Of a DNA stretch of 64,000 nucleotides, positions 1 to 64,000 are shown in pieces; position 1 is the first letter of the stretch, and each line of letters opens with the position of its first letter. The stretch is taken from NCBI GenBank assembly GCA_943350875.1, contig CALRAL010000001.1, positions 4,829-68,828 of the forward strand. The letters run 5' to 3'. Position numbers and translations under genes: made by a program. Below the pieces are notes generated by a model. The model was not told the origin of the DNA, ran no database searches, and saw nothing but the letters and a program-made list of their open reading frames with translations. This DNA is from Candidatus Nomurabacteria bacterium. Its GTDB lineage: Bacteria > Patescibacteriota > Minisyncoccia > Phycocordibacterales > UBA9973.

Positions 1-719
1 AAGGTCATATCTGGTGTATAACCGATCAAATATGCCCAACCATTAATTGGATAATCATCAAATACTTCAAGATGAATATCATATAAATGGGGGATGCTTT
101 CTTTTGTTACGACAGTTGAAATACCTATGTAAGCACCAGCTTTCGATAATAGTTTAACTGCTTTCTCAAAGTCATTTTGTGAATTATTATTTTTAGATGT
201 TCTATTTTTTATTTGCCATCCAAAACCATCATATGAAAGGCCAATAGAAAACTTATATTCAGCAAGAAATGTTGCTATTTCTTGTGTTATCAGACTTCCA
301 TTTGTAACTATAGAATAAGAATGTTGGGGGTATTTTTTAACTAGTTCTTTAATTAGTTCGAACTTTATTAATGGTTCACCACCAAAAAATCTTAATTGGC
401 TACTATCCGGTAATTTATCAATAGCTTTACATGCTGTTTGATAATCAAGCGATTTTCTCATTTTGTAATTAGAACCTTCAAAACAATAATGACAGTTATA
501 ATTACATTCCTCGGTTATTTCTAAGGCTAATATTTGGTTAGCTTTACTTTTTTGATAAACAATACTTGAATCAGAATTAACTATTTCTCTAAATGAATCT
601 GATTTAAAAAATTCACTATTGATTTGTTGTTCTCCTAATTCAATTAATTGTTTAGTTTCAATATTGAAAGCATATCCATCTATACAGACCCATTTCCCAA
701 AATACTTAATTTTTTCCAT
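1..719 (-). CDS. Radical SAM enzyme, N-terminal part (gene runs off the window start). CxxxCxxC cluster preceded by a ~75-aa N-terminal extension.
   Basis: Manual reverse-complement translation from the ATG at 719-717 gives MEKIKYFGKWVCIDGYAFNIETKQ...ALEITEECNYNCHYCFEGSNYK... with the canonical rSAM Cx3Cx2C motif. It is not in the ORF track because it leaves the window. Confidence 0.6.
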   Translation of the reverse strand, partial: MEKIKYFGKWVCIDGYAFNIETKQLIELGEQQINSEFFKSDSFREIVNSDSSIVYQKSKANQILALEITEECNYNCHYCFEGSNYKMRKSLDYQTACKAIDKLPDSSQLRFFGGEPLIKFELIKELVKKYPQHSYSIVTNGSLITQEIATFLAEYKFSIGLSYDGFGWQIKNRTSKNNNSQNDFEKAVKLLSKAGAYIGISTVVTKESIPHLYDIHLEVFDDYPINGWAYLIGYTPDMT

Positions 720-928
720 TCACGACCTCTTTTATTTTTTGTTTTCGATGAGCAATATTACTCACATACAGGATACCACATCATGATATAAAATTCAGGT
801 GCTATAAATTTTCCTAGTGTTGTGGTAAACTATAGAAGTTAATAACATTTTATGTTGCCAGAATTCCCAAAGTTCAAAAATATTGAGTTGTCGGACAAGG
901 AAGATGTGGAGAGAGGTGTGGAATTTTA

Positions 929-1324
929 GTGTTATTTAGTACTTTTATGGAAAATGAACAGAAAAAACCAAAGACTTGGCTTATGCAGACACTCATAATA
1001 TGTTGTCTACTTTCTATTGTTGTATCGTTCTATTTTTTCTATTACAAAAAAGATTTTGATTTTATTGTAGAAGTTACTTGCGACAAAACCAAAGAGACTT
1101 GTTTTGAGCGTGATTGTTCCAATCCTGACGATTGCCCACCAAACGGTCTGTCTGATTTTAAAAGGTATAGCCTAAAGGCTAGTGATTTTGATAAGTGTAA
1201 AAATGAAGATTGCGCTAGTGTGTGTGCAAGTGGGGAGATAAAGTGTACAGCAGTAAAATGCGAACCTGATACCGAGACAGGAGAGTCTTGTGTGTCTCCA
1301 GAGATACCAGAAAATAGTCAATAA
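929..1324 (+). CDS. Small Cys-rich protein (131 aa) with an N-terminal TM helix and 12 Cys in the C-terminal half
   Basis: ORF track; hydrophobic segment TWLMQTLIICCLLSIVVSFYFFYY, then a CxxC / CxxxC-rich acidic domain. Confidence 0.45.
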   Translation: MLFSTFMENEQKKPKTWLMQTLIICCLLSIVVSFYFFYYKKDFDFIVEVTCDKTKETCFERDCSNPDDCPPNGLSDFKRYSLKASDFDKCKNEDCASVCASGEIKCTAVKCEPDTETGESCVSPEIPENSQ

Positions 1325-1433
1325 TCTTTAACATCCTTGACTTTTTGCGGGGGGGGGGTTATACTCCCTTTTGGATCAAGGTTCTTCGAAATTCATTGAG
1401 GAATAATACAAGGATCCAGAAAGTGAAAAAAGA

Positions 1434-1925
1434 ATGAAAAATAATGATATTAAACCTTTTAAAATAAGGTTGGTTCATAAAAATGACATTCTAATTCTTT
1501 CGGAAATATTTTCAAAAGTATTTACCGAAGCAGATATAAAAAAGCCTTGGGATAAAGATAATTCATATAAACATCTTATGTACTGGTTAAAAATACAGCC
1601 AGATATGTTCTTTGGTGCATTTAAAGATAATAAACCAATAGGAGCTATTGCTGTTAATATAAAGCCATGGAGAACTGGTATGAGATGTTGTGCTGGAATT
1701 ATTTTTGTTGATTCTCAATATAAAAAACAAAAAATTGCAAAATTCTTGTTTAAAAAAATATTAGAGAAAGCTGTAGGGAAATACAAGGCAATGAGTTTCG
1801 AAGCAGTAACTTTTGCTGGTAAAGATTTCCCGTTGAATTGGTATGAGAGAGTTGGGCTTGTATCTGACAAAAACACAGTACTCATAAAAGGTGATTGTCT
1901 AGATATATTAAAAAATCTCTTTTAA
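1434..1925 (+). CDS. GNAT-family N-acetyltransferase
   Basis: 163 aa; acetyl-CoA binding-like core (IGAIAVNIKPW...GIIFVDSQYKKQKIAKFL), typical GNAT size. Confidence 0.5.
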   Translation: MKNNDIKPFKIRLVHKNDILILSEIFSKVFTEADIKKPWDKDNSYKHLMYWLKIQPDMFFGAFKDNKPIGAIAVNIKPWRTGMRCCAGIIFVDSQYKKQKIAKFLFKKILEKAVGKYKAMSFEAVTFAGKDFPLNWYERVGLVSDKNTVLIKGDCLDILKNLF

Positions 1926-1983
1926 CATCATTTATAATAACACATGCTTTTTATTGGGTATGTGTTATTATTTTATATAAAAT

Positions 1984-3942
1984 ATGACAAATCAAAATAT
2001 ACACAAAGGTAATTTAATAGTAATATTTGGTTTACCTGGTTCTGGTAAATCAACACAATCAATTCTTCTTGAAGAAAAAATGGGTTATAAATATATTTCT
2101 TGGGGTAAAATTACAAGGAATATATTAAACAGTAAATTTGGTTCTGAAGATGATAAGAGGATTATACTTAATAATATAAAACATGGTTTTTCATATCCTG
2201 AAAAGTATATAAAAGAAAAAATAGTTCAGGCTTTTGTTCAAGATTTAGAAGCCGGTAACACTGATTTTGTCATTGATGGTTTTCCAAAAAGAACACAAGA
2301 AGCAAAAGATTTTATAGAAATAATAAAAGAGTTAAATTTGAATTTAAAGTGTGTAATCAATATTGCATGCACAGAAAAAACCCTTTTTAAAAGAATAGAA
2401 AGTAGAAAATATTGTGAAAACTGTGGTAAATTCTTTAATGATATTTTAAGACCCAGGAACGAGGGAATTTGTGATTTTGATTCAGGCAAACTAATAAGAA
2501 GAATTGATGATGATCCAGAGGTGGTAAAATTAAGAATCAATGAATATTTAAATTATGTAAATCCGGCTATTCAATTATTATCAAGTATATCAGAATCTTT
2601 TTTTTCTATAAATGGTGATCAAGACGAATTATTGATATTTTCAGATATTGTTACAAAACTCAAATCTCATAATAAAGATATATTTTCACTATTTAAAAAT
2701 GTTGGACACACACTTCTTCCAACTAAATATGGATATTTTGACATGTATGTTTACCAAAATATTATAAACTACGAGAGTCATGTTGTGTTAACATGTGGTG
2801 ATGTTTTGAATAAAAGAGGTATTCCCATAAGGATTCATTCGTCTTGTGTTACGGGGGATATTTTTCATTCAGAAAAATGTGATTGTGGAAGTCAAATTGA
2901 TCAGGCTATGTCATTTATACAAAAAAATGGTCAAGGTGTCATCTTATATCTTTTTCAGGAAGGGAGAGGTATAAATATGATAAATAAAATAAAAGCATAT
3001 GACTTACAACAAAAAGGATTTGATACTATATCTGCTAATGAATTTTTGGGTATACCAGCTGAAATGAGGTCTTACGAAGTCGTGAAGGATGTATTAAAAG
3101 ATTTTAGTATTAAATCAATACGTTTAATAACAAATAATCCAGATAAAATTTCAAAAATTCTTGATCTTGGTATAAATGTTGATGATACTATCGAACTTAA
3201 ATCAGAACATTTTGTATTTAATGAAGAGTATTTAAAAACTAAGGTTGACCGAATGATGCATTCAAAAAATCTAATTTCAGATATAAATATTAAACATTCT
3301 AATTTATCAGGTACATATCTTGAAATAGAAAAAAAATATTTACTCAAAAAATCTGATTTAGAATTATTTGAAAAGAAATTATTAGAATTATCTTTATCTC
3401 AAATATCACATCAATACGAGAAAAATCAAAACTTTGATAGAAATGGTATTTTTGAAAAAGAAGATGCTAGATTGCGTTTACGTACTAAAATTACGGATTT
3501 AAATGGGCAGACAAAGAATTTTGAATTTACTTACAAAAAAAGACTTTCTATAAAAAATGGTATTAAAAAAGAGACCGAAGTTAGTTATAATTTTGACTCT
3601 AACCAACCAGCAGAAAATCTTTTGTCTCTTTTTAAAATTATTGGACTCAACGAAAGAGACTCATACGAAAGGATAAGAAAAACATTTTCTAACGATGATA
3701 TAAAAATTACCATTGACGAATTTCCTTTTGGTTACATTGTTGAGATTGAAGGGGAAGAATTAAAAGTTTTAGAATACGAAAATTTACTTAATATGAATAA
3801 TTTTATTCAATATGGAGCAAGTTGTGATGATTTATATATGGAACTCTGTAATAAAAAGGGGGTAAAACCGAAAAACTTTATTCTTTTTGGTGATTTAGAT
3901 ATGCCTAAACTTGAAGATTATATTGAAACATGGAAGAAATAA
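1984..3942 (+). CDS. Three-domain fusion: adenylate kinase (P-loop plus Zn-lid), GTP cyclohydrolase II-like, CYTH (triphosphate tunnel)
   Basis: N-terminus GLPGSGKSTQS with lid CENCG...CDFDSG; middle RIHSSCVTGDIFHSEKCDCGSQ and YLFQEGRGINMINKIKAYDLQ...LITNNPDKI (RibA motifs); C-terminus YLEIEKKYLL (CYTH ExExK). Confidence 0.6.
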   Translation: MTNQNIHKGNLIVIFGLPGSGKSTQSILLEEKMGYKYISWGKITRNILNSKFGSEDDKRIILNNIKHGFSYPEKYIKEKIVQAFVQDLEAGNTDFVIDGFPKRTQEAKDFIEIIKELNLNLKCVINIACTEKTLFKRIESRKYCENCGKFFNDILRPRNEGICDFDSGKLIRRIDDDPEVVKLRINEYLNYVNPAIQLLSSISESFFSINGDQDELLIFSDIVTKLKSHNKDIFSLFKNVGHTLLPTKYGYFDMYVYQNIINYESHVVLTCGDVLNKRGIPIRIHSSCVTGDIFHSEKCDCGSQIDQAMSFIQKNGQGVILYLFQEGRGINMINKIKAYDLQQKGFDTISANEFLGIPAEMRSYEVVKDVLKDFSIKSIRLITNNPDKISKILDLGINVDDTIELKSEHFVFNEEYLKTKVDRMMHSKNLISDINIKHSNLSGTYLEIEKKYLLKKSDLELFEKKLLELSLSQISHQYEKNQNFDRNGIFEKEDARLRLRTKITDLNGQTKNFEFTYKKRLSIKNGIKKETEVSYNFDSNQPAENLLSLFKIIGLNERDSYERIRKTFSNDDIKITIDEFPFGYIVEIEGEELKVLEYENLLNMNNFIQYGASCDDLYMELCNKKGVKPKNFILFGDLDMPKLEDYIETWKK

Positions 3943-4943
3943 AAAATCTTTTTATAAAATATTTTAGATTTTATCCTGACATAATATCAACGACGGAACA
4001 TGCTTATATTTCTCCACCATCAAGAATCATAAGTACTTTATCTAAGCTCTCAAATTATAAAAATAAAAAAATACTTAGAATTGTAATTACAGATACTTTT
4101 TCTTTTAATCCAGAAAGTTGTGTTAAGCAAATATGTATTCCTTATTTTTTAGATAAAAATATTTTTACTATTAACAATTCTTATTCAAAAGAGGATATCA
4201 TTGTAAACTTCGAAAAAGATATTTCAAAAATGGAGAATATATTAAAAGATATAAATCCTTTTTCTTTGAAGGAAAAAATAAATTATAATGAGATTATGGA
4301 TTTTTATAAAAATATACTAAAAAATGTTATAAATATTGATCCTGTTTACATTTATAATAATATTATAAAAGAGTTTTCTTTGAGATTTGATTTTTTTGAC
4401 CTATATAAATGGTTACAAGAGACTAATTTGTACAGCGTAGATTCAAGAGAAATGAGAAGTTTTTTAGTAGAAGCTTTTGAAATTCTTTCAAAACATGATC
4501 CATTGAATGTTAATTTATTCATAAAATACATTGAAGTTAAAAAGAGGCTAAAATACAAAGATTCTACTCATGTTACACATAATGTTCTTTGGAATGAATA
4601 TTTATATATATTAAAAGATTTTTCTATCCTTTGTTCTGTTCCTTTTGAAATTATTTTATATGTATATAGTTATTGTGGGGGCTCTCATTTCGGTAATGAT
4701 TATTTGATAGTTAATGACATAAATAAAATTCGAGGTGATAATTGTATTTTACAACTTACAGAACATAACAAAGATTATTTTTCTAATTTAGAAATTAAAG
4801 ATGTTCCATTTCAGGAAGTTAGTTTTGTTCATGGAACATATAAACTATTACACAAAATATATAAGACAATAAATACACTTCCAGAACTTTATGTTATTCT
4901 TGGTTTCTCTTTGCTAAAAGAAAAGCTTTTTAATGATATATAA
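3930..4943 (+). CDS. Hypothetical protein
   Basis: 337-aa ORF, AT-rich codon usage consistent with neighbours; no motif recognised. Confidence 0.4.
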   Translation: MEEIKNLFIKYFRFYPDIISTTEHAYISPPSRIISTLSKLSNYKNKKILRIVITDTFSFNPESCVKQICIPYFLDKNIFTINNSYSKEDIIVNFEKDISKMENILKDINPFSLKEKINYNEIMDFYKNILKNVINIDPVYIYNNIIKEFSLRFDFFDLYKWLQETNLYSVDSREMRSFLVEAFEILSKHDPLNVNLFIKYIEVKKRLKYKDSTHVTHNVLWNEYLYILKDFSILCSVPFEIILYVYSYCGGSHFGNDYLIVNDINKIRGDNCILQLTEHNKDYFSNLEIKDVPFQEVSFVHGTYKLLHKIYKTINTLPELYVILGFSLLKEKLFNDI

Positions 4944-4969
4944 AAATTTATAAATAATTTTGTTACATT

Positions 4970-5470
4970 ATGAAAAATTGGAAACTTTATTTTGAAAAAC
5001 ATTTAAACAGAAAACCAAAGGAACAGCTCATTAAAGCTCTTTCTTTTTGTGCTTCTAAAAATGTGGCGTTAGATTTAGGAGCAGGTACATTGATTGAATC
5101 AAGAGCCATATTAAATAATGGTTTTAAAAAAGTAATTGCGATAGATAATGCGCCAGATGTAGGGCTTTTTGTTAAGAATTTTAATGATGTTAGACTCAGT
5201 TTTAAAAATATATCTTTTAAGGAATATAATTTTCCAAAAAATAAATTTGATTTAATAAATGCCCAATATGCTTTACCTTTCAATGGGGAAAAAGGTTTTA
5301 ATACTTTGTTTAAAAAAATAAAAAACTCTCTAAAAAACAAAGGAGTTTTTGTAGGTCAATTTTTTGGAGTAAAAGATAGTTGGAATAAAAAAGGTTCAGA
5401 CTTAGTTTTTCATAAAAAATCTGAAGTTTTAAAGCTTCTGTCTGGTTTAGAGGTAATAGAATTTATATAA
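4970..5470 (+). CDS. Class I SAM-dependent methyltransferase
   Basis: Motif I-like VALDLGAGTLIE; 166 aa. Confidence 0.5.
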   Translation: MKNWKLYFEKHLNRKPKEQLIKALSFCASKNVALDLGAGTLIESRAILNNGFKKVIAIDNAPDVGLFVKNFNDVRLSFKNISFKEYNFPKNKFDLINAQYALPFNGEKGFNTLFKKIKNSLKNKGVFVGQFFGVKDSWNKKGSDLVFHKKSEVLKLLSGLEVIEFI

Positions 5471-5653
5471 GAAGAAAAAGATGCCTTGCCTGTTTCTGGA
5501 AAAATGAAACATTGGCATTTTTTTCATATTATTGCTAGAAAGTGCTGTTAAGTAATGATAATCTATATCTAACAAATTCAAGTGCTACGTAATTTTCTGT
5601 TAGTATGGTAAAATATACTTGTTTTTGGATTGATATAACTAATTTTAAATTCT

Positions 5654-6463
5654 ATGAACAAAGTTGATGATTATGATAAAATAATGGCGGATCACAGACT
5701 TTTCAACCAAGTGGTTTATACATCATTGACTGAGGCTATAAAAATTTTAAAAGAAAGGCAAAAAGATAAAGGTTTGAGGGAAAAAATTGAAAAACTTTTA
5801 GGAGGAGACATTCCAGAACCTTTAAGAAAAATTGATAAATATGGAATTAGTAGTAAACAAGTAGCTACCCCTAATTTTGATACTAGATGGTTTTTAAATT
5901 TAATGAAAGAGTTTAGTTTAAAACCAGTTTTTTTAGAATATTATAATGATAAATTTACTTCTAATAATAGTTTTAAACATTCCTTAGGACAATTAATTGT
6001 ATATGATAATTTAAATAAAAAAGGTGAACATAAAATAAAAAAAATTACTATTGTGGATTTTAATAAATACAATGGCAAACCTATTAAAGATGTTTTAACT
6101 CTTTGGTCAGAATCACTGATTGACTTTCATAAAAGATTATTTAAAGTTTGTGGTTATGAAAATGAAAATTTATGTTTTTATGATGAATCTAATTGGTTAA
6201 AGAAACATGGTGATAAAGCAAAAGACTATTATGAAAATGATTTGTTGTTATATGTGTATCATGGTATTCTTTTTGAAAATTTTTTATTAACAGGAGATGA
6301 TGGTAATTTTGTTAAAAATATATTTTTACCAGCTTTTGAAAAGGTGTATAATTTAACAGGTTTGAAACCATTAATAGTACCTATACCACCAATGGATATT
6401 GAAGAAGATACATGTTGGTTATCTTATGATAAAAGAATTGAACCTTATATTAAAATAAAATAA
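5654..6463 (+). CDS. Hypothetical protein
   Basis: 269-aa ORF; no motif recognised. Confidence 0.35.
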   Translation: MNKVDDYDKIMADHRLFNQVVYTSLTEAIKILKERQKDKGLREKIEKLLGGDIPEPLRKIDKYGISSKQVATPNFDTRWFLNLMKEFSLKPVFLEYYNDKFTSNNSFKHSLGQLIVYDNLNKKGEHKIKKITIVDFNKYNGKPIKDVLTLWSESLIDFHKRLFKVCGYENENLCFYDESNWLKKHGDKAKDYYENDLLLYVYHGILFENFLLTGDDGNFVKNIFLPAFEKVYNLTGLKPLIVPIPPMDIEEDTCWLSYDKRIEPYIKIK

Positions 6464-6471
6464 AAATATCT

Positions 6472-8133
6472 ATGCTTGATATAAATGCAGTATTAAATAC
6501 ATGTTATATAAAAAAAGAAATAATCACACTGGCTTTTTATTCCCATTTAATCCCAGTATTTTTTTCAATGTCTTTAGCATTTTTGGTATTTGCGAAAGCG
6601 GGTAGAAGTCTGCTTTCAAAAATTTTTCTTTCTTTCATTTTAGTTTTCTCTATTTGGTTAATTGGAGATTTAATAACTTGGACTTCAAATGATTATTATT
6701 TAGTTTATACAACATGGTCCTTTCTTGCTTATATTGAAATTATCTTTTATGTTTTAGGTCTTTATTTTGCAATTCTGTTCATTAGACAAACTGCACTTTC
6801 ATTTTATACTAAAGTTTTACTTTTTATTATTACACTTCCACCACTTTTCATTACTTTAATTAAACAATCGGTTGGAGGTTTTAATTACCCAGTCTGTGAA
6901 GCATTTAATAATAATTTCCTCGATATTTATAAATTAATTATTGAGGTAGTTATTTTAGTTGTTATTCTCATTTACCTAATTATTCCTTTTATTAAAAAAG
7001 TTTCTTGGAGGATAAACAGGGCGAATCTGGTGGTGTTGGGCTCGATGTTCTTGTTCCTGTCTGTCTTTGGGGTCACGGAATACATCGCTTCTATAACTGG
7101 ATATTATGAGCTCAACTTATACAGTCTATTTATCTTACCTATATTCTTGTTTGCTTTGATTTATTCTGTTTTCGATTTAAATATATTTCATGTGCAGGTT
7201 CTAGGCACTTATTATCTGGTAGCTGGCTTTTTGGTACTTACTAGTGTACAGATATTTTTCGTACAGGGTAGCGTGAATAAATTGCTTACACTCATTACTC
7301 TCATATCAGCAGTGGGCTTAAGCTTTATTTTGTTTAGAAACTTGAAGAGGGAATCAGATCAGAGAGTGCGCATTGAAAAGCTTTCAATAGAACTCGAAGA
7401 CACGAATGTCAACCTTGAAAACTTAGTCAAACAAAGAGAGAGCTTGGTGCACCTCGTTACTCACAAAGTCAAGGGTTCGTTTACACATTCTAAATATATT
7501 TTTGCGGGTATTTTAGAGGGGATGTTCGGTGAGGTAAACGATGAAATAAAGAAAAGGGCTACTCAAGGGCTTGAGTCAGACAATGCTGGTATACAGACTG
7601 TGGACCTTGTTTTGAATGCTGCGAATCTGCAGAAAGGAAATGTGAAATTCGACATGAAAGATTTTGATTTTAAAGATCTGGTTTTAAAAACTATAGATGA
7701 TAAAAAGGGAGCAATAGAAGCAAAAGGGTTGAAGTTAGAAACTAATATAAGTGATGGCAGTTATAATACTCTAGGTGATGTATTTTGGCTCAAAGAAGTA
7801 GTACACAATTTACTTGAGAATTCTATCAGATATACAAAAGAAGGGAAGATAATGGTGGGGCTTGAAAATAAACCTGCCTCGACGCAAGGCGGGGACAGTA
7901 AAATTCTATTTTCTGTAAAAGATACTGGTGTAGGGATAACAGATGAAGATAAAAAGAATTTATTTACTGAAGGCGGGCGAGGCAAGGATTCTGTAAAGGT
8001 AAATGTGGATAGTACCGGCTATGGACTTTATTCTGTAAAGATAATTATGGATGCACACAAAGGCCGTGTCTTGGGTGAGTCCGAAGGTCCAGGCAAAGGC
8101 TCTCAATTCTTCGTCGAATTTAATGCGGAGTAA
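6472..8133 (+). CDS. Sensor histidine kinase with a multi-TM N-terminal domain
   Basis: About seven hydrophobic helices, then a coiled linker and an HATPase_c region (N box HNLLENSIRYT, G boxes DTGVGI and STGYGLYSVK). Confidence 0.6.
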   Translation: MLDINAVLNTCYIKKEIITLAFYSHLIPVFFSMSLAFLVFAKAGRSLLSKIFLSFILVFSIWLIGDLITWTSNDYYLVYTTWSFLAYIEIIFYVLGLYFAILFIRQTALSFYTKVLLFIITLPPLFITLIKQSVGGFNYPVCEAFNNNFLDIYKLIIEVVILVVILIYLIIPFIKKVSWRINRANLVVLGSMFLFLSVFGVTEYIASITGYYELNLYSLFILPIFLFALIYSVFDLNIFHVQVLGTYYLVAGFLVLTSVQIFFVQGSVNKLLTLITLISAVGLSFILFRNLKRESDQRVRIEKLSIELEDTNVNLENLVKQRESLVHLVTHKVKGSFTHSKYIFAGILEGMFGEVNDEIKKRATQGLESDNAGIQTVDLVLNAANLQKGNVKFDMKDFDFKDLVLKTIDDKKGAIEAKGLKLETNISDGSYNTLGDVFWLKEVVHNLLENSIRYTKEGKIMVGLENKPASTQGGDSKILFSVKDTGVGITDEDKKNLFTEGGRGKDSVKVNVDSTGYGLYSVKIIMDAHKGRVLGESEGPGKGSQFFVEFNAE

Positions 8134-8175
8134 AAACCTTTGGCGCCTTAGTTATAATTCTGTTATACTTACAAT

Positions 8176-8958
8176 ATGACTTGGGGACTGAAGAGACAGA
8201 TTTTTTATGTGGCAGTAATCGTGCTGTTTTTTGCAGTTTTTGGATATTTAATAATCGCTCCAAAATTAAACAAAGCTCCTACTTGTGTGGATAATACTCA
8301 AAATGGAAATGAGACGGGGGTGGATTGTGGTGGCTCTTGTGCCAAGGCTTGCACTTACCAAGTAGATCAGATCTCTACTTTTTGGTCCAGAGCTTTCAAG
8401 GTGGTACCAGGGCGATATAACGCAGTAGCGTATTTAGAGAATCATAATAAAAATGCATCCATTTATAAAATAGGCTATAGATTTCGTTTTGCCGATAAAG
8501 ATAATATTTATATAGGCAAGAGGGAAGGCTTTACTTTTGTTCCTCCATCTGGGAAGTTCGCTATCTTTGAGCCAGCAATTGATTTAGGCAATTCTATTCC
8601 TATTTATACTAATTTTGAGTTTACAGAGACACCGACTTGGATTCAAGTATCTACAGATAAAATAAATCAGCTCAAAGTCTTGGTTTCAGATATTAAATTA
8701 GAAGGTGAAAATGTTAGTCCAAAACTTTCTGCTACCGTCAAGAATAGTTCACTTTTTAACATTTCTGAAGTGAATTTTGTGACGATTCTATATGACGAGA
8801 GGGGGGATGCAGTATCTGTGAGTAGAACTTATTTAGACCAATTAAAAGGAGAAGAGACAAATACTATTAATTTCACTTGGCCGGAACCTTTCTCTTCGAA
8901 AGTTGTCCAAAAGGAAATAATACCAATGTTCAATATCTTTTTGGCAAAGTTACAATAA
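8176..8958 (+). CDS. Hypothetical membrane-anchored or secreted protein
   Basis: N-terminal TM (IFYVAVIVLFFAVFGYLII); 260 aa. Confidence 0.4.
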   Translation: MTWGLKRQIFYVAVIVLFFAVFGYLIIAPKLNKAPTCVDNTQNGNETGVDCGGSCAKACTYQVDQISTFWSRAFKVVPGRYNAVAYLENHNKNASIYKIGYRFRFADKDNIYIGKREGFTFVPPSGKFAIFEPAIDLGNSIPIYTNFEFTETPTWIQVSTDKINQLKVLVSDIKLEGENVSPKLSATVKNSSLFNISEVNFVTILYDERGDAVSVSRTYLDQLKGEETNTINFTWPEPFSSKVVQKEIIPMFNIFLAKLQ

Positions 8959-8960
8959 CT

Positions 8961-10091
8961 ATGGCAGAAAAAGTTCTTAACAGAATAGACTGGATGGTAG
9001 TTTTCTTTGTGTTGCCGATAATTCTGGCTGGGCTTGCCACCATGAAGTCTTTTGCTGGAGTAGAGGATAGTGATACTTTTTTTAATAAACAAATAATTTG
9101 GGTTCTAATATCTTTTTTAATTTTCTTTGTTTTTTCTTTTATTGATTTTCGTTTCTTAAAACGCACAGATGTACTAGTTTTTATTTTCCTTTTTTTCTCA
9201 GGGATTTTACTAGTGCTTTTTGGCTTAGGAAAAGTTTCTCATGGGGCTAGGAGCTGGCTTTCTCTCGGAGGATTCTCTTTTCAGCCTGTGGATATGATGA
9301 AGCTCACTTTAGTACTCGTTTTAGCTAAATATTTCTCTCGCAGGCATGTAGAAATAAAGGCCATAAAGCATATTTTTATTTCTGGATTTTATGCTTTTAT
9401 TCCTTTTGTTTTAGTCTTGCTCCAGCCAGACTTTGGTTCGGCGATGATTATATTTTTGATTTGGCTAGGAATGGTGTTAGTATCTGGAATTTCTAAAATG
9501 CACTTACTTTTGATTTTCTTGTCTGCTGGTCTTGTTTTTATGTCGCTCTGGTTCTTTGCTTTTGCTCCATATCAAAAAGAACGTATTTCTAACTTCTTGA
9601 ATCCGTTTGCGAATATCCATGGTTCAGGTTATAACGCCTTACAATCCACTATCGCTGTTGGTTCGGGGCAAGTTTTGGGTAAAGGTCTTGGCTTTGGTAC
9701 TCAATCACGACTTAAATTCTTACCTGAATACCAGTCTGACTTTGTTTTTGCAGCCTTTGCTGAAGAATGGGGGTTTATCGGATCATTACTTATATTGATG
9801 CTTTTTGGTTTAGTTATCTGGCGTATTTTGTATTATGCCTCTTTGGGGGCATCGAATTTTGAAATGCTTTTTGGTATGGGTATTGCTATTTTGCTTTCGA
9901 GTCATATACTCATAAATATATCTATAAATTTAGGTCTTTTACCCGTAACAGGGATACCACTGCCATTTATGAGCTATGGTGGCTCGCATTTACTAGCTGA
10001 ATTTGCTGGTCTTGGGATCTTAATGAGTATGAGGAGGTATGCAAAAGGAGCTCATACTGATGATACAAAAAATGAATTTTTAGGAATATGA
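8961..10091 (+). CDS. SEDS-family peptidoglycan glycosyltransferase (RodA/FtsW)
   Basis: Conserved GSGYNALQSTIAVGSGQVLGKGLGFGTQSRLKFLPEYQSDFVFAAFAEEWGFIGS. Start set at the ATG at 8961 (MAEKVLNRIDWMVV) rather than the longer ORF-track start. Confidence 0.8.
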   Translation: MAEKVLNRIDWMVVFFVLPIILAGLATMKSFAGVEDSDTFFNKQIIWVLISFLIFFVFSFIDFRFLKRTDVLVFIFLFFSGILLVLFGLGKVSHGARSWLSLGGFSFQPVDMMKLTLVLVLAKYFSRRHVEIKAIKHIFISGFYAFIPFVLVLLQPDFGSAMIIFLIWLGMVLVSGISKMHLLLIFLSAGLVFMSLWFFAFAPYQKERISNFLNPFANIHGSGYNALQSTIAVGSGQVLGKGLGFGTQSRLKFLPEYQSDFVFAAFAEEWGFIGSLLILMLFGLVIWRILYYASLGASNFEMLFGMGIAILLSSHILINISINLGLLPVTGIPLPFMSYGGSHLLAEFAGLGILMSMRRYAKGAHTDDTKNEFLGI

Positions 10092-10144
10092 CCTCACCCC
10101 TTCGCCCCTCTCCTTGATAAGGAGAGGGGTTGGGGGAGAGGTGA
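10092..10144. repeat. GC-rich palindromic element, copy A (core CCCCTCTCCTTGATAAGGAGAGGGG)
   Basis: Perfect 11-bp-arm palindrome filling exactly the RodA/FtsW-folD intergenic gap. Near-identical cores at 10960-10984 and 11766-11790. Confidence 0.7.
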
Positions 10145-10149
10145 ATTAT

Positions 10150-10959
10150 ATGCAATTAATAGACGGTAAAAAAATACAAAAAGATATTTTAGATGATATA
10201 AAAAAAGAAGTAGCTACTTTGACTTTTCAGCCTGTTTTTTGTGATGTTTTAGTAGGAGCAGATCCTGCTTCGATGCAATACGTCCGTATGAAAAACAAAA
10301 CTGCTGAAGACGTAGGGATGAAGACCAAAAATGCAATTTTTCCAGAAAATATTTCAACCAAAAATTTAATAAAAGAAATAAAAAAGTTAAACGAGATTGA
10401 AAACATGTGTGGTATTATCGTGCAACTTCCTTTACCAAAACACATAGACACACACGCTGTTTTAAATAATATAGAAAAGAAATTAGATGTAGATACACCT
10501 TCACCAGCAGCACTTGCTTGTATGATGGTTCTTGATTCTTTGAAAATAAATTTAGTTGATAAAAAGATAGTGGTGTTAGGCCAAGGTGAATTAGTAGGCA
10601 AACCTGTTGCAGAATTATTAAAGTCTCGTGAATTAGATTTTGAAATTATAAATAGTAAAACAGAAGAAAAAGAAAAATTAAATTTATTAAAAAATGCTGA
10701 TATTATTATTTCTGGTATGGGTAAAGGTAAATATATAACTAGTGATATGATTAAGGATGGAGTAGTATTGATAGATGCTGGTACTTCTGAATCGACTGGA
10801 GGAATGGTGGGGGATGTAGATTTAGAATCAGTCAAAGACAAAGCCTCTTTTGTGTCTCCTGTGCCTGGGGGTGTAGGCCCTGTGACTGTAGCTATGCTTT
10901 TGAAGAATGTTTTACAAGTAGCAAAGTCCCTCACCCCAACTTATTCACCTCACCCCTAA
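10150..10959 (+). CDS. folD: Bifunctional methylenetetrahydrofolate dehydrogenase / methenyl-THF cyclohydrolase
   Basis: MQLIDGKKIQ...GIIVQLPLP...VLGQGELVGKPVAELL...PVPGGVGPVTVAMLL, which is FolD-like; start set at the ATG at 10150. Confidence 0.75.
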   Translation: MQLIDGKKIQKDILDDIKKEVATLTFQPVFCDVLVGADPASMQYVRMKNKTAEDVGMKTKNAIFPENISTKNLIKEIKKLNEIENMCGIIVQLPLPKHIDTHAVLNNIEKKLDVDTPSPAALACMMVLDSLKINLVDKKIVVLGQGELVGKPVAELLKSRELDFEIINSKTEEKEKLNLLKNADIIISGMGKGKYITSDMIKDGVVLIDAGTSESTGGMVGDVDLESVKDKASFVSPVPGGVGPVTVAMLLKNVLQVAKSLTPTYSPHP

Positions 10960-10990
10960 CCCCTCTCCTTATAAAGGAGAGGGGAAGATG
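10928..10990. repeat. GC-rich palindromic element, copy B (core CCCCTCTCCTTATAAAGGAGAGGGG, with CCTCACCCC flank repeats)
   Basis: Overlaps the last codons of folD; same family as 10092 and 11761. Confidence 0.7.
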
Positions 10991-11026
10991 TCGCTATTTT
11001 TCAGAATAAATTAATGAGTTAGTACT

Positions 11027-11410
11027 ATGAGTCAAAATATAAAATATACAGCTTTATTTGTTAAAGATATCGAGGATTTACTAAAAAGATTTCCACCTAA
11101 ACATCAAAAAATCTTTGGTCATCATTCAACAATTGAATTTGAGCCAGAAAATTTAAATGGAATTGAAACAGGCAAAGAATATTCTATAAAAATTATTGGA
11201 CGTGCCCATGATGAATTTGGAGATGATTTACTTGTTGAAAATTTAAAATCAAAAAATAAATATCCTCATATAACTTTATCTCGTGCAGAAAATGCACCGC
11301 CTTTATATTCAAAGATATTATTTGAAAAAGCCATAGCTTCTAATAATATTAAATATTTTAATAATGAAAAAGTTGAGGTCGTTGAAGGTTATGGAATAGG
11401 TGAAAAATAA
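11027..11410 (+). CDS. Putative 2H-phosphoesterase-like protein (two HxT/S motifs)
   Basis: GHHSTIEF and PHITLSR resemble the paired H-x-T/S-x motifs of LigT / cyclic phosphodiesterases; 127 aa. Weak. Confidence 0.35.
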   Translation: MSQNIKYTALFVKDIEDLLKRFPPKHQKIFGHHSTIEFEPENLNGIETGKEYSIKIIGRAHDEFGDDLLVENLKSKNKYPHITLSRAENAPPLYSKILFEKAIASNNIKYFNNEKVEVVEGYGIGEK

Positions 11411-11419
11411 AATCATTTT

Positions 11420-11818
11420 ATGACTCTTTTAAAAAACAAATCCAAGTTACTTCCAAGACGTAGAGAATTAAGAAAAAACCAGACTAAACAAGAAGAAATT
11501 TTATGGGAAAAGATAAGAAATCGGAAACTTGGAATTAAATTTAAAAGGCAGTATAGTATAGGTGGTTATGTTTTAGATTTTTATTCTCCAGAATGTAAAT
11601 TAGTTATAGAATTAGATGGTAACCAGCATTTAGCAAAAGAGAATGCTTTGTATGATAGATACAGGACAGAATATTTGGAAATTTTAGGTTGTGAAGTTTT
11701 AAGGATTAAAAATAGTGAATTAGATAAAAATTTGGAAAAAGTTTTATTACAAATTAAGAAGTTTACCCCTCTCCTTGATAAGGAGAGGGGAAGGGGTGAG
11801 GTGAATATGAATTTATGA
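11420..11818 (+). CDS. DUF559 / Vsr-like endonuclease domain protein
   Basis: LRKNQTKQEEILWEKIRNRKLGIKFKRQYSIGGYVLDFY...LVIELDGNQH...EILGCEVLRIKNSEL matches the DUF559 consensus. Confidence 0.65.
   Translation: MTLLKNKSKLLPRRRELRKNQTKQEEILWEKIRNRKLGIKFKRQYSIGGYVLDFYSPECKLVIELDGNQHLAKENALYDRYRTEYLEILGCEVLRIKNSELDKNLEKVLLQIKKFTPLLDKERGRGEVNMNL
11761..11806. repeat. GC-rich palindromic element, copy C
   Basis: Core identical to copy A, followed by GGGGTGAGGTGA; overlaps the 3' end of the DUF559 gene and abuts the PAP2 start. Confidence 0.7.
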
Positions 11819-12348
11819 ATGACACAGTCTTTTTCTTTTTTTATAATTTAGCCCATCAGTCTATTTTTCTAGATAAAATGATTGTTTTTCTGGCTGACAC
11901 TTTTCCGTATATAGTTGCTGTAGGTGCTGGCATTTTTTTGTTCTACAAACATTTTAAAATAAAAGAATTTATCTTTGTTTTTCTATCTTCTTTTTTTGCT
12001 TATGCCATAGCATCTATTTTGAAAATTTTAATTCATACTCCACGTCCATTTCTAGTATTTTCAGATGTACAAAGTTTATTTATTGAGAATAGTTTTGCTT
12101 TTCCTTCTGGACATGCGGCATTTTTCTCTTGCTTAGCCATGACTATATTTTTTATAAATAAAAAAGTGGGCTATTATTTTATGTTTTTTGCTTTCCTAAT
12201 AGGAATTACTCGTATTGCTTCTGGTGTGCATTTTCCAGTTGATATTTTAGGCGGTTTTGCCATAGGTATTGCTATTTCTTTTGTATTTAAGTATATCTTT
12301 GAAAAACCCTTATTTTTTGGCATTTTTACGGAAAATTTGACAAAATAA
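11815..12348 (+). CDS. PAP2-family phosphatase (undecaprenyl-diphosphatase-like)
   Basis: PAP2 motifs KILIHTPRPF, PSGHAAFF and SGVHFPVDILGG; multi-TM. Confidence 0.7.
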   Translation: MNDTVFFFFYNLAHQSIFLDKMIVFLADTFPYIVAVGAGIFLFYKHFKIKEFIFVFLSSFFAYAIASILKILIHTPRPFLVFSDVQSLFIENSFAFPSGHAAFFSCLAMTIFFINKKVGYYFMFFAFLIGITRIASGVHFPVDILGGFAIGIAISFVFKYIFEKPLFFGIFTENLTK

Positions 12349-12441
12349 TCAAACGGGTGTATAATGTACTTGAATATGGTTACCTCCCTATGTTCGCTTT
12401 TTTTATGGAGGAATTTGAAAACACAATAAACAGATACGAAA

Positions 12442-13212
12442 ATGACTCAAAAAACTGATAAAAATAGTAATGTTCGTACTTGGAATTCAGATATGAGAGA
12501 TGAAATAGTATCATCTTTTGTAAAAAATTTACCGAGTTTGAACGAAAATGTTTCTTTTGATTTGACGGATAAATATATAAAAAAACCGTTAACATTTAAA
12601 AGAAAAATACGGGAAATATTTTTCCCAAGTGAAAATGGATTGACAAAAAGAGTAGAGGGAATTTATCCCGAATCTCTGCTTGAATTTCATGAAGGATGGG
12701 TGGATTTTTATAAAAATTTTGGAGAAACTATTGATCTTGCAAATTTTCCTTTGCCCAAGAATTTAATTCTTGAAGAAGGGAAAGAGTATTGGTCAATCGT
12801 GGTGCCAGATAGTATGAATCCGCAAAAAGCTTTTGAGCTACGGAAGCAGATTACTATAGTTTATGAAAATACATCAGTTGCAAGAATAATTGATGTGTTT
12901 CCAAGAATGAAAGTTTCTGTAATTCGTGCAGAGCAAAATGCAAAAGTTTTACACCCACACATTTCGCTTAATCACAGCATGAAACTTGGATTATGTGGCA
13001 CAACATTTACTGAAGGTTGTATTATTGATGGGAGAATTTTCAAAGATAATGGCATGCATTTAGATGTTGATGGTTGGACGCTTCATTGTGGTTCTCGTAA
13101 CGAGCATGGCGATGCCGTGAGCTCGGACTGGTGCGCCGGCAGGTTTCTGGTGAGTTGGAGCAATCCGGATAATGCCGGTCCGAACTTGTCTATCCGTCAG
13201 AAGCAGTTTTAA
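12442..13212 (+). CDS. DGR target (variable) protein; C-terminal FGE/C-type-lectin-like variable region
   Basis: The C-terminal 38 codons form the VR (13089-13203), matching the TR except at TR adenines. The C-terminus HCGSRNEHGDAVSSDWCAGRFLVSWSNPDNAGPNLSIRQ resembles DGR variable-protein ends. Confidence 0.85.
   Translation: MTQKTDKNSNVRTWNSDMRDEIVSSFVKNLPSLNENVSFDLTDKYIKKPLTFKRKIREIFFPSENGLTKRVEGIYPESLLEFHEGWVDFYKNFGETIDLANFPLPKNLILEEGKEYWSIVVPDSMNPQKAFELRKQITIVYENTSVARIIDVFPRMKVSVIRAEQNAKVLHPHISLNHSMKLGLCGTTFTEGCIIDGRIFKDNGMHLDVDGWTLHCGSRNEHGDAVSSDWCAGRFLVSWSNPDNAGPNLSIRQKQF
13089..13203 (+). repeat. DGR variable repeat (VR), 115 nt
   Basis: Aligns base-for-base with 13480-13594. All ~16 mismatches fall where the TR has A (A to C/G/T). 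The 3' 24 nt are identical (IMH-like). Confidence 0.9.
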
Positions 13213-13237
13213 ACTTTTTGTTTTTAACTTTTATCCT

Positions 13238-13270
13238 AATCACGTTAGCTTTCCAAAGCTAACGTGATTT
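13238..13270 (+). terminator. Perfect 15-bp stem hairpin (loop CCA) followed by a T-rich tract, downstream of the VR
   Basis: AATCACGTTAGCTTT-CCA-AAAGCTAACGTGATT then TATTTTTGTG. Read as a terminator for the target gene; it may also be the DGR-associated hairpin. Confidence 0.6.
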
Positions 13271-13479
13271 ATTTTTGTGTTATAATAGATTTGGCTGATA
13301 AACTGATTTTAATTAAATTAAAATAACAGTTTGCCATATTTAGAAACTGCTTGCTTGAAATTTGAGCATAGATAATTCAGATAAATTAAGATGCTACACA
13401 TTGCTCTATAATGTAGAGAATAATACAGGTTGTTGAGTAATCGATAATCGGTGAATATAGATTTATTCCAAGCATAGTA

Positions 13480-13594
13480 TGGTTCTCGTAACGAGAATGG
13501 CAATGCCGTGAACTCGAACTGGAACGACGACAAGTTTCAAGTGAATTGGAACAATCCGAATAATGCCAATCCGAACTTGTCTATCCGTCAGAAG
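13480..13594 (+). repeat. DGR template repeat (TR), 115 nt
   Basis: Adenine-rich invariant copy of the VR (it would encode the Asn-rich peptide GSRNENGNAVNSNWNDDKFQVNWNNPNNANPNLSIRQ); lies between the target and avd/RT. Confidence 0.9.
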
Positions 13595-13610
13595 TTTCTC
13601 ATTTAATCCG

Positions 13611-13997
13611 CTACAAACTTAATTGTGGCGGATTTTGTGTTTGAGCGTATTTGAGCCAGCCGTTGGTCATTTTAGAAATTTCCTGTAATTTTAGCTCTAT
13701 ATTCAGATACACTTTTTCGGTGATTATTTTTAATTCAAATTCTATTCTAAATAACTGTTTTAATGTTTCTATTTGAATTCTTGCTTTTTTCAGTGAAATC
13801 ACTTTTTCATATTTTGCTTCCAGTGAAGCGCTAATCAAAAGTGAGAAACTTTTTAAAAATTCTTTTTCAATATAGCTATGGATTCCCAATTTATCTCGTT
13901 TTGGCAATTTGTTGCCAATTAAATACACATAGGCGTATAATTTCCCCATCTTATGCACAACAGGGATGTCAAAATTGCGTTGGGGGGGGGGTTCCAT
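13611..13997 (-). CDS. avd: Accessory variability determinant (Avd) / four-helix-bundle protein
   Basis: 128 aa; NFDIPVVHKMGKLYAYVYLIGNKLPKRDKLGIHSYIEKEFLKSFSLLISASLEA parallels the Avd/TIGR02436 consensus (F.DL.VWQKA..L...IY.LTK.FPK.E.FGL.SQ.RRAA.SI.SNIAEG). The N-terminal codons include the C10 run. Confidence 0.7.
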   Translation of the reverse strand: MEPPPQRNFDIPVVHKMGKLYAYVYLIGNKLPKRDKLGIHSYIEKEFLKSFSLLISASLEAKYEKVISLKKARIQIETLKQLFRIEFELKIITEKVYLNIELKLQEISKMTNGWLKYAQTQNPPQLSL

Positions 13998-15030
13998 TCA
14001 AAGTCTTTTTCATAATATAGTTAGTCTATCAAATTTACTGAAAGCTTGGAAGGAATTTAAAAAATGCAAAAATTCTAAAACGGATATTGCCGAATTTGAG
14101 TTTAATTTGGAAAATAATTTATTTTCTTTGTATCAGGATTTAATAAACAAAACTTACAAACCAGATCCATACCAAGCATTTTATGTGTATGATCCAAAAA
14201 AGCGACATATTCATAAAGCTGTAGTTCGGGATAGAGTTTTACATCAAGCTATCTTCAGAATTTTATATCATATTTTTGATAAGCATTTTATTTTTGATTC
14301 ATATTCTTCAAGATTAAACAAGGGAACACATAAAGCTTCGAAAAGACTTTTTAGAGCTTTAAGAAAAGAGAGCAAAAACTGGCACACGCCAGTTTTTGCT
14401 CTTAAATGCGATATTAGAAAATTCTTTGATTCTATAAATCATGATATTTTATTTTCTCTAATCAAAAAGAAAATTACAGATTCAGAAACTCTCATACTTT
14501 TAGATCAGATTTTAAAAAGTTTTGGAAAAAGTCCAAATACTGGACTGCCATTGGGCAATGTGACGAGTCAGCTTTTTGCTAATATTTATCTCAATGAGTT
14601 TGACCAATTTATGAAACACAAATTAAAAGTTAGATATTATTTTAGATATGCGGATGACTTTGTGATAATAGATAGAAATAAAGAATCTTTAGAAAATTAT
14701 CTTTCAAATATTAAATTATTTTTAGCAGAAAATCTAAAATTAGAATTGCACCCCGGTAAAGTATTTATACGAAAATTAAGACAGGGAATTGATTTTGTGG
14801 GTTATGTGATTTTACCAAATGTTGCAGTTTTAAGAACTAAAACAAAAAACAGGATTTTTAAAAAGCTAAAAAATGCTAAAAGCAAATTATTAGAAGGAAA
14901 AATAAGCCAAGAAAATTTTGAACAAATTAAAGCATCTTATATGGGTGTTTTGAAGCATTGTAAAAATAAAGAGATTAAGAGGAAAATAAAATTTGCATAT
15001 TTACTAGAAAACATATACCCGTACACTTAA
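13966..15030 (+). CDS. DGR reverse transcriptase
   Basis: RT motifs: CDIRKFFDSINHDIL, GLPLGNVTSQLFANIYLNEFD (the DGR-typical SQ/FANIYL block), YFRYADDFVII (YxDD), LHPGKV. It directly follows the TR. The G10 tract lies in codons 6-9. Confidence 0.85.
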   Translation: MSKLRWGGGSIQSLFHNIVSLSNLLKAWKEFKKCKNSKTDIAEFEFNLENNLFSLYQDLINKTYKPDPYQAFYVYDPKKRHIHKAVVRDRVLHQAIFRILYHIFDKHFIFDSYSSRLNKGTHKASKRLFRALRKESKNWHTPVFALKCDIRKFFDSINHDILFSLIKKKITDSETLILLDQILKSFGKSPNTGLPLGNVTSQLFANIYLNEFDQFMKHKLKVRYYFRYADDFVIIDRNKESLENYLSNIKLFLAENLKLELHPGKVFIRKLRQGIDFVGYVILPNVAVLRTKTKNRIFKKLKNAKSKLLEGKISQENFEQIKASYMGVLKHCKNKEIKRKIKFAYLLENIYPYT

Positions 15031-15074
15031 TTTTGACTTTTTAAGTGTTCGGGTATAGAATACAGTATCTTTAT

Positions 15075-16436
15075 ATGATTAAAAAGATTATTTTATCGGT
15101 AATATTGCTTGGTTTAGGAGCTACTTTTGCCTTTTTTGTCTATAAATCAGAACCTAAATTAAACCATAATTTTCAAGCTGAAAGTTCGTTTTTTAAGAAT
15201 CATCCTTTTCGTTTGGGGTTAGATCTTTCTGGCGGAAGTCATCTAGTATATAAAGCAGATGTTTCTGCTATAAAGGCTAGTGATGTTTCCGGTTCTATGG
15301 ATGCTCTTCGGGATGTGATAGAAAGGAGAGTAAACTTGTTTGGAGTTTCTGAACCAGTTGTACAAGTGCAAGGTGGCGGGTTTATTTCTGGAGGAGAAAA
15401 CAAACTCATCATCGATCTTCCAGGAGTAACAGATGTTGAAAAAGCGACCACGATGATAGGCCAGACTCCACTTCTAGAATTCAAAACCGAAGCTCCAAAG
15501 GGTACACCTCAGACTGCGACAGTCGGCAAAGACGGTAAAGTCAATATTGATGTTGGTTCGCAATTTATTGCTACCGATTTAACTGGCAGATATTTAAAGA
15601 AGGCCGTTTTGCAATTCGATCAGAACACTAGAGAACCAAAAGTCTCTCTTCAGTTTGATGACACAGGTACAAAACTTTTTGCACAGATTACAAAAGCAAA
15701 TGTTGGTAAGATGGTAGCCATATATCTAGATGGTGCCCCTATCTCTACCCCTGTAGTGCGAGAAGAGATAACAGGTGGGCAAGCAGTGATTTCTGGTAGT
15801 TTTAACCCTACAGAAGCAAGGACCCTTGTAGGTAGGTTGAATTCTGGTGCATTGCCTGTACCTATCAGTTTACTTTCAAAACAAACTATTGGTGCGACAT
15901 TGGGAGATACTGCTACAAATGCTGGAGTGAAAGCCACAATTATTGGATTTTTGTTAGTAGCCTTTTTCCTTGTTATCTGGTACAGACTTCCAGGGCTAAT
16001 AGCAGTTATCTCACTTTGTATTTTTATTTCAATAATTTTGACTCTTTTCAAAATGATGCCTGTTACTCTCACTGCTGCTGGTATCGCTGGATTTATCATT
16101 TCTATTGGTATTGCTGTCGATGCAAATGTTCTTATCTTTGAACGTGTAAAAGAAGAGTTGCGTTTAGGTAAAACTATTCATGATGCTGTTTCGGCTGGAT
16201 TCTCCCGTGCTTGGTCTTCAATTCGTGATTCTAATATTTCCAGTATTATTACTGCTGTTATTTTGTTCTGGTTTGGTACATCTTTAATTAAAGGTTTTGC
16301 CCTTACTCTCGGTATGGGAGTCTTAGTGTCGATGTTTTCAGCCATCACTGTCACCAAGATTTTCCTTTCAACACTTAACTTCATCGGAGAAAACAAGGTC
16401 GCTAGATTTTTATTCAGTTCAGGAATTTCAAAATAA
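15075..16436 (+). CDS. secD: Protein translocase subunit SecD
   Basis: LGLDLSGGSHLVY..., periplasmic domain, C-terminal 6-TM with GIAVDANVLIFERVKEE; start set at MIKKIILSVILL. Confidence 0.8.
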   Translation: MIKKIILSVILLGLGATFAFFVYKSEPKLNHNFQAESSFFKNHPFRLGLDLSGGSHLVYKADVSAIKASDVSGSMDALRDVIERRVNLFGVSEPVVQVQGGGFISGGENKLIIDLPGVTDVEKATTMIGQTPLLEFKTEAPKGTPQTATVGKDGKVNIDVGSQFIATDLTGRYLKKAVLQFDQNTREPKVSLQFDDTGTKLFAQITKANVGKMVAIYLDGAPISTPVVREEITGGQAVISGSFNPTEARTLVGRLNSGALPVPISLLSKQTIGATLGDTATNAGVKATIIGFLLVAFFLVIWYRLPGLIAVISLCIFISIILTLFKMMPVTLTAAGIAGFIISIGIAVDANVLIFERVKEELRLGKTIHDAVSAGFSRAWSSIRDSNISSIITAVILFWFGTSLIKGFALTLGMGVLVSMFSAITVTKIFLSTLNFIGENKVARFLFSSGISK

Positions 16437-16453
16437 CTTTATAACTATTCAAC

Positions 16454-17362
16454 ATGTTTATAATAAAACACAAAAAAATATTTATCGGTATATCTACAGC
16501 CTTAGTAGTCTTTTCTATTGCTTTCTTATTATTTTGGGGTTTAAAAACTGGGATAGATTTTAAAGGGGGAGCAATAGTGGAAGTTTTATACAAAGACAGT
16601 CGTCCCGATCAAGTAGCCCTCGGTAAGGATATTGAGGCTTTGAATCTTGGCTCAGTGCTTATCCAGCCGACAGGGGATCTAGGTTATATTATAAAATCTC
16701 GTGAACTTTCAGATACAGAACATTCTGCACTTCTAAAAATATTATCTGCAAATGGCAAGAACAAATTTGAAGAAACAGGTTTTAATTCGATTGGTCCTTC
16801 TGTCGGCCACGAACTTACCAGAAAGGCAATTATTGCTATTATTCTAGTTTCTCTCGGTATCATTTGTTTTATTGCTTTCGCTTTTCGTAAAGTTTCAAAA
16901 CCAGTTTCATCTTGGAGATATGGTTTTATCGCAATTATCACACTTCTTCACGATGTAGCCATTCCTGTCGGTTTATTTGTGATGTTGTCTCATTATTATG
17001 GGGCAGAACTGGACACACTTTTCGTAGTAGCAGTATTGACAGTACTAGGCCTCTCTGTTTCAGATACCATCGTCATCTTTGATAGAATTCGTGAGAATTT
17101 GAGGAATCAAGTGAATATTTCCAAAGTCAATTTTAGTGAAGTAGTGGGGAAAAGTCTCGAGCAATCTTATGTCCGTTCTATCTGTACTTCTTTGACTGTC
17201 ATTTTGGTTCTTTTATCCTTATTCTTCTTTGGCCCAGTTTCTACTAAATATTTTGCCTTGATGCTCGTTTCAGGGATGTTCTTTGGAACATATTCCTCAA
17301 TATTCCTTGCATCTCCACTCCTCGTTCTTATCGAAGAATGGCAACAAAACAAAAAGAAATAA
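16454..17362 (+). CDS. secF: Protein translocase subunit SecF
   Basis: Adjacent to secD; GLDFKGGAIVEV... and TM-rich C-terminus DTIVIFDRIRENL. Confidence 0.75.
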   Translation: MFIIKHKKIFIGISTALVVFSIAFLLFWGLKTGIDFKGGAIVEVLYKDSRPDQVALGKDIEALNLGSVLIQPTGDLGYIIKSRELSDTEHSALLKILSANGKNKFEETGFNSIGPSVGHELTRKAIIAIILVSLGIICFIAFAFRKVSKPVSSWRYGFIAIITLLHDVAIPVGLFVMLSHYYGAELDTLFVVAVLTVLGLSVSDTIVIFDRIRENLRNQVNISKVNFSEVVGKSLEQSYVRSICTSLTVILVLLSLFFFGPVSTKYFALMLVSGMFFGTYSSIFLASPLLVLIEEWQQNKKK

Positions 17363-17384
17363 TTTTGTGCTATAATACAGCTAT

Positions 17385-17966
17385 ATGGAAACAAATTTTT
17401 GGCAGAAGAATAAAAAAATTATCATTATTTTAGCAATAATAGTTGTTTTGGTACTTTGGGTTGTCGGTAAATATAATTTCTTTGTAAAACAAAATGAAGC
17501 TACAACTTCACAATGGGCGCAGGTAGAGAATCAATTACAAAGGCGTTTTGATTTGATTCCCAATGTCATCAATACTGTCAAAGGGATAACCAAACAAGAA
17601 AAAGATGTTTTTGGAGCTCTTGCAGAAGCTCGCACACGTTATGCAGGTTCTACCTCGGTAGATGAAAAAGCTAAATATGCGAGTCAAGTAGAATCTTCCC
17701 TTGGCAGACTTTTGGTGATTGCAGAGAATTATCCTCAATTGAAATCTTCAGAATCTTTTCGTGATTTGACGGTAACTCTTGAAGGCACAGAAAACAGGAT
17801 TTCAGTCGAGAGAATGAATTACAATAATCTGGTAAAGAATTTAAATGCTAATATAAAAACTTTCCCTAGTTCTATAATCGCTTCTATTTTTGGAGTGAAA
17901 GAACATTCTTATTTTGAAGTAAAAGATGAAGCAAAAGAAGTGCCAAAAGTTGACTTTACTCAATAA
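17385..17966 (+). CDS. lemA: LemA family protein
   Basis: N-terminal TM, then QLQRRFDLIPNVINTVKG...LLVIAENYPQLKSSESFRDL...VERMNYNNLVKNLN. Confidence 0.7.
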   Translation: METNFWQKNKKIIIILAIIVVLVLWVVGKYNFFVKQNEATTSQWAQVENQLQRRFDLIPNVINTVKGITKQEKDVFGALAEARTRYAGSTSVDEKAKYASQVESSLGRLLVIAENYPQLKSSESFRDLTVTLEGTENRISVERMNYNNLVKNLNANIKTFPSSIIASIFGVKEHSYFEVKDEAKEVPKVDFTQ

Positions 17967-17975
17967 TATAAAAAA

Positions 17976-18713
17976 ATGAAGAAATATTTTCTTCTTTTCC
18001 TAATCTTTACATTATTTACGCTATTTACTATTGCAAATGTAAGTATGGCTTTTGATATATCGAGTAGGCCTAAGAATTTTGTAAATGATTATGCGGGGAT
18101 TTTGTCGGGAGATAATATAAATTCTCTTGAAGAAAAAATTTCAAATTTTGAAAAACAGACTACTGATGAAATAGCTGTAGTGATAATCCCATCTCTAGAT
18201 GGAGATGTAGTTGAGAATATAGCACAAGACATTTTTACCAAGTGGGGGATTGGCAAGAAAGATAAAAACAATGGAGTTCTGCTCCTTGTGGCTATGGCTG
18301 AACACAAAACTCGGATTCAGACCGGGTATGGAGTAGAGGGGGATTTGACTGATCTTGCTACGTCATATATCCAAAGTGAAATTATCACTCCAGCGTTTCG
18401 TCAGGATAATTATTTTGGAGGCATAAATAATGGAGTAGATAAAATAATAGAAACTCTTAATGGTGGCAATGTTGTGCCAGAGGGATATAAAGTAAATAAA
18501 AAATCTAATATAAATATTGGGAATATTTTATTTTTTGCTTTTTTGATTTTACAAATTTTTCTTATTATTAGAAGGTCAAAAAACAAGAATAGAAGGCCTC
18601 CATGGTGGTTCTTTGGAGGTTTTGGCGGGGGATCGGGCGGTGCTGGAAGTGGAGGATTTGGAGGTTTTGGCGGTGGTTCTTCTGGGGGAGGGGGTTCCTC
18701 GGGGTCTTGGTAG
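17976..18713 (+). CDS. TPM-domain (TLP18.3/Psb32-like) protein with a Gly-rich C-terminal tail
   Basis: Signal peptide, TPM core (DYAGILSGDNINSLEEKISNFEKQTTDEIAVVII...GVEGDLTDL), C-terminal TM and GGFGGGSGGAG repeats; the usual LemA-TPM pairing. Confidence 0.6.
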   Translation: MKKYFLLFLIFTLFTLFTIANVSMAFDISSRPKNFVNDYAGILSGDNINSLEEKISNFEKQTTDEIAVVIIPSLDGDVVENIAQDIFTKWGIGKKDKNNGVLLLVAMAEHKTRIQTGYGVEGDLTDLATSYIQSEIITPAFRQDNYFGGINNGVDKIIETLNGGNVVPEGYKVNKKSNINIGNILFFAFLILQIFLIIRRSKNKNRRPPWWFFGGFGGGSGGAGSGGFGGFGGGSSGGGGSSGSW

Positions 18714-18716
18714 TGT

Positions 18717-18822
18717 AAAGTCGCAGAAATAGCTTTTTCTAGGGTACGGATTTTTTGAAGCTTAAAAAATCCTGAAGTTTTCGCTCCGTCGAGCTCAAAA
18801 CCCCCTAAAAAAGCTATTTCTG
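18717..18822. other. Long inverted repeat: 19-bp perfect arms (GTCGCAGAAATAGCTTTTT / AAAAAGCTATTTCTGCGAC) around a ~65-nt spacer
   Basis: Seen directly; lies between the TPM gene and gatC. Confidence 0.6.
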
Positions 18823-18861
18823 CGACTTTTATTTTTAGCCCAATTTTGTTATACTGTTTTT

Positions 18862-19140
18862 ATGAACATAAAGGATGTGGAGAACTTGGCGGAGCTGGCT
18901 AGGATTGATCTGACAGAAGAAGAAAAACAGGGTCTTTTGAAAGATTTTGATAGTATTTTGGCGTATGTGGATACGATAAAAAGTGCCGAAATTGGCGACA
19001 TAGAACTACATAACGATGTCTATAACGCTTGGCGTGAGGACGAGCCACGTGTAGGTGAACCGGATTTCTCCCTTCAATTAATAAAAGAAGGCTTCCCAGA
19101 TTCACAAGATGGATTTTTGAAAGTTAAAAAAATACTTTAG
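18862..19140 (+). CDS. gatC: Asp/Glu-tRNA amidotransferase subunit C
   Basis: MNIKDVENLAELARIDLTEEEKQGLLKDFDSILAYVDTI; 92 aa; precedes gatA. Confidence 0.8.
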   Translation: MNIKDVENLAELARIDLTEEEKQGLLKDFDSILAYVDTIKSAEIGDIELHNDVYNAWREDEPRVGEPDFSLQLIKEGFPDSQDGFLKVKKIL

Positions 19141-19155
19141 TTTATTATATTCGCT

Positions 19156-20589
19156 ATGATTGATTTAAAAAACCTAACAATTGAAAAAGCACATAATAGT
19201 CTAAAAAAAGGCGAATTTACTTGCCGTCAATTAGCTGAAGCTTATTTAGAAAATATAAAAGAAAAAAATAAATTACTCAATGCATATTTGGAAATTTATG
19301 ATGATGTATTAGCGCAAGCAGATAAAGCACAGAAAATGTTTAAGGAGGGGCAGGATACAATACTCACTGGTATTCCGTTTGGTATTAAAGATAATATTTT
19401 ATTTGAAGGACATATAGCTTCGGCTGGTTCGAAAATTTTAGAGAATTATAAAGCATCTTATAGTGCTACAGTTATAAAAGAATTAATTAAAGCCGGGGCA
19501 GTTATTTTAGGACGTACCAATATGGATGAGTTTGCCATGGGTTCTTCCACTGAATATTCTGCTTATGGGCCTACAAAAAATCCTCTTGATACTTCTCGAG
19601 TGCCAGGTGGAACCTCTGGGGGCTCAGCTGCTGTGACATCTGCAAATATGGCTTTGGTGACATTGGGGACAGAGACTTGTGGCTCAGTCAGGGAGCCCGC
19701 TGCCTTTTGTGGAGTAGTAGGTATCAAGCCGACTTATGGGGGAATTTCAAGACATGGGGTGATAGCTATGGGGAACTCTTTAGATCAAGTTTCACCATTT
19801 GGTAAAACTGTAGGGGATGCCGAGATAGTTTGTAATGCGCTTTTAAAATATGACAAAGATGATGCTACTTCTGTACCTGTCTCCTCAAGGACGGTCCTTA
19901 AGAAGTCTCTCCAAGGACCGTCCTTTTCCCGACAGAAAATAGGTGTGCCGTGGCATTTATTTGAAAATGATCTAGATAAAGTAATCATGGATAATTTTAA
20001 AGAATCTATTGAGAAATTAAAAAAGGCTGGATATGAGATAGTAGATATCGAACTTCCCTATGCTAAATATTCTCTCGCAGTATATTACATAGTCATGCCG
20101 GCGGAAGTATCTACGAACCTTTCCCGTTTTGATGGTATCCGTTATGGTTTTCATTACGACGGCAAAGACTTGATGGAAGTGTACAAGAAAAGCAGAGCTA
20201 AAGGCTTCGGAGCCGAAGCAAGGAGAAGAATTTTACTTGGTACCTATGTGCTTTCTCATGGATATTACGATGCGTATTATAATAGAGCTGTGAAAATACG
20301 TGAGAAAATAAAAGAGGAGATGAATGAAGCTTTTCAAAAAGTTGATTTTATTGTCACTCCCACCGCGCCATTTTTACCATTTAAATTAGGGGAGAAACTC
20401 AATGATCCAGTGTCGATGTATCTCTGCGATTTATTTAATGCACCGGCAAACCTGACAGGCACACCATCGATAGCTATCCCAGCTGGATTTAACAGTGAAG
20501 GTTTACCTTTTTCAATCCAGTTTACAGCGCCTCACTTTTGCGAAGATGCGTTATTTAATGTCGGTAAGAAATTTGAAGAAATAAGGTAA
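19156..20589 (+). CDS. gatA: Asp/Glu-tRNA amidotransferase subunit A (amidase)
   Basis: Amidase signature GGTSGGSAAVTSANMALVTLGTETCGSVREPAAFCGVVGIKPTYG. Confidence 0.85.
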   Translation: MIDLKNLTIEKAHNSLKKGEFTCRQLAEAYLENIKEKNKLLNAYLEIYDDVLAQADKAQKMFKEGQDTILTGIPFGIKDNILFEGHIASAGSKILENYKASYSATVIKELIKAGAVILGRTNMDEFAMGSSTEYSAYGPTKNPLDTSRVPGGTSGGSAAVTSANMALVTLGTETCGSVREPAAFCGVVGIKPTYGGISRHGVIAMGNSLDQVSPFGKTVGDAEIVCNALLKYDKDDATSVPVSSRTVLKKSLQGPSFSRQKIGVPWHLFENDLDKVIMDNFKESIEKLKKAGYEIVDIELPYAKYSLAVYYIVMPAEVSTNLSRFDGIRYGFHYDGKDLMEVYKKSRAKGFGAEARRRILLGTYVLSHGYYDAYYNRAVKIREKIKEEMNEAFQKVDFIVTPTAPFLPFKLGEKLNDPVSMYLCDLFNAPANLTGTPSIAIPAGFNSEGLPFSIQFTAPHFCEDALFNVGKKFEEIR

Positions 20590-20617
20590 TTTTCGTGATA
20601 TAATTCTGTTATAAATT

Positions 20618-21238
20618 ATGTATACATCATCAAGCCCTAGCGATATTTTTGGAAAATCTTTTTTGGATTCTAAATTTTTCAATGCTGATTATTTATTTAA
20701 AAGTGGCACTCACATATTAAGTCAAATTAATTATTTAGAAATCTGGAGTATTATAAAAGTATTTTTATTGATTATTTCCATTTTTTTCTTAATCTTGATT
20801 GCTTATGTAGTAGTGCGAATGCTTGAACTTCGTAAAAAAGAACACGAACATTTGCATCATGAGATAGAGGAATACGCGCATCACCACGCAGAAAAAGAAA
20901 CTTCAGTTATAGGAGCAGATTTTAAGAATGAAAAATGGAAAAAGGTTTTAGAATATACCTTGTCTCCAAATGAAAATGATTGGAAACTGGCAGTGATAGA
21001 AGCTAATTCCATGCTTGAAGTTTTGGTAGGGGATCTTGGTTTTAAAGGGGAAAGTTTAGGGGAGAAACTCAAAAATGCTGACAGAGATAGTTTTCATAGT
21101 TTGAGTTCAGCTTGGGAAGTTCATACTATTAGGAATAGGATTGCTCACGAAGGTTCTGCATTTATACTTACTCAACGTGAAGCAAAGAGGGTAGTAGCCC
21201 TCTATGAGCAGATTTTTAAAGAGTTTGGGTTTATTTAG
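20618..21238 (+). CDS. Membrane-anchored hypothetical protein with a C-terminal Rx4H (HEPN-like) motif
   Basis: TM IIKVFLLIISIFFLILIAYVVV; C-terminal TIRNRIAHEGSAF. The domain call is weak. Confidence 0.4.
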   Translation: MYTSSSPSDIFGKSFLDSKFFNADYLFKSGTHILSQINYLEIWSIIKVFLLIISIFFLILIAYVVVRMLELRKKEHEHLHHEIEEYAHHHAEKETSVIGADFKNEKWKKVLEYTLSPNENDWKLAVIEANSMLEVLVGDLGFKGESLGEKLKNADRDSFHSLSSAWEVHTIRNRIAHEGSAFILTQREAKRVVALYEQIFKEFGFI

Positions 21239-21244
21239 AATTGT

Positions 21245-21547
21245 TGCGGGGAACCGAATCGAACGGTTGTCTTAAGGTTATGCTTTACCACTATAGTTTT
21301 CACTACAAAAATTTTGTGGTCTGGACTATACCATCTCCTTTTCTAAAAAATAAATTAAAGATTAAGGAGCTCGCCATCTAGTCTCTACACTTTTATCTTT
21401 AGTTAAACACCAAAGAATTTAGCTCGGAATTGTCTTTCTACAAAATATGCAGATAGGATTTCTCCGAATTTGACGAGTACACACCCCTATGTTTCCAAAG
21501 AGGGGGCCCATATTTTCTAACGCTGAGCCTTATGAGATACCACTTCT
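21245..21547 (-). tRNA. Initiator-type tRNA-Met(CAT) interrupted in the anticodon loop by a ~233-nt putative group I intron
   Basis: Minus-strand 5' exon 21547-21516: CGCGGGG-TA-GAGA-AGTGGTA-TCTC-A-TAAGG-CT. Minus-strand 3' exon 21282-21245: CATAA-CCTTA-AGAC-AACCG-TTCGATT-CGGTT-CCCCGCA-A. Joined, these give a cloverleaf with C1·A72, anticodon CAU and loop CUCAUAA. The exon ends in U and the intron ends in G (21283). The intron carries GTAGAGACTAGATGG (R-like) and GAGATGGTATAGTCCAGAC (S-like). Confidence 0.6.
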
Positions 21548-21614
21548 CTACCCCGCGATGTTTTCTATGATACATTAAAAAATTAGTTTTTGCAAATGTA
21601 ACTTATGATTTTCT

Positions 21615-22349
21615 ATGGTTTGCATTAATAATAGAACTTATGATATACTGTTATATATGTCTAAATATAATGAACGAATAAGAGCTTTATCAATGAGAAG
21701 AGAAGGAGTTTCTATTCTTGTCATTGCGAGAGAACTTGGAGTCTCAAAAGGTACAGCTAGTAAATGGTGTCGAAATATAGTTTTGACTAAAGAACAATTT
21801 GAAAATTTAAAAAGAAATCAAGGAATATCAGTAAAAACAGGTCAAAGAATTGGAGCGGAAATGAACAAAAGGAAAAGGATTGATGCTATTAAGTCGGCTG
21901 ATATTTGGGGAAGTGAACTTATTAAAAAAATTTCTAAAAGAGAGTTATTATTGATCGCTACAGCGTTGTATTGGAGTGAAGGATCAAAAAGTGATCGTAC
22001 TTCGGGTTTTATATTTGTTAATTCGGACCCAGAGATGATTTTGGTAATGAAATTGTTTTTAGTAAATGTTCTAGATATACCGTCTGAAGAAATAGTATGT
22101 TCTATTCAGATTAATAGGATTCATGAAAAAAGGATAAACACTGTCTTGAATTTTTGGAAAAAACTGCTAAACTTACCAGATAATCAGTTTAGAAAACCTT
22201 ATTATGTAAATACCAAAATAAGTAAGGTGTATGATAATTATGATAATTATTACGGTATATGTAGATTGGTTGTAAGGAAAGGTATGAATTGGAAATACAG
22301 AATGATTGGTTTAATCAAGGCAGTAAAGAATAATATATTGTCGGCATAG
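21615..22349 (+). CDS. HTH-domain protein (resolvase-type HTH plus uncharacterised C-terminal domain)
   Basis: ILVIARELGVSKGTASKW HTH; its stop overlaps the first nucleotides of tRNA-Met. Confidence 0.4.
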   Translation: MVCINNRTYDILLYMSKYNERIRALSMRREGVSILVIARELGVSKGTASKWCRNIVLTKEQFENLKRNQGISVKTGQRIGAEMNKRKRIDAIKSADIWGSELIKKISKRELLLIATALYWSEGSKSDRTSGFIFVNSDPEMILVMKLFLVNVLDIPSEEIVCSIQINRIHEKRINTVLNFWKKLLNLPDNQFRKPYYVNTKISKVYDNYDNYYGICRLVVRKGMNWKYRMIGLIKAVKNNILSA

Positions 22350-22414
22350 CTCAGGTAGTTAGAGCGGGCGTTTCATAAGCGCCAGGTCCCAAGTGCAACT
22401 CTTGGTGCCGACAC
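22341..22414 (+). tRNA. tRNA-Met/Ile2 (anticodon CAT), elongator type (G1-C72)
   Basis: GTCGGCA-TA-GCTC-AGGTAGTTA-GAGC-G-GGCGT-TTCATAA-GCGCC-AGGTC-CCAAG-TGCAACT-CTTGG-TGCCGAC-A. Confidence 0.8.
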
Positions 22415-22461
22415 AAGCAGATTAGGGAATTACCTTAATTTGTGATTAAATACATACGTTT

Positions 22462-22535
22462 GCGGCTGTAGCTCAACGGTAGAGCACCCGCCTGTCACGT
22501 GGGAGGCCGTGGGGTCAGCACCCATCAGCCGCGCA
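22462..22535 (+). tRNA. tRNA-Asp (GTC)
   Basis: GCGGCTG...CCCGC-CTGTCAC-GTGGG...CAGCCGC; anticodon loop with U33-GUC-A37; unusual T-loop GTCAGCA. Confidence 0.65.
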
Positions 22536-22555
22536 AATTAAAAAAGAACTTAGCT

Positions 22556-22582
22556 TCGGCTAAGTCTTTTTTAATTCTTGCA
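22556..22582 (+). terminator. Rho-independent terminator hairpin (CTTAGC-TTCG-GCTAAG plus T6)
   Basis: Seen directly downstream of tRNA-Asp. Confidence 0.6.
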
Positions 22583-22810
22583 AGACGAAAAAATATCTTT
22601 TAGACATTTCGTTGGGTGCTGACAGGCGGAGCTATATTTTGTCAGCAGATAAAATTACGAGCCGGGGTCGCGAAATTTCCGAGCGACGGCGAGGAAATAT
22701 TTGTGACCAAACCCATCAGTCGCACAAACAGCAAAAATTACTAGGTCTTGCCTAGTAATTTTTGCTTTTAAAAAGCCTCTTTTTTTGCTATAGTGGCTAA
22801 GTTAGCTTAT

Positions 22811-22882
22811 GCCGTCGTAGCTTAGTGGTAAAGCACTGACTTGGTAAGTCAGAGACCATGGGTCCGATCCCCATCGACGGCT
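22811..22882 (+). tRNA. tRNA-Thr (GGT)
   Basis: GCCGTCG-TA-GCTT-AGTGGTA-AAGC-A-CTGAC-TTGGTAA-GTCAG-...-CGACGGC-T. Confidence 0.8.
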
Positions 22883-22889
22883 CTCGTTT

Positions 22890-22965
22890 GCCGATGTAGC
22901 TCAGTTGGTAGAGCATCGCTTTCGTAAAGCGAGGGTCGACAGTTCAATCCTGTCCATCGGCTCCA
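22890..22965 (+). tRNA. tRNA-Thr (CGT) with encoded CCA
   Basis: GCCGATG-TA-GCTC-AGTTGGTA-GAGC-A-TCGCT-TTCGTAA-AGCGA-GGGTC-GACAG-TTCAATC-CTGTC-CATCGGC-T-CCA. The last ~5 nt coincide with the start of the recombinase-element inverted repeat. Confidence 0.85.
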
Positions 22966-24493
22966 AAACCCGACTTTTTTGTTGGGAACTCACAAAGGAG
23001 TGGGCGTCGCAAAGCGACGCCCATGCTGTTTGCATTTGTTTTGCGGGGGGATTCAGAAATTCTGGCGCGCTTGCGCGCACTAATTTGTTTTGGAGGAGGA
23101 GGTTCGAGCCAAAGATTTCTTTGGCACAGACCTTTTTGCAAAAAAGGTCTGTATCCAATGCAATTTTTTCCATATTCTGGGCTTTATTTATCCATTTTTG
23201 CATCGGTTCGAGCCACAATTTTTGTTTACCTTCCGAACGAGAAATTTCTGTCTCCAGCGACTTTTTCTCGGATAACAATTTTGATTTTTCAGAACGATAA
23301 ATTTCCTTTTCTATATCTTGGTCTAAATATCCGTCTAAAAGTCGCTGGAGCTTCACCACGATGTCTTGTATCTTCTTCTCGTTCTCCGAAACAAAAATTT
23401 GAACAGATTGGGCGGATTCCGTTTTGTCTTTTTCAAGTCTCATATTCAAATAATCCGCCCAATCTTGCGGCATAGAAACTTTTTGCAAGAGTGATGAAAT
23501 TTGTTCGTCCAACGACTCTTGGCGAATACAAGGTTCAGGACATTTCATATCTCGGCGTTTCTTGGTGCAACGATAGTAAGTGTAAAAATGTTGAGTTCCG
23601 TTAAGCTGTGTCTTCACCTTGTATTCGCCAGTGATCATCATTCCGCAAGTGGCACATGATAACAAACCACAATATGCTTGCGGTTCATTTTTCATTTTAT
23701 GTCGTGGACGACCTCTTTCTTTCATCACTTCTTGCACTTTGTCCCAAAGTCTCTTATCCACGATTGGCTCATGCTTGCCCTCATACACTTCTTTATTAAA
23801 TCTAAAATGTCCGTAATAAAATGGATTGGATAAAATGAAAGTGGCACGGGTTCGGTGGATTTTCTTTCCGTTTTTTGCAAAAAGATTATTCTGCGCCAAA
23901 AACATACCGATAGTGTCTAGTGTTTGATTTCCCTCTGAATACATCTCAAACGCCTTGAGAATAACAGGCGCGGACTTTTTATCAACTGCGATAGTTTTTG
24001 TTCGTGAATCGTTGATATAACCAACAGGAGTTAGTCCTGGATATTCTCCGCGCCTAACTTTTTGGCGCATCCCCCTTTTTGTATTTTCGGAAAGAGAATC
24101 CACATAATACTTACTTTGCCCAAACGCCATGTTGAGCATAAATTTTCCTTGTGAAGTGCTATCGCACCAAAATGTTGGAAATTTTAGCGTAGCAAGTTTC
24201 TCTGTGTCGAGGAGGTAAATTACTCGTCCACCATCAACGCTATTTCTTGCGAGACGATCCGGATGCCAAGCGAGAATGCTTCCGCCGAGTTTTTCAATCT
24301 CATCTAACATTTTATTAAATATCGGACGACCTGGAATTTTCGCAGATTGTTTTTCCACATACTCGGCGGAAATTTCAATCGCTTCTCGCTTGGCATAGTC
24401 TCGCAATTCGTCCAACTGTGCTTCAATAGACAAAACTTGTTTATCCTCGACATCAGTAGACTTGCGAGCGTACAAAAAGAATTTTTGTGACAT
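22901..24493 (-). CDS. Large serine recombinase (resolvase/invertase N-terminal domain plus recombinase domain plus Zn ribbon)
   Basis: N-terminus FLYARKSTDVEDKQVLSIEAQLDELRDY (catalytic Ser in YARKST); Zn-ribbon Cys pairs CGLLSCATCG...CTKKRRDMKC; 530 aa. The C-terminal ~60 aa read through the TIR and antisense across the tRNA, so the true stop is uncertain. Confidence 0.8.
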   Translation of the reverse strand: MSQKFFLYARKSTDVEDKQVLSIEAQLDELRDYAKREAIEISAEYVEKQSAKIPGRPIFNKMLDEIEKLGGSILAWHPDRLARNSVDGGRVIYLLDTEKLATLKFPTFWCDSTSQGKFMLNMAFGQSKYYVDSLSENTKRGMRQKVRRGEYPGLTPVGYINDSRTKTIAVDKKSAPVILKAFEMYSEGNQTLDTIGMFLAQNNLFAKNGKKIHRTRATFILSNPFYYGHFRFNKEVYEGKHEPIVDKRLWDKVQEVMKERGRPRHKMKNEPQAYCGLLSCATCGMMITGEYKVKTQLNGTQHFYTYYRCTKKRRDMKCPEPCIRQESLDEQISSLLQKVSMPQDWADYLNMRLEKDKTESAQSVQIFVSENEKKIQDIVVKLQRLLDGYLDQDIEKEIYRSEKSKLLSEKKSLETEISRSEGKQKLWLEPMQKWINKAQNMEKIALDTDLFCKKVCAKEIFGSNLLLQNKLVRASAPEFLNPPAKQMQTAWASLCDAHSFVSSQQKSRVLEPMDRIELSTLALRKRCSTN

Positions 24494-24811
24494 ATATTTT
24501 TTTGTTAAAGCAGAAATGACTATTCCAGTGTTGAAACCTTAACGCTAATTAAGATATCTGGAATAGTCATTTCTGCTAATTAGCTAATAACTGGTTTCAA
24601 CATTTCTAGTATAGCAAAAAATATTTGAGAACAAAAATTCTTTTTGAATAATTGCAAAAATTGCATTAGATTCCGAACCTCCTCCTCCAAAACAAATTAG
24701 TGCGCGCAAGCGCGCCAGAATTTCTGAATCCCCCCGCAAAACAAATGCAAACAGCATGGGCGTCGCTTTGCGACGCCCACTCCTTTGTGAGTTCCCAACA
24801 AAAAAGTCGGG
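22961..24811 (-). mobile_element. Serine-recombinase element 1: recombinase gene bounded by perfect ~140-bp terminal inverted repeats (22961-23102 / 24670-24811)
   Basis: The reverse complement of 24670-24811 is identical to 22961-23102 (CTCCAAAACCCGACTTTTTTGTTGGGAACTCACAAAGGAGTGGGCGTCGCAAAGCGACGCCCATGC...GGAGGAGGAGGTTCG). The outer end overlaps the 3' CCA end of tRNA-Thr(CGT). Confidence 0.75.
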
Positions 24812-25130
24812 TTTTGGAGTGTCTTTACGATTCCGCTCGAACTTACTTTATCAAAAATTCCTGAGAATATCCACAAGCGTTCCCCGCGCGCTAAAGCGCC
24901 ACCACGCGAAGCGTGGTGCTTCTGCTGAAGCAGAAGTGCGGGAAACGCTCTGCACCTCGCCACTAATGTTTTTCAAACGAGGCGAGGTGCAGAAATGCGG
25001 AACGCGAGCGAAATTTTGCGAAATGCTGGGGGTGTGGGGGAAAGTATTTCGCAAAAATTCGCTCGCGTACTTCCTGATTTTTTTTGGCAAATTAATTTTT
25101 TTGAATTTTTGCTCTCAGAGTTTTGAGCCT
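24812..25130. repeat. Inverted repeat C, left copy (~320 bp); partner at 28270-28602
   Basis: The reverse complement of 28270-28602 aligns along its full length with a few indels. The substitutions are compensatory within hairpins (CCACGCGAAGCGTGG vs CTGTGCGAAGCACAG; CTGCACCTCGCC...GGCGAGGTGCAG vs CTGCACTCCGCC...GGCGGAGTGCAG). Confidence 0.8.
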
Positions 25131-25355
25131 ACAATAAAAAAGTAAAATATGTTATAGTATATTTGCTGACAGATAAATATATTTAGAGCATTCATTGATG
25201 GTTTTTCCGTCAATCGCGTCCAATATTGGCATCCCAATATGAGGAAACACGATTGACGGTGAATGCCGTTTATCTGTCAGCACCTCTTTGTTGGGGTGCC
25301 TATTTTGTTTTTAGGTATCCAATACAAAGATTTTATAAATATAAATCTTAATAAA

Positions 25356-26189
25356 ATGGAAAACCTAGAGACACCCAAAAAAATTGAAACAAAATTTGAA
25401 AGATTAAAAAATTTTCTTGAAACACATAAAAATTCGATTGCAATGGTGTTTCATCGTCATGCCGAGCATACTAATGATAAAACTCAACCCGATGAATTTA
25501 GGAGATTGGCTATTGAAACTGATATAGATAAAACAATTGAGGCAGCAGGTTTAATTGATTTCGATTTAACAGTAGCATATTCTGTAAAAAGTTTACGTTC
25601 ATTTTTAACTGCTTATTATTTATTAAAACCAAATGATAGTATAAGTCTCGATCAAGAATCTCAAATTTTGCAATATGAAGCAATTCATTCTGGGCCAATG
25701 AAAAACAAAATACGTTCAAAAAAAGAACTAGATTATAAAGATCCAACAAAATTTAGTTTTTTTGAAGAATTAACAAAAGCTTTTAATGAAAACAAAATGT
25801 TGGAATTTTTAGTACATCATTCTGATGAATATGTTGCTAAGGGTGAAGATATTAGTGCTTACACTGTTGTGGCAAAAGATATAGCAAAAATTGCTCAAAC
25901 CTATATTAGATTTATTCCTAGGTGGAAAAATTTATCTACATCAAAATTTAACAATAAAAATCTATTTAGAACATTTTGTGCTAGAGAAATGGTATATGGA
26001 TGCTTTCGAGCGAAAATTACTGAGTTAGTTTCAGGAATTGAAGAGAGGGATTCGTTTGTTAAATATTATGATAAAAATTTAAGTCAAAAAGATATTGGGG
26101 TAATTATTATTAAAGATCAAGAAAATTTAGTTCTATTCGATGGTTTTGGACAATTAAGTTTTACAAGCTCAATTTTAGAAAAGATTTAA
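25356..26189 (+). CDS. Hypothetical protein (cargo gene 1)
   Basis: ORF 25263..26189; start trimmed to MENLETPKK downstream of the palindromic leader. No motif recognised. Confidence 0.4.
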   Translation: MENLETPKKIETKFERLKNFLETHKNSIAMVFHRHAEHTNDKTQPDEFRRLAIETDIDKTIEAAGLIDFDLTVAYSVKSLRSFLTAYYLLKPNDSISLDQESQILQYEAIHSGPMKNKIRSKKELDYKDPTKFSFFEELTKAFNENKMLEFLVHHSDEYVAKGEDISAYTVVAKDIAKIAQTYIRFIPRWKNLSTSKFNNKNLFRTFCAREMVYGCFRAKITELVSGIEERDSFVKYYDKNLSQKDIGVIIIKDQENLVLFDGFGQLSFTSSILEKI

Positions 26190-26199
26190 TTAGAAATTT

Positions 26200-27153
26200 A
26201 TGGCTTTACATAATTTAACATTGGGAATCCCTGTAAGAAATGAATCATTAAACTTAAAACAATTTATTAATTCTTTAAACATTTCTGTCGATTATTTACA
26301 AAATATCTACAAAGATATCAAGATTGAAATTATAGTTTGCATAAATGGCTCTACGGACAATTCAGAAAATATTATAAAAAATGAAATAATTGCCTCACAT
26401 TTAGACGTCCATCTAATTTTTAGCTCGGAGGGTAAATTAAATGCAATCGATGCTATTTTAAATTCTAAAAAATACAATGATCTAATTGGATTTATTGATG
26501 CAGATACTTTACTTGAGGTGTCGGCAATTTATGAATTGTATGCAGAAATTGTAGATAACAAAAATTTATTTGCAGTGTATTCAAATATGACCCCTAGGGG
26601 TAATGATAGTTTTATTTATAGAATACAGAAAAGCCATTATGATTCACGTTTCTCAAATACGAGAGGATATATTCACGGAAGATTTTACATTTTAAAAAAT
26701 GCTGATTTATTAAAAGTTGAAAGAATAAAAAGAAATAATAAAAAATGGATTTTAGAATACGGTCCGTTAGTTGATGATATATATCTTTCAAGGGTAATTG
26801 TAGCGACTTATGGAGTTGGCGCCATAAAAGAAGTTGAAAAATCAATTATTTATTTTAAACCACCGCAAAATCTAATAGATTTTTTCTTTGGTTATCGTAG
26901 AATTATTATTGAGCTCAAAAGATTATCTTTTTTATATCCCGAACATAATTTTATTCAGAAAAAATATTTTTCAAAAAATAGGTATGGGTTTAAAAAATAT
27001 AAAAATTATGAACAAAAATTTTTATATTTAATTTATCAAATAATTGTTCATTTCATTAAACTGATTGTCGGTTTGGAAATATTATTAATTAATTTTAAAA
27101 TTATAAAATTAAAACATGTCTGGAAAACAACACACTCAACAAAAGTTATTTAA
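26200..27153 (+). CDS. Family-2 glycosyltransferase
   Basis: LTLGIPVRNESLNLKQFINSL...IVCINGSTDNSENII...GFIDADTLLE (GT2 DxD motif). Confidence 0.6.
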   Translation: MALHNLTLGIPVRNESLNLKQFINSLNISVDYLQNIYKDIKIEIIVCINGSTDNSENIIKNEIIASHLDVHLIFSSEGKLNAIDAILNSKKYNDLIGFIDADTLLEVSAIYELYAEIVDNKNLFAVYSNMTPRGNDSFIYRIQKSHYDSRFSNTRGYIHGRFYILKNADLLKVERIKRNNKKWILEYGPLVDDIYLSRVIVATYGVGAIKEVEKSIIYFKPPQNLIDFFFGYRRIIIELKRLSFLYPEHNFIQKKYFSKNRYGFKKYKNYEQKFLYLIYQIIVHFIKLIVGLEILLINFKIIKLKHVWKTTHSTKVI

Positions 27154-27154
27154 T

Positions 27155-27733
27155 ATGGACAAATATTCCAAGTTAAATTTAGCATGTGGCCCAAAGGTAA
27201 AAAATAAATTTAAATTACCTTGGCTAAATGTTGATATCGATGGAAAAGCAGCTGATTTTATCTGTGATATAATGGTATTACAGAAAGAATGGAGTGGTAA
27301 ATTTGAAGAAGTTAGGGCTTCTCATGTATTAGAGCATATTTTTTTAGACGATGTGCCAAAAGTTTTATCCGAATGGATACGAGTATTAAAACCAAACGGC
27401 GTGTTAAGAATCATAGTTCCTGATCTTGATATTGTAATTGAGTCTTTAAACAGTGGTATTGATCAGAAAAAAAGGAAATCTTTATCGGTCGATACTACTA
27501 CCCCGATTTTATCTCAAATTTATGGATGGGGTTATTGGACAAAAAATACAAAAAAGGAATGGAGACACAGAATGATATATAATGAGAAACTTATTATTAA
27601 GATTTTGAAAAATCAGAAAAAATTAAAAAATATAAAAACCTACAAACAAGATCAAGATCCAGCATTTATATTCAAAATAAAAGATGATTCACAAAATATT
27701 TTTTCTTTATGTGTCCAAGCTCAAAAAAAGTAA
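27155..27733 (+). CDS. SAM-dependent methyltransferase (class I)
   Basis: LNLACGPKV...LNVDIDGKAADFICD...LKPNGVLRIIVPD resembles methyltransf_11/23-type motifs I, II and post-II. Confidence 0.5.
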   Translation: MDKYSKLNLACGPKVKNKFKLPWLNVDIDGKAADFICDIMVLQKEWSGKFEEVRASHVLEHIFLDDVPKVLSEWIRVLKPNGVLRIIVPDLDIVIESLNSGIDQKKRKSLSVDTTTPILSQIYGWGYWTKNTKKEWRHRMIYNEKLIIKILKNQKKLKNIKTYKQDQDPAFIFKIKDDSQNIFSLCVQAQKK

Positions 27734-27775
27734 AGTCGATTATATTTATTAGTATTAATAGTTTAAAATAAAATT

Positions 27776-28261
27776 ATGGAACAACCAATGGATAATAAAA
27801 TGAGTAGCAAAATAGAATCAACTAATTTAAAAATTGAATTTGTAAATTTAACTTTAGGAATTGAACCCTCTAATATTGAGACTTCCCACATAAGTGCCAT
27901 ATTTCTAGTTGGCATAAAAGACGGGATGATACTCGCTGCAAGAAATGAAAGAGGGTGGGATATCCCAGGAGGTCACGTAGATGCTGATGATACAGATTTG
28001 TATTCTGCATTAGTACGAGAAGTAGATGAAGAATCAGGTGTAACACTCAAAAAAGCTAAGCCTTTTGCTATCATGAGATTTGATGGAAAAGATAAATCAA
28101 TGCTGTTTTATGTATCCGATGCTTTTGAATTAGAAGAGTTTATACCAAAGGAAGATGCGTTTGAAAGACAAATGATGCCCATTCCAGAATTTATAGAAAA
28201 ATATAATTGGAAGAAAAACGTAATTCAACCAATAATTGAATATGCTATTCAAAATAAATAA
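27776..28261 (+). CDS. Nudix hydrolase
   Basis: Nudix box GGHVDADDTDLYSALVREVDEESGV (Gx5Ex7REVxEExG). Confidence 0.75.
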   Translation: MEQPMDNKMSSKIESTNLKIEFVNLTLGIEPSNIETSHISAIFLVGIKDGMILAARNERGWDIPGGHVDADDTDLYSALVREVDEESGVTLKKAKPFAIMRFDGKDKSMLFYVSDAFELEEFIPKEDAFERQMMPIPEFIEKYNWKKNVIQPIIEYAIQNK

Positions 28262-28269
28262 GAATTTAA

Positions 28270-28602
28270 ATTAAAGTATTTACTCCTCTCAAAACTCTGA
28301 GAGCAAAAATTCAAAAAAATTAATTTGCCAAAAAAAATCAAGAAGCACGCGAAGCGAATTTTGCGAAATACTTTCCCCCAAACCCCCAGCATTTCGCAAA
28401 ATTTCGCTCGCGTTCCGCATTTCTGCACTCCGCCTCCTTTGCCCCCAAAACATTGTGGCGGAGTGCAGAGCATTCTCCCGCACTTCTGCTTCAGCAGAAG
28501 CTCTGTGCTTCGCACAGAGGCGCTTCAGCGCGCGGGGAACGCTTGTGGATATTCTCACGAATTTTTGATAAAGTAAGTTCGAGCGGAATCGTAAAGACAC
28601 TC
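28270..28602. repeat. Inverted repeat C, right copy; ends exactly at the prfB ATG
   Basis: See 24812-25130; ...CGTAAAGACACTC|ATG. Confidence 0.8.
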
Positions 28603-29484
28603 ATGGAAAAAGAAGAAATACAAAATAAAATAGGTACATTAGAAAAGGAAATGACAAGTCCAGATTTTTGGAATGATAAAATAAAAGCGCAAAATATCAT
28701 AAAAGAAATTGCTGAATTAAAGTCAAAGAAAGAGGGTTTTGGAAAATATGATAAAGGGAATGCAATCATCACTATTATCTCTGGCGCAGGAGGGGATGAT
28801 TCTGAAGATTTTGCAAATATGTTGCTCCAAATGTATGTGAAATATGCTGGGAAAAAAGGCTGGGGTGTTTCTTTCATTCATGAAAATAAAAATGAACATG
28901 GTGGTTATAAAAATGTATCTTTTGAAATAGAGGGAAAGGGCGCTTATGGGAATTTAAAAAACGAAGGAGGAGTGCATCGTCTCGTACGTATTTCTCCTTT
29001 TAATGCTAAAAAATTACGTCATACTTCTTTTGCACTGGTTGAGGTTTTGCCAAAATTCTCAAAACTCGAAGAGAAGGATTTTGTGATTCCAGAAGCGGAT
29101 TTGAAAATAGAATTTGCTCGCTCCGGTGGTCCTGGCGGGCAAAATGTGAACAAGAGAGAGACTGCAGTTAGAGTGGTGCATATTCCAAGTGGTATAGCTG
29201 TGCATGCTTCAAATGAGCGTTCGCAAGAGCAGAATAGGGAGCGAGCAATGGCAATCCTGCGGGCTAAAATATTCAAAAAAGCTGAACAAGATAAAAAAAC
29301 AATAGAAGAAAGTCTAAAATTAACTAAAAATACTCAGATAGAGTGGGGGAATCAGATTCGTTCGTATGTTTTGCACCCGTATAAAATGGTGAAAGACCAT
29401 AGGACAGAAGCAGAGACTTCCAATGTTGACGAAGTCCTCGCTGGCGATTTAGAACTATTCATTGAAGCGGAGAAAAATTTGTAA
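28603..29484 (+). CDS. prfB: Peptide chain release factor 2 (SPF motif), apparently without a programmed +1 frameshift and with a short N-terminus
   Basis: RISPFNAKK (SPF tripeptide anticodon), GGQNVNKRETAVR (GGQ). The single ORF runs from MEKEEIQ with no CUU-UGA-type shift site. The upstream in-frame extension belongs to the repeat. Confidence 0.8.
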   Translation: MEKEEIQNKIGTLEKEMTSPDFWNDKIKAQNIIKEIAELKSKKEGFGKYDKGNAIITIISGAGGDDSEDFANMLLQMYVKYAGKKGWGVSFIHENKNEHGGYKNVSFEIEGKGAYGNLKNEGGVHRLVRISPFNAKKLRHTSFALVEVLPKFSKLEEKDFVIPEADLKIEFARSGGPGGQNVNKRETAVRVVHIPSGIAVHASNERSQEQNRERAMAILRAKIFKKAEQDKKTIEESLKLTKNTQIEWGNQIRSYVLHPYKMVKDHRTEAETSNVDEVLAGDLELFIEAEKNL

Positions 29485-29503
29485 TTGTGATACAATTAGT
29501 AGT

Positions 29504-30286
29504 ATGAACCCTTGGATACAGCTAAGTATTGATTACGCAAATCAGAGAAGTTATTTGGATGATCTTTTTAAAGTTTATCCAACTATACCAGATGGTATAC
29601 GCGAAATTAATGAAGAACTTTGGAAAAATATAGAAAACTCCTTCAAAAGTAAAAACAATAAAAACTTAATTGAAAATTTAGTTAAGTTAGATTTATTTCC
29701 TATCAAAGATTCCTATGTTGCTTATTTAAAGAAAGATAAAACAGCTTCTCTAAGAAATCCAAAAACAATATCAAGATTAGCAGGGCGTTTATATGAAATG
29801 GGTTTGAATACTATCTATGAACGTTGTTCAGAGCCAAAAGAAACAAATAGACAAATTGGTCCGTTGTTTCGTCGTTGGTTGAGTAGCAAATCTTTAGGTG
29901 TTCCATACTTGGAATCTACAGAATTTTTAGCTACAAAAGAAAATGCTGTGCTAGATGCAGGTGATGCAGAAATGATGACTTTTGCTAAAAAACATTTTAA
30001 TTATAAACACAATAAAGGGTTAGATTTTATTGCTCGTTTTAATGGTAAATATGTAATTGGGGAAGCGAAATTCTTGACTGACTTTGGTGGACATCAAAAT
30101 GCCCAATTTAATGATGCTATTTCTACAATAAAAACTAAGCATGTAAATGCAGTTAAAATAGCTATTTTAGATGGAGTTCTTTATATTAAAGGAAATAATA
30201 AAATGTATAGAAGTATTACGACAAAATATAAAAAAGAAAATATAATGAGTAGTCTTGTATTACGTGAATTTCTTTATCAACTTTAA
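29504..30286 (+). CDS. Putative Type II restriction endonuclease (PD-(D/E)xK)
   Basis: GLDFIARFNGKYVIGEAKF (D...E-A-K); directly upstream of and co-oriented with a DNA methyltransferase; start trimmed to MNPWIQL. Confidence 0.5.
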   Translation: MNPWIQLSIDYANQRSYLDDLFKVYPTIPDGIREINEELWKNIENSFKSKNNKNLIENLVKLDLFPIKDSYVAYLKKDKTASLRNPKTISRLAGRLYEMGLNTIYERCSEPKETNRQIGPLFRRWLSSKSLGVPYLESTEFLATKENAVLDAGDAEMMTFAKKHFNYKHNKGLDFIARFNGKYVIGEAKFLTDFGGHQNAQFNDAISTIKTKHVNAVKIAILDGVLYIKGNNKMYRSITTKYKKENIMSSLVLREFLYQL

Positions 30287-30294
30287 ATTTTTAT

Positions 30295-31521
30295 ATGTTT
30301 ATAACATACAAAAACAAAAAAGAAGAATTTGAGATCTTAAATACTCCAAAAGCGAGCCTAGAAATTATTTCAGGGAAAGGTTCAAAAAATAAACTTATTC
30401 AAGGTGATAATTTAAGTATTCTTCAGTCTTTAATGAAAGATTATAATTTGAAAGGAAAAATTGATTTGATTTATATTGATCCGCCTTTTGCCACCAATAC
30501 TGATTTTAAAATAGGAGATAGAACAAGTACTATCAGTAGTAGCAATCTTGATGAAATTGCGTATAGCGATACATTAATTGGGGATGATTTTTTGGAGTTT
30601 TTAAGAGAGAGATTAATTTTGCTTCGTGAATTATTGTCAGAAAGAGGCTCTATTTATTTACATATTGATTATAAAATTGGTCATTATGTAAAATTGATAA
30701 TGGATGAAGTTTTTGGAGTAAAAAACTTTCGTAATGATATAACCAGAATTAAATGCAACCCAAAAAATTTTCATAGAAAAGCATATGGCAATGTGAAAGA
30801 TATGATACTTTTTTATACAAAAAATGGAAATCCTATTTGGAATGATCCTCGTGTTGCTTTTTCGAATGAAGACGAAGAACGGTTATTTAAAAAAACTGAT
30901 AAAGATGGAAGAAAATACACAACAATACCATTACATGCTCCAGGAGAAACAACAAAGGGAAATACGGGTAAAGAATGGCGTGGTGTTAAACCACCAAAAG
31001 GACGGCATTGGAGAACCGACCCAAAAATTCTTGAAGAATGGGACAAAGAAGGTTTGATTGAGTGGTCAAAAAATGATGTTCCAAGAAAAAAAATTTATAT
31101 TGATGAAAGGGATGGTAAAAAAACACAAGATATTTGGGAGTTTAAAGATCCGCAATATCCCAATTATCCAACCGAAAAAAATCTTAATCTGCTTAAATTT
31201 ATTATTTCCGCTTCATCTAATAAAGATAGTATTGTTTTAGATTGTTTTTGTGGTTCAGGTACAACATTAATAGGTGCACAAGAATTGGATAGGAATTGGA
31301 TAGGAATAGATCAGTCAGAACAAGCAATAAAAGTTATAAAAGAACGCTTAAATAAAATACAAAATGGTTTTTTTTCAAAAAAAGATTATGAATTTATTAT
31401 AGAAGGTAAAGAATTAATACATCCAAAATATACAATAGAAGATATGGTAAAAGGTATTACAAAGAAAAATAGACACAAGGAAGTTGATTGGGGGCCTCCA
31501 AGAGGTAAAGAAGTATGGTAG
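30295..31521 (+). CDS. DNA methyltransferase, beta-class (N6-adenine or N4-cytosine)
   Basis: IYIDPPFATNTDF (DPPF motif IV) N-terminal; LDCFCGSGTTLIGAQELDRNWIGID (motif I) C-terminal. Confidence 0.75.
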   Translation: MFITYKNKKEEFEILNTPKASLEIISGKGSKNKLIQGDNLSILQSLMKDYNLKGKIDLIYIDPPFATNTDFKIGDRTSTISSSNLDEIAYSDTLIGDDFLEFLRERLILLRELLSERGSIYLHIDYKIGHYVKLIMDEVFGVKNFRNDITRIKCNPKNFHRKAYGNVKDMILFYTKNGNPIWNDPRVAFSNEDEERLFKKTDKDGRKYTTIPLHAPGETTKGNTGKEWRGVKPPKGRHWRTDPKILEEWDKEGLIEWSKNDVPRKKIYIDERDGKKTQDIWEFKDPQYPNYPTEKNLNLLKFIISASSNKDSIVLDCFCGSGTTLIGAQELDRNWIGIDQSEQAIKVIKERLNKIQNGFFSKKDYEFIIEGKELIHPKYTIEDMVKGITKKNRHKEVDWGPPRGKEVW

Positions 31522-31566
31522 AAAATCTTTTGTTTTACTAATCTGCAATTATGCTATAATTGATAG

Positions 31567-32247
31567 GTGATTTATTTTAACAATGTTTCAAAAGTTTATA
31601 ACAAGGATTCGGTGGCACTCGATGATGTGACATTGACCATAAAAGCAGGTGAATTTGTCTCTATCGTGGGGCATTCTGGGGCGGGGAAGACGACACTACT
31701 TAAAATGATTCTTGCAGAGGATGTGCCCACCAATGGCACAGTGTTTTTTGAGTCTCAAAATGTGCATAAATTGAAAAATAAAGATTTGACCAAGCTACGT
31801 TGTCGTATTGGGACAGTTTTTCAAGATTTTAAACTTTTATCAAACAAAACTGCTTATGAGAATATCGCTTTTGCTATGGAAGCAGTAGGGAAAACAGACG
31901 AGGAGATAGCCGGTGACGTACCACATGTTTTAGAGCTTGTAGATTTAGGTAGTAAGATTTTCCATTTTCCGCATCAAATGTCAGGCGGTGAACAGCAACG
32001 CCTTGCTATTGCTCGAGCTATTATCAATCAACCAGAACTCATTATTGCCGATGAACCGACTGGGAATTTGGACCCTATAAATACTTACGAGATTGTGCAA
32101 ATTCTTAAAAAAATAAATGACCTTGGCACCACTGTGATATTAACGACGCACAACAGAGGCGTGATAGACTCAGTCGGCAAGAGAGTGGTGACGATGGAAA
32201 AAGGAAAAGTTATTAGAGATGACAAAGAAGGGAAATACGTTATATAA
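31567..32247 (+). CDS. ftsE: Cell-division ABC ATPase FtsE
   Basis: Walker A GHSGAGKTTLLKMI, signature MSGGEQQRLAIARAI, Walker B LIIADEPTGNLD; followed by ftsX. Confidence 0.8.
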   Translation: MIYFNNVSKVYNKDSVALDDVTLTIKAGEFVSIVGHSGAGKTTLLKMILAEDVPTNGTVFFESQNVHKLKNKDLTKLRCRIGTVFQDFKLLSNKTAYENIAFAMEAVGKTDEEIAGDVPHVLELVDLGSKIFHFPHQMSGGEQQRLAIARAIINQPELIIADEPTGNLDPINTYEIVQILKKINDLGTTVILTTHNRGVIDSVGKRVVTMEKGKVIRDDKEGKYVI

Positions 32248-32260
32248 TTAATCAATTTTT

Positions 32261-33178
32261 ATGATCGGATTTAAAAGGATTTTAAAAGCTGGATTCATAA
32301 ACTTCAAAAGAGGTGGACTCGTTTCTTATGCATCTGTATTGGTGATGACTATTACTCTCTCGGTCATCACTGCTCTTATTTTGCTCCAAGCTGTGCTTCA
32401 CTTTTCACTTGATCAAATAAAAAACAAAGTGGACGTGACGATTTATTTTAATGTAAATGCTGACGAAGATAAAATAACAGCTTTGAAATCATATTTAGAA
32501 AAAATGCCAGAAGTGGCAGAAGTTTCTTACACTTCATCTGCACAGGCATTGAAGATCTTTCGTGACAGGCATTCTGCAGATTATCCTACTATTCAAGCTT
32601 TGGATGAGATAGGTCAGAATCCTCTCGGTGCTTATTTGAATATCAAAGCCAAAGAGGTTTCTCAATATGAAAGCATTGCAAACTTCTTGAAATCAGACAA
32701 TGCTCTCGTACTAGGTTCTGCTTCAATTATAGATAAGGTGAATTATTATCAAAACAAACTTGTGATAGACAGGTTAAATAATATAATTTCTGGGGCACAA
32801 AAACTTGGCTTCTTGATAACTATTATTTTGGTTATAATTTCTATTATTATTACCTTCAATACTATCCGTTTGGCTATATTCATTTCTAAGGAAGAAATAG
32901 GGGTGATGCGTCTAGTTGGAGCGAGTAAAATGCGTACTAGAGGGCCATTTTTAGTGGAGGGAGCTGTTTATGGGTGTATTGCCACTTTTGTCACCTTTCT
33001 CTTGTTTTGGCCTATTACAGCGTGGTTGGGGCACAATATGACTCCGCTTTTAGGCACAAATATGTATGATTATTACTTTTCAAATATATTGCAAATACTA
33101 GCCATAGTCTTGCTTTCAGGTATCACAATTGGTATTCTTTCTTCGTTACTGGCCATCCGTAAATATTTAAATATATAA
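32261..33178 (+). CDS. ftsX: Cell-division permease FtsX
   Basis: Four-TM topology with a large first periplasmic loop and a C-terminal GVMRLVGASKMRTRGPFLVEG block. Confidence 0.75.
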   Translation: MIGFKRILKAGFINFKRGGLVSYASVLVMTITLSVITALILLQAVLHFSLDQIKNKVDVTIYFNVNADEDKITALKSYLEKMPEVAEVSYTSSAQALKIFRDRHSADYPTIQALDEIGQNPLGAYLNIKAKEVSQYESIANFLKSDNALVLGSASIIDKVNYYQNKLVIDRLNNIISGAQKLGFLITIILVIISIIITFNTIRLAIFISKEEIGVMRLVGASKMRTRGPFLVEGAVYGCIATFVTFLLFWPITAWLGHNMTPLLGTNMYDYYFSNILQILAIVLLSGITIGILSSLLAIRKYLNI

Positions 33179-33182
33179 CAGT

Positions 33183-34850
33183 ATGTCAAAAAAAGAGGCA
33201 AAATATATTTTTGTGGTTGGAGGAGTTATTTCTGGAGTAGGGAAAGGTATTACTTCTTCTTCAATCGGAGTAGTATTACAGAATCGCGGACTCAAAGTGA
33301 CGGCTCTAAAAATCGACCCTTATATCAATATTGATGCTGGTACTATGAACCCCACTGAGCACGGTGAGGTTTTTGTATTGTCGGATGGTGATGAGACGGA
33401 TCAAGATATGGGGAACTATGAAAGATTTTTAAATTTGGATTTAACTAAGGTAAATTATATGACGACCGGTAGAGTGTATCAGACAGTCATAGAAAAAGAA
33501 CGAAATCTAGAATATAAAGGCAAATGTGTAGAAGTCGTACCTCATATACCACTTGAAGTTATAGCTAGGATAAAAAAGGCAGGTAAAGAAGCAGAGGCAG
33601 ATGTGGTGATAGTAGAGATAGGAGGGACGATAGGTGAATATCAAAACATGCTTTTCCTAGAAGCGGCCAGAATGATGAAAATAGAGTATCCAAAAGATGT
33701 GGTTTTTGTGATGGTTTCTTATTTACCGACTCCTTATGTGGTAGGAGAAATGAAGACCAAGCCTACCCAACATGCTTCTAGAATGCTCAACTCTTCGGGA
33801 ATTCAAGCTGACATATTAATAGCTCGAGCTGATACAAAACTGGATGAAAAAAGAAAAGAAAAACTTGCTCTGTCTTGTAGTGTGATAACTGACAGAATAA
33901 TTTCTGCGCCAGATGTAGAAAGCATTTATGATATTCCAATAAATTTCGAACGGGAAAAACTTTCAGATAAACTTTGCGATATCTTAGGTGTCACTTGTAA
34001 AAAGCCAGATGAGAAAGCTTGGAATAAATGGAAAGATTTTGCCAAGCATGCACATAATGGTAAAGAAACTATAGAAATAGCAATAGTAGGAAAGTATTTT
34101 GAAACAGGGGATTTTGTTTTGTCTGATGCATATCTATCTGTGATTGAAGCGATAAAATATTCTAGTTATGCCCAAAATAAAAAGCCAATTATTTATTGGC
34201 TCAATTCGACTGATTTCGAGGGTGATAAAAGTAAATTAAAAGAATTGAAGAAATATGATGGTATATTGGTACCAGGAGGATATGGTGCCCGAGGAGTAGA
34301 AGGCAAACTAAATGTGGTTAAATATGCCCGAGAGAACAAGATTCCGTATTTTGGACTTTGTTATGGAATGCAAATGATGGTGATAGAATACGCGCGGAAT
34401 GTTTTAGGTCTCAAAGATGCAAATACTAGAGAAATAAATCCAGATTCAAAAAATATAGTGATAGATGTGATGGATTCTCAAAAAGAACATTTGAAAAAGC
34501 ATTTATATGGTGGAACTAACAGACTTGGGAGTTATAAAGCTATTTTGCGTGATGGTACTATTGCGCGTTCTGCTTATGTCAAAAAAGAAATAGTAGAGCG
34601 TCACAGACATCGCTACGAAGTAAATCCTGCATTTATAGCAGAATTGGAGGCCAAAGGTTTAGTATTTTCAGGTCGTTCTCCAGATGGACAGTTGATGGAG
34701 ATAGCGGAACTTCCGAAAAAAGTTCACCCTTTCTTTTTAGGTACTCAATTCCATCCGGAATTTCTCGCCCGACCCCTTTCTCCACATCCACTTTTCACCG
34801 CTTTTATAAGAGCGTGTATTGCTAAGCTTGCCCACAATGCTAAAGCGTAG
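33183..34850 (+). CDS. pyrG: CTP synthase
   Basis: YIFVVGGVISGVGKGITSSSIG..., glutamine amidotransferase domain GLCYGMQMMVIEYARN...HRHRYEVN. Confidence 0.9.
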   Translation: MSKKEAKYIFVVGGVISGVGKGITSSSIGVVLQNRGLKVTALKIDPYINIDAGTMNPTEHGEVFVLSDGDETDQDMGNYERFLNLDLTKVNYMTTGRVYQTVIEKERNLEYKGKCVEVVPHIPLEVIARIKKAGKEAEADVVIVEIGGTIGEYQNMLFLEAARMMKIEYPKDVVFVMVSYLPTPYVVGEMKTKPTQHASRMLNSSGIQADILIARADTKLDEKRKEKLALSCSVITDRIISAPDVESIYDIPINFEREKLSDKLCDILGVTCKKPDEKAWNKWKDFAKHAHNGKETIEIAIVGKYFETGDFVLSDAYLSVIEAIKYSSYAQNKKPIIYWLNSTDFEGDKSKLKELKKYDGILVPGGYGARGVEGKLNVVKYARENKIPYFGLCYGMQMMVIEYARNVLGLKDANTREINPDSKNIVIDVMDSQKEHLKKHLYGGTNRLGSYKAILRDGTIARSAYVKKEIVERHRHRYEVNPAFIAELEAKGLVFSGRSPDGQLMEIAELPKKVHPFFLGTQFHPEFLARPLSPHPLFTAFIRACIAKLAHNAKA

Positions 34851-34914
34851 CTTTTGCCCGCCCGCATGACTAGCTTTAGCGTGTCGGGCAGGCAGGCGGG
34901 AAATAATAGTCTTC

Positions 34915-35517
34915 TTAAGAAAGTTTTTGTTTACGTTTTCGAATTAGGGAAACGATAAACATTGCAACAAGGGTGCCTATGGCAGCCATGGCCATATCTT
35001 TTGGTGTATCAAAGATGTCTCCTTGTGAACCATAGAATGAAGTAGCGAGGACTGGGTTCACAGTCTCGGCGGCGAGCCATTCAAATATCTCATATATTGC
35101 AGAGAAGGCGAGGATGGTTTCCATTGGTACATAATAACTCCAACCATTCTCTACTTTCTTTATATTTATTACAAATTCATGTACTGGGTAAAAAAATAAA
35201 AATCCAAACATAAAATGCGTGAATCTATCATACATATTTCTCGTAGATCCTAAGAATTCCCCCAAGCCATTTCCAAAAGGTACGCCTGTCACTCCATAAT
35301 GCGAAGTTACGAGTGGTAGGAGTAGGTATGCCACTATGAGGGTGAGAGATAAATTTGATATTTGGAGACGTTTTCCGAATATGCCAAAAAATATCAGCCC
35401 CACAAATATCGGGCTGTTCTCAAGCCACCAGTCTGACTGTGATGCCGGGGGGCGTATGCCTGACCATATAAGGACCACAACGAAAACTATCAGTAAAAAC
35501 CATTTATACTTGCTCAT
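34915..35517 (-). CDS. Integral membrane protein (DUF2238/YjdF-like)
   Basis: 200 aa, ~5 TM; family assignment tentative. Confidence 0.45.
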   Translation of the reverse strand: MSKYKWFLLIVFVVVLIWSGIRPPASQSDWWLENSPIFVGLIFFGIFGKRLQISNLSLTLIVAYLLLPLVTSHYGVTGVPFGNGLGEFLGSTRNMYDRFTHFMFGFLFFYPVHEFVINIKKVENGWSYYVPMETILAFSAIYEIFEWLAAETVNPVLATSFYGSQGDIFDTPKDMAMAAIGTLVAMFIVSLIRKRKQKLS

Positions 35518-35555
35518 TTATAAAATAAATCTTAACTCTTTTTTTATCCAAATTC

Positions 35556-35760
35556 AAGACAAAATGTTGATAAAAAAGACGTGCTGTGTCTCTTGAATAA
35601 AATCCGAACTTTTTTCCAAAACAATCCGGATGCTGACTAATACCGACCAGCGCCTCGCAAAGCCTCGGCGCTCCGCCCTCGCCCCATTCCGCCTTTCATT
35701 CTAATTTTTTTCGCGGGGGGATTCTTTTTGAAATTGTATGGGCGGAAACGGGGCTCGGTC
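35556..35760. repeat. Inverted repeat D, left copy (~200 bp, GC-rich); partner at 43195-43382
   Basis: The reverse complement of 43195-43382 is essentially identical (TGCTGTGTCTCTTGAATAAAATCCGAAC...CGCCTCGCAAAGCCTCGGCG...CGCGGGGGGATTC...GGCTCGGTCGGGC). Confidence 0.8.
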
Positions 35761-36207
35761 GGGCTTCTTCTAAGGAAGAAGCGGTCGGTAAATACGTGGT
35801 GTCTCGGACATTATACTATTTTTGATCGTCCGTGACCAAAGGAGTCCATCCTCGGCATTCGCCTCGGACATTTCCGCTAGGGCTACTCGCGCCTAGATGT
35901 CTAGGTTTGGCGCGTTTCCTCGCTCTACGGCACTGTGGTGCCGGAGCTCGGGCGCCAGCAGTTTGGGGGAAGGAAGGAATCCTTCCCCCAGCTTCGCCTC
36001 GTCTCGGCAGGGCTCGACCAACCGGCTCAGCCAACCCCCATCCTCGTTTTCATATCCGAGTATTTCTCAAGATTTTAGATTATCCTTTGTTTATATCGTC
36101 GGCGCTCATCCTTTAGCCACGGACGCCCGTCGCGGAAATGTCCGAGGCTCAAATTCGTATTGCACACTTGACCCACCCTCCCGTTCGCGTGTGCGCAAAA
36201 CCCCGCT
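35761..36207. ncRNA. GC-rich ~450-bp non-coding island with many nested hairpins; candidate structured RNA of unknown class
   Basis: Much more GC-rich than surrounding CDSs (as are the rRNA and tRNAs here). Long-range inverted pair CGCCTCGGACATTTCCGC (35858) / GCGGAAATGTCCGAGG (36128); perfect 9-bp stem GGGGGAAGG-AAGGAAT-CCTTCCCCC; a TTGGTC-N18-TATAAT-like promoter on the minus strand near 35800-35830. The ORFs here are Arg/Pro/Ala-rich and look spurious. Confidence 0.4.
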
Positions 36208-36240
36208 CGCAAGGACGAGAGGCGTGCGAGCGGGGCTCCC
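36208..36240 (-). terminator. Rho-independent terminator for the minus-strand operon (11-bp stem CCCCGCTCGCA...TGCGAGCGGGG, then a T-tract on the minus strand)
   Basis: Seen directly after the stop of the nuclease gene. Confidence 0.65.
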
Positions 36241-36990
36241 TTAATTTTCTAAAACTTTTCTTGCGTTCCAGTATGCACACCAATCACAATGCTCACCAGA
36301 TTTTGGTATCACATCACTTTCTAAACATTTTTTAATTTCAAACAAAGTTTTTTCAACCCAAGAATCATCGCCTTTGTGTTCAATCAAATTGACATCAAAA
36401 TCAATTCGTTTATCAAATGCTTGTCTATCCATTTTTCCAGTGCAATATACAAAATAACCAATATCAGAGACCTTTAGCCCATTCTGCCTCAAAAGCCACT
36501 GATACACCTCCATTTGGCGTTTATAGCCATCTTGCCACTCTTTATCCAGCGCTTTAACAGCTTCATCCTTTGCAGTGGCTTTATAATCCACGACAATATA
36601 CTCGTCTTTTCCGTTGATCCACAAATCATCAATCGCACCAGTTACCAAAAGTCCAGTCGGCTCATGCAAATATCTAATACCACCAAAATTTCTTCGCCAT
36701 TCATCAAGCTCTTTGTGAGACATTGGTCGTGCGTCAATTCCATATTCTTTTTGTAGTGGGTGCTGTTCGTTTTTTGTACGGTATGAATCAAATTCTTGTT
36801 TAAGAAGATAATCAACCGCACTATTGATAGAAAACGGAAATCCGGGTACTCGTTTTACACCAAGTTTGTTATCAATGTAAAAACATCGTGGACACTCTTT
36901 AAACAAATCAATTTTAGAACGAGAAAGTTTCCAGTTCTTTCCGCCATAATTCCACCCATCACCTCTATTTGCTTTATAGTATTCAGACAT
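36241..36990 (-). CDS. Cas4/RecB-like PD-(D/E)xK nuclease with four Cys (CxxC...CxxC), putative Fe-S cluster
   Basis: N-terminal CPRC, core GAIDDLWING...DEYIVVDYKATAK (D...E-x-x-x-D-Y-K), C-terminal HCDWC. Confidence 0.65.
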   Translation of the reverse strand: MSEYYKANRGDGWNYGGKNWKLSRSKIDLFKECPRCFYIDNKLGVKRVPGFPFSINSAVDYLLKQEFDSYRTKNEQHPLQKEYGIDARPMSHKELDEWRRNFGGIRYLHEPTGLLVTGAIDDLWINGKDEYIVVDYKATAKDEAVKALDKEWQDGYKRQMEVYQWLLRQNGLKVSDIGYFVYCTGKMDRQAFDKRIDFDVNLIEHKGDDSWVEKTLFEIKKCLESDVIPKSGEHCDWCAYWNARKVLEN

Positions 36991-36999
36991 AAAATTTTG

Positions 37000-38502
37000 T
37001 TAATTATAATATGAGTCAAACACTTGCACCTCCTTTTTGCTAATAAGAGTCTTCGTTTTGCCGATTTTTGCCTTATCAATATATGACCTATCCTCGATTG
37101 ATTTTTTAATCACTGCATCATCAATCCAATCTGTAACAAAGATATTTTGCGCTTCACCATCTACGGCTTTACACAATTTCTCATTAAGCGATAGTTTAAA
37201 TTTCAAACCAATCGACATTCTCTGTATCCAAATTTCAATTAGTCCAGTATTTGAAAGATTACAAATCTTATTCTGAATTTTTAGAAGTAGTTCTTTTTTA
37301 GATTTTATTGTTAGTTTTGATATACAACTCGATACTAAACCAGCGATCACGGGAAAAGCGTTTGGATTGTTATAAGCAATATCAATAAGCAAACTTGTTA
37401 TCAGTTTTTGTTGATTATAAAAATCTTTGTCATTAACCGCATCGAGAATTTTAGACAGTCTATTTTTAAGAGTTCCTGAATTTGGATGCCACTTTCCAAT
37501 TTGTTGGACAATCATTAACTGCCGGAGTAATTCTTTTTTTGATAATTTTTTAGGAACGGCTTCAAATTTAAGAGCCTCTATCTTGTCGGGTTTTATTGAG
37601 CCTGTAACAACATCGTCGCAAGAATATGTTTTATTAGTATTTAGACGGAAACCGAATCCTATCAGTGTTTCGCTTAGACATTTTAGAATTATATCTCCAT
37701 CCATTGTATCATTCGTGAAAATTCTATAATCATCTCGATACCGAAGTATGTGAAATTTTTTATCTTTCAACGTAGTATTAAGTTTGTTTGATAATTCAGT
37801 ATCAGCATAACCTAGGACTATCTCTGCTATAAAATCCATCAAAATACTTCCTTGTGGTATTCCATTAGTTTGACCATAAGACATTGCTTGAACATGGTGA
37901 TCAATTTTATTTCCAAATAAGTCTGCATATTTTTGCTTTTTCTTTGATTCTTCTTTTGTATGAATAGCCCAAGGTATTGAGTGCGTATAAATAGAGCCAT
38001 AACAATCAGTAATATCAGTCTGATATAAAAACTTATATTCCAAAGCTAGAGTTACAGATTTCTTTTCTACATTATTAACCCATTGCGAAATTTGAGATGC
38101 TCTTTGTTTAGATTTATATCTTGGCAATACAGGAATACTTTCGCATTCGATATTTTTATCACCTTGAAATTCTTTAAATCTATCTTGTAAAGATTTCCAG
38201 TTATCTTTCTGTGTGATTACATTTACTAGAGAAACATACAACAACGGGTTTATAATTTCATATTTTCTCCAAGCATATTTTCCATCCTTATTACCATATA
38301 AGATATGATTAACTGTTTCGTATTTTTTCGCTTTTTTAAGATCGTCAAATGTGAGTTCTTTATCTTTAAAATTCTTTGTAATAACAGAAAGTAATTTACT
38401 AAATGAAAAATAGGGTGGCAATTCTATATTAGAAAAGGATTCTTGGTTTATAAAGAATTTTTTTGCATCTGTTGGGTTTAAATTTAAGACATTTTTTGAC
38501 AT
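37000..38502 (-). CDS. Reverse transcriptase of the Abi/UG (defence-associated) type with an alpha-helical C-terminal extension
   Basis: RT motifs QTDITDCYGSIYTHSI (motif 2), NGIPQGSILMDFIAEIVL (motif 4, PQG), HILRYRDDYRIF (YxDD variant), LIGFGFRLNTNKT (motifs 6/7). About 180 aa N-terminal and ~200 aa helical C-terminal regions, with no maturase/En domains. Confidence 0.7.
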   Translation of the reverse strand: MSKNVLNLNPTDAKKFFINQESFSNIELPPYFSFSKLLSVITKNFKDKELTFDDLKKAKKYETVNHILYGNKDGKYAWRKYEIINPLLYVSLVNVITQKDNWKSLQDRFKEFQGDKNIECESIPVLPRYKSKQRASQISQWVNNVEKKSVTLALEYKFLYQTDITDCYGSIYTHSIPWAIHTKEESKKKQKYADLFGNKIDHHVQAMSYGQTNGIPQGSILMDFIAEIVLGYADTELSNKLNTTLKDKKFHILRYRDDYRIFTNDTMDGDIILKCLSETLIGFGFRLNTNKTYSCDDVVTGSIKPDKIEALKFEAVPKKLSKKELLRQLMIVQQIGKWHPNSGTLKNRLSKILDAVNDKDFYNQQKLITSLLIDIAYNNPNAFPVIAGLVSSCISKLTIKSKKELLLKIQNKICNLSNTGLIEIWIQRMSIGLKFKLSLNEKLCKAVDGEAQNIFVTDWIDDAVIKKSIEDRSYIDKAKIGKTKTLISKKEVQVFDSYYN

Positions 38503-38527
38503 ATTCTTTAGTAAACATGGAACGGAA

Positions 38528-40435
38528 CTATCTCCATAAATCTAAAATCGTATTCCTAAGCAAAACATCCTCTTTATTTAGATTGTTTCTTAATTTCTCT
38601 ACTTCATCGTACTTTTTCACTATTTTTATTTGTTCTGAAATTGATGGTAGTGGAATATATATTTTTTCCAATAAATCAGGCGGTGTTAGATATTTTCTAT
38701 TTGTTGATCCAGATGAAGCATTTGCCACTATAGACTCAAAGTCGCCTGATGAAATCACAAGATTAAGAAATTTTGGCAAGATTAAGTCAGTGTTTAATTT
38801 TGCGGTAGCCATGTTCGAAGTCACAACACAATCAGAATAATCTTTAGTTATTAATCCGAATCCACCAGATTTTGTATCAACCTTACACCAGAACAAAGAA
38901 TCATTTTTAACCGGTCTATATTTTAGAGTTTTCTTTAATTCTTTTCCCTTTACAACTTTAGAAATAAAACATCCTTTACCATGCGACCGCACTCCAAGAA
39001 CTTTATATTCCTTTTCATCGACAAGTGATATGGGTTTCTCATTATAAAATGATAGTACTTTTGATAATTTTACAAAATCATCATTTTCAGCATTATGATT
39101 TTTCAAGTATTCATTAGCTAACAGCTTTGATTGTTTACTTAGTAAAATACTTTCTTTTTTAACTATATGAAATACTAAATTGGTTTTGTGTGCTAGTTTA
39201 TAACTTCCTAAAATTGATTTCTTGATTTCATCTAGCAATTCTACACATAATGGTAAATCATTTTTTTCAAATTCTTTTCTTTGTAACCCCAAATCATAGC
39301 CGTCATTTTGAATATCGATAAAATACACAGAATCACTCTTTTTTGAAATCTCTTTATCAAAAAAGAGTATATTTGTTTTGTTGTCTGCGTAAGGATTAAA
39401 AACTCCTGAGGGAAGTGAGATTACAGCCCACAACCAATTATCTTTAACCAATTTTGTTCTAAGAGATCTAAAAGAGCTTTGGGTGTTAAATACTACTCCT
39501 TCAGGAACGATTACTCCGCCTCTACCGTTAATCCCTAAATGTTCTAACATATAATCAACAAAAAGAACTTCCGCTTTATTTGCTTGAACAGAAAATCTTT
39601 TGTGTGGCTTGATTCCGCCTGTTGGTGTCATAAAGGGAGGATTTGCCATTATTACATCGTACATTTCGTCCCACTTCTCATCGCTTGAAAGTGTGTCGTA
39701 TTCAAAAATTTTAGGCTCGGCGAAACCATGCAAATACATATTTACTTTTGAAAGTTTTACCATGTCAGGAGAAATATCATAGCCGACTAAATTATTCATC
39801 AATTTTTCTTTTTCGTCGGGGGTAAGTGGCTTGTCTTTTTGTTGTTTGAGAATATGTTTGTATGCAGAAATTAAAAATCCAGCCGTACCGCAAGCAGGAT
39901 CTAAAATTTTATCTCCTTTCTTTGGGTCTACTACCTCGGCTATAAAATCAATAATGTGGCGTGGTGTGCGAAATTGTCCTGCATCGCCTTGAGAGCCGAG
40001 AATAGAGAGTAAATATTCAAAAGCATTTCCTAAATCTTCGCTGTGGTCATAAGTAAAACCGTTAATTTCTTTCAAAAACAAAGTTAAAGTTTCGGGACTT
40101 CGGTATGGAAGAAAGGCATCTTTGAAAATATCTCGGAATAATTGTGGGATGTGTGGATTTTGAGACATTTTAGCAACGGCTTCGCCATAAAGCTCTAAAC
40201 GCTCATGTCCACCGAGTTTTTGGTCAAGTAATTTCGTCCACGCATATTTTTCAAAACCTTTTGTGAAAAATCTTGCTTTTCCGCCAAGTTCAATCGCTTC
40301 TTTATCCATATCGTCCATAAACTTGTAAATCAAAGCCGTTGTGATTTGTTCAACTTGGGCTTTTGGGTCGGGGACTTTGCCGACAAGAATATTGCGGGCA
40401 GAGTCAATTTTTCGTTTTGTTTCTTGAGTAAGCAT
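38528..40435 (-). CDS. N6-adenine DNA methyltransferase fused to a single target-recognition domain (M-S fusion)
   Basis: Motif I ILDPACGTAGFLIS; motif IV MANPPF; C-terminal TRD ending in the HsdS-type conserved block IYIPLPSISEQIKIVKKYDEVEKL. Confidence 0.8.
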   Translation of the reverse strand: MLTQETKRKIDSARNILVGKVPDPKAQVEQITTALIYKFMDDMDKEAIELGGKARFFTKGFEKYAWTKLLDQKLGGHERLELYGEAVAKMSQNPHIPQLFRDIFKDAFLPYRSPETLTLFLKEINGFTYDHSEDLGNAFEYLLSILGSQGDAGQFRTPRHIIDFIAEVVDPKKGDKILDPACGTAGFLISAYKHILKQQKDKPLTPDEKEKLMNNLVGYDISPDMVKLSKVNMYLHGFAEPKIFEYDTLSSDEKWDEMYDVIMANPPFMTPTGGIKPHKRFSVQANKAEVLFVDYMLEHLGINGRGGVIVPEGVVFNTQSSFRSLRTKLVKDNWLWAVISLPSGVFNPYADNKTNILFFDKEISKKSDSVYFIDIQNDGYDLGLQRKEFEKNDLPLCVELLDEIKKSILGSYKLAHKTNLVFHIVKKESILLSKQSKLLANEYLKNHNAENDDFVKLSKVLSFYNEKPISLVDEKEYKVLGVRSHGKGCFISKVVKGKELKKTLKYRPVKNDSLFWCKVDTKSGGFGLITKDYSDCVVTSNMATAKLNTDLILPKFLNLVISSGDFESIVANASSGSTNRKYLTPPDLLEKIYIPLPSISEQIKIVKKYDEVEKLRNNLNKEDVLLRNTILDLWR

Positions 40436-40438
40436 AAT

Positions 40439-42925
40439 TTACATATAAGTATTTACGGACACATAATCTTTGACATATTCCGGTATCACTTCACGAAAGC
40501 CGTTTAGCTCTTTGAAATCTCCCATTGATACTTTTGGATTTGTAGCAAAACGACCATATTCTTTTGATTCCACAATCTCACGAATTTCATTGTCGGTTAT
40601 GTATGCCTTTAGGAAATTTTTGATTGGATAGTAATATTTGCTATCGGGTTTGTAGATAGAGATAAACTTTTCAAATTCTTCTTCCAAAAGCTCATCTTTA
40701 TTTTTGAATTTATCAAGGCGACCAAAAATTTTGTCTATGACTTCTCGTAGGGAAATGCGACGATCAACTTTTGCTGATTTTCGGAGTTTTTCAAGGTTGT
40801 AAAATTCCTGCGGTTTATCGAAAATCTCCGTTTTTACATATTCCTCAACGGCTTGCATATCGCCCTGTTCATATTTCTCTTTGATAAATGAATCAGCTTT
40901 GATTGTGTCCTCAAATTTCTCAAAGAGTTTCCTATCAACTTTCATTCCCTCAACGCCTACGGCTTTTTCGTTGAAAGTTTTAAGTGGGTCAGGAGTTCCA
41001 ATAATTATTTCGTCAATATCAACTCCTCCGCCACCTGTACCACCAGTTCCAATTTTTGGTATTTTTAGAATCTCGTCATAGTTAAACTTTTCCTCAAAAT
41101 ATTCGCAGTTTGCAAAGAAATCAAAAAGCTTGAATTTGTCTTTTTCGGTATTATTTTTGTCGCCATCGTTTTCAAACGAAAAAACATATTTTCTTGTACC
41201 ACGCCCTTTGATCTGAATGAAATCTGTCGGCGAGAAAATCGGGCGCATAAGTCCGAGGTTTAATATATTTTGGCAGTCATAGCCAGTAGTCATCATCCCG
41301 ACAGTTACGCAAACTCTCGTTTTACTTGATTTATACCCATCGAGCCATTTTGTATGTCCGTTGAGATTATCATTTGAAAAATTGATTGTGAATTGCTGGG
41401 CGTCGCTGATATTTGAAGTAACTTGAACGGCAAAATCGGAATTGTATTTATTCGGGTAGTGCTTATCAGCTAATTGGTTAAGTATTTGCGTAATTTTTGT
41501 CGCATGGTTTTGACTAACGCAATAAATAATACTTTTACCAATTTCTCCACTCACTGGATCAACAAGAGCATTTTTGAGAAAAGTTTCGCAAAAAATCGTG
41601 TTTGTCTTATCCGAGAAAAATTTCCTTTCAAAATCCTTTTGGTAAAAAGTTTGTTCCTCTTTTCCTTCCTCCGTATCAACAAGCAGAGAATATCCCTCAT
41701 CAGATAAAAGCTGTGTTGTTATTTCTGTTCGAGCGTCAGCAACGATAGGATTTACCAAAAATCCCTCTTTCACACCATCTAACAAGCTGTAACGGAAAGT
41801 TGGCTCACCGTTTTCGCAACCAAAAGTAGTGTATGTATCAAGAAGTTGCCGACGCTCCCAAGCTCGCGGGTCTTTTTCGCCTAATTTTACAGGGTCAATG
41901 CCTTTGAGATAATTTTTCGGTGTTGCTGTAAGTCCCAGTTTATACCCAACAAAGTATTCAAAAACCGCTCTGCTATTTCCGCCGATTGATCGGTGCGCTT
42001 CGTCTGAAATAATAAGGTCAAAATCTGTCGGAGAGAAAAGTTTTTGATATTTATCAGAAATGCTTTGAATCGTGGTAACGACAATTTCTGCCTTTCGCCA
42101 ATCATCACGATTTTCTTTATATATCACAGTCGTATAATCTTTTGAAAGCCACTTTTTGAAATTTTTTGCCGCCTGATCTTCAAGCTCTATGCGGTCTACT
42201 AAAAACAATACTCTTTTCGCGTTTCCTGTTTTAAGAAATAATTTTATAACGGCGGCACAAGTAAGGGTTTTACCTGTTCCAGTCGCCATTTCAAAAAGAT
42301 AACGATCTTTTCCACTACTAGCCCAGCCCTGTAATGCCTCAATCGCTTTCAACTGGTACGGACGCAGAAATTTTAGGTCGTATTCTTTTACAAGTTCAGA
42401 TTTCTTGTCGTCGTTCCATCGTGGGTCTTTTTGATAACTAGGATTTTGTGTTAGTGCGATATAATCGGCAGTCAATTTTTCGTCCGCAAGTTTTTTCGGG
42501 TCTGGTTTGAATGCTTCAAAATGCTTCAGAGATTCCTGTGTTGGGAAAACTGTAATTATTTGTGGATTACCTCGCTCCAAATCCCAAAAATAATGTATAT
42601 TGCCATTTGAAAGAATTATAAAACGAACATTGAGCGATTGAGCATATCGACGAGCCTGTTCTTTTCCGTTCAGAGGGTCTTTCTCTTCTGATTTCGCCTC
42701 CAAAACTAAATACGGGAAACCTTTTTCGTCGAGCAAGAGAAAATCGACAAAGCCATCTTTCGTTTTATCAAAATCATTACCAAGCTCATCAACGGCATTT
42801 TTTGTCAGCTTCACATTGTTTTCTAGAGCAATGTTTGCTGTGCCTTTTTCATCGTCAAAAAATCTCCAGTTGGATTCTTGAAGTAAATTATTGATTTTGA
42901 TTCTGGCTTTGGCTTCTTTTTGCAT
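40439..42925 (-). CDS. Restriction subunit: N-terminal Mrr/PD-(D/E)xK nuclease plus SF2 helicase-like ATPase (HsdR / Type ISP-like)
   Basis: VDFLLLDEKGFPYLVLEAKSEEK nuclease motif; Walker A MATGTGKT; DEAH-box LIISDEAHRS; 828 aa. Confidence 0.8.
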   Translation of the reverse strand: MQKEAKARIKINNLLQESNWRFFDDEKGTANIALENNVKLTKNAVDELGNDFDKTKDGFVDFLLLDEKGFPYLVLEAKSEEKDPLNGKEQARRYAQSLNVRFIILSNGNIHYFWDLERGNPQIITVFPTQESLKHFEAFKPDPKKLADEKLTADYIALTQNPSYQKDPRWNDDKKSELVKEYDLKFLRPYQLKAIEALQGWASSGKDRYLFEMATGTGKTLTCAAVIKLFLKTGNAKRVLFLVDRIELEDQAAKNFKKWLSKDYTTVIYKENRDDWRKAEIVVTTIQSISDKYQKLFSPTDFDLIISDEAHRSIGGNSRAVFEYFVGYKLGLTATPKNYLKGIDPVKLGEKDPRAWERRQLLDTYTTFGCENGEPTFRYSLLDGVKEGFLVNPIVADARTEITTQLLSDEGYSLLVDTEEGKEEQTFYQKDFERKFFSDKTNTIFCETFLKNALVDPVSGEIGKSIIYCVSQNHATKITQILNQLADKHYPNKYNSDFAVQVTSNISDAQQFTINFSNDNLNGHTKWLDGYKSSKTRVCVTVGMMTTGYDCQNILNLGLMRPIFSPTDFIQIKGRGTRKYVFSFENDGDKNNTEKDKFKLFDFFANCEYFEEKFNYDEILKIPKIGTGGTGGGGVDIDEIIIGTPDPLKTFNEKAVGVEGMKVDRKLFEKFEDTIKADSFIKEKYEQGDMQAVEEYVKTEIFDKPQEFYNLEKLRKSAKVDRRISLREVIDKIFGRLDKFKNKDELLEEEFEKFISIYKPDSKYYYPIKNFLKAYITDNEIREIVESKEYGRFATNPKVSMGDFKELNGFREVIPEYVKDYVSVNTYM

Positions 42926-42931
42926 AAAAAT

Positions 42932-43219
42932 TTATTTCAAAAGTTCGCTACTGGAAATCCCCAACGCATTAGCAATCTTTTCCAAGGTGGAAAGAGTGGG
43001 GTTCATACGACCATTCTCAATATTGCTAATATATGCTCTATCCACACTCAAAGCGGTCGCAAGGTCTCCTTGCGACATATTCTTTTTCAGACGCCATTTT
43101 CTAAGGTTTTCACCTAATTTCTTGCCAGATGACATATTTTGTATTTTATTCTCACTTGCATCATATTGCAATCGTGTAATATAATGCACATAGCCCGACC
43201 GAGCCCCGTTTCCGCCCAT
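42932..43219 (-). CDS. XRE-family HTH transcriptional regulator (putative controller of the defence operon)
   Basis: LRKWRLKKNMSQGDLATALSVDRAYISNIENGRMNPTLSTLEKIANALGISSSEL. Confidence 0.75.
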   Translation of the reverse strand: MGGNGARSGYVHYITRLQYDASENKIQNMSSGKKLGENLRKWRLKKNMSQGDLATALSVDRAYISNIENGRMNPTLSTLEKIANALGISSSELLK

Positions 43220-43382
43220 ACAATTTCAAAAAGAATCCCCCCGCGAAAAAAATTAGAATGAAAGGCGGAATGGGGCGAGGGCGGAGCGCCGAGGCTTTGC
43301 GAGGCGCTGGTCGGTATTAGTCAGCATCCGGATTGTTTTGGAAAAAAGTTCGGATTTTATTCAAGAGACACAGCCCTGAATG
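43195..43382. repeat. Inverted repeat D, right copy
   Basis: See 35556-35760; abuts the recombinase-element inverted repeat at 43371. Confidence 0.8.
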
Positions 43383-45068
43383 CAAATCGCCGTTTTCGCC
43401 AAAATGCGGAGCGTCGCAAAGCGACGCGACCGGAGTTTCCGCCAGAATTCGCCAAGGGTTTTTGAAATCCAAAAGGAGCGAGCGGGACGCGAGGCGGGGG
43501 TTCTCTGTTCTCCGAACAGTCAAAACAAAGTTTTGTGAGCCAATCTTGAAGCGATAATTATCAATATTTAACATAAACCTTTTTCTATGAACAAATTCTT
43601 TCTCTACGCTAGAAAATCTACCGACGAGCCCGATCGTCAGATTTTGAGTATTGAAGCGCAGATTGACGAGTTGAAAGAATTTGCCACGCGAGAGCAGTTA
43701 GAGATTCTTGAAACTTTTATTGAATCACAGACCGCTAAAGAGCCGGGTAGACCTATTTTCAACAATATGCTCTCGCTCATAGAAAAAGGAAAAGCGTCGG
43801 GAATTTTAGCTTGGCACCCCGATAGATTAGCGAGAAATAGTATTGATGGCGGAAAGATAATCTATCTGTGCGACCTTGGCAAAATTAAAGAGCTAAAATT
43901 CCCGACCTTTTGGTTTGATGCTACGCCACAAGGTAAGTTTATGTTAAATATTGCTTTTGGGCAGAGCAAATACTATGTAGATAATCTTTCAGAGAATGTA
44001 AAGCGTGGACTTCGACAAAAAGTAAGACGAGGCGAACAAAGTGGTCAAGCTCCGACAGGATATTTGAATGACAAACTAAACAAGAAAATTATTCCCGACC
44101 CTGAAAGATTTCGCCTCGTCAGGAAAATGTTCGAAGTCTACGCTACTGGAAATTATTCTCTGAAAGAAACAAGGAATTTGCTCGCCCAAAAGGGCTTGGT
44201 GTCTAAAAATGGTAAAGTTCTCACTATTTCAAACACACAAATGATATTGAAAAATCCTTTTTACTACGGAATGTTTTTATTTAATCGAGAACTTTACCAA
44301 GGAAAGCACGAGCCAGCGATTTCAAAGAAACTTTTTGATAAGTGCGCAGAGGTATCGGCGAGGAACGCTCACCCAACAAAGCGAGGAATTATCAAACACA
44401 CTTTTCGCGGAATATTTTTTTGCGGAGAATGTGGCTGTGGTATCACCAGCGAAATACAAAAAGGTCATACCTATTATCGTTGCACCAAAAAGAAAGGTGT
44501 TTGCACACAAAAATATATCCGCGAAGAATTCCTCGCCGAACGAGTAAATGAGACTATCAAAAAGGTTTCTTTGCCGTCCGAGTGGAAAGAATTCATGCTC
44601 GCTGAACTAGATAAGGAGCAAGCGAGCAGTTTCCACTCTGACGAGCTTTTCGTTCAAAATTTGAAAAATCAAATCAAAAGTGTTGAGGAGACGCTGGACA
44701 GGCTTCTTGACGCTCATTTGGACAGCACAATTACGAGCGATGAGTATATCGCCAAAAAGCAAAAGCTCCTCAACCAGAAAATTGATTTTTCAGAGAAATT
44801 GAAAGATTTTGAACGAAAAGGCAATCGCTGGCTCGAACTTTCTAAACAATTTATTTTAGACAGCAACCAAGCCTTAATTATCGCTTCCGAAGAAAATCTC
44901 GAAGCCAAAAGAGATTTTCTTAAAAAGATTGGCTCGAACCCCCGCCTCGCGTCCCGCTCGCTCCTTTTGGATTTCAAAAACCCTTGGCGAATTCTGGCGG
45001 AAACTCCGGTCGCGTCGCTTTGCGACGCTCCGCATTTTGGCGAAAACGGCGATTTGCATTCAGGGCTG
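43371..45068 (+). mobile_element. Serine-recombinase element 2: recombinase gene bounded by perfect ~133-bp terminal inverted repeats (43371-43503 / 44936-45068)
   Basis: The reverse complement of 44936-45068 equals 43371-43503 (CAGCCCTGAATGCAAATCGCCG...GCGTCGCAAAGCGACGCGACC...GAGGCGGGGGTTC). The outer end overlaps the 3' end of tRNA-Gln. Shares the GCGTCGCAAAGCGACGC hairpin core with element 1. Confidence 0.75.
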
Positions 45069-45125
45069 CGGGTCAGGGACTCGAACCCCAATACCATCCT
45101 CCAGAGGGATGTGTCCTACCGTTAG
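43587..45125 (+). CDS. Large serine recombinase, paralogue of the 22901-24493 gene
   Basis: FLYARKSTDEPDRQILSIEAQIDELKEF...AWHPDRLARNSIDGG...NPFYYG...CGECGCG...YYRCTKKKGVC. The C-terminus reads through the TIR and the antisense tRNA, so the true end is uncertain. Confidence 0.8.
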   Translation: MNKFFLYARKSTDEPDRQILSIEAQIDELKEFATREQLEILETFIESQTAKEPGRPIFNNMLSLIEKGKASGILAWHPDRLARNSIDGGKIIYLCDLGKIKELKFPTFWFDATPQGKFMLNIAFGQSKYYVDNLSENVKRGLRQKVRRGEQSGQAPTGYLNDKLNKKIIPDPERFRLVRKMFEVYATGNYSLKETRNLLAQKGLVSKNGKVLTISNTQMILKNPFYYGMFLFNRELYQGKHEPAISKKLFDKCAEVSARNAHPTKRGIIKHTFRGIFFCGECGCGITSEIQKGHTYYRCTKKKGVCTQKYIREEFLAERVNETIKKVSLPSEWKEFMLAELDKEQASSFHSDELFVQNLKNQIKSVEETLDRLLDAHLDSTITSDEYIAKKQKLLNQKIDFSEKLKDFERKGNRWLELSKQFILDSNQALIIASEENLEAKRDFLKKIGSNPRLASRSLLLDFKNPWRILAETPVASLCDAPHFGENGDLHSGLRVRDSNPNTILQRDVSYR

Positions 45126-45135
45126 ACGAACCCGC
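45067..45135 (-). tRNA. tRNA-Gln (CTG)
   Basis: Minus-strand GCGGGTT-CG-TCTAACGGTAGGACA-CATCC-CTCTGGA-GGATG-GTAT-TGGGG-TTCGAGT-CCCTG-ACCCGC-A. Short D-arm; moderate confidence. Confidence 0.6.
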
Positions 45136-45192
45136 AATATAATGATAGAATAATACAATAATAGTTTTTAATCAAATAGTTTTAAATTCATT

Positions 45193-45654
45193 ATGAAAAA
45201 TAAATCGTTTTCTTTTATTATAGGTATTATTGTAGTCTTAGTGGCTGTTGTAGTCGTATTTATAGGTAATAGCAACAAAAAGATTATTGACTATAAAGCA
45301 AAAACACCTATCCAAAATAACATTAACATTGTCGATAATACAAAAAATACAGTAATTCCGCCTAATAATACAAATATAGGTAGCATTTCTAATACACCAA
45401 ATTCTCCTGCTCCATCTATAAAATCATACACCCTTACTGATGTTGCAAAACATGCTAGCAGTTCTGATTGTTGGACTACCATAAATGGTGCAGTCTATAA
45501 TGTGACGCCTTTTATTTCTCAACATCCCGGTGGAGAAGAAGCTATAATGAGTCTTTGCGGTATAGATGGTTCTGATGGTTTTAATGGTCAGCATGGTGGA
45601 CAACGTCGTCCAGCCAGTGAGCTTGCAAATTTTAAAATAGGGGTATTAAAATAA
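45193..45654 (+). CDS. Cytochrome b5-like haem-binding domain protein, membrane-anchored
   Basis: N-terminal TM; HASSSDCWTTINGAVYNVTPFISQHPGGEEAI (HPGG motif). Confidence 0.65.
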   Translation: MKNKSFSFIIGIIVVLVAVVVVFIGNSNKKIIDYKAKTPIQNNINIVDNTKNTVIPPNNTNIGSISNTPNSPAPSIKSYTLTDVAKHASSSDCWTTINGAVYNVTPFISQHPGGEEAIMSLCGIDGSDGFNGQHGGQRRPASELANFKIGVLK

Positions 45655-45686
45655 TTTTAAAAAACAAAAACAAAGATATAAATATT

Positions 45687-46088
45687 ATGAATAAATTAAA
45701 AATATTTGCGCCAATAGTTTTACGCTTAGGAATGGTTTTTGTATTTGTTTGGTTTGGACTCAATCAACTTTTAAATCAATCGATGTGGGTTTCGCTCATA
45801 CCAGTTTGGATTGTGAATGCGACAGGTATCAGTGCTGGAGCATTTGTGGTGATAAATGGTTTATTTGAAATTATTATGGCCATGATGCTTTCTTTTGGTT
45901 TTCATATTCGCTTGGTTGCTACACTATTGTTCCTACATTTAGCGATGATTGTTTCTGATGTGGGTCTTTCTGCAGTAGGTGTTCGAGATGTTGGGCTAAT
46001 GTTTGGTTTGCTTTCTGTGGCTTTTCAAGGAGCTGATATTTATTCTTATGATGAGGTAGAAATAGTATCTGAAATGAGTCCGCAATAA
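45687..46088 (+). CDS. DoxX-family membrane protein
   Basis: 133 aa, 4 TM, LRLGMVFVFVWFGLNQL-type N-terminus. Confidence 0.45.
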   Translation: MNKLKIFAPIVLRLGMVFVFVWFGLNQLLNQSMWVSLIPVWIVNATGISAGAFVVINGLFEIIMAMMLSFGFHIRLVATLLFLHLAMIVSDVGLSAVGVRDVGLMFGLLSVAFQGADIYSYDEVEIVSEMSPQ

Positions 46089-47254
46089 TGAGAAAAAGAA
46101 TTTATTTTATTTTAATTATTTTAGCTTTAGCTTTTTTGCTGTTTATAATTTTTTCTATTGTGCCAGAGTTTTTTGGTGCCGGAATTGTTTCTTACAAAAA
46201 AAGGGAAGTGATAAAAGAGATGATTAAAAAAGTGGTAGAACATAAATTACCTCCTCTTGACACTGTGCTTTATGATAAGAAAATGCTTGTTTTAGCAAAC
46301 AATCCTGTGCCTAAGGTAGTGGTGCCAAAAGTGCCCAAAACAGTGAAAAAGGTCAAAGCTGGCAAAACAGCAGTATCAGCTGTTTTGCCAGCTCCCGAGC
46401 CTGTTCCAACGCCTTCACCTGCCCTCAAACCCACGCTTTGGCCTGTAAAGACCATGTATCCCCTCGCTGGGGCAATATTGCCATTTAGCCGAATAGTCGC
46501 TTATTATGGCAATTTATACTCAAAAGGGATGGGTGTTTTGGGTCAATATTCAACAGATGAGATGCTTTCTCAGCTCGATGTAGAGGTGAAGAAATGGAAA
46601 CTTGCCGACCCGAGCACTCCTGTCATTCCAGCACTTCATTACATAACAGTTGTAGCTCAAGGTAATGCAGGAGCCGATGGAAAATATCGATCTAGGATGC
46701 CATACAGTGAAATAGATAAAGTGTTAGAAATTGCTAAAAAAGTGAATGCTATTCTATTTCTAGATGTGCAAGTTGGGTTTAGCACTCTAGAGAATGAGCT
46801 TCCACTTTTAGAAAAATATTTAAAATTACCACAGGTCCACCTAGGAATAGATCCAGAATTTTCCATGAAGGGGACTATTCGCCCGGGGAAGATAGTAGGG
46901 ACGTATGATGCGTCTGATATAAATTATGCGATAGATTTTTTAGCTAAAATTGTAAAAGATAATAATTTAACCCCAAAAATACTTGTAGTGCATCGTTATA
47001 CAGAAAAAATGGTGACGAATTATAAAAATATAAAGCCAGTGCCTGAGGTAGAAGTAGTGATGAATATGGATGGGTGGGGGGTGAAGGCGAAAAAGTTGAA
47101 TACCTATAAAGAATTTGTATATAAACAACCAGTGCAGTTTACAGGTTTTAAATTATTTTACAAAAATGATGTTTTGACGCCAGGTACTGTACTATTTACT
47201 CCCGAAGAATTACTCAAACTAAACCCTCGTCCGATATATATACAATATCAGTAG
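46088..47254 (+). CDS. Hypothetical membrane-anchored protein with a Pro/Val/Lys-rich linker
   Basis: 388 aa; N-terminal TM; PVPKVVVPKVPKTVKKVKAGK linker. Confidence 0.4.
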   Translation: MRKRIYFILIILALAFLLFIIFSIVPEFFGAGIVSYKKREVIKEMIKKVVEHKLPPLDTVLYDKKMLVLANNPVPKVVVPKVPKTVKKVKAGKTAVSAVLPAPEPVPTPSPALKPTLWPVKTMYPLAGAILPFSRIVAYYGNLYSKGMGVLGQYSTDEMLSQLDVEVKKWKLADPSTPVIPALHYITVVAQGNAGADGKYRSRMPYSEIDKVLEIAKKVNAILFLDVQVGFSTLENELPLLEKYLKLPQVHLGIDPEFSMKGTIRPGKIVGTYDASDINYAIDFLAKIVKDNNLTPKILVVHRYTEKMVTNYKNIKPVPEVEVVMNMDGWGVKAKKLNTYKEFVYKQPVQFTGFKLFYKNDVLTPGTVLFTPEELLKLNPRPIYIQYQ

Positions 47255-47446
47255 AAAGTAGTATAATGTATAGCATTATGGAAAATATAAATTTAAATAA
47301 AAACACTAAGAAGAAGGCCTTTTTAGATTATTCTGAAGGAGGAAAAGAAAGGTTAAAAAATTCGATCCGTGAAAAACAAAGACTTGGTATTAATTTCACT
47401 AAAGAAGAAAGTGATTTTTGGGAGGCAGATAAAGCTTTCTTTGATA

Positions 47447-47872
47447 ATGATGACCAGCCTTATCACTATCATGGCAAGCATCATTAATTATATGGAATCA
47501 GATAAAGAAGAAAAGGCTTGGCGGGAGGTGAAGAAAAGTGAAAGGTTTAAAAACGCATTTAGGGGTTTGCGAGTTTTGAGTGCGACAACTAGGCATCTAT
47601 GGGTGCATGTATTTTTTACTGTATTGGCTGTAGTTTTTGGATTTTGTTTTAATATTTCTAGTTTTGAATGGATAGTAATTATTTTTTCTATTGGTTTTGT
47701 CTTTGTGACAGAAGCGGTAAATACAGCCATAGAGATAGACATAGATCTGACTTCTCCAGAATATCATCCATACGCTAGAGACACTAAAGACGTCGCTGCG
47801 GGGGCAGTATTGCTCTCTGTTTTTACTGCAGTAACAGTCGGACTCATTATTTTCCTGCCTAAAATTTTTTAA
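47447..47872 (+). CDS. dgkA: Diacylglycerol kinase (prokaryotic DgkA family)
   Basis: FVTEAVNTAIEIDIDL (EAxNTAIE motif), 3 TM; start trimmed (the ORF-track start at 47369 overlaps the upstream small ORF). Confidence 0.65.
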   Translation: MMTSLITIMASIINYMESDKEEKAWREVKKSERFKNAFRGLRVLSATTRHLWVHVFFTVLAVVFGFCFNISSFEWIVIIFSIGFVFVTEAVNTAIEIDIDLTSPEYHPYARDTKDVAAGAVLLSVFTAVTVGLIIFLPKIF

Positions 47873-47873
47873 G

Positions 47874-47898
47874 AATATCAAGGGTAGTCCTTGATATT
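47874..47898. repeat. REP-like palindrome AATATCAAGGGTAGTCCTTGATATT (copy 1 of 4)
   Basis: Perfect palindrome, near-identical to copies at 61072, 61780 and 62478 that flank a RAYT gene. Confidence 0.7.
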
Positions 47899-47935
47899 TT
47901 ATTGTTATTTTTTAATTTGGTGCTATAATTTCCTT

Positions 47936-48361
47936 ATGGAAAATCAAAAATTAAATGTAGTTTTTATTATTATTTTTGTTCTAATTTTAGGAGGGGTTTT
48001 AACTTTTGTCTCAAAAAGAGGAGGAGATGCCAGTGGTGTGCCAGATGGTAAATATGATACATTTGCCCAATGTTTGAAAGACAAGGGTGCTACTTTTTAT
48101 GGCGCTTTTTGGTGTCCACATTGCCAAGCACAGAAGAAGCTTTTTGGTTCAGCTTATAAATTATTAAATTATGTTGAATGTTCTACGGCTGATGGTAATG
48201 GTCAGACACAGATATGTAAAGATAAAAAGATAGCAAGTTACCCAACTTGGGAATTAAAAGATGGTACTCGTTTACCGGTAGAGAATAGTGCTGGAGTGAC
48301 ACTCGAAACATTGGCACAAAAAACTTCTTGTGAACTTCCACCAGAAGGTGCTACAAAATAA
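47936..48361 (+). CDS. Thioredoxin-fold protein with a CxxC motif (DsbA/thioredoxin-like), membrane-anchored
   Basis: AFWCPHCQAQKK; N-terminal TM; start trimmed to MENQKLNVVF. Confidence 0.6.
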   Translation: MENQKLNVVFIIIFVLILGGVLTFVSKRGGDASGVPDGKYDTFAQCLKDKGATFYGAFWCPHCQAQKKLFGSAYKLLNYVECSTADGNGQTQICKDKKIASYPTWELKDGTRLPVENSAGVTLETLAQKTSCELPPEGATK

Positions 48362-48362
48362 T

Positions 48363-48908
48363 ATGCCAGAATATGTACATATTTTTAATTTGATTTTCGG
48401 TTATGGGGCAATAGTGGCACAGGTTTTATGTTTACTTGTTTTATTCTTATTATTTTTTGGTCCCAAAGAGAATAAATTACTTACTATTATTAAAGAGAAT
48501 TTTGTAACGATTGGATTTATTTTTTCACTACTTATTGCTTTATCTTCATTATTCTATTCCCAAATAGTAGGTTTTGCGCCATGTGCTCTGTGTTGGTGGC
48601 AAAGAGTATTTATCTTCCCGCAAGTTTTTCTTTTTGGGGTAGCATATTTCAAAAAGGATAAAGGAATTTTAAGTTATTCTTTTCCTTTACTCATAACAGG
48701 TATGGTGATAGCTTTTTACCACAATTATATTTACTATTTTGGTGAGGGATTAGCACCTTGTGATTCTTCTGGAGTGTCTTGTGTTCAACGTTTAGTAAAC
48801 GAAATGGGTGGGTACATATCTATCCCATCTTTGTCACTTACGAGTTTTGTTATTTTAATTACTATTTTACTTGTTGTTAAGTTTTACAAAAAAGAGAATG
48901 TTTTGTAA
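48363..48908 (+). CDS. DsbB/BdbC-like disulfide-bond formation protein
   Basis: 4 TM; PCALCWWQRVFIFP (CxxC in the first loop) and a second Cys pair CDSSGVSC; start trimmed to MPEYVH. Confidence 0.6.
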   Translation: MPEYVHIFNLIFGYGAIVAQVLCLLVLFLLFFGPKENKLLTIIKENFVTIGFIFSLLIALSSLFYSQIVGFAPCALCWWQRVFIFPQVFLFGVAYFKKDKGILSYSFPLLITGMVIAFYHNYIYYFGEGLAPCDSSGVSCVQRLVNEMGGYISIPSLSLTSFVILITILLVVKFYKKENVL

Positions 48909-49535
48909 ATGAATTCTTTTACTAAAGAAGAAAAAAAGTTAATGCAGAAGCTAAACACTCCGGCAAAGGTGCAGGATTTCTTAAACACTTTAGAATTTAA
49001 TTTTGAGAAGCCTGCCCGCCGTGGAGGGAATGGGGAAACTCTTAAATCTCCATTATTTACTTTGAGGGCACGAAAGGCGCATTGTATGGAGGGAGCACTC
49101 CTGGGTGCTTATATCTTGTCTCTTCATGGCTATAAGCCACTTATAATGTATATACAATCTACCAAAGATGATTTTGATCATGTAATAGCAATTTTTAAAA
49201 AAGGTGGATTTTATGGAGCGCTCTCAAAGACTAATCATGCAGTACTGCGATATCGTGAGCCAGTTTACAAAAGTATTCGTGAGCTTGTGATATCGTATTT
49301 TCACGAATATTTTTTAGATAATGGTAAAAAGACTTTACGTAAATATTCTTGCTTACTAAACTTAAATATTTTTGGTTCAAAATGGGTGACAGAAGAAGGA
49401 AATTTGTGGTATATAGATAAAAAGCTAGACAAGATGAAACATTATGATATTGCTCCAAAAAAAGTTTTTAAAAATTTGCGCAAGGCAGATAAAATAGAGA
49501 TAAAAGCAGGGAAACTTGTGGAATATAAAAAATAA
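48909..49535 (+). CDS. Hypothetical protein
   Basis: 208-aa ORF; no motif recognised. Confidence 0.35.
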   Translation: MNSFTKEEKKLMQKLNTPAKVQDFLNTLEFNFEKPARRGGNGETLKSPLFTLRARKAHCMEGALLGAYILSLHGYKPLIMYIQSTKDDFDHVIAIFKKGGFYGALSKTNHAVLRYREPVYKSIRELVISYFHEYFLDNGKKTLRKYSCLLNLNIFGSKWVTEEGNLWYIDKKLDKMKHYDIAPKKVFKNLRKADKIEIKAGKLVEYKK

Positions 49536-49964
49536 ATGCAAAAAAATATAAAAGTAAAAGTGATGGTATTTGGGACATTTGATGGGGTACATCCTGGGCA
49601 TTTGGATTTCTTTAAACAAGCAAAAAAGTTAGCAGAAAATGCTTTCTTGACAGTGTCTATTGCTCGAGATAAAAACGTAATTAAAATAAAAAGGGAAAAA
49701 CCCATTTTAAATGAAAAAGAAAGACTTAATTTATTAAAAAAGATAGAAATAATTGATAAAGTAGTACTATCTGGTATTAAAAATCATATACCACACATAG
49801 CTGCGGAAAAACCTGCTATAATAGCCTTGGGATATGATCAAAAAGATTATGTCAGAAACTTAAAAAAAGATTTGAAAAATAAGGGAATTTTAGTAAAAAT
49901 AGTTAGGTTGAAGCCATACAAACAGACTGTTTATAAAAACCACTTGCTTAATAAAAAAAGATAA
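49536..49964 (+). CDS. Nucleotidyltransferase (cytidylyl/adenylyltransferase fold, HxGH)
   Basis: VMVFGTFDGVHPGHLDFFKQAKK. Confidence 0.6.
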   Translation: MQKNIKVKVMVFGTFDGVHPGHLDFFKQAKKLAENAFLTVSIARDKNVIKIKREKPILNEKERLNLLKKIEIIDKVVLSGIKNHIPHIAAEKPAIIALGYDQKDYVRNLKKDLKNKGILVKIVRLKPYKQTVYKNHLLNKKR

Positions 49965-49980
49965 ATATAATATAAATATT

Positions 49981-51282
49981 ATGAAAAATATAAAAGATTT
50001 TTTAACAAATAAAAATTTTATAAATGGGTTTTTGACCAGTCTTATTTCGGTTATTATTGTTTTGGGTATTGTTTCTAGTATTGTTTGGCACAATAGAGGG
50101 GATATTTTTGGATATTTTGCTAAAGAATATCTAAAAGAAACTACAGAAATCGGTTCTGGTAATAAAAATGATACAAAGAATGTTACAGAAAAAATAATTG
50201 AGAAACAATCAATATTTACACAAGAATCTTTTGTCATTGATGCAGTGAAAAAGACGAATCCAGCCGTGGTGTCTATAATCATCTCCAAAGAAGTTCCAAA
50301 GTATGAAGCTTATACAGATCCCAACCAACAGCAAAATCCTTTTGGCGATTTGTTTCCAGGTTTTAATTTCAATTTTAATATCCCACAATATCGTCAAAAT
50401 GGCACAGAGAAGAAAGACATCGGTGGTGGCTCTGGGTTCTTTGTTTCTAGCGATGGTTTGATTGTGACGAACAAACACGTAGTAGATCAAAAGGATGTAG
50501 AATACACTGTTTTTACAAATGATGGCAAAAAGCATTCTGCTAAAGTTATAGCTCGTGATCCAGTTCTCGACATTGCACTGATAAAAGTTGATGGTTCTGG
50601 TTATCCATACCTCTCACTCGGTAATTCTGATTCATTACAAATTGGGCAGAGTGTCATTGCTATAGGGAATGCGCTTGGGGAATTTCGCAATACTGTTTCT
50701 GTCGGCGTTGTTTCAGGACTGGCTCGTTCCATCACCGCTGGAGATGCTTCTGGTAAATCAGAAACCCTTGATCATGTGATCCAGACAGATGCCGCTATTA
50801 ACCCAGGGAATTCTGGTGGACCACTTTTGAATTTATCAGGACAAGTTATTGGGGTGAATGTGGCAGTGGCACAAGGATCTCAGAATATCGGCTTTGCTTT
50901 ACCTATAAATAGTGTTAAAAGCGCCATAGAATCAGTTAAATCAACTGGTAAAATAGTCCGTCCGTATCTAGGAGTCCGTTATGTGGCTATTAATGCAGAA
51001 ATGAAAGAGAAAAATAATTTGACAGTGGATTATGGAGTGCTGGTGAAAGCGGGGAGCAATCCAAATGAGTTGGCGGTCATTCCAGGGAGTCCTGCCGATA
51101 AAGCGGGGATAGTAGAGAATGACATAATACTTGAAGTAGATGCGGTAAAATTGGATGATAAAAATAGTTTGGCTTCTGTCATTAGACAAAAAAGTATTGG
51201 AAATGTTTTGAACCTAAAAATCCTGCACAAAGGTGCAGAAAAAACCGTCTCCGTCACCCTCGAAACTGCGAAGGATAATTAA
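49981..51282 (+). CDS. htrA: HtrA/DegP-family serine protease with a PDZ domain
   Basis: N-terminal TM; catalytic GNSGGPLLNLSGQVIGVN; His and Asp blocks (VVTNKHVV; DIALIKV); C-terminal PDZ. Confidence 0.8.
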   Translation: MKNIKDFLTNKNFINGFLTSLISVIIVLGIVSSIVWHNRGDIFGYFAKEYLKETTEIGSGNKNDTKNVTEKIIEKQSIFTQESFVIDAVKKTNPAVVSIIISKEVPKYEAYTDPNQQQNPFGDLFPGFNFNFNIPQYRQNGTEKKDIGGGSGFFVSSDGLIVTNKHVVDQKDVEYTVFTNDGKKHSAKVIARDPVLDIALIKVDGSGYPYLSLGNSDSLQIGQSVIAIGNALGEFRNTVSVGVVSGLARSITAGDASGKSETLDHVIQTDAAINPGNSGGPLLNLSGQVIGVNVAVAQGSQNIGFALPINSVKSAIESVKSTGKIVRPYLGVRYVAINAEMKEKNNLTVDYGVLVKAGSNPNELAVIPGSPADKAGIVENDIILEVDAVKLDDKNSLASVIRQKSIGNVLNLKILHKGAEKTVSVTLETAKDN

Positions 51283-51295
51283 CTAATACAACCCT

Positions 51296-51360
51296 CTAAA
51301 TCCCCCTTATCAAGGGGACTTAAATAAATACCTCCCCTGACAAGGGGAGGCTAGGAGGGG
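51296..51360. terminator. Tandem GC-rich hairpins (CCCCTTATCAAGGGG and CCTCCCCTGACAAGGGGAGG)
   Basis: Seen directly after htrA; related in style to the 10092-family palindromes. Confidence 0.5.
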
Positions 51361-51438
51361 TTTAAGTTATGGCAGTTGACTTTCGGCTATATATATATTA
51401 GTCTTTAATTGAATAAGATTAATTGAAAGGAATCTATT

Positions 51439-51729
51439 ATGAAAAACATATGTATTATCAAGGACAGTAATACTATCCTTGGTAGTGCTAATGATTTTAT
51501 ACAACGAAAATTCCCAGAACTTATATGTGTTTCCCATTTTAATTCAGTTGATTCTTTTTTTTCGAAAGAAGGGAAAAAACAAGCTGATTTAATTTTGGTT
51601 GATGTTTTCTCAACCACACAGTATGGGTTTAGCACAGTTAGGGCATTAGCGGGATTTGGAAAATCGGTTAGCACTTTTAGCGGAATTTATGAACTTGAAA
51701 GAGAAATTAGTTCTCTGATGAATTCATAA
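51439..51729 (+). CDS. Hypothetical small protein
   Basis: 96-aa ORF. Confidence 0.3.
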   Translation: MKNICIIKDSNTILGSANDFIQRKFPELICVSHFNSVDSFFSKEGKKQADLILVDVFSTTQYGFSTVRALAGFGKSVSTFSGIYELEREISSLMNS

Positions 51730-51777
51730 ATATTCCAATTCAATATATAAAAAAGGGTTCAAGAAATTGAATCCTTT

Positions 51778-52926
51778 TTATTTCACATCTTTCAAACGCA
51801 GAGTCACGAAGAATCCAAAAAGCATGATGGCGCCCAAGATGTAGAAAAGGTAGCCGAAGGAAGGGACTAGGAGGAGTATTGGGATAGCGAGAAGTGGAGC
51901 GATGATAAAAGAAAGCGGGGAAGTATTTCTGAAGAAACTAATTGCATCTGCATCTTTTTCATCTTCTAATTTAAAGAAATAACTTTCGCTCAATACTTCT
52001 ATCATTGAAGCTCCTATCCTCGTGCCGAAAAGTATGATGGCCCAAGTTATCAAACTAGGCTTTTCAAAAAAAGGCATTATCAAAGTAAATATAGCTGTAA
52101 TTATAAATCCATAAAGAAGCATTTTTTTCTCACCTATTTTGTCAGATAAGCGTCCAAGAGGGAACTCTATAACTACAAAAGGAATAAGCATGATGGTGAA
52201 TATTATTCCTATTTTATCCCAACTAAATCCTAAATATTCATGTAAATATATTGGAGTGTAAATAGCCATCCAAGCGAAAAAGAATTTTAAAATAAAATTA
52301 ATTATATAAATTTTAGAGATGTTTCTATTTTTTATGAAGAATCTTACTGTTTTTAAAATAGATATTTTTTTGTATTCTGGATCTTTAAAATTTTTTAAAA
52401 ATAAAGCAAAAATTATCAAAATGAATGCCATGATGCTTGCTGATAGTAGATATATACTACTGAAAGATGCTTTATTTATGATAGGTATAGAAATAACTTG
52501 AGAAATTACCCAGCCTAGATTAAGTATGACTAAATAAAAACCTCTAGATTTACCAATCGAAGAACTTTTTGAGAAATCTTCGACAAATATATCAAACGAT
52601 GAAACTATAAGGTTTATTGATATTATATTTAATACAAAAGCTGAAATAACGACAAATACATTTTTACTAATCCCCATCAAAATAAGTGAAAGTAAAATCA
52701 ATACGCCCATAAATAAGGTGTTTTTTTTGTTACCTATTTTATTTAATAGTTTTGGCACCTCTAACATTCCCCAGATACTCAAAACAGATGCTAGTATGTA
52801 TACCAAACTTACGTAATATTTATTTATATAAATTTCTAAAAAACTGGAACTTATAAAATAAGTAAGAGAGATAGAAATAGAGAACAGAAAACCTATGAAA
52901 TATATTATAATTCTATTATTTTTCAT
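51778..52926 (-). CDS. MFS transporter
   Basis: 382 aa, ~12 TM, Gly-rich loop motifs. Confidence 0.6.
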   Translation of the reverse strand: MKNNRIIIYFIGFLFSISISLTYFISSSFLEIYINKYYVSLVYILASVLSIWGMLEVPKLLNKIGNKKNTLFMGVLILLSLILMGISKNVFVVISAFVLNIISINLIVSSFDIFVEDFSKSSSIGKSRGFYLVILNLGWVISQVISIPIINKASFSSIYLLSASIMAFILIIFALFLKNFKDPEYKKISILKTVRFFIKNRNISKIYIINFILKFFFAWMAIYTPIYLHEYLGFSWDKIGIIFTIMLIPFVVIEFPLGRLSDKIGEKKMLLYGFIITAIFTLIMPFFEKPSLITWAIILFGTRIGASMIEVLSESYFFKLEDEKDADAISFFRNTSPLSFIIAPLLAIPILLLVPSFGYLFYILGAIMLFGFFVTLRLKDVK

Positions 52927-52929
52927 TTT

Positions 52930-54888
52930 TTATACAGCTAAAACTACCGGGATGACGAGTGGTCTCTTGGCAGTTTTTTGATACAAGAATTTTGAAATAT
53001 TTTCACCGAGTCCAGCTTTGATATTATCAAAGTCTATAGGCTGTCCATTATACCCAGGCATTCTAGTCGTAGCGTCTTCTACTGATTTTTTGATAATGAT
53101 TCTTACTTGTCGTAAAAGCTCTTGATTTTCTTTCAGATATACAAATCCACGTGAGATAAGGTCTGGAGACTTCTTTAACTTTCCAGTATTTTGATCAACT
53201 AGCGCAATGATTACAAACATTCCATCTTGGGCGAGCATCAAACGGTCTCTGATGACCACATCCTGAGTGTCGCCGACAGAGACTCCGTCCACCATCATTG
53301 CCCCGCTAGCGGCCTTTTCTTTCCTTAAAATAATTTTTTCTCCATCAGCGGATATTTCAATAATAGAGCCATTGTCGGGAACTATTATATTTTCTTCAGA
53401 CATACCGAGCTCAAGCGCGAGTTCTTTGTGTCGGACTAGCATCGAATGCCAACCATGAATAGGTATGAAGAATTTTGGGTGAGTTTTCCGGTGGAGCCAT
53501 TTTATGTCTTCTTGGTTACCATGACCTGTAGCATGCACAAAATCTTCTCCTGAAGTACGATAGCTGATGATACGTACACCTTGTCTAGTTAATCCGTCTT
53601 TCATCTTTTGGACATCAAGTTCATTACCGGGGACGATAGATGCCGAGAGAACTATGGTGTCATCTTTATGTAAAGTGAATTTCGTATGAGTTTTATTGGC
53701 TGCTCTGTTTAGGGCTGCGAATTCTTCACCCTGTGCACCAGTCATTAGGATCAAGACTTTATTTGGAGGATAATCATTAACTTGTTCTATCGGTATAATG
53801 GTGCCCTTTTTAGGGGTGAAAAGCCCAGCTTCGATAGCTACTTCGATATTTGTTTTCATTGAACGTCCTTCTAGAGCTATCTTTTTGCCGATAGATTCTG
53901 CAAATTTGACTACATGAGCCAGACGAGTGATGTGTGAGGCAAAAGCGGCTATGATCATTCTGCCATTTACTTTTTTTATTAAGTTTTCAAGCCCTTTGTG
54001 TACTTTTTCTTCAGCTAAAGAGAATCCTTCATTTTCTATGTTTGTAGAATCTGTCATCAAGAGTAAAACTTTTGCTTTATCAAAAATAGAATATTCTTTT
54101 TCTTCTTCTTTTGAAACTATCCCATCAACTTGGTCGAGTTTGTAGTCTCCTGGGGTTACTATCCATCCATGGGGTGTTTCTATTATCACTCCCATAGAGT
54201 CTGGTACAGTGTGAGTGACTCCAAAGAATCTGATTTTTATTTTCCCACACATTATAACGTCATCTTTAGTCACGATATTTTCTTTCATAGCTGGCAGGTG
54301 GGGGAATTCTGACTGGCGTTTACGCATGAGAAGGATGGAAAGATTTCTAGAATATACAGGAGGATTTCCGATACGTGAGAGCACAAGTGGTACACCTCCT
54401 ATATGGTCGAGGTGTCCATGGGTGACAATGAGCGCACGAATTTTGTCTTTACGTTCTTCAAGGTACGTAGTATTTGGGATGACATAATCCACCCCGGGGG
54501 TTTCTTCAGTAGAGAAATGCATGCCTGCGTCGACGATGATGATGTCATCTCCTATTTCTATCGCAGTCATATTTTTACCTATTTCTTCAACTCCACCGAG
54601 TGGGATAATACGTACTACACCTTCCTCCGGTGGAGGTATTTTGGCGTCATTTACATTTTTGTATTGATTTTTATTTTGGAAAGATTGGCTCTTATTTCCA
54701 CCCCTTTTACCAAATTTAGAATATTGATAAGTAGAACCTTTTTGAGTTCTCTTCTTTTCTCCACCTTTATGAGCAAAATTGTGTCCTTTATTATTTCCCA
54801 CTGTTCCACTATTATGTGTCGCTTCATGAACTGGTTTCTTTTCATCTATGCTCATAGCAGAAAAGGGCAGTATTGATTTCTTTTTCAT
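52930..54888 (-). CDS. rnj: Ribonuclease J with an N-terminal Lys/Gly-rich extension
   Basis: Metallo-beta-lactamase HGHLDHIGG; beta-CASP and C-terminal domain; ~90-aa basic N-terminal extension. Confidence 0.8.
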   Translation of the reverse strand: MKKKSILPFSAMSIDEKKPVHEATHNSGTVGNNKGHNFAHKGGEKKRTQKGSTYQYSKFGKRGGNKSQSFQNKNQYKNVNDAKIPPPEEGVVRIIPLGGVEEIGKNMTAIEIGDDIIIVDAGMHFSTEETPGVDYVIPNTTYLEERKDKIRALIVTHGHLDHIGGVPLVLSRIGNPPVYSRNLSILLMRKRQSEFPHLPAMKENIVTKDDVIMCGKIKIRFFGVTHTVPDSMGVIIETPHGWIVTPGDYKLDQVDGIVSKEEEKEYSIFDKAKVLLLMTDSTNIENEGFSLAEEKVHKGLENLIKKVNGRMIIAAFASHITRLAHVVKFAESIGKKIALEGRSMKTNIEVAIEAGLFTPKKGTIIPIEQVNDYPPNKVLILMTGAQGEEFAALNRAANKTHTKFTLHKDDTIVLSASIVPGNELDVQKMKDGLTRQGVRIISYRTSGEDFVHATGHGNQEDIKWLHRKTHPKFFIPIHGWHSMLVRHKELALELGMSEENIIVPDNGSIIEISADGEKIILRKEKAASGAMMVDGVSVGDTQDVVIRDRLMLAQDGMFVIIALVDQNTGKLKKSPDLISRGFVYLKENQELLRQVRIIIKKSVEDATTRMPGYNGQPIDFDNIKAGLGENISKFLYQKTAKRPLVIPVVLAV

Positions 54889-54968
54889 TTGTTGGCTTTT
54901 TTTGTTTTTAAAAATTAATAATTAGTTTTCCGCCCAAGGCAGCCTGTCCGCCTCGGGTGGAGATCAGC

Positions 54969-56732
54969 CTAGGGCTGATAGTTTGAAAACATTTTCCAAA
55001 CATTATCCGTTTTAGTATACCATAGATATGAGTCAAAGAACCTATCCGACGGGGATATGATGTTACCCATCTTAAATCCCTTTAGGTTTTTCGATACTAC
55101 ATATATAAAGTCTGGACTGTAGAGGAATACAGCCGGTATATCTTTCTTTATTTCATCTTCGAATTGGGCGTACTTTTTTACCCTTGCTTTTTCGTCTATG
55201 GTCACATACGCGTCTTCCAATATCTTGTCGACTTTTGTATTGGTGTACATTGCCACGTTTAGCCCTGGGTCTTTTCTCTGTGAGGAATGCCAGAATGCAA
55301 AAAGTTCTGATTCGTGATTTATGATTTGCCCAAAGAGCAAAGCATCGTATTTACGAGGACGAATGACTGATTGGTTCAAATTCCCGATATCAAAAGTTTT
55401 CACATTTACTTTTATACCTATCTCTTTTAAATTATCTTGTATTATTTCTGCTGATTTTACAAGTTCGGCTGAGTTGCCTGTGGATATTGAGAATTCTAAA
55501 CGAGAGGTAGTTTTCTTTTTCTTGGCAACAGTATTCTTTTCTAAAAATCCATCCACTCCTGTCTTCCATCCAGCTTTTGCTAAACTTGCTTGTATTTTTT
55601 GCACTTTTTCATCACGAGTAGAGTCACCGCTCTCACTACTTAATTTCAGGTAGGAGATTATACCCTCTGGTATTGGGCTATCTATGGTAGTGCCATATCC
55701 TTGCAACACCTCCTGTACTATTTTTTCTTTGTCTACTGCTTCGTTTATGGCTTTTAGAACTACTTTGTCTGTAAATATCTGATTTTGGTTTTGATTAAAG
55801 AATAATCCAAACACGCGGGGGAGTATAGAAGATTCTATTCTATAACCTTTCTCTTTTAGTATCAGAGCATCCTCAGGGGTTATAGAACTTATCTGATCTA
55901 CTTCATTATTTAAAAAGGCCGTCACTAAATCATTCTCATTTGAATAAAATCTTAAAGTTACGTTTTTGATGTATGGCTTGCCCAAAGCAAATTTCTTGAA
56001 CTGGGTTAATTCATAATAGTCTATTATTCCAGAAGATTGTTTGCTTACCTTAGAGACTTGATATGGGCCAGAACCGATGGGGTTAGTATTGGCATCGTTT
56101 AATTCTACTATTGAGTTACCCCATACGTGGAGAGGCATGATGCCGAGTGTTGTATTTTCCAAGAATGAAGAATAGGGTTGCTTCAAAGTAAACTTCACTG
56201 TCTTTTCATCCACCTTTTCGACACTTACTCCATCCCAATTACCCTTTTTGGGACTTTTTAAAACTTTGTCTTTTACTTCATTTATCGTAAATACTATGTC
56301 ATCAGCTGTGACAGGTTTGCCATCTTGGAAATAAATATTGTTTTTAAGAGTGAAAGTATAGATTAAACCATCTTTTGATATATCATATTTTTCTGCTAAG
56401 TCAGGAATCAAATTATCGTCGCTATCTTTCCTCATCAGCCCTGAGTATATAAGCGATACTAAGTCTCTATCAGCATCGGAAATAGCCAAAATTGGATTTA
56501 CAAAGCGAGGAGTGCCCACTATTCCTTCACTGATTGATCCACCTTTCATCGGTATGCTCACCATAAAAGATTGATTTACTTTTTGGAGTAGTATTATCGT
56601 GCTTATGACTAAAATAACTGCCAAAATCCAAAAACTAATCCATTCTTTTTTAGAAAAATAAGAAAAAACCGAATTTAATTCGTGTTTCTTTGGAAATTTA
56701 AAATTGCGTATATTATTATAGAATTTTTCCAT
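54969..56732 (-). CDS. ABC transporter substrate-binding protein, family 5 (peptide/nickel type)
   Basis: 587 aa; N-terminal TM anchor; SBP_bac_5-like length and motifs. Confidence 0.55.
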   Translation of the reverse strand: MEKFYNNIRNFKFPKKHELNSVFSYFSKKEWISFWILAVILVISTIILLQKVNQSFMVSIPMKGGSISEGIVGTPRFVNPILAISDADRDLVSLIYSGLMRKDSDDNLIPDLAEKYDISKDGLIYTFTLKNNIYFQDGKPVTADDIVFTINEVKDKVLKSPKKGNWDGVSVEKVDEKTVKFTLKQPYSSFLENTTLGIMPLHVWGNSIVELNDANTNPIGSGPYQVSKVSKQSSGIIDYYELTQFKKFALGKPYIKNVTLRFYSNENDLVTAFLNNEVDQISSITPEDALILKEKGYRIESSILPRVFGLFFNQNQNQIFTDKVVLKAINEAVDKEKIVQEVLQGYGTTIDSPIPEGIISYLKLSSESGDSTRDEKVQKIQASLAKAGWKTGVDGFLEKNTVAKKKKTTSRLEFSISTGNSAELVKSAEIIQDNLKEIGIKVNVKTFDIGNLNQSVIRPRKYDALLFGQIINHESELFAFWHSSQRKDPGLNVAMYTNTKVDKILEDAYVTIDEKARVKKYAQFEDEIKKDIPAVFLYSPDFIYVVSKNLKGFKMGNIISPSDRFFDSYLWYTKTDNVWKMFSNYQP

Positions 56733-56765
56733 AAAGAAGAATATCCCGAACGGTATTCTCTGGGG

Positions 56766-57005
56766 TTAGCTCTTAGCTTTCAATATTATAGCTAAAATTG
56801 CAGACAAAGCAAAAAGAATTCCACAGACAATAGATAAATAAAAGAGGAATTTTTCAAAACCTCGACGTGTATGACTAAAAGACTCAGTGCTTCCACCACC
56901 TAGAGCCCCCTCTCCGGCGGAAGATTGCTGGAGTAAAATAGCGATTATTAAGACCACTGAAAGTATGATTTCTATATATGGTAGTATTTGCTTCAATAAA
57001 ATCAT
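56766..57005 (-). CDS. secG: Preprotein translocase subunit SecG
   Basis: 79 aa, two TM, SSAGEGALGGGSTESF linker. Confidence 0.7.
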   Translation of the reverse strand: MILLKQILPYIEIILSVVLIIAILLQQSSAGEGALGGGSTESFSHTRRGFEKFLFYLSIVCGILFALSAILAIILKAKS

Positions 57006-57061
57006 GGGTCCATTATCGCATTTTTGCCTCCAAAATGCAAATACTGTATAATTTACATATT

Positions 57062-58057
57062 ATGAAAAAAGAAATATCAATGCTTAATTTGTTTCAAAAA
57101 TTATTCCACAACTTTAACGCTCGGGCGATGAAAGATGCAACTTTGGCCTTCAAGGCTCATTTAGATAAAGGGGGCAAGATGTTGCTTGCTATGGGAGGGG
57201 CGATGTCTTCCGCGCAAATGGGCATCACCCTCGCTCCGATGATAAAAGAAGGCAAGATTCATGCTATATCTTGCACGGGTGCGAATTTAGAAGAATCCGT
57301 TTTCCGGCTTGTGGCTCATGAGAGTTATAAGGATTATCCAGATTACAGATATTTTACGAAGAAAGACGATGAAGAGATTCTAAATAGAGGGGAAAGGAGG
57401 GTGACAGATACTTCGATTCCTGAGGAAGAGGCATTTCGGGTGGTTGAGCCGATTATTTTAAAAAGATGGAAAGAGGCGGGAAAAAACGGCCAGCGTTTTT
57501 TCCCGCATGAATACTTTTATCAGATTTTACTCTCTGATGAATTAAAAGATAAGTATGAGGGTGATCCAGAGGCTTGCTGGCTCTTGCAAGCGGCCAAGAA
57601 GAATTTTCCTATAGTGGTGCCAGGGTGGGAAGACTCAACATTGGGGAATATTTTTGCTGGATATTGTAAAGCTGGTGAAGTAAGTCCGACTGTGATGAAG
57701 ACAGGGGTGGAATACATGATGTACTTATATGACAGATATACTGAGCTTGCGAAAGATGGCCCAGGGCTTGGGTTCTTCCAAATAGGAGGAGGAATTTCCG
57801 GAGACTTCCCAATATGCGTCGTGCCTTCTATTAAATATGATTTGAAGAGACCTGTTCGTCCGTGGGGATATTTCTGTCAGATTTCAGATTCTACGACTTC
57901 GTATGGTTCATATTCAGGCGCTACTCCAAATGAGAAAATCACGTGGGATAAATTGACTGTAGACACTCCAATGTTCGTGATAGAGTCTGATGCTACCATC
58001 GTCGCTCCATTCATATTTGAAGCGATATTGGACAGGTATTCTATAAATGAAAAATAA
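57062..58057 (+). CDS. Deoxyhypusine synthase-like family protein (putative)
   Basis: LLAMGGAMSSAQMG...IKEGKIHAISCTGANLEESV resembles the DHS Rossmann/TTAGGxEED block; start trimmed to MKKEISMLNL. Confidence 0.4.
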   Translation: MKKEISMLNLFQKLFHNFNARAMKDATLAFKAHLDKGGKMLLAMGGAMSSAQMGITLAPMIKEGKIHAISCTGANLEESVFRLVAHESYKDYPDYRYFTKKDDEEILNRGERRVTDTSIPEEEAFRVVEPIILKRWKEAGKNGQRFFPHEYFYQILLSDELKDKYEGDPEACWLLQAAKKNFPIVVPGWEDSTLGNIFAGYCKAGEVSPTVMKTGVEYMMYLYDRYTELAKDGPGLGFFQIGGGISGDFPICVVPSIKYDLKRPVRPWGYFCQISDSTTSYGSYSGATPNEKITWDKLTVDTPMFVIESDATIVAPFIFEAILDRYSINEK

Positions 58058-58307
58058 AAGTTTTACACAAAAAGTTTTGGAAGTTGTTGGTAAAATACCA
58101 AAAGGTAAAATGCTCACGTATAAAGGTGTGGCAAAGAGAGCAGGGAATGTGAATGCATCACGGGCCGTGGGGAGTATTTTAAAGAAAAATTACAATCCGA
58201 AAATCCCTTGCCACCGTGTTATCCGTTCCGATGGATTGATAGGGGAATATAACAGAGGCAGAGCGGAAAAATTACGTAAGTTAAAAGCCGAAGGCGCAAT
58301 TGTTTAG
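58047..58307 (+). CDS. Methylated-DNA-protein-cysteine methyltransferase DNA-binding domain protein (short Ogt/ATL-like)
   Basis: IPCHRVIRSDGLIGEY (PCHR active-site motif). Confidence 0.7.
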   Translation: MKNKSFTQKVLEVVGKIPKGKMLTYKGVAKRAGNVNASRAVGSILKKNYNPKIPCHRVIRSDGLIGEYNRGRAEKLRKLKAEGAIV

Positions 58308-58708
58308 TTACCCTTCAAGGGTGACACTGTGGATAAATAATAATTAAGTTTCTCGACCGGTATCATGCCGTTTAAATATTTTCCTAAATGGATTCTTTCA
58401 TAGTTGTAGAAATGTAAATATTCTTCTAAACTTTTCCATGTGCGTGTTGGATTTAGATAGTACTCTTGATCAATCACTCCATGAGCTCTTTCTACCGCTC
58501 CATCCCACATAGACACTGAATCAAGTCGGTCAGTCACTACTGCGTGCTGGAATCCTGTGTATATATCAATGAATGTTCGTTGATACTTTCGTTCATTTTC
58601 AATCCAAATATATTTATCGTCAGCTTGCACTACATCACCAGGAGCCTTAGGTATTACATGGTCTTTCAGTGGTTTGTACCAAGGTAATTTCTTTTGGGGT
58701 CTTCTCAC
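58304..58708 (-). pseudogene. Truncated DDE transposase (rve integrase core only), IS3/IS481-like
   Basis: DVVQADDKYIWIENERKYQRTFIDIYTGF...SLEEYLHFYNYERIHLGKYLNGMIPVEKL (rve C-terminal signature). No HTH N-terminal domain and no inverted repeats found. Confidence 0.6.
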
Positions 58709-58853
58709 TAATCCCTTCTTCTTGTAGAATTGATAGATTGAAGTTTAGGCCGCCACTTGATTTTTGTTTGCCATATATGTGAATTTTACACGGTTACCCT
58801 TTGTCACCTCAATTGTATCTTAATTGTCACCTCATATGGTTAACTGTACACTG

Positions 58854-58884
58854 GCTTGACTTGGTAATCGGATTGGTATATACT
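58854..58884 (+). promoter_or_regulatory. Sigma70-like promoter (TTGACT-N17-TATACT), probably for the rRNA
   Basis: Seen directly ~280 bp upstream of the 16S 5' end, followed by two short GC hairpins. Confidence 0.45.
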
Positions 58885-59156
58885 CCCATAGCGTCTAATT
58901 CTATATGGAATAGGGCGTTTTTATTTCAATGTTGAAGTGAAACTTTGATAATTGAATAGCCCCGACGATACGTCGGGGTAGATTGAGAACCCCCTGATTT
59001 AATCAGGGGAGCAAGTCTCAGCAGAAAGTTTTCTTTGTTTTTTTAAAATAATTCCTGCCCGCAATGCTAAAACATAGCTTTTGCAGGCGGGTCAGAGCTA
59101 GGATAAAAGTAAAAACAAAAACATGCTGTTTTTTGTTTTGTTTCGTTCTAATTAAC

Positions 59157-60777
<1,621 letters not shown>

Positions 60778-61071
60778 TGAAAAACGTCCGGTAGTGAGAC
60801 TTTGCGACGCATCGCAAGATGCAGTGCTACGCACATCGCAAAGCTCTACTACCGGACTAAGAAGTCGGTATTGTGTAGCTCAATTGACTACACAATAGTT
60901 TGGAAAAACTTAAAATTTTATGACAAGCGTGGAAAGACATGCAAATAAAAAAGTTTCAGCCTTCGGGCTGATCCGCCTCTGGCGGAAAAAAGAACGAAAC
61001 AAAACAAAGAACAGCAAAATACAAAAAATACCCCACAAGGGGTATTTTTTGTTGTCTTTATAATAAGATAC

Positions 61072-61094
61072 AAAATATCGAGGACTACCCTTGA
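61072..61094. repeat. REP-like palindrome ATATCGAGGACTACCCTTGATAT (copy 2)
   Basis: Same family as 47874, 61780 and 62478. Confidence 0.7.
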
Positions 61095-61165
61095 TATTTT
61101 TATTAGATATGATAACCTTAAGAAAAGTACATTTCAATCATAAATTAATCCAAGAAAGGGTATAT

Positions 61166-61708
61166 ATGAATCTTATCTCGCTTATGTTTTCATCCACTTT
61201 CTTTACTGGTTTTTTGCCTGGCAAAATTATTAGTAAAGATGGTGCTGGTGGAGGATTAATGGGAAGTATTGTCGGTTTCTTCATTCAACTGTATTTCATT
61301 TATTACGGTTTTGGTTTTGAAGCTGATATATTGCTCATTTTATTTTCTTTTGTATTGGGTCTTATCTGTGTTGAAAAAGCAGAAAAATATATGTTCTTAA
61401 AATACGGGAAAAGAAAAAGACATACCGGTGAATTGGTGGATTATGATTATAATCAAACAAATATTGATGAAGTTCATGGTCAAGCTATTGCTGGTCTTCC
61501 AATTTTTTTCTTTAATTTAACTTTCAGTTGGCAAGTTACGATGTTAATGTTTTCTTTTATTGCTTTTAGGATTTTTGATGTTTCAAAACCTTGGCCAATA
61601 AAATTAATTGAGAGGAATATTAAAGGTTCTTTTGGAATAATGTTTGATGATACAATTGCTGGTTTGATGGCTGGCGTTGTAGTTATAATTACTTACTTAT
61701 CTTTTTAA
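61166..61708 (+). CDS. pgpA: Phosphatidylglycerophosphatase A
   Basis: FFTGFLPGKIISKDGAGGGLMGSIVG...WPIKLIERNIKGSFGIMFDDTIAGLMAG (PgpA DDxxAG block); start set at MNLISLMF. Confidence 0.65.
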   Translation: MNLISLMFSSTFFTGFLPGKIISKDGAGGGLMGSIVGFFIQLYFIYYGFGFEADILLILFSFVLGLICVEKAEKYMFLKYGKRKRHTGELVDYDYNQTNIDEVHGQAIAGLPIFFFNLTFSWQVTMLMFSFIAFRIFDVSKPWPIKLIERNIKGSFGIMFDDTIAGLMAGVVVIITYLSF

Positions 61709-61779
61709 ACAATAAAATTTCCCATCGGAGACAAAAAACTTGCTTCGGTGGGTTTTTTGTTTGTATTTAGCTACAACAA

Positions 61780-61803
61780 AATATCAAGGACTACCCTTGA
61801 TAT
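61780..61803. repeat. REP-like palindrome (copy 3), immediately upstream of the RAYT gene
   Basis: ATATCAAGGACTACCCTTGATAT. Confidence 0.7.
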
Positions 61804-61822
61804 CTCGTGGTATACTTAAGGT

Positions 61823-62491
61823 ATGGAAAGAAAAGTAAAATTTGCACCTAAAGAATATTATCATCTATACAGTCGCGGAGTAGAAAAAAGAAAAATTTTT
61901 CTTAATACAAAAGATTATGAAAGGTTCATAGCTTTGCTTTATATTATGAACCAATCAGGTGAATTTCATCTTGCCAATTTTTTGAAAAAGAAAAAGTTAG
62001 TAGAGATTTTTAATGAATCAAAAGAAAAGAAATTAGTGTCAGTTCTAAGCTATACGCTTATACCGAATCATTTCCACATTTTAGTTTATGAAAACGAAGA
62101 AGGTGGAATTAGTAAATTTATGTCTCGTTTACTTACAGCTTATTCAATGTATTTTAATACTAAATATGAAAGAAGTGGTCCTTTATTTACTCATCCTTTT
62201 CGCTCACAACATATATTAAATGAATCTCAATATTTATGGATATTTTCTTATATACATTTAAATCCAATAGGAATTATAAAAAAAGATTTCAAAGAAAATG
62301 GAATTGGAGATAAAACCATTATTCAAAAGTTTTTAGAATCTTATAAGTATTCAAGTTACCTAGATTATCAAGAAATAAATCGTCCTGAATCAAAAATTCT
62401 AGATTTTTCATTGGTTCCAGAGTACCTTTTAAAGAATAAATTAAACATAGAAAAGTATGATGAATGGTTCTCTATAAAATATCAAGGGTAG
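61823..62491 (+). CDS. REP-associated tyrosine transposase (IS200/IS605-like Y1 HuH transposase, RAYT)
   Basis: HuH motif LIPNHFHILV; catalytic Tyr region FSYIHLNPIG; flanked on both sides by the 23-bp REP palindrome. Confidence 0.7.
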   Translation: MERKVKFAPKEYYHLYSRGVEKRKIFLNTKDYERFIALLYIMNQSGEFHLANFLKKKKLVEIFNESKEKKLVSVLSYTLIPNHFHILVYENEEGGISKFMSRLLTAYSMYFNTKYERSGPLFTHPFRSQHILNESQYLWIFSYIHLNPIGIIKKDFKENGIGDKTIIQKFLESYKYSSYLDYQEINRPESKILDFSLVPEYLLKNKLNIEKYDEWFSIKYQG

Positions 62492-62502
62492 TCCTCGATA
62501 TT
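62478..62502. repeat. REP-like palindrome (copy 4), overlapping the RAYT stop
   Basis: ATATCAAGGGTAGTCCTCGATAT. Confidence 0.7.
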
Positions 62503-62528
62503 TTGTTTTTTATTGTATAATTAAATAT

Positions 62529-63443
62529 ATGAAAACTGTTGGAGTATTGCGAGGAGGGGATTTTGAGAATTACGAAGATTCTCTGCGTGAAGGTGCGGAA
62601 ATTATTTCTTATATCATTTCAAATTTTAATAATGAATTTGATGTTTTAGATATTTTTGTAGACAGAAAAGGAGTTTGGCATTTGAAAGGTCTACCAATAA
62701 TTCCTTCGACACTAGTGCATAAAGTTGATGTTGTTTGGAATACTGCACATCCGAATCTGGCTCAAATTTTGGAGAGTTTTTCTATTCCCGTTATTGGTTC
62801 ATCATCTTTTAATTTTTCAATATCACAAAATAGAGCTTTGTTGGGTGAACAGATGAAAAATATCGGCATAGACATGCCTAGACATTTATTAATTCCAGCT
62901 TACCAAAAAGATTTTGATGGCGGTGTTGAAGAATATGTCCGCAAAAAAACTAGAGAAGTTTTCGGTAAATTTTCTCCTCCTTGGATAGTCAGATCTCTAA
63001 GTAAGAATTCGAGTATGGGAGTGCATGTTGCCAAAATGTTAATAGAATTAGAGAAAGCAATAGCTGACGGAGTAGACCATGGTGTCAGTATTTTGATTGA
63101 AGAATTTATCACTGGCAAAGTCGCATATATGCATTCTGTGTCAGGGTTCAGAAACCAAAACGTCTATGTTTTTCCTGTCTGCACAGGCGAGTCTTTTAAT
63201 AGCTTTTCAAAAAACGAAAAAGAAAAGTTGGAAACTATTTCCAAAGATTTACATAAACATTTAGGAGTAAAACGTTATCTAAAATCTAGTTTTATAGTGC
63301 ACCCCAAAGGGAAGATATATCTAACTGGTGTAAATTTAAGTCCTAATTTAAAAGATAATTCACATTTTCGCCAATCTTGTGAATCCGTAGGAGCTAAGAC
63401 TAGCCACATTATCAAACATATATTAGAACAAGCTTTAAAATAA
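62529..63443 (+). CDS. ATP-grasp ligase, D-alanine--D-alanine ligase-like
   Basis: MKTVGVLRGGDFENYEDSLREGAEI (Ddl-type N-terminus), central and C-terminal ATP-grasp regions; 304 aa. Confidence 0.5.
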   Translation: MKTVGVLRGGDFENYEDSLREGAEIISYIISNFNNEFDVLDIFVDRKGVWHLKGLPIIPSTLVHKVDVVWNTAHPNLAQILESFSIPVIGSSSFNFSISQNRALLGEQMKNIGIDMPRHLLIPAYQKDFDGGVEEYVRKKTREVFGKFSPPWIVRSLSKNSSMGVHVAKMLIELEKAIADGVDHGVSILIEEFITGKVAYMHSVSGFRNQNVYVFPVCTGESFNSFSKNEKEKLETISKDLHKHLGVKRYLKSSFIVHPKGKIYLTGVNLSPNLKDNSHFRQSCESVGAKTSHIIKHILEQALK

Positions 63444-63906
63444 TTGTGTTATAATCTATTTAAGAAATTATTTTTATCTGTAGCGGGTGATCGCACTCAC
63501 ATAGGCACATATGTTGGAGTTTAGCCGTCACCCGCTTCAAATGGAAATAATTTTTTTGTTTATATAAAAAAGAAAATAAATTTTTTAGAAAAGTTATCCA
63601 CAGTTTTTTTGTAAAAATCATTGTGTTTGATTCCGATATGCGGGATAATTAAATAAGTTTGATACGATAATTATTTTTAGAAATTATTTCTAGGGTCGTG
63701 ATTATCGTAAACCCTTGGCCGTAGCTCTATGGACGAGGCTAAAATTAAAAATTTAATAAAAAAATATTATGGCAGCAAAAAAGAAAGCAAAGAAGAGCGC
63801 AAAGAAGCGAGCTTAGTCTTCTCTAGAAAACTCCCCACAAAACGGGGAGTTTTTTCGTTTTTACCCTGTCATTCGCGAATGACAGGGTTTATGCTAATAT
63901 ATAGCA

Positions 63907-64000
63907 ATGGGTTTATTGAGCGGAATATTTGGAGATGTGTCTTCAAAATTCATTAAAGACGCAGAGAAAATAGTAGCAAAAATAAATGCTTTAGAGGCGG
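63907..64000 (+). CDS. secA: Preprotein translocase SecA, N-terminal fragment (runs off the window end)
   Basis: MGLLSGIFGDVSSKFIKDAEKIVAKINALEA parallels the SecA N-terminus (ML..L.K.FG...R.L.....V..IN..E). Confidence 0.5.
   Translation, partial: MGLLSGIFGDVSSKFIKDAEKIVAKINALEA

Follow-up and report, generated by a model that had tools for sequence, protein, structure and literature searches.

A probably intact CPR-type diversity-generating retroelement with a structured RNA before its template and a G-tract in its reverse transcriptase gene

Does a cassette in the genome of a tiny bacterium constitute an intact diversity-generating retroelement (DGR), and might it still diversify its target? 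The question is raised by a window of 64,000 nucleotides, the whole stretch of DNA that was analysed, which comes from a Nomurabacteria-like genome of the candidate phyla radiation (CPR). The region is very probably an intact chromosomal DGR of the CPR-restricted type, with the architecture B3, in which the order is target-TR-(avd)-RT, where TR is the template repeat and RT the reverse transcriptase. An initial annotation had proposed such a cassette, and its adenine-specific pair of TR and variable repeat (VR), its DGR-type RT and its Avd were each confirmed computationally.

The repeat pair and the protein-coding genes

The repeats, genes and promoters of the cassette are located as follows.

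12337-12365, forward strand: promoter-like site of the target gene, TTGACA-17-TATAAT, a 12/12 match
12442-13212, forward strand: gene for the variable (target) protein, 256 aa, with a helical N-terminal part and a predicted C-terminal FGE/C-type-lectin-fold domain
13089-13203, forward strand: VR, the final 115 nt of the target coding sequence before its last two codons; may start at 13087
13179-13203, forward strand: IMH-like invariant 3' end of the VR, the same as the TR 3' end, with 6/6 A positions unmutated
13204-13237, forward strand: T-rich stretch following the VR, made up of the final two codons, the stop codon and about 25 nt of non-coding DNA; conserved across the lineage
13480-13594, forward strand: TR, non-coding, with 37 A and 13 Asn codons in the VR frame
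13611-13997, reverse strand: avd accessory gene; the open reading frame runs to 13997, and the start conserved in relatives is ATG 13949 (112 aa)
13912-13941, forward strand: promoter-like site for the RT, TTGCCA-18-TATAAT (11/12), antisense within the 5' coding part of avd and conserved in relatives
13966-15030, forward strand: DGR reverse transcriptase of 354 aa that carries YADD and the [LIV]GxxxSQ motif, here LGNVTSQ

A repeat search returned one 115-nt direct repeat, 13089-13203 and 13480-13594, that is 86% identical. The copy downstream of the VR had already been recognised, although its distance of 390 is corrected here to an offset of 391 nt. As is typical of DGRs, the VR lies at the 3' end of a coding target, with 6 nt between its end and the stop codon of the 256-aa open reading frame, and the non-coding TR is found near the RT, in intergenic DNA 371 nt upstream of the RT start. 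No third copy of the repeat was found in the whole window on either strand, and a second, remote VR within the window was rejected on the same search.

A base-by-base table gives 16 mismatches between VR and TR, and the TR base is A at 16/16 of them, in agreement with the earlier estimate of about 16; the VR base is G at 12, T at 2 and C at 2. Mismatches outside the TR adenines, which had been named as grounds for abandoning the DGR reading, did not occur, as 78/78 non-A TR positions match the VR. With 37 A among the 115 TR bases, the probability that all 16 mismatches fall on A by chance is 8.6e-10 (hypergeometric). A possible 17th substitution lies just beyond the repeat, at 13088 (VR G) against 13479 (TR A). 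Of the mismatches, 15/16 affect the first or second base of a codon; together the 16 alter 14 codons, every change being non-synonymous. An Asn-rich (AAC-rich) TR peptide had been proposed, and read in the VR frame the TR has 13 Asn codons among 38 (6 AAC, 7 AAT).

The flanks of VR and TR diverge completely after 13203 and 13594, respectively, and the last 25 nt of the two repeats are identical. Some DGRs are known to have an IMH that equals the IMH* (PMC5758913); where the two are identical, discrimination would have to come from the flanks, and the conserved segment at 13204-13237 is a candidate target-recognition sequence.

The RT carries the motifs LGNVTSQLFANIYLNEFD, LGNVTSQLFANIY and RYADD together with a SQLFAN block. 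In Pfam it matches only the generic RVT_1 model (E 3e-22), and there is no DGR-RT model among its NCBIfam matches. Its best match in the PDB is the Bordetella bRT 8ub7 (E 1e-37, over 293 residues), with group II intron and retron RTs some 15 orders of magnitude worse (E 1e-22). Brt residues R74, F66, I76, G182 and Q187 are matched, and I181 is replaced by Leu. The protein thus has both the [LIV]GxxxSQ and YxDD motifs of the DGR clade, and the claim of an RT with a DGR-specific block and YADD is borne out, its closest solved relative being Bordetella Brt.

The opposite-strand gene had been described as Avd-like, and its product matches Pfam PF22296 bAvd at 46.6 bits, above the 40-bit gathering cutoff; the match identifies it as the Avd four-helix-bundle protein of the cassette. 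The score against NCBIfam NF033474 DivGenRetAVD, 56.6 bits, is below the 80-bit cutoff, and a PDB sequence search gave no match. The annotation of avd also draws on the avd gene call in L001. Comparison of sequences suggests that translation probably begins at the conserved start at 13949 rather than at 13997; the latter, upstream of a G-tract, was rejected, its ATG being present only in the window and absent in relatives.

The same cassette order and A-biased VR/TR pairs are found in 12 related elements from Nomurabacteria, other Paceibacterota and Moranbacteria. The mismatches located at A in these elements include 19/19, 19/19, 18/19, 17/17, 15/15 and 12/12, as well as 21/23, 20/23, 20/21, 13/15 and 13/14. 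An ordinary duplication or chance repeat, unrelated to retrohoming, has nothing in its favour beyond the existence of the repeat. The probability of the A-only mismatches, the adjoining DGR-type RT and Avd, and the recurrence of the arrangement in the 12 related elements effectively refute it, leaving it a negligible probability.

Two sets of CPR elements have been defined previously, the 'DGR clade 2' of Roux et al. 2021 (PMC8144416) and the 'CPR set' of Wu et al. 2018 (PMC5758913), which has the architecture B3, TR-(avd)-RT. The element described here resembles these CPR DGRs in being chromosomal rather than viral, in its Parcubacteria-type genome, in its reverse-strand avd between TR and RT, in its single adjacent target with a C-terminal VR, in having IMH equal to IMH*, and in a target that lacks a transmembrane (TM) segment, signal peptide or Pfam domain. 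No difference that would exclude membership was found, and the element fits the CPR-restricted DGR clade 2, an assignment based on taxonomy and architecture rather than on placement of the RT on the published tree. As a DGR it is an ordinary, well-preserved example of an element type and architecture that are already catalogued, and the enrichment of DGRs in CPR genomes, which had also been pointed out, is likewise known.

A sister element does show real diversification: its versions L013 and L019/20 share the same 600 nt upstream, the same 700 nt downstream and the same TR, but their VRs differ at 13 positions, 12/13 of them at TR adenines. The exact target protein of the window, and hence its exact VR allele, occurs on 5 public contigs, and the protein collection holds no near-identical allele with a different VR, the next relative being 67% identical. 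This strain thus gives no indication that turnover is ongoing, and activity of the window's element is plausible by analogy with the sister element, in which alone A-directed VR turnover is seen.

A once active DGR that is now silent, its VR effectively frozen, is an unlikely description of the cassette. It would accommodate the single VR allele on 5 public contigs with no alternative allele found, and decay is evident among related loci: in L003 the VR is lost and the target frameshifted, an insertion sequence has inserted at the RT 5' end in L023, and L002/L004 carry 2-3 non-A mismatches. However, a frozen element would be expected to gain non-A differences, and the window shows no such drift over 78 positions, with 16/16 mismatches at A. 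Its RT open reading frame is complete, in frame through the G-tract and equipped with the catalytic motifs, and the Avd gene, promoters and RNA domain are all intact.

The target protein and the hairpin that follows it

The target belongs to a family of approximately 440 representative sequences, of which 88 were scanned against Pfam, with a domain found in 0/88. Neither the target protein nor 87 relatives gave a sequence match in Pfam, NCBIfam or the PDB, and the best hits of these searches, mS34 and PBP4 (E 0.01-0.1), were rejected as noise. A structure model was the basis on which the fold was judged; it was built from an alignment of the 88 sequences, a model from a shallow 23-sequence alignment (pLDDT 44) having been discarded. 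The model is confident and favours a lectin-type fold for the target, a small soluble protein, and in the predicted structure the variable residues lie on a C-type-lectin fold, as is expected of a DGR target (a C-type-lectin or Ig fold). The first ~110 residues form helices and have no recognisable relative. A Foldseek search of the model against the PDB and BFVD gave no significant match. Identity to the target is 8-16% both for the variable proteins TvpA (2y3c), Mtd (1yu0) and TaqVP (5vf4) and for the FGE-family proteins SUMF2 (1y4j), EgtB and PorK; the target further differs from these proteins in having no FGE-sulfatase or DUF1566 Pfam match and no significant Foldseek match. The proposal of an FGE/CLec-like target is thus upheld by the modelled fold and not by sequence, its 87 relatives included.

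The VR class may correspond to one of the 'unknown VR' classes UVR1-6 of Wu et al. 2018, the fold of which was left undecided in that study (PMC5758913). No signal peptide and no hydrophobic or TM segment was found in the target when these were looked for, which leaves the suggestion that it is a surface or host-interaction protein unsupported and agrees with the published remark that CPR clade-2 targets lack TM domains (PMC8144416). Published surveys have left the fold of many CPR variable regions undecided and have asked whether CPR targets are truly non-membrane. If the model of a soluble lectin-fold protein is right, the DGR would diversify an intracellular binding protein and not a surface adhesin.

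Beyond the T-rich flank of the VR lies a hairpin.

13238-13269, forward strand: 15-bp hairpin (arms 13238-13252 and 13255-13269) followed by TATTTTTGTG, apparent intrinsic terminator of the target gene

The perfect 15-bp stem was correctly noted at the outset; it begins 34 nt after the VR. It looks like the intrinsic terminator of the target gene, because a T-run follows it and because it recurs in relatives without conservation of the stem sequence; a role in homing may coexist. Instead of terminating transcription, the hairpin could serve as a cruciform for DGR target recognition, like that of Bordetella phage BPP-1. Inverted repeats downstream of the IMH enhance homing in Bordetella and Legionella (PMC5758913), and a hairpin occurs 34-43 nt after the VR in 8/9 related elements examined, with that of L006 at 72 nt. 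We consider a cruciform in place of a terminator rather improbable, since a T-run directly follows the hairpin in 7/9 related elements, the stem sequence is not conserved among them, the hairpin is AT-rich with a 2-5 nt loop as opposed to the GC-rich Bordetella element, and it scores as an intrinsic terminator, a role that could exist alongside that of a cruciform.

RNA structure around the template

Conserved signals and structures flank the TR on both sides.

13278-13286, forward strand: putative extended -10 promoter element TGTTATAAT for the TR RNA, with TGnTAWAAT conserved at this place in relatives
13296-13336, forward strand: TR RNA leader, with a covarying hairpin (AAACUGAUUUUA...UAAAAUAACAGUUU) and conserved ACAGUUUGCCA
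13342-13351, forward strand: 5' strand of a long-range helix (AGAAACU.CU), pairing with 13590-13599
13349-13479, forward strand: four-way-junction RNA domain of ~130 nt directly 5' of the TR, with outer helix P0, hairpins P1-P3 and conserved single-stranded GAAUAUAGAU
13590-13599, forward strand: 3' strand of the long-range helix (AG.AGUUUCU), which spans the point where TR/VR homology ends
13605-13644, forward strand: conserved hairpin AAUCCGC...GCGGAUU with UUGUGUUU, a terminator-like 3' end of the TR RNA that overlaps the antisense avd stop codon

Independent minimum free energy (MFE) folds give the same four-way junction in nine lineages. Across its alignment, 90% of cells are paired, compared to 36-50% when the partners are slid, and 22/35 pairs show double (compensatory) changes, compared to 5-9 with slid partners; 0/500 shuffles reach the observed pairing values. 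A covariance model, R1, scores the window's domain at 111.7 bits. It hits every DGR locus once and once only, two unseeded loci among them, and none of the orphan-target loci searched. The long-range helix is predicted by RNAalifold with compensatory pairs and is recovered in the full-length MFE fold. Its core, 13342-13348 with 13593-13599, is present in all 10 lineages (7/7 pairs in 9/10), with compensatory changes in L015 and L022. No Rfam family was matched by the TR-flanking RNA at gathering or E<=1 thresholds, sub-threshold matches to ncr982 and snR36 being dismissed. A motif scan of IMG/VR for the conserved leader returned 20 loci, 0/20 of which were matched by the covariance model, and these are regarded as chance matches.

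The conserved signals suggest that a non-coding RNA of ~350 nt (about 13296-13645) would be transcribed from the extended -10 promoter just after the target terminator and would end at the hairpin 10 nt after the TR. This TR RNA would carry the leader hairpin, the ~130-nt four-way junction 5' of the TR and the long-range helix that are shown by covariation. By analogy with Bordetella bRT-Avd, a complex of RT and Avd may bind the structured flanks, and cDNA synthesis would start at the TR 3' boundary and misincorporate opposite template A, the priming site being placed by analogy only. The cDNA would then replace the VR at the target 3' end, with the invariant 25-nt IMH-like end, and probably also the conserved 3' flank, serving as its anchor; such replacement is inferred from the A-only mismatches here and the A-directed VR turnover in the sister element. 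Up to about 28 adenine-templated positions could be diversified, of which 16 now differ and change 14 residues, and the model places the diversified residues on C-terminal beta-strands of a soluble, probably cytoplasmic, lectin-fold protein.

The BPP-1 DGR (mtd-avd-TR-brt; 8ub7 series; Handa et al., bioRxiv 10.1101/2023.10.23.563531) provides a mechanistic comparison. Both systems have the key template and dNTP-contact residues of the RT, an Avd partner for it, mutagenesis specific to adenines, a VR at the C-terminal end of a protein with a lectin fold (predicted here) and an invariant 3' IMH-like segment. Structured RNA flanks the TR in both, and a stretch upstream of the TR forms a duplex with sequence at its 3' end or beyond, in the present case between 13342-13348 and 13593-13599. 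However, in BPP-1 the structured RNA Sp, of ~140 nt, is 3' of the TR and supplies the priming adenosine, and only 20 nt upstream of the TR are needed (bioRxiv 10.1101/2023.10.23.563531), whereas here the ~130-nt structured domain is 5' of the TR. In place of a Bordetella-type structured RNA of at least 100 nt with a priming site, the TR is followed by a 10-nt linker and the terminator-like hairpin, about 50 nt in all, and then by antisense avd. Further differences are the opposite orientation of avd, the RT with a G-run, and a target that is a small soluble cellular protein and not a phage tail fibre.

A structured RNA 5' of the TR in DGRs is not described in the literature that could be searched. 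Nearly all knowledge of DGR reverse transcription is derived from one phage, where the essential structured RNA follows the template, so that a lineage with a strongly covarying pre-template domain and an upstream strand paired at the 3' boundary of the template constitutes a natural test of which RNA features are required. Such a domain may also help in the engineering of compact DGRs. This CPR lineage has variant features worth testing, namely the structured RNA before the template and the G-run of the RT. Tentatively, it may combine a 'permuted' template RNA, with its binding and priming domain 5' of the TR, and poly-G-gated hypermutation, a joint proposal that we regard as possible rather than probable. 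The upstream strand would then pair at the TR 3' boundary and set the cDNA start, and in the cells the mutator of a cytoplasmic lectin-fold protein would switch stochastically between ON and OFF.

The G-tract of the reverse transcriptase gene

The second of these features lies at the very beginning of the RT gene.

13982-13991, forward strand: G10 homopolymer, RT codons 6-9 counted from ATG 13966 or 3-6 from the conserved TTG 13975

A run of G8-12 is found in the first RT codons of 12/12 elements examined. Runs of at least seven G are rare in the window, with two in 64 kb at 34.8% GC, so the tract is a long homopolymer in a 5' coding region that is unusual for its genome, as in phase-variable genes. 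The tract length is identical in every assembly of the same element and different between elements, and an assembly error is an unlikely source of the differences, as the length agrees in 2-6 independent assemblies per element. L013 has 10 G, in frame, and L019/20/21 have 11 G, out of frame, in elements that are 99-100% identical; this frame-changing polymorphism between close relatives rests on the one near-identical pair. There is no canonical in-frame RT start downstream of the tract, which in the window is in frame (ON).

Poly-G/C contingency loci occur in genes and promoters of Neisseria, Haemophilus and Campylobacter. The DGR tract resembles them in its G8-12 length right after the start codon, in an AT-rich genome nearly without such runs, and in length differences among close relatives that include a one-base, frame-shifting change. 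It differs in that several elements stably keep an apparently out-of-frame length, and in being known from assemblies alone. The G10 tract is, from its sequence context, a candidate slipped-strand switch, and it is our hypothesis that slipped-strand changes in its length probably make RT expression, and so mutagenesis, switchable. In the literature that could be searched, neither this conserved, length-variable run of G nor any such tract controlling a DGR RT is on record. By its conservation, its variable length and its place at the start of the RT gene, the run suggests that hypermutation may itself be switchable, which bears on how cells limit mutator cost.

There is nearly an even chance that the G-run, though conserved, is no phase switch and has some other role, such as encoding a Gly-rich N-terminus of the RT, causing programmed ribosomal frameshifting or transcriptional slippage, or acting as a spacer or UTR element for the divergent avd. 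A requirement for a canonical start would leave 7/12 elements OFF, several of them with perfect A-only VR/TR pairs in 3-4 assemblies each, and intact elements of the L048 and L058 groups keep their length without a canonical in-frame start in 3-4 assemblies each. Even so, 8/12 elements keep the conserved upstream peptide, xSK..GGG, in frame, and together these patterns hint at non-canonical initiation or G-run frameshifting rather than a simple ON/OFF switch. On the opposite strand, the tract also precedes the conserved avd start by 33 nt (27-33 nt across elements), and the other G10 of the window belongs to a promoter. Against a non-switch role, GGG is a minority Gly codon (16%), so that an uninterrupted run of G in 12/12 elements is more than protein coding by itself can account for; tract lengths differ in non-multiples of three, and a one-G step between elements 99-100% identical shifts the RT frame. 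Placement of the tract in the spacer of a sigma-70-like avd promoter was rejected, as no acceptable minus-strand -35/-10 pair spans it. The only other G10 in the window, at 1349-1358, does sit in a promoter spacer.

A complete retroelement of a catalogued class

The element is a complete, apparently intact diversity-generating retroelement (DGR), as the initial annotation had proposed, and its repeat pair, DGR-type reverse transcriptase (RT) and accessory variability determinant (Avd) are all confirmed. It belongs to a class that is already catalogued, the CPR DGRs of architecture B3 with targets that have no recognisable domains. What is added here is a predicted fold for a large, CPR-only and apparently soluble target family without a Pfam model, strong covariation for a structured RNA 5' of the template, with a helix that brackets the template repeat (TR), and a conserved, length-polymorphic G-run at the start of the RT gene. 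The 5' RNA domain and the G-run are properties of the lineage and not of the window alone.

Components and putative signals of the cassette
12337-12365: promoter-like site upstream of the target gene, a perfect TTGACA-17-TATAAT
12442-13212, + strand: target gene
13089-13203: variable repeat (VR) within the target gene
13238-13269: terminator-like hairpin and T-run 3' of the target gene
13278-13286: extended -10 element TGTTATAAT 3' of the terminator, TGnTAWAAT in relatives
13480-13594: TR
13605-13634: terminator-like hairpin and UUGUGUUU, 10 nt 3' of the TR
13611-13997, - strand: avd
13912-13941: promoter-like site upstream of the RT gene, antisense within avd, TTGCCA-18-TATAAT
13966-15030, + strand: RT gene

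Repeat search of the window finds one direct repeat of 115 nt, the VR and TR, with an offset of 391 nt. A scan on the 78 non-A template positions yields no third copy on either strand of the window. The two copies differ at 16 positions, and base-by-base tabulation places all of these (16/16) at a TR adenine, where the VR has G (12), T (2) or C (2); the non-A positions are the same in both copies (78/78). With 37 A among the 115 bases of the TR, the probability that 16 random mismatches would all fall on A is 8.6e-10. The observation is real, at these coordinates and far past chance, and the claim that the differences are confined to TR adenines holds. Of the 16 mismatches, 15 hit the first or second base of a codon in the target ORF, and the 14 codons that change between TR and VR are all changed non-synonymously. 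Read in the VR frame, the TR contains 13 Asn codons (six AAC and seven AAT). The mutated span runs from template position 17 to 90, which corresponds to 13105-13178 in the VR and where 16 of 28 adenines differ, and the final 25 nt of the repeat harbor six adenines, none of them mutated, as is expected of an end that resembles the IMH, the invariant 3' end of the VR. An extra A-to-G difference is found at 13088/13479, two bases 5' of the repeat.

The RT (354 aa) matches Pfam RVT_1. Of all sequences in the PDB, the RT of the Bordetella phage DGR (Brt, or bRT; 8ub7 series) is the closest to it, with an E-value of 1e-37; group II intron and retron RTs reach ~1e-22. The window LGNVTSQLFANIY aligns with IGSLTSQLFANVY of Brt and the window RYADD with RYMDD, in agreement with the earlier assignment to a DGR-type enzyme with a YADD motif. 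Counterparts of Brt F66, R74, I76, G182 and Q187 are kept, and I181 is replaced by Leu. The opposite-strand ORF that had been called Avd-like scores above the Pfam bAvd gathering threshold (46.6 versus 40 bits); with NCBIfam DivGenRetAVD it reaches 56.6 bits, which is below the model cutoff of 80.

For comparison, loci encoding target relatives were taken from genomes and metagenomes. Wherever the flank is long enough, the order target, TR, avd (reverse strand) and RT is kept, in Nomurabacteria-like contigs, other Paceibacterota and Moranbacteria alike, and this order is architecture B3 of Wu et al. (PMC5758913). The neighbours of the cassette vary by lineage, with FtsW/FolD and SecDF in the window and, elsewhere, SmpB and FtsH, ribosomal proteins and YchF, or PolA. 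Two genes upstream of the window target is a DUF559/MTES_1575 endonuclease-like ORF of 132 aa (11420-11818); no link to the cassette is seen for it, and the neighbours are different in other lineages.

Mismatches at A in the related VR/TR pairs include 19/19, 19/19, 18/19, 17/17, 15/15 and 12/12, with further elements at 21/23, 20/23, 20/21, 13/15 and 13/14. The decisive comparison is that of locus L013 with L019/L020, which are identical for 600 nt upstream of the VR, for 700 nt downstream and over the whole TR. Inside the 120-nt VR they have 13 differences, 12 of them at TR adenines. Such change within the VR, nearly all of it A-templated, shows that mutagenic retrohoming operates in the DGR lineage to which the window element belongs. 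The exact target protein of the window is present on five public contigs, its next relative being 67% identical, and on these contigs no comparable VR turnover is seen for the window's own element. That this element is intact and without non-A drift argues for recent activity, short of proof.

L003 (MFTL01000008.1, about 5001-6110; Nomurabacteria) is a DGR that has lost its target: avd, the RT gene, the RNA domain (110 bits) and the 3' end of the TR are retained, the target gene is frameshifted or truncated and the VR/TR pair is undetectable. L022 and L023 are two assemblies of one Moranbacteria DGR and do not differ in target, VR or TR. In L023 (5725-7242) a DDE transposase (IS), absent in L022, is inserted between the G-tract and the RT gene body, which makes L023 a natural RT knockout in an otherwise intact element.

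A target family with a probable lectin-type fold

The target (256 aa) has no match in Pfam, NCBIfam or the PDB sequences. None of its 22 close homologs contains a Pfam domain, and those that are named come from MAGs of Candidatus Nomurabacteria. In the alignment of these homologs variability concentrates in the VR, and the scaffold positions G217, S218, R219, G223, S228, W230, F235, V237, L249, S250, R252, Q253, K254 and F256 are kept. An exhaustive profile search expands the family to 444 representative proteins, mostly of ~240 aa, which share the C-terminal ~170 residues; named members are annotated as 'hypothetical protein' in Paceibacterota and Moranbacteria. There is no credible Pfam match among 88 aligned members, and the family profile has no match in the PDB sequences. 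Several CPR VR classes were left without an assigned fold by Wu et al. 2018 (PMC5758913).

AlphaFold2 failed with a shallow alignment (pLDDT 44), and with the 88-sequence alignment it produced a model with a pLDDT of 92 and a pTM of 0.84.

Structural comparison with the target model (score)
PorK: 7.4
SUMF2: 6.9
TvpA (DGR variable protein): 6.7
EgtB / OvoA / SenA: about 6.5
Mtd: 5.6
TaqVP: 4.2
~Thirty canonical CTLDs: about 4

The structural alignments cover ~115 residues at ~3.2 Å with 8-16% identity, and a Foldseek search of the model against PDB and BFVD gives nothing significant. From the model we conclude that the C-terminal domain probably adopts a divergent lectin-type fold. The proposal of an FGE/CLec-like target is thus upheld at the level of a predicted fold and finds no counterpart among Pfam, NCBIfam or PDB sequence matches. 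The accompanying idea of a surface protein is not borne out. The N-terminus of the target is polar and no hydrophobic stretch is present (maximum Kyte-Doolittle value of 0.87 over 19 residues), and on these grounds the protein is predicted to be soluble. CPR 'clade 2' targets likewise have no membrane features, and whether they are truly non-membrane has been left open (Roux et al. 2021, PMC8144416).

Loci L011, L017, L024, L026/L027 and L061 encode ~240-aa members of the lectin-fold family, and the 3-5 kb retrieved on either side of each contain no RT or Avd. Some paralogs in the family are therefore non-diversified, or diversified remotely.

Structured RNA around the repeats

The hairpin that follows the VR is found 34-43 nt past it in eight of nine related elements and 72 nt past it in L006. 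The stem varies in sequence, and seven of the nine elements have a T-run directly 3' of the hairpin, features that suggest it is primarily the terminator of the target gene; a role in homing, like that of the Bordetella cruciform, is also possible. The 34 nt that separate the VR from the hairpin, which show conservation throughout the lineage, represent a candidate recognition sequence.

Conserved, structured sequence begins at ~13296. When folded independently, nine lineages all give one four-way junction of ~130 nt that adjoins the TR on its 5' side, made up of an outer helix of 10-12 bp, three hairpins and a conserved single-stranded GAAUAUAGAU. The sequence of the outer helix changes in nearly every lineage. 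A covariance model of the junction finds exactly one copy in each DGR locus, including L003 and the truncated L005, neither of them part of the seed, and has no match in the orphan-target loci L011, L017, L024 and L026. In an alignment fitted to the structure, and hence biased in its favour, standard pairs occupy 90.1% of cells, against 36-50% with the partners slid, and double-sided changes occur in 22 of 35 pairs, against 5-9 in the slid controls; 0/500 shuffles equal the observed value by any measure. Both the slid controls and the agreement of independent folds speak for a real covariation signal.

On an unfitted MAFFT alignment, RNAalifold predicts a long-range helix that joins 13342-13348 (+13350-51) to 13593-13599 (+13590-91), its 3' strand being the last bases of the TR and the first five beyond it, with compensatory changes in two pairs. 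Checked directly, nine of ten lineages form 7/7 pairs, including the variants AUAAACU/AGUUUAU in L015 and UGAAACU/AGUUUCA in L022, and the helix is recovered when the whole predicted RNA of 350 nt, from about 13296 to about 13645, is folded to its MFE structure. The TR-flanking RNA corresponds to no Rfam family.

In Bordetella, an essential structured RNA (Sp, ~140 nt) lies 3' of the TR and envelops bRT, the priming site is Sp A56 beside a short TR:Sp duplex, and only 20 nt are needed upstream, which pair with Sp. Conservation was surveyed in that study over the 40 nt before and the 100 nt after the TR, in Bacillota, Cyanobacteriota and Pseudomonadota (bioRxiv 10.1101/2023.10.23.563531). In contrast, the large RNA domain of the window is upstream of the TR, with only ~50 nt downstream. 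RT-Avd binding and priming would here be supplied from the 5' side of the TR, and the long-range helix, by analogy rather than as a result, would set the start of the cDNA at the TR 3' boundary.

The G-run at the RT start and other features of the window

The window (34.8% GC) contains only two runs of at least 7 G, both of them G10, at 1349-1358 and 13982-13991. The second encompasses RT codons 6-9 when counted from the ATG at 13966, or 3-6 from a TTG just 5' of the tract that is present in most relatives. On the opposite strand it precedes by 33 nt the conserved avd start, from which Avd would be 112 aa long. A run of 8-12 G occupies the equivalent site in all DGR loci of the lineage, those of Moranbacteria and distant Paceibacterota among them. 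No locus has a canonical in-frame start 3' of the tract, and the helix that aligns from Brt residue 6 onward starts 3-4 codons past it, which places the tract inside the RT coding sequence. The coding of Gly-Gly-Gly was rejected as the cause of a pure G-run, since GGG is just 16% of Gly codons.

Tract length is constant among independent assemblies of each element (12 elements; e.g. six at 9, four at 10, three at 11) and varies between elements, being 10 in L013 and 11 in L019/20/21, which are 99-100% identical to L013 over avd-RT. The run bears the hallmarks of a slipped-strand contingency tract, though the picture is not clean. The window tract is in frame with the RT. By the criterion of a canonical start, seven of 12 elements are out of frame, and some of these are stable across assemblies and have perfect A-only VR/TR pairs; eight of 12 keep the conserved upstream frame (xSK..GGG) in frame, and two elements only are out of frame by both criteria. 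Non-canonical initiation, and frameshifting or slippage on the G-run, are thus live alternatives to a switch. No paper in the searchable literature links DGRs with homopolymer phase variation. The joint reading of the lineage's two properties, in which the priming RNA is permuted and the mutator is phase-variable, is offered tentatively, as an idea we consider rather unlikely to hold in full.

The other G10 lies within the 17-nt spacer of a promoter-like TTGACT-N17-TATACT at 1339-1367, upstream of an ORF of 163 aa at 1434-1925. Such a layout is classic for phase-variable promoters and suggests that the genome may use poly-G switches more generally. Flanking the G-tract of the RT gene, at 13953-13955 and 14012-14010, conserved His codons of Avd (VHK) and RT (FHN) each form an ATG on the opposite strand, with equivalents in related loci. 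Some tract lengths would put both in frame with the opposite gene simultaneously, and N-terminally extended forms of Avd or RT could in principle arise at different lengths.

A full-length group I catalytic intron (Rfam, 78 bits) is found on the - strand at 21303-21535, between the + strand ORFs 20618-21238 and 21615-22349. No ORF of at least 60 aa is present on its own strand at that position, and its host gene may be a tRNA gene, or one for another RNA, that escaped recognition. Finally, the 16S rRNA match at 59158-60777 extends over 1620 nt against a model of 1533 positions, and the gene may therefore harbor an insertion of ~90 nt. Insertions in 16S rRNA are common in CPR bacteria.

Follow-up and report, generated by a model that had tools for sequence, protein, structure and literature searches.

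A homopolymeric G/C tract shared by the 5′ ends of the avd and reverse transcriptase (RT) genes of a DGR is, in our assessment, best read as a conserved contingency switch that works by strand slippage and controls both DGR enzymes. We hold this reading with moderate confidence (probability of roughly 0.62), and heterogeneity within populations and effects on expression are inferred. The tract was found in a 64,000-nt stretch of DNA (the window, from whose first nucleotide all positions are counted). Its location inside both ORFs, the family-wide conservation of its site, the variability of its length, and the sharing by the two genes of a single class of tract lengths that supplies their starts, mostly without an alternative start codon, are shown. 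The switch reading is preferred because the site is conserved while its length is variable, because avd and RT share one ATG class, because other repeats substitute for the tract in some relatives, and because relatives that lack the tract have both genes in frame. The sequence-only reading had proposed a phase-variable ON/OFF switch for DGR activity; the proposal is supported comparatively, with no read-level or expression data.

The ten-G run was read from the window sequence at 13982-13991, within ttGGGGGGGGGGtt, where its local context is ...AAAATTGCGTT-GGGGGGGGGG-TTCCATTC.... The GC content of the window is 34.8%; base composition predicts 0.003 runs of G10 or longer, and a first-order Markov model predicts 0.02. 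The 64 kb contains just two G/C runs that exceed 6, namely this run and a second G10 at 1349-1358. In the RT frame from the ATG at 13966 (MSKLRWGGGS...), the run forms codons 6-9, and in the avd frame from the ATG at 13997 (MEPPPQ...), it forms codons 3-5 and the first base of codon 6. As assembled, the two ORFs overlap head-to-head by 32 nt (13966-13997). The tract meets the simple-sequence criterion for a contingency locus, which is a repeat of hypermutable length that lies in an ORF or promoter and is more frequent than chance predicts. The sequence-only reading had placed the run in RT codons 6-9 and avd codons 3-5, had put the overlap at about 30 nt, and had described long G runs as otherwise rare, with one other G10. 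All four claims held, with the first base of avd codon 6 to be added and no further run above 6 in the window. The features that define the locus are the following.

13982-13991, G10 on the plus strand and C10 on the minus strand: homopolymer within the coding 5′ ends of RT and avd, the proposed slipped-strand switch
13966-15030, plus strand: DGR reverse transcriptase ORF (G10 phase), 354 aa, MSKLRWGGGS, RVT_1 match with E=3.2e-22
13611-13997, minus strand: avd ORF (G10 phase), 128 aa, N-terminus MEPPPQRNFDIPVVHK, bAvd (PF22296)
13480-13594, plus strand: DGR template repeat (TR), intergenic
13089-13203, plus strand: DGR variable repeat (VR), at the 3′ end of the target gene
12442-13212, plus strand: DGR target gene, 256 aa, the ORF carrying the VR
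13605-13634, plus strand: terminator-like hairpin with a 12-bp stem and a T-rich tail, spanning the avd stop codon

In the proposed mechanism, the start codons of avd and RT would precede the tract on their respective strands, and both genes would read across it, so that it is decoded as Pro codons in Avd and as Gly codons in RT. Strand slippage of one base in either direction during replication would change the frames of both enzymes together, and a later slip would restore them, giving a heritable and reversible ON/OFF control of mutagenic retrohoming. High switching rates within populations and loss of the Avd and RT proteins in the out-of-frame classes are inferences. The benefit is likewise inferred, and might be, for example, the freezing of a successful VR variant or a limit on the cost of the RT.

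That this is a true DGR is shown by an RVT_1 domain, a bAvd domain, and a TR/VR pair whose mismatches fall only at adenines. The TR and VR are 115 nt long and 86% identical, and all 16 mismatches (16/16) lie at TR adenines. The RT translation contains LGNVTSQ, an instance of the [I/L]GxxxSQ motif that serves as the criterion for a DGR-type RT; its NCBIfam matches to other RT types all fell below cut-off. The avd product matched bAvd PF22296 (E=5.6e-12, 46.6 bits against a cut-off of 40), starting at residue 14, and NF033474 DivGenRetAVD (E=2.5e-15, 56.6 bits, below the curated cut-off of 80), starting at residue 12, and the further DGR criterion of an Avd gene adjoining the RT is met. The VR ends 9 nt before the target stop codon, and the target product had no match in Pfam or NCBIfam. 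The order of the locus is target gene with VR, TR, inverted avd, and RT, which likely corresponds to the ‘B3’ architecture described for 90% of CPR DGRs (PMC5758913). The DGR of the window is a Patescibacteria element, and DGR clade 2 is restricted to this phylum (PMC8144416).

Several other elements were observed around the locus. The only hairpin found lies 3′ of the TR, with none 3′ of the VR; it lies 11 nt past the TR, and may serve as a terminator in both directions or as an RNA element of the DGR. A GC-rich palindrome, CCCCTCTCCTTGATAAGGAGAGGGG, occurs at three gene boundaries near the DGR (10105-10135, 10960-10990, and 11766-11796), resembles REP-like or terminator repeats, and yields spurious ORF ends of the ‘GEGRRGEV’ type. 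A gene labelled DUF559/MTES_1575 in Pfam (Vsr-like endonuclease fold) lies at 11420-11818, about 600 bp upstream of the DGR target gene.

The response of the window to a change in tract length was deduced from the start codons and the promoter-like site on either side of the tract.

13953-13955, plus strand: family-typical RT ATG, in frame at G9/G12 only (MHNRDVKIALGGGSIQ at G9), the antisense of the Avd His15 codon CAT
14011-14013, minus strand: family-typical avd ATG, in frame at G9/G12 only (MKKTLNGTPPQRNFDIPVVHK), 22 nt from the tract, with a geometry as in relatives such as MEKTLNCPPPDA
13947-13949, minus strand: internal avd ATG (Met17), the start in the source annotation, giving a 112-aa product
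13912-13941, plus strand: promoter-like TTGCCA-18-TATAAT, 11/12 consensus matches, about 12 nt upstream of RT ATG 13953

At G10, the assembled length, RT is open from ATG 13966 and also from TTG 13975, and avd from ATG 13997, so that both are ON. At G9 or G12, both are again ON, through RT ATG 13953 and avd ATG 14013. At G8 or G11, RT retains merely GTG 13841 or TTG 13901, both upstream of the promoter-like site (OFF), and avd has no upstream start and is left with the internal Met17 alone (OFF for full-length Avd). Judged by these in silico reading frames, the tract of the window is ON in two of three phases and would be a leakier switch than the simple model; expression in each phase is inferred. 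The earlier claim that a slip would take both genes out of frame was therefore only partly borne out, since a −1 slip in the window (to G9) stays ON.

The promoter-like site on the RT side is embedded in avd codons (IGN...KLY). The TTGCCA-18-TATAAT element is found again in the closest clade, at a distance of about 40 nt on the upstream side of the tract. A promoter-like score of at least 10 was obtained for 18% of loci compared with 3% of control segments. Because the site lies within conserved avd codons, its conservation is not independent evidence. A consensus scan of the minus strand upstream of 14013 revealed no promoter for avd.

One alternative holds that the tract has a frame-independent role, as a poly-Pro/poly-Gly linker, a pause or binding site, or a divergent-promoter element, and that both genes start downstream of it. 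It is supported by the source annotation, which places the avd start at Met17, downstream of the tract; by promoter-like elements that overlap the tract region; and by the PPP of many annotated Avd N-termini, which take the form M-x-PPP in the family alignment. Against it, the RT has no in-frame ATG, GTG, or TTG in the 25 codons downstream of the tract, and the conserved RT N-terminal motif SLFHNIVSLSNLLKAW comes directly after the tract. On the avd side, an alignment of 38 homologues showed that a conserved F/x-D-I-P-V-V-H-K segment precedes Met17, and an ATG at the equivalent position is present in a minority of loci, most clades having no Met there. Changes of tract length by non-multiples of three, the existence of loci with no tract or with other repeats, and the absence of a conserved motif in the tract flanks across related loci also argue against this alternative. 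A single G10, moreover, cannot form an intramolecular quadruplex. Taken together, the frame-independent role is considered very unlikely.

Since the RT has no downstream start and Avd homology extends upstream of Met17, the tract is concluded to be read through by both genes, and the finding that would have refuted a switch, namely that both genes start downstream of the tract, was not made. A main avd start at Met17 (13949), which would leave the tract in the 5′ UTR, had been raised as a point to check; it was rejected on the basis of family homology and of two profile HMMs that begin upstream. Met17 is retained as a possible tract-independent fallback start in the subclade of the window. Some Avd relatives carry the same N-terminal extension without prolines (MKNIITTSSDSFDIPIVH and others).

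Conservation of the tract was assessed in loci collected without regard to it. One genome per species was scanned with Avd peptide motifs only, which yielded 80 Patescibacteria loci, with 41-82% Avd identity to the query, from sources including Nomurabacteria, Paceibacterota, Saccharibacteria-labelled bins, Moranbacteria, Yanofskybacteria, Taylorbacteria, and Uhrbacteria. In 73 of the 80 loci, the avd 5′ end carries, exactly at this site, a poly-C/G run of 7-14 (mode 9-10), despite Avd identities as low as 41%. The 364 kb of sequence flanking these loci contain just three other G/C runs of at least 7. Of the seven exceptions, two are truncated by the contig end. The tract is absent from L031 and L067, and avd and RT are both in frame in these loci. 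In L035, a (CCGGT)9 pentanucleotide repeat occupies the tract site (2447-2491), and both genes would be in frame at 8 or 11 copies. In L021, the same avd/RT junction (2462-2499) carries C9 followed by an imperfect (CT)n with nine perfect copies, and both genes would be in frame with 7 or 10 copies of CT or, alternatively, with C8. Tract-less relatives align with TTSS, IASK, or LNTN in place of PPP. We conclude that the length of the tract is not tied to codons, nor its sequence to protein function. A pattern scan of metagenomes added 92 matches, which were mostly chance poly-C, with about 20 true DGR loci among them.

The dependence of both genes on tract length was then evaluated in silico by rebuilding each locus with a tract of L−1, L, and L+1 and searching the upstream side for ATGs in frame. 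A single length class supplies such ATGs to avd and RT together in 67 of the 69 intact loci. Among loci with exactly one ATG class per gene, the avd class equals the RT class in 42 of 43 (binomial p=3e-19 against an expectation of 1/3). This p-value overstates independence, as indels in the overlap shift both ORFs equally, the loci are related, and phase is partly inherited. Independent support for the shared phase comes from two further properties. First, the distance of the avd ATG from the tract varies from 3 to 27 nt, always in the shared phase. Second, the family-typical RT ATG reads, on the opposite strand, as a conserved Avd His codon. This codon is CAT in 54 of 56 loci and CAC in 2, whereas CAT makes up 68% of the other His codons in these genes (p=1.7e-7). 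In most loci, the region downstream of the tract holds no start codon. A change in length thus toggles the avd and RT reading frames in silico, and at that level alone the corresponding contingency-locus criterion is met. The proposal that one slippery tract is common to the 5′ ends of avd and RT, such that a slip affects both, is strongly supported by this comparative evidence.

Some loci were unusual in other ways. The RT frame of L036 runs 651 codons past the tract, about twice the usual length, which suggests fusion to a downstream gene or a lost stop codon. One metagenomic bin (MFIK01, Giovannonibacteria) carries two related avd/RT loci, L029 and L040, of which one has C9 and the other has collapsed to C4, with its avd ATG out of frame.

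Tract lengths in 83 loci with distinct flanks (genome, metagenome, and window) were distributed as 7 in 1 locus, 8 in 11, 9 in 31, 10 in 26, 11 in 10, 12 in 2, 13 in 1, and 14 in 1. Near-identical loci were obtained by scanning metagenomes for clade-specific flanks and by exact-protein look-ups, and revealed the following differences.

L187, L189, and L192: C9; L188, L190, L191, L193, and L194: C6; flanks 100% identical over 400 nt on each side
L133: C10, with avd and RT in frame; L006: C11; flank identity 98-99%
L089: C12; L002: C9; flank identity 95-98%
L133: C10; L156: C9; flank identity 92-93%

The criterion that the length of a contingency locus differs between close relatives is met by the C6/C9 and C10/C11 pairs, but is not shown for the window's own strain, for which a contig look-up (four similar places collapsed) returned only one other copy, L081, which is identical. 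The L187-L194 loci (avd P0020) come from eight assemblies of different samples, and their 3-nt difference keeps the frame; this may reflect selection for the ON phase in that lineage. In L002, L102, L113, L128, L145, and L168, the Avd His codon is CAC and the usual RT ATG is lost. At the assembled C9, the RT of this group can be read in frame from a TTG that precedes the tract by 7 nt, whereas its avd has the internal ATG only; the close relative L089 (C12) is in the same non-canonical phase. The working phase may therefore differ in this lineage.

A second alternative, that the tract or its length is a homopolymer sequencing or assembly error, was considered at this point. Homopolymers are error-prone, some of the related genomes are nanopore assemblies (MFD bins), and assembled frames are often broken. 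Against this, more than 90 assemblies, produced by many projects on many platforms, carry the tract at this one site, and other homopolymers are almost missing from the same contigs. In addition, independent assemblies with identical flanks agreed in length in 6 of 6 (C9), 4 of 4 (C9), and 3 of 3 (C10) cases. Because independent assemblies reproduce the consensus length, the tract lengths are not random assembly noise, and an artefact is all but excluded.

The assembled phase was determined for 67 loci, of which 17 are in the shared ATG class (ON), 38 are one base too long (ON+1), and 12 are one base short. The skew toward ON+1 is significant (chi-square p=2e-4). An upstream start of any kind is missing for RT in 26 of 69 loci and for avd in 43 of 69. 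Out-of-frame loci retain intact long ORFs beyond the tract, which argues for intermittent use and against decay. Some ‘OFF’ calls might nevertheless be partly ON, as the Nomurabacteria subclade that includes the window has avd Met17 and, on the RT side, often a TTG that precedes the tract by 7 nt. Rescue of the ‘OFF’ phases by alternative starts was also considered, and was rejected: compared with the third phase, such starts were not enriched in the assembled ‘OFF’ phase for RT (24/50 versus 16/50, p=0.15) or for avd (9/50 versus 7/50).

The ON+1 excess can be accommodated by more than one reading. In C. jejuni, G8-G9 tracts show an insertion bias and G11 tracts a deletion bias, with a modal length of 9 (PMC3401435). 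By analogy, similar biases combined with selection for OFF might account for the excess, and leaky +1 decoding might do so as well. A third alternative, recoding, takes up the latter possibility and proposes that the tract is a programmed slippery site, that ON+1 is the working state, and that both enzymes are made constantly at a low, tuned level. The frame would be restored either by ribosomes that shift +1, at CCC-C when they translate avd and at GGG-G when they translate RT, or by RNA polymerase dropping a base. In support of recoding, 38 of the 67 loci are exactly one base over the in-frame class, the length states are reproducible across assemblies with ORFs intact, and, with one extra base in the tract, either strand would need a shift of +1. 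CCC-C is a classic example of a site prone to +1 shifts, restrained by m1G37 and EF-P.

Other observations do not favor recoding. The required shift varies, with none needed in 17 loci, −1 nt in 38, and +1 nt in 12, so that the criterion of the same shift throughout is not met. Close relatives are in different phases (L133 at C10, L006 at C11, L156 at C9). The pentanucleotide and dinucleotide repeats that replace or extend the tract suit DNA slippage, and not ribosomal slippage. RNA polymerase slippage during elongation is documented for A/T runs rather than G/C runs. Recoding remains possible but is judged rather unlikely. A bolder reading combines the two as a three-level dimmer on both strands, in which DNA slippage would set a heritable phase and ON+1 would be decoded weakly by +1 frameshifting. 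This is regarded as unlikely. If it were true, the same ten bp would be both a phase switch and a dual-strand frameshift site (CCC-C for Avd, GGG-G for RT), and a dangerous mutagenesis machine would be held at trace activity in most cells.

The second G10 of the window lies in a different setting.

1349-1358, plus strand: second G10, within the 17-nt spacer of a promoter-like site, in the context ...TTTTTGC-GGGGGGGGGG-TTATACT...
1337-1365, plus strand: promoter-like TTGACT-17-TATACT, 10/12 consensus matches, 69 nt upstream of the GNAT ATG
1434-1925, plus strand: GNAT acetyltransferase gene, an ORF whose homologues carry PF00583

The earlier placement of this run between a Cys-rich protein gene and the GNAT gene held (Cys-rich ORF 929-1324, GNAT ATG 1434). 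A tract between the −35 and −10 hexamers is the criterion for a phase-variable promoter spacer of the porA/opc type, and is met here by consensus match only, function being inferred. The run would set the −35/−10 spacing of the promoter-like site upstream of GNAT, which is 17 nt at G10. No run of at least 7 was found upstream of GNAT homologues in 13 loci from four homologue look-ups (59-69% identity). In L174 and L175, the place that G10-TTATAC occupies in the window, about 85-110 nt before the GNAT start, holds an interrupted G-rich stretch, GGGGATGGATTGGGGAGGGGTTATGC, which might be a degenerate or ancestral form of the second tract. A second contingency site is therefore plausible yet unsupported, and is put forward only as a possibility.

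The proposed avd/RT switch resembles the poly-G/C contingency loci of C. jejuni, Neisseria, and Haemophilus in several respects. A G/C homopolymer lies near the 5′ end of an ORF, lengths cluster at 8-11 with a mode of 9-10 (9 in C. jejuni; PMC3401435), close relatives differ in length, and frames toggle in silico. Unlike those loci, the DGR tract serves two divergent, overlapping genes, each of which reads it on a different strand. It would also control mutagenesis machinery, whereas the known loci control surface structures or restriction-modification genes. The hosts also differ, being free-living or episymbiotic Patescibacteria in the one case and host-adapted pathogens in the other. In H. 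influenzae, a TA repeat controls the two divergent genes hifA and hifB. In N. meningitidis, poly-G/C tracts between the −35 and −10 elements of porA and opc set promoter strength. The DGR tract differs from both in that it would act through overlapping reading frames, and not through promoter spacing. The porA/opc spacers do resemble the geometry of the second G10 (1349-1358), for which neither length variation nor conservation was found.

The DGR of Bordetella phage BPP-1 (avd-TR-brt) shares with the window an Avd protein, an RT with the [I/L]GxxxSQ motif, a TR, a VR at the 3′ end of the target, and the adenine-specific signature. It differs in that the avd gene of the window is inverted, with its 5′ end overlapping that of the RT gene, and the TR lies upstream of the avd 3′ end. 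Switchable mutators are known in which repeats turn mismatch-repair genes on and off. There, as proposed here, a reversible mutation controls the capacity to generate mutations; they alter the genome-wide rate, whereas the hypermutation gated by the DGR tract would be confined to one target gene. Phage contingency loci (bioRxiv 10.1101/2025.10.21.683753) provide another case of slippage-prone bet-hedging outside the classical pathogens, but involve other genes and hosts, have no link to a retroelement, and include no tract used on two strands.

Simple-sequence phase variation and DGRs are each known already, separately. The literature searched contained no link of DGRs to repeats, phase variation, or avd/RT frameshifting, although a mention in Paul et al. 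2017 (CPR DGRs) is not excluded; the DGR surveys PMC5758913 and PMC8144416 do not mention a repeat switch. What appears to be new is one repeat, used on both strands by two overlapping divergent genes and conserved in a phylum-level DGR clade, that is inferred to control targeted hypermutation.

DGRs are especially common in the ultra-small Patescibacteria, and their on/off control is largely unknown. To our knowledge, prokaryotes have no natural system of targeted protein hypermutation other than DGRs. The tract poses a problem for annotation, since gene callers mis-start or truncate avd and RT at this point; in the source annotation of the window, avd starts at Met17. The switch reading predicts that tract phase should track VR diversity in metagenome time series. 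Of the related DGRs, 50 of 67 were assembled outside the ON phase, and many may thus have been silent when sampled. If the reading is correct, a built-in, heritable, and reversible switch would explain how a lineage is able to vary a binding protein and later fix a variant that has proved successful.

Follow-up and report, generated by a model that had tools for sequence, protein, structure and literature searches.

Two tRNA fragments on the minus strand of the window analysed here, a 64,000-nt stretch of a metagenome-assembled genome (MAG), raise the question of whether they form one initiator tRNA gene and, if so, what lies between them. The initial annotation had joined them into an initiator-like tRNA(CAU), split in the anticodon loop by a putative group I intron. 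We read the locus as very probably the tRNA-fMet(CAU) gene of a Nomurabacteria-like member of Paceibacteria, in which an intact 243-nt group I intron, ORF-less and predicted to splice, separates U33 from C34. This reading is based on the sequence anatomy, a covariance-model match, helix covariation, and a presence/absence polymorphism among related genomes. The source contig is also present in ENA metagenome assemblies.

The split tRNA-fMet locus, as read from the letters and from ARAGORN calls, occupies positions 21557-21244 (minus strand). The 5' exon (21526-21557, minus strand; CGCGGGGTAGAGAAGTGGTATCTCATAAGGCT) covers tRNA positions 1-33 and reads CGCGGGG-TA-GAGA-AGTGGTA-TCTC-A-TAAGG-CT, with acceptor strand CGCGGGG, a D arm GAGA/TCTC containing the A11:U24 pair, the anticodon stem 5' strand TAAGG and, at its end, C32 and the last base U33. 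The 3' exon (21244-21282, minus strand) reads CATAA-CCTTA-AGAC-AACCG-TTCGATT-CGGTT-CCCCGCA-A and supplies the variable loop AGAC, the T arm AACCG-UUCGAUU-CGGUU, the acceptor strand CCCCGCA, and the discriminator A; CCA is not encoded. Joined, the exons give 71 nt, called by ARAGORN as tRNA-Met(cat) and folded by it in silico into a clean cloverleaf. In the unspliced DNA, the intron mode of the same program reports tRNA-Met(cat) i(33,243), while the gene escapes its default mode and also the Rfam tRNA model. The two halves and the intervening sequence thus lie on the strand where they had been placed, but the gene starts at 21557 and not at 21547, an offset of 10 nt; similarly, the intron, taken to be about 233 nt long (21515-21283), ends at 21283 as proposed but starts at 21525 and measures 243 nt. 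A promoter-like TTGCAA-17-TATCAT (21567-21595, minus strand) ends 10 nt upstream of tRNA position 1; promoter-like sites are not more numerous than expected from shuffled sequence, which makes this weak evidence.

The identity of the host tRNA can be read from its paired positions. C1×A72 and A11:U24 are determinants of bacterial initiator tRNA, and the spliced molecule has both, together with the anticodon loop CUCAUAA, so that the earlier description of an initiator-type tRNA(CAU) interrupted in its anticodon loop holds. The bottom of the anticodon stem is formed by A29-U41, G30-C40, and G31-C39, so that two G-C pairs stand where bacterial initiators canonically have three. The A29-U41 pair (window positions 21526-21531 and 21273-21277) occurs in intron-bearing and intron-less alleles alike, in MAGs of Patescibacteria, Omnitrophota, and Planctomycetes. 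Another CAU tRNA, encoded about 800 bp away at 22340-22414, has G1-C72 and C11:G24 and is therefore of the elongator type. ARAGORN detected no second initiator tRNA within the 64-kb window.

The intervening sequence (21283-21525, minus strand; 243 nt) has the anatomy of an ORF-less, IC3-like group I intron. Rfam model RF00028 (Intron_gpI) matches it over the full model (1-253) with 78.3 bits against a gathering threshold of 50 (E = 3.4e-18; positions 21535-21303, minus strand), a strong outcome for the covariance-model search on which the initial annotation had made its proposal depend. The splice junctions read ...GGCU|CAGCG...AAAG|CAUAACC; the 5' exon therefore ends in U (position -1) and the intron in G (omega-G, 21283), as had been claimed. 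The RF00028 alignment and the comparative structure also contain the two expected elements, a P1 helix with U·G at the splice site and a P7 helix with the guanosine-binding pair. The 5' strand of P1, GGCU|CA (21524-21529, minus strand), comprises the last four exon and the first two intron bases, with U33 forming the U·G wobble at the 5' splice site. It faces the internal guide sequence (21505-21512, minus strand), in which UGGGCC (21510-21505) is the 3' strand of P1. A putative 4-bp P10 between UAUG (21512-21509, minus strand) and CAUA of the 3' exon was identified by visual inspection and lacks conservation among homologs.

Further helices follow from P2 to P9, all on the minus strand. The P2 hairpin (21485-21504) carries a GAAA tetraloop (21495-21492) of the GNRA type, and all 7 of its pairs covary. 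The 5' strand of P3, CUCGUC (21472-21477), pairs with GGCGAG, its 3' strand in the comparative structure (21370-21375), and three of the six pairs show compensatory changes. Between these strands lie J3/4 (AAA), P4 (UCGGAG/UUCCGA), J4/5 (AAA), the P5 hairpin, and J5/4 (CAA) (21424-21471; comparative structure and fold), the P6/P6a hairpin (21389-21423; P6a pairs compensatory in 4/4), and J6/7 with the 5' strand of P7, GUAGAGACUA (21379-21388), which contains G, a bulged A, and GACUA. This is the 'R' element; it is invariant in 21/21 sequences, and its P7 pairs form in 100% of them. P8 (CUCCUU...AAGGAG; 21335-21369) is found in both the comparative structure and the single-sequence fold. It is followed by the 'S' element, J8/7 (AUGGUA) with the 3' strand of P7, UAGUCC (21323-21334), which provides the C of the guanosine-binding G-C pair. 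Finally, P9 (ACCAC/GUGGU; 21287-21320; two of five pairs compensatory) encloses the P9a hairpin (21306-21293; five of five) with its GAAA tetraloop. The strings that the initial annotation had likened to R and S are the J6/7-P7 and J8/7-P7' segments, almost entirely invariant across the 21 homologs. The minimum free energy fold of the single sequence contains P1, P2, P3, P4, P5, P6, P8, P9, and P9a (z = -3.1). Any ORFs that overlap the intron are at most 46 aa long; it therefore carries no homing endonuclease. The compact P1-P9 architecture lacks P2.1 and has GNRA tetraloops on both P2 and the P9 arm, which fits the description of subgroup IC3, and the intron aligns throughout with the seeds of Williams, four classes of which are listed as IC3. 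On these features, it is likely an IC3-like intron of the compact type found in bacterial tRNA genes.

Related loci were sought in one genome per GTDB species with the pattern CGCGGGG-N60-90-GTCAAATTCGGNGAAA. The scan returned 21 loci, all in MAGs; 20 of them could be resolved and are tRNA-fMet genes split by an intron; the remaining one is truncated by the end of its contig. Their labels are Paceibacterota, Parcubacteria, Nomurabacteria, Saccharibacteria, 'Patescibacteria group', Omnitrophota (4), Planctomycetia/Planctomycetales (2), Margulisiibacteriota (1), and unclassified 'bacterium' (2); no cyanobacterial locus among the GTDB species representatives matched the pattern. All 20 resolved loci encode tRNA-Met(CAU) with a 1×72 mismatch and an identical U33|C34 junction (...GGCU|...G|CAUAACC...) around introns of 193-269 nt. 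The insertion points called by ARAGORN vary between 33, 35, and 36 because the intron and exon 2 both start with CA, leaving the junction ambiguous. Omega-G is present in all 20, as well as in the related genome L037 discussed below, and 17 of the 20 scanned loci reach the Rfam threshold. The U·G pair at the P1 splice site is kept in 20 of 21 homologs. The lone exception, in a Saccharibacteria MAG (L017, ~2117-2401), has C at position -1 and A as its guide partner (alignment columns 8/41), and this C·A pair would leave C33 in the mature initiator tRNA.

A MAFFT alignment of 21 sequences was used to assess covariation. RNAalifold, applied independently, recovered P1, P2, P3, P4, the base of P5, P6a, P8, and P9a, with double compensatory changes in 26 of 47 pairs. 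This structure was extended by the P7 pseudoknot and P9 and freed of two spurious mini-helices, which gave a curated structure of 54 pairs. In it, 94.5% of cells are paired, compared with 29-41% when the partners are slid by 1-3 columns, and both partners have changed in 29 of the 54 pairs. The covariation score reaches 0.452, compared with 0.07-0.11 for the slid controls, and none of 500 shuffles scored as high. Covarying helices include P3, P4, P5, P6a, P8, and P9a, while P7 (G[A]GACUA/UAGUCC) pairs completely in all 21 sequences; every member has GNRA tetraloops at L2 and L9a. The intron of the window satisfies 52 of the 54 consensus pairs and is therefore not a decayed copy.

The genomic setting of the gene is shared by its relatives. 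The order GatC-GatA-ORF206-[tRNA-fMet]-ORF230-tRNA-Met-tRNA-Asp is common to the window and to related Paceibacteria genomes. ORF230 (21657-22349, plus strand; ORF called from 21615) belongs to a conserved 230-aa Paceibacteria family with 193 matches, which always adjoins the tRNA-fMet slot. Its nearest named relatives come from Candidatus Nomurabacteria (80% identity), then from Paceibacterota, Zambryskibacteria, and Parcubacteria; together with the shared synteny, this identifies the host as a Nomurabacteria-like member of Paceibacteria (Patescibacteria/CPR). The stop codon of ORF230 overlaps the following tRNA-Met gene by 10 nt.

Within this slot, the intron comes and goes. Six related genomes (L025, L027, L029, L031, L033, and L034) have an intron-less, 72-nt tRNA-fMet gene with the target ...AAGGCUCAUAACCUU..., the closest of them being L034, whose ORF230 is 84% identical. 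In L037 (ORF230 72% identical), a 239-nt intron, approximately 80% identical to that of the window, occupies the same site. It has the unusually long P1 loop of the window's intron, and its P3 is fully compensated (UUCAUC/GAUGAA, versus CUCGUC/GGCGAG in the window). Since intron-less alleles and the L037 intron share one slot, the intron is patchily distributed within the lineage, as a presence/absence element. No signal of exon co-conversion was found: in the anticodon stem, the sequences of intron-less Patescibacteria alleles equal those of the intron-bearing ones. As to a phage vector, the DNA pattern of the scan gave 0 matches in a viral contig collection, and this candidate was rejected. 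A separate observation is that tRNA-fMet flips its orientation between genomes and ORF206 and ORF230 do not (window 21244-21557 compared with L004, L008, L013, L025, L027, L029, L031, L033, L034, and L037). The flip occurs in intron-bearing and intron-less alleles, and inverted repeats were dismissed as its cause, as none flank the gene in the window. In one of these related Paceibacteria genomes, L031, a tRNA-Asp(GUC) gene (3371-3649) carries after U35 a group I-like intron of 204 nt (CUGU|...G|CAC), which matches the Asp.4Ug class of Williams' seed alignment.

Could the split gene encode something other than an initiator? The anticodon CAU is common to all three isotypes, so the host could in principle be an elongator tRNA-Met or a lysidine-modified tRNA-Ile2(CAU), comparable to the Ile2 gene that carries the intron of Azoarcus; one of the three initiator G-C pairs is missing from the anticodon stem, and a similar CPR-like intron is labelled 'Met.2Ug' in Williams' seed set. 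Nevertheless, both initiator determinants, C1×A72 and A11:U24, are in place, the ends CGCGGGG...CCCCGCAA equal those of E. coli tRNA-fMet, and the separate G1-C72, C11:G24 tRNA at 22340-22414 already stands 800 bp away. Moreover, classical Ile2 introns are inserted after position 36 (Ile2.5Ug), whereas the insertion here follows position 33. We consider a non-initiator host highly improbable. A different doubt concerns function: the locus might be a decaying pseudogene, inactivated by an old intron insertion, in a cell that uses an uninterrupted initiator gene elsewhere. The genome is seen over 64 kb, and splicing is a prediction, both of which leave room for such a scenario. Against it, both exons are intact and form a perfect cloverleaf, the intron, with its 52 of 54 consensus pairs and its invariant core positions, is among the best of 21 copies, and the gene sits exactly where relatives keep an initiator-type tRNA-fMet. 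Single tRNA gene copies are usual in Patescibacteria genomes, which also speaks against a hidden second copy. We regard a pseudogene as very unlikely; the combination named in the initial annotation as fatal to its proposal, an intact initiator gene elsewhere and decay at this locus, did not appear in the 64 kb. The split gene is probably the only initiator tRNA gene of the genome.

A third alternative assigns the intron a protein partner, with ORF230 as a free-standing homing endonuclease or maturase with which the intron travels or on which it depends. At its N terminus, the protein has an HTH_23 domain; the C-terminal domain, modelled with confidence, is of the alpha/beta type and contains the invariant motifs LYWxEGxK, NSDP, and QIN..H. 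This HTH_23 domain, the conserved acidic 'LYWSEGSK' motif, and the position of homologs directly beside the split tRNA-fMet in 6 of 20 other loci, in both orientations, could be taken as signs of such a partnership. However, the gene also flanks the intron-less tRNA-fMet in six related genomes, and is therefore tied to the tRNA slot rather than to the intron. The AF2 model (pLDDT 84) shows alternating alpha/beta elements and not the alpha-beta-beta-alpha-beta-beta-alpha order of LAGLIDADG proteins; Foldseek against the PDB gave nothing at E < 0.1, a profile search of PDB sequences gave no significant match, and Pfam, NCBIfam, and PHROGs yielded no nuclease family, the N-terminal HTH alone being found. 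The intron-less neighbours, the AF2 topology, and the empty PDB and family searches led us to reject a LAGLIDADG-type free-standing endonuclease, and a partnership of any kind between ORF230 and the intron appears extremely improbable. ORF230 neighbours the tRNA slot by synteny and is not an intron partner. With no intron ORF above 46 aa and no nuclease signature in ORF230, no homing endonuclease is associated with the intron at this locus.

The preferred reading, an intron-split initiator gene, places the locus among known bacterial tRNA introns. Four classical classes, all IC3, are Leu.3Ug, Arg.5Ug, fMet.2Ug, and Ile2.5Ug, where 'fMet.2Ug' denotes an intron that follows loop position 2 (U33) and has U at -1 and G at omega (Williams 2020, bioRxiv 10.1101/2020.01.27.920355). 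The insertion site in the window (U33|C34, U at -1, omega-G) is exactly fMet.2Ug. That survey reports 5,292 split tRNA genes in 21 classes found with tFind, with split genes per genome highest in Cyanobacteria (0.69) and then in 'metagenomic assemblies from unnamed phyla' (0.49) (bioRxiv 10.1101/2020.01.27.920355). The paper on tRNAscan-SE 2.0 put the 'missing' fMet and Ile2 genes of 36 genomes down to such introns (PMC8450103), and Lui et al. 2021 reported group I introns in some tRNAs of circularised, mostly CPR, genomes (PMC8172020). The split tRNAs that Williams found in MAGs are the same phenomenon, anticodon-loop group I introns that hide genes from standard finders, although the accessible portions of his survey and of Lui et al. 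give counts and not the locus described here. In the initial annotation, the intron was called notable in this lineage. The intron is indeed in the lineage, but its novelty was overstated, given the classical fMet.2Ug site and the precedents in MAGs and CPR (bioRxiv 10.1101/2020.01.27.920355, PMC8172020).

Among the closest known counterparts is the cyanobacterial tRNA-fMet intron (class fMet.2Ug), described by Biniszkiewicz, Cesnaviciene & Shub 1994 and known from Synechocystis PCC 6803 and Gloeobacter (cited via PMC8450103 and PMC1995217). It resembles the intron of the window in its host gene, the U33|C34 site, U at -1, omega-G, and sporadic distribution, and it has the same compact tRNA-type core (GUCAAAUUCGG ... 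GUAGAGACUAG ... AUAGUCCAG). The host here, in contrast, is a Patescibacteria MAG and not a cyanobacterium, and the Synechocystis intron is 655 nt long and encodes I-Ssp6803I (PMC1995217), whereas that of the window has no homing endonuclease gene. For a quantitative comparison, the family was aligned with 14 of the 26 curated seeds of Williams, and identity was calculated over core columns. The core of the window's intron is 84% identical to that of L037, 76% to that of L004, and 59-70% to those of other fMet-hosted introns; against IC3 seeds, the values are 54-65% for most of those compared, with one Tyr seed at 47%. The one curated fMet.2Ug seed (Tpc1.fMet.2Ug, 64%) is no closer than the Thr.3Ug (Mti5.Thr.3Ug, 65%) or Lys.4Ug seeds, and therefore these identities do not distinguish common descent with the cyanobacterial intron from an independent insertion at the same site. 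By core sequence, the intron does not stand apart from the known bacterial tRNA group I introns but lies within their continuum.

The Azoarcus tRNA-Ile(CAU) intron (Ile2.5Ug, Aol6 seed) is likewise a compact IC3-type molecule of about 200 nt with GNRA on P2 and GAAA on the P9 arm, and its J3/4-P4, J6/7-P7, and J8/7-P7' strings are near-identical to those of the window. It is, however, inserted after position 36 of a different CAU tRNA, its core identity is 58%, and it differs from the window's intron, which is AT-rich and has a long P1 loop and an AU-rich P8. Group I introns of CPR rRNA genes (Brown et al. 2015; Tsurumaki et al. 2024, PMC11270868) similarly occupy essential structural-RNA genes in the same superphylum; they reside in 16S and 23S genes and often carry LAGLIDADG genes, whereas the present intron is ORF-less and lies in a tRNA gene, and tRNAs were not treated in the rRNA-intron survey (Tsurumaki et al. 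2024, PMC11270868).

The conserved core suggests how the gene may be expressed. A precursor would be transcribed from the minus strand, and the intron would fold into P1-P9, with the GNRA tetraloops of P2 and P9a clamping the core. An exogenous guanosine bound at the G-C pair of P7 would then attack the phosphate after U33, held as U·G in P1 (GGCU^CA / UGGGCC). Subsequently, omega-G (21283) would take over the G site, and the freed 3'-OH of U33 would attack the 3' splice site. Ligation of ...GGCU to CAUAACC... would create the junction ...TCTCATAAGGCT|CATAACCTTAAG... and restore the anticodon loop CUCAUAA, and the 71-nt tRNA would receive its CCA afterwards. From the preserved sequence elements, we infer that the intron splices in the cell and that the mechanism would be ordinary guanosine-initiated group I self-splicing.

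A broader proposal links the loci. A single ORF-less intron lineage may have been exchanged among phyla as far apart as Patescibacteria, Omnitrophota, Planctomycetota, and Margulisiibacteriota, and gained or lost between close relatives without a homing endonuclease, e.g., by reverse splicing or by recombination after DNA uptake; the only initiator tRNA would then depend on a guanosine-requiring ribozyme. We consider this proposal conceivable but rather unlikely. If true, it would couple translation initiation to intron activity in ultra-reduced cells. As a find, the split gene is fairly ordinary, since its feature type is already catalogued in bacteria, and the understanding of group I or tRNA-fMet introns is unchanged. 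Its principal use is practical: default tRNA finders miss the gene and the genome looks as if it had no initiator tRNA, which affects estimates of CPR completeness and 'missing tRNA' calls. Additionally, the analysis adds approximately 22 covariation-supported compact group I ribozymes from four non-cyanobacterial phyla and documents the cross-phylum spread of an endonuclease-less intron, while the polymorphism at one syntenic Nomurabacteria-like site provides material on how such introns spread.

Two other features of the window were recorded. Rfam detected no group I or group II intron in its 16S rRNA gene (59158-60777), which at 1,620 nt exceeds the 1,533-position model by small expansions, e.g., of ~35 nt close to helix 6. 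Elsewhere, a perfect 146-bp inverted repeat (22961-23106 and 24674-24819) brackets the gene of a large serine recombinase (530 aa, 22901-24493, minus strand; Resolvase, Recombinase, and Zn_ribbon_recom domains), and its first arm starts 5 nt inside the 3' end of tRNA-Thr(CGU) (22890-22965). Either an invertible or mobile element that entered at a tRNA gene or an assembly artefact could account for this arrangement.

What the first reader, a model, noticed from the sequence alone, without database searches (positions are those of the whole stretch)
22961..24811. Serine-recombinase gene inside perfect 140-bp terminal inverted repeats that start within the CCA end of tRNA-Thr
The 530-aa large serine recombinase gene is bracketed by two 140-bp segments that are exact reverse complements of each other (22961-23102 and 24670-24811). 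Each carries a GGGCGTCGCAAAGCGACGCCC hairpin and a CGGGGGGATTC motif. The left repeat begins with the last nucleotides (CTCCA) of tRNA-Thr(CGT), so the element reconstitutes the tRNA 3' end. The recombinase ORF itself reads through the repeat and antisense across the tRNA. IS607-type serine transposases lack terminal inverted repeats. Tn4451-like elements have different ends. A compact unit of about 1.85 kb with long perfect repeats and a large serine recombinase does not match the element families known to me.
Basis: partly seen in the sequence, partly recalled or inferred. Interest (0 to 1): 0.7.

Follow-up and report, generated by a model that had tools for sequence, protein, structure and literature searches.

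The report
tRNA-inserted recombinase island with inverted attP
The recombinase gene between perfect inverted repeats is real, but it is only the recombinase module of a 5.6-kb gene-carrying island inserted at the end of a tRNA gene; the island belongs to a widespread family in ultra-small (Patescibacteria) bacteria that I could not find described, and it keeps a complete spare copy of its own insertion site, turned round, inside itself.

Summary
The arms are 22961-23106 and 24674-24819: 146 nt, 100% complementary, starting in the CTCCA end of tRNA-Thr(CGT).

The interpretation as a compact 1.85-kb transposon with terminal repeats is not supported. A second inverted-repeat pair (24817-25127 / 28288-28602, about 92%) abuts the right arm and encloses 3.1 kb of cargo. 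It ends at the prfB start codon. The window holds a second island with the same layout at tRNA-Gln (35583-45068).

The three junctions read tRNA|A, C'|A (inverted) and C'|flank, with a shared 3-4-nt core. In recombinase terms these are attL, a complete internal attP, and attR.

About 160 related loci from Patescibacteria genomes and metagenomes show the same architecture at more than 12 different tRNAs. A conserved GGTTCGA motif lies 4 nt farther from the core in the element arm than in the tRNA. This fits the spacing difference between attP and attB published for large serine recombinases.

One empty-versus-occupied comparison exists between the two tRNA-Thr genes. Both modules are found inverted in other genomes. 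In three loci the recombinase module has a tRNA on both sides.

The role of the internal attP is inferred, not shown. No description was found in eight literature searches. I rate it a new variant of a known kind.

The parts
22890..22965 (+). tRNA-Thr(CGT), the target gene. Its T-arm and acceptor 3' strand act as the host-side (B) half-site of attL.
   Evidence: ARAGORN; Rfam; junction comparison.
22961..23106 (.). IR1 left arm (A). It is the element-side P' arm of attL and encodes the last ~48 codons of the recombinase ORF. The core CTC is at 22961-22963.
   Evidence: Arms within a locus have median 99.3% identity, against 55% between loci.
23001..23023 (-). Conserved 10-bp-stem hairpin, terminator-like in the recombinase-sense direction. 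Its twin lies at 24757-24779 (+).
   Evidence: Covariation over 35 loci: 96.9% of cells paired, 8 of 10 pairs with compensatory changes.
22901..24493 (-). Large serine recombinase LSR1 (530-aa ORF). It has no stop codon inside the element: it reads across the att core and stops in antisense tRNA.
   Evidence: Pfam; A118 integrase match; open frame in nearly all of 33 loci translated (two frames broken).
23107..23152 (-). 45-46-nt double-palindrome insert in the recombinase coding sequence (TDLFCKKVCAKEIFG). It is absent from the other arm. Arm homology resumes at 23153-23167, matching about 24657-24673.
   Evidence: (I5).
24494..24673 (-). Recombinase upstream region. It holds a conserved CAAAAAGAATTTTTG palindrome and a perfect 20-bp hairpin (24509-24528 / 24558-24577).
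   Evidence: (I9).
24674..24819 (.). IR1 right arm (A'), the reverse complement of A. It is the P' arm of the internal attP.
24780..24860 (-). J2, a complete attP in inverted orientation. On the - strand it reads P arm ...GATAAAGTAAGTTCGAGCGGAATCGTAAAGACA | CTC | CAAAACCCGAC... The core lies at 24817-24819.
   Evidence: The GGTTCGA motif offset matches PMC3783163.
24817..25127 (.). IR2 near arm (C), in two blocks: 24817-24943 and 24974-25127. It is GC-rich and full of hairpins.
   Evidence: I3, I5.
25128..28287 (+). Cargo segment G, low in GC. It holds an unknown 308-aa ORF (25263-26189), a GT2 glycosyltransferase (26200-27153), a methyltransferase (27116-27733) and a NUDIX hydrolase (27776-28261).
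28288..28602 (.). IR2 far arm (C'), the P arm of attR. The core CTC is at 28600-28602 and the prfB ATG follows at 28603.
35583..45068 (.). Second island of the same build, mirrored. IR2 arms are 35583-35765 / 43192-43374 (183 nt, 100%). Cargo 35766-43191 holds an AbiP2-type reverse transcriptase, a Cas4-like nuclease, type I R-M and a C-protein. IR1 arms are 43371-43503 / 44936-45068 (133 nt, 100%). LSR2 is at 43587-45125 (+). The target is tRNA-Gln(CTG) at 45063-45137 (-).

Best explanation
The 1.85-kb unit is the recombinase module (R) of a 5.6-kb integrative island spanning 22961-28602. The island sits at the 3' end of tRNA-Thr(CGT).

Shown directly by the sequence comparisons: the island reads attL (tRNA|A), then the recombinase gene, then a complete attP in inverted orientation (A'|C), then cargo (G), then attR (C'|flank). 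All three junctions share a 3-nt core, CTC, made of the last acceptor base, the discriminator base and the first C of CCA. The element supplies the remaining CA. The 146-nt 'terminal repeats' are therefore two copies of the P' arm of the attachment region, which also contains the last ~48 codons of the recombinase. The abutting ~310-nt repeats are two copies of the P arm.

Inferred:
1. The recombinase recognises the universal tRNA T-loop motif GGTTCGA as the zinc-ribbon-domain motif of the host half-site. It recognises the same motif, 4 nt farther from the core, in the element's P arm. It exchanges strands at a dinucleotide within the core. This would explain how close relatives use many different tRNAs.
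2. The free form would be a circle of two unique segments, R and G, separated by an inverted pair of attP-bearing repeats. This is the geometry of the yeast 2-micron plasmid. Integration through one attP leaves the other intact.
3. R and G can each invert, by homologous recombination between arms or by the recombinase. Gene conversion keeps the arms alike.
4. The retained attP is a conserved, functional part rather than a relic. It can react with a second tRNA site. In the majority subtype its P arm also carries an outward promoter that points into the recombinase gene.
5. The conserved hairpins in the arms act as outward terminators that insulate the module.
For: Junction logic:
- tRNA|A, C'|A and C'+core|flank hold in both window islands and in 11 of the 13 other loci tabulated; two were cut by a gap or contig end.
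- The outer flank of the arm on the recombinase 5' side is a conserved P arm. The outer flank of the 3' arm is a tRNA 3' end, overlapping by 3-8 nt (mostly 5). This holds in about 77 of about 85 resolvable loci and at more than 12 tRNA species.

Recombinase identity:
- Resolvase, Recombinase and Zn_ribbon_recom domains.
- Homology to A118 integrase.

Half-site spacing: GGTTCGA lies 23-24 nt from the core in the P arm and 19-20 nt in the tRNA. PMC3783163 reports the zinc-ribbon-domain motif shifted 5 bp toward the centre in attB relative to attP.

Insertion polymorphism:
- In L073 the order is tRNA-Thr(ggt) | 8.8-kb island | 33 nt | tRNA-Thr(cgt). L074 has the same far-arm-to-tRNA-Thr(cgt) junction (26 nt), though its target tRNA is off the contig.
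- In the window and L016 the same two tRNAs are 6-12 nt apart.
- L084 keeps an orphan P arm 6 nt upstream of tRNA-Thr(cgt).
- Relatives without the recombinase have tRNA-Thr ending GGCTC|A.

Inversion and attP activity:
- R is flipped in L058 and L009.
- Homologous cargo is inverted between L005 and L073.
- The recombinase module has a tRNA on both sides in L020, L026 and L152.

Maintenance and architecture:
- Arms within a locus have median 99.3% identity, against 55% between loci.
- The architecture persists even where the arms come from different lineages, at about 70% identity (L033, L042, L160).
- Independent assemblies reproduce the arrangement.
- Cargo is varied accessory and defence genes, with no phage or plasmid modules.
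Against: - No excised circle was seen. No locus has P arms on both sides of the recombinase module (0 of about 85).
- No directionality factor is identifiable.
- If both attP copies of a circle were used equally, the two orientations should be about equal. Observed is about 77 standard against 2 flipped.
- The host-side B' half-site shows no conservation. This is unusual for large serine recombinases.
- For this particular island no clean empty site exists. In relatives (prfB about 80% identical) tRNA-Thr(cgt) and prfB are separated by 1.3-5.8 kb of other genes. The right junction at the prfB ATG may therefore reflect a secondary rearrangement.
- Canonical large serine recombinases do not recombine attL with attP. 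Any recombinase-driven inversion would be atypical.
- All functional statements about the internal attP, the hairpins and the promoter are inferences from sequence.
Confidence: 0.72

Rival explanations
1. It is a Hin-like on/off switch. The recombinase exists mainly to flip its own segment and the cargo segment between the inverted sites. This would give phase-variable expression of the recombinase, the cargo or the downstream host gene. Mobility would be secondary.
For: - The sites are in inverted orientation and bracket both segments.
- Both segments occur in either orientation in other genomes.
- The arms stay near-identical.
- The ORF remains intact in either orientation because the repeat begins inside the coding sequence.
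Against: - Orientation is nearly fixed: about 77 against 2.
- Three assemblies of this strain show a single orientation.
- Inversion changes none of the three junction sequences.
- The protein is a 530-aa integrase-type recombinase, not a ~190-aa invertase.
- The insertion polymorphism and the varied cargo show an integrative element.
Confidence: 0.15
2. The repeats matter at the RNA level only. They provide outward terminators and allow read-through transcripts to fold into a long panhandle. This would insulate the recombinase and cargo from outside transcription. The inverted attP would then be a by-product.
For: - A strongly covarying hairpin is present in both arms and is terminator-like in the outward direction.
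- U:G pairs at the stem base occur only on the recombinase-sense strand.
- Terminator-like hairpins lie between the P-arm promoter and the recombinase in L075.
Against: - The duplicated stretch always ends exactly at the recombination core and always includes the full P and P' half-sites.
- Loci whose arms have diverged to about 70% still keep a complete inverted attP.
- Loci with a tRNA on both sides imply DNA exchange at J2.
Confidence: 0.08
3. This is the first reader's reading: an autonomous 1.85-kb serine-recombinase transposon bounded by 146-bp terminal inverted repeats.
For: Perfect inverted repeats flank a single recombinase gene. Many public contigs of 1.7-2.1 kb hold only this unit.
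Against: - The right 'terminus' continues without a break into the second repeat and the cargo.
- There is no target duplication.
- The unit is never seen at a non-tRNA site, nor seen clearly without a P arm or a second tRNA on its 5' side.
- The short contigs are what assembly breakage at a repeat longer than the k-mer would produce (inference).
- Inverted serine-recombinase sites cannot give excision (established mechanism).
Confidence: 0.03
4. It is an assembly or amplification artefact: a chimeric inverted duplication.
For: Perfect inverted repeats are a known artefact class in metagenome assemblies (own knowledge).
Against: - The same arrangement appears in independent assemblies of this strain.
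- The same architecture appears in about 120 further loci, whose contig names point to several different assemblers.
- Many of those loci have arms only 79-99% identical, which an assembler cannot invent.
- The second repeat in this island is 92% identical with indels.
Confidence: 0.01

Closest known systems
Large serine recombinase (serine integrase) integrative elements, such as phage A118, Bxb1, phiC31 and SPbeta
   Same: - Same three-domain recombinase.
- Short core identity between the sites.
- Hybrid attL and attR junctions.
- The recognition motif lies 4-5 bp farther from the centre in attP than in attB (PMC3783163).
   Different: - The target is the 3' end of many different tRNA genes, whereas the serine integrases named above use one specific site each (own knowledge).
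- The host-side B' half-site is not conserved.
- A complete attP is kept, inverted, inside the integrated element.
- The recombinase ORF has no stop codon of its own and crosses the core.
- No directionality factor and no phage genes are present.
Yeast 2-micron plasmid (FLP/FRT); also the inverted-repeat isomerisation of plastid genomes
   Same: Two unique segments are separated by a pair of long inverted repeats. The recombinase target lies inside each repeat, and the recombinase gene lies in one unique segment.
   Different: - FLP is a tyrosine recombinase.
- 2-micron is an autonomous replicon that uses inversion for copy amplification.
- Here there are no replication genes, the element is integrated, and the circular form is only inferred.
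Hin/Gin/Cin invertible segments
   Same: A serine recombinase gene lies inside (Hin) or next to a segment bounded by inverted sites. In phage P1 the sites sit at the outer ends of 0.6-kb repeats (own knowledge).
   Different: - Those are small invertases that need Fis and an enhancer, with 26-34-bp sites.
- They are not integrative and not linked to tRNAs.
- Here orientation is almost fixed across genomes.
Tycheposons of Prochlorococcus (bioRxiv 10.1101/2020.12.28.424599)
   Same: Small cargo-carrying integrative elements at tRNA 3' ends in streamlined genomes, with defence or niche genes as cargo. A minority encode large serine recombinases.
   Different: Most (910 of 937 elements counted there) use tyrosine recombinases, and many carry replication modules. 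By my own recollection, not checked in the text, they are flanked by direct partial-tRNA repeats. The one mention of inverted repeats found in the text is a reference title.
IS607-family and Tn4451/Tn5397 serine transposases
   Same: A serine recombinase is the only mobility gene, and the core is very short.
   Different: Those lack long inverted repeats, do not target tRNA ends, and leave no internal attachment site.

Membership tests
Large serine recombinase (protein family) | N-terminal resolvase catalytic domain, recombinase domain, and zinc-ribbon domain with a coiled-coil insert | tested here: met
   PF00239, PF07508 and PF13408 all score above their cut-offs for LSR1 and LSR2. A118 integrase matches at E = 4e-9.
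Serine-integrase integrative element | Hybrid junctions: attL = host|element and attR = element|host, sharing a short core with attP | tested here: met
   Three-junction comparison in both window islands and 11 other loci.
Serine-integrase integrative element | Occupied versus empty target in related genomes | tested here: inconclusive
   Met for family members at tRNA-Thr(ggt): L073, L074 and L084 are occupied, while the window and L016 are empty. For this island itself no clean empty site was found, because relatives carry other genes between the tRNA and prfB.
Serine-integrase integrative element | attP and attB half-sites carry the same recognition motif, about 5 bp closer to the centre in attB | tested here: met
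   GGTTCGA lies 19-20 nt from the core in the tRNA and 23-24 nt in the P arm. The published rule is in PMC3783163.
Serine-integrase integrative element | Excised circular form and a directionality factor | tested here: not met
   No locus has P arms on both sides of the recombinase module. Nothing was found in viral contigs. No conserved small gene lies beside the recombinase. Absence from assemblies is weak evidence.
DNA transposon / IS with terminal inverted repeats | The inverted repeats are the ends of the mobile unit and are flanked by a target-site duplication | tested here: not met
   The right arm is fused to further element DNA. The junctions share only the recombination core.
DNA transposon / IS with terminal inverted repeats | Identical copies at several unrelated sites in one genome | tested here: not met
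   The two units in the window are 47% identical in protein and have different arms. All copies lie at tRNA ends.
Hin/Gin-type invertase system | Small (~190-aa) invertase with a C-terminal HTH domain, and short 26-34-bp sites | tested here: not met
   The proteins are 530 and 512 aa with an integrase-type architecture.
Hin/Gin-type invertase system | Both orientations coexist in a population | not testable with these tools
   No reads are available. Three assemblies show one orientation.
2-micron-like isomerising circle | Autonomous replicon with recombinase-driven inversion between repeats | tested here: not met
   No replication genes occur in the cargo of 20 other loci or the two window islands. 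The likeness is in geometry only.

The most novel reading that the evidence does not exclude
These islands may be a distinct class of mobile element with two special properties.

First, the integrase may read the universal tRNA T-loop plus a 3-5-nt core. It could then be retargeted to any tRNA simply by changing the core.

Second, the element deliberately keeps a live attP inside the integrated copy. That spare site would let an element with no directionality factor go on acting after insertion. It could drive its own recombinase from the junction promoter, exchange modules between islands, and recombine with other tRNA sites. Such recombination would cause the chromosomal inversions that scramble gene order in Patescibacteria.

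The stop-less recombinase ORF ending at a terminator hairpin could add control through non-stop mRNA.
Probability: 0.25. Interest if true: 0.85.

Novelty: new variant of a known kind. Interest (0 to 1): 0.66.

Why it matters
- **Gene flux in tiny genomes.** Patescibacteria have very small genomes and few recognised mobile elements. This family is very abundant: the first search hit its ceiling of about 8000 scored candidates, nearly all significant. This 64-kb window alone holds two copies. The family carries defence systems, diversity-generating retroelements, aminoacyl-tRNA synthetases and surface-modification genes. It is therefore a plausible major route of gene flux in these organisms.
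- **An unusual integrase target.** As a matter of mechanism, this would be a serine integrase whose host site is essentially one half-site, the tRNA T-arm and acceptor end, plus a 3-nt core. Relatives 75-78% identical to LSR1 sit at Leu, Lys, Gly and Tyr tRNAs, and LSR1 itself at Thr. That suggests easy retargeting, which is of interest for genome-engineering integrases.
- **Genome rearrangement.** The retained inverted attP is an unusual design. If it is active, it would link these islands to rearrangements between tRNA genes.
- **A practical point for assembly.** The repeats systematically break short-read assemblies of these genomes.

Tried and rejected
- **Chance or artefact.** Rejected on the independent assemblies and on the imperfect arms seen elsewhere.
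- **Known RNA family in the repeats.** Rfam found only the tRNAs.
- **Phage origin.** No relatives were found in viral contigs, and no phage genes occur in the cargo.
- **Clean empty site for island 1.** I looked for one through prfB homologues. Gene order upstream of prfB is not conserved, although tRNA-Thr(cgt) always lies upstream.
- **Flipped isomer of this strain.** I tried a look-up of the protein predicted after inversion.
- **Free circular form.** I looked for loci with P arms on both sides of the recombinase module and found none.
- **Clustering of arm differences near the core.** A first count suggested clustering, but it came from how I anchored the alignment. With the tRNA end as anchor the differences are spread evenly.
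- **A strict link between recombinase clade and tRNA identity.** Rejected. Recombinases 75-78% identical to LSR1 sit at Leu, Lys, Gly and Tyr tRNAs.
- **cUUCGg tetraloop reading of the hairpin.** Rejected, because the palindrome register gives a 3-nt loop.
- **Outward promoter in the P arm.** It is predicted in the majority subtype (L075) but not in this window's Thr-type arm. It is therefore not claimed for this island.
- **Literature.** Eight full-text searches found no description of this architecture.
Full report
**1. The observation**

The window has a perfect 146-nt inverted repeat with arms 22961-23106 and 24674-24819. The left arm starts with the last five bases (CTCCA) of tRNA-Thr(CGT), which lies at 22890-22965. 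Between the arms lies one gene on the minus strand, a 530-aa ORF at 22901-24493. It carries Resolvase, Recombinase and Zn_ribbon_recom domains, and its nearest solved relative is A118 integrase. It is therefore a large serine recombinase, here called LSR1. The ORF stays open through the whole left arm and ends 60 nt inside the tRNA, antisense. Two independent ENA assemblies match the window with the same arrangement; one spans the whole island.

**2.

- The right arm is not followed by host DNA. Overlapping it by 3 nt is a second inverted-repeat pair, 24817-25127 and 28288-28602. It is about 92% identical, in two blocks.
- This second pair encloses 3.1 kb of low-GC cargo: an unknown ORF, a GT2 glycosyltransferase, a methyltransferase and a NUDIX hydrolase. 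It ends exactly at the ATG of prfB.
- The window holds a second locus with the same build, mirrored. From the tRNA inward it comprises:
  - the target, tRNA-Gln(CTG) at 45063-45137(-);
  - a 133-nt perfect repeat (43371-43503 / 44936-45068) around a second recombinase, LSR2, which is 47% identical to LSR1;
  - an abutting 183-nt perfect repeat (35583-35765 / 43192-43374) around 7.4 kb of cargo.
- That cargo holds an AbiP2-type reverse transcriptase, a Cas4-like nuclease, a type I restriction-modification system and a C-protein.

**3. Junction logic**

Call the first repeat A/A' and the second C/C'. The three junctions, all written in the same orientation, are as follows.

| Junction | Reads as | Sequence |
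|---|---|---|
| J1 | tRNA \| A | catcgg CTC CAAAACCCG |
| J2 (reverse complement) | C' \| A | aaagaca CTC CAAAACCCG |
| J3 | C' \| flank | aaagaca CTC atggaaaaag |

J2 shares its right half with J1 and its left half with J3. This is the relation of attP to attL and attR, with a 3-nt common core. The second island gives the same pattern with core CAGC. So do 11 of the 13 other loci tabulated, where both repeat pairs are readable; their cores are CTC, CAC or GCAC. The core covers the last acceptor base, the discriminator base and the first C of CCA. The element supplies the rest of CCA. The integrated island is therefore attL, R, inverted attP, G, attR.

**4. A family, not a one-off**

- LSR1 has thousands of homologues, and every one that carries a source name is from Patescibacteria.
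- I fetched 80 loci from species-representative genomes and 80 from metagenomes.
- Self-comparison and tRNA scans were run on all of them. About 77 of about 85 loci with enough flank have the standard layout: a conserved P arm outside the arm on the recombinase 5' side, and a tRNA 3' end overlapping the other arm by 3-8 nt (usually 5).
- More than 12 tRNA species are used.
- Recombinases 75-78% identical to LSR1 sit at Leu, Lys, Gly and Tyr tRNAs. Target choice therefore does not need much protein change.
- Loci without a detectable repeat are almost all cut by contig ends. L033, L042 and L160 keep the full layout, but their arms come from different lineages and are about 70% identical.
- Many public contigs are only 1.7-2.1 kb long. 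I attribute this to assembly breakage at the repeats.

**5. Site anatomy**

The P arm ends in ...GGTTCGAGC...(core). The same GGTTCGA motif is the tRNA T-loop. It lies 23-24 nt from the core in the P arm and 19-20 nt in the tRNA, in both subtypes. For A118-type integrases the zinc-ribbon-domain motif lies 5 bp nearer the centre in attB than in attP (PMC3783163). The match in direction and size supports reading the tRNA as the attB half-site and C'|A as attP. The other host half-site, the flank after the tRNA, shows no conservation. This is unusual.

**6. Evidence of insertion**

- The tRNA cluster Met-Asp-Thr(ggt)-Thr(cgt) is uninterrupted in the window (6-nt spacer) and in L016 (12 nt).
- In L073 an 8.8-kb island lies exactly between the two tRNA-Thr genes. 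L074 shows the same far-arm junction before tRNA-Thr(cgt), but its target tRNA is beyond the contig end.
- L084 keeps only a P arm, 6 nt before tRNA-Thr(cgt).
- Relatives that lack the recombinase have tRNA-Thr(cgt) ending GGCTC|A, as predicted for the empty core.
- For the window's own island no clean empty site was found. In five related loci tRNA-Thr(cgt) lies upstream of prfB on the same strand. It is separated from prfB by 1.3-5.8 kb of other genes, often diaminopimelate-pathway genes. The right junction at the prfB ATG may therefore follow a later rearrangement.

**7. Dynamics**

- The recombinase module is flipped in L058 and L009.
- Homologous cargo is inverted relative to the recombinase between L005 and L073.
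- In L020, L026 and L152 the module has a tRNA on both sides. This is what recombination of the internal attP with a second tRNA site would leave. Other routes are possible.
- Arms within a locus are far more alike (median 99.3%) than the same arm between loci (median 55%; for the window the nearest other locus is 76%). The differences are spread evenly along the arm. This points to gene conversion.
- No locus has P arms on both sides of the module, so no free circle was seen.

**8. Other conserved features**

- The repeat always begins at the codons FG|SNLLL. In nearly all of 33 loci translated (two frames were broken) the ORF stays open through the arm and across the core. It stops only in the flanking DNA.
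- The arm hairpin has a 10-bp stem with 96.9% of cells paired. Eight of its ten pairs show compensatory changes, and U:G pairs occur only on the recombinase-sense strand. It is terminator-like pointing outward in both arms.
- A 45-46-nt double palindrome lies in the coding sequence just inside the arm and is missing from the other arm. Beyond it the homology resumes for about 15 nt.
- In the majority subtype the P arm is a near-consensus promoter, TTGAAA-16-TACAAT with an upstream TG, pointing outward. At J2 it points toward the recombinase, and at J3 toward the host gene. This is not predicted for the window's Thr-type arm.

**9. Interpretation**

The most likely reading is a tRNA-targeting serine-integrase island whose attachment region is duplicated in inverted orientation. 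Its free form would then be a two-segment circle with 2-micron-like geometry, and one attP would survive integration. I take the retained attP to be functional, because it is kept even when the arms differ. What it is used for is not shown. Candidates are promoter delivery, module exchange, or reaction with other tRNA sites. The strong orientation bias argues against frequent free flipping, or else for selection against the flipped state. In the flipped state the recombinase would lie downstream of the tRNA promoter.

Rivals:
- A Hin-like switch. This is possible in part.
- RNA-level insulation only.
- A terminal-repeat transposon. Rejected.
- An assembly artefact. Rejected.

**10. Novelty**

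Eight full-text searches found no description of this layout. The nearest analogues are ordinary serine-integrase elements (same chemistry), tycheposons (same ecology) and the 2-micron plasmid (same geometry). I rate it a new variant of a known kind.

Noticed in passing
window 35583-45137: A second island of the same architecture lies at tRNA-Gln. Its repeats are perfect (183 nt and 133 nt) and it carries a defence cargo: an AbiP2-type reverse transcriptase, a Cas4-like nuclease, type I R-M (R, and an M-S fusion) and a C-protein.
   Followed up: yes
window 35766-36240: A GC-rich (about 45%) stretch with no convincing ORF lies just inside the far arm of island 2, next to the Cas4-like nuclease and the AbiP2 reverse transcriptase. 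It could be a non-coding RNA partner of the reverse transcriptase.
   Followed up: no
window 24509-24577: A perfect 20-bp-stem hairpin with a 29-nt loop sits just upstream of the LSR1 start codon. Loci with a recombinase upstream region of about 180 nt (instead of about 60-80 nt) may carry a comparable insert.
   Followed up: partly
window 23107-23152, and the same position in all related loci: Codons TDLFCKKVCAKEIFG of the recombinase are encoded by two adjacent perfect palindromes, whose stems appear to covary between loci. A related palindrome, CAAAAAGAATTTTTG, is conserved in the recombinase promoter region.
   Followed up: partly
L138 about 11280-11330: In this deletion variant the P arm is joined directly to the recombinase coding sequence through the shared GGTTCGAGCC motif. 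The motif that marks the inner end of the repeat is thus the same as the tRNA/P-arm motif.
   Followed up: partly
L084 5552-5593: An orphan P arm (an attR remnant) lies 6 nt upstream of tRNA-Thr(cgt) in a genome with no recombinase within 5.6 kb.
   Followed up: partly
L083-L087 compared with window 22965-28602: The interval between tRNA-Thr(cgt) and prfB is a variable hotspot in related genomes. It holds a full diaminopimelate/lysine gene set in L083, fragments of it in L086 and L087, and two small ORFs in L084 and L085.
   Followed up: partly
window 29462-31700 (L081 genes 10902-12919): A Tsp45I-like restriction enzyme and an N6/N4 methyltransferase lie directly after prfB and are absent from relatives, where prfB is followed by ftsE. 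This is another accessory insertion.
   Followed up: no
window 10105-10146, 10943-11006 and 11744-11796: Three copies of the GC-rich palindrome CCCCTCTCCTTGATAAGGAGAGGGG are spaced about 800-850 nt apart.
   Followed up: no
window 47870-47906, 61059-61102, 61773-61808 and 62476-62517: Four copies of a hairpin, AAAATATCAAGGACTACCCTTGATATTTT, occur in both orientations. Three of them are about 700 nt apart.
   Followed up: no
cargo of L005, L034, L073 and others: Island cargo includes parts of diversity-generating retroelements (RVT_1, bAvd, Lcl_C), aminoacyl-tRNA synthetases of classes I and II, peptidase S51, toxin-antitoxin genes and an aminoglycoside nucleotidyltransferase.
   Followed up: partly
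window 21615-22349: A 244-aa ORF with a faint HTH_23 match ends inside tRNA-Met (22340-22414), at the head of the tRNA cluster.
   Followed up: no
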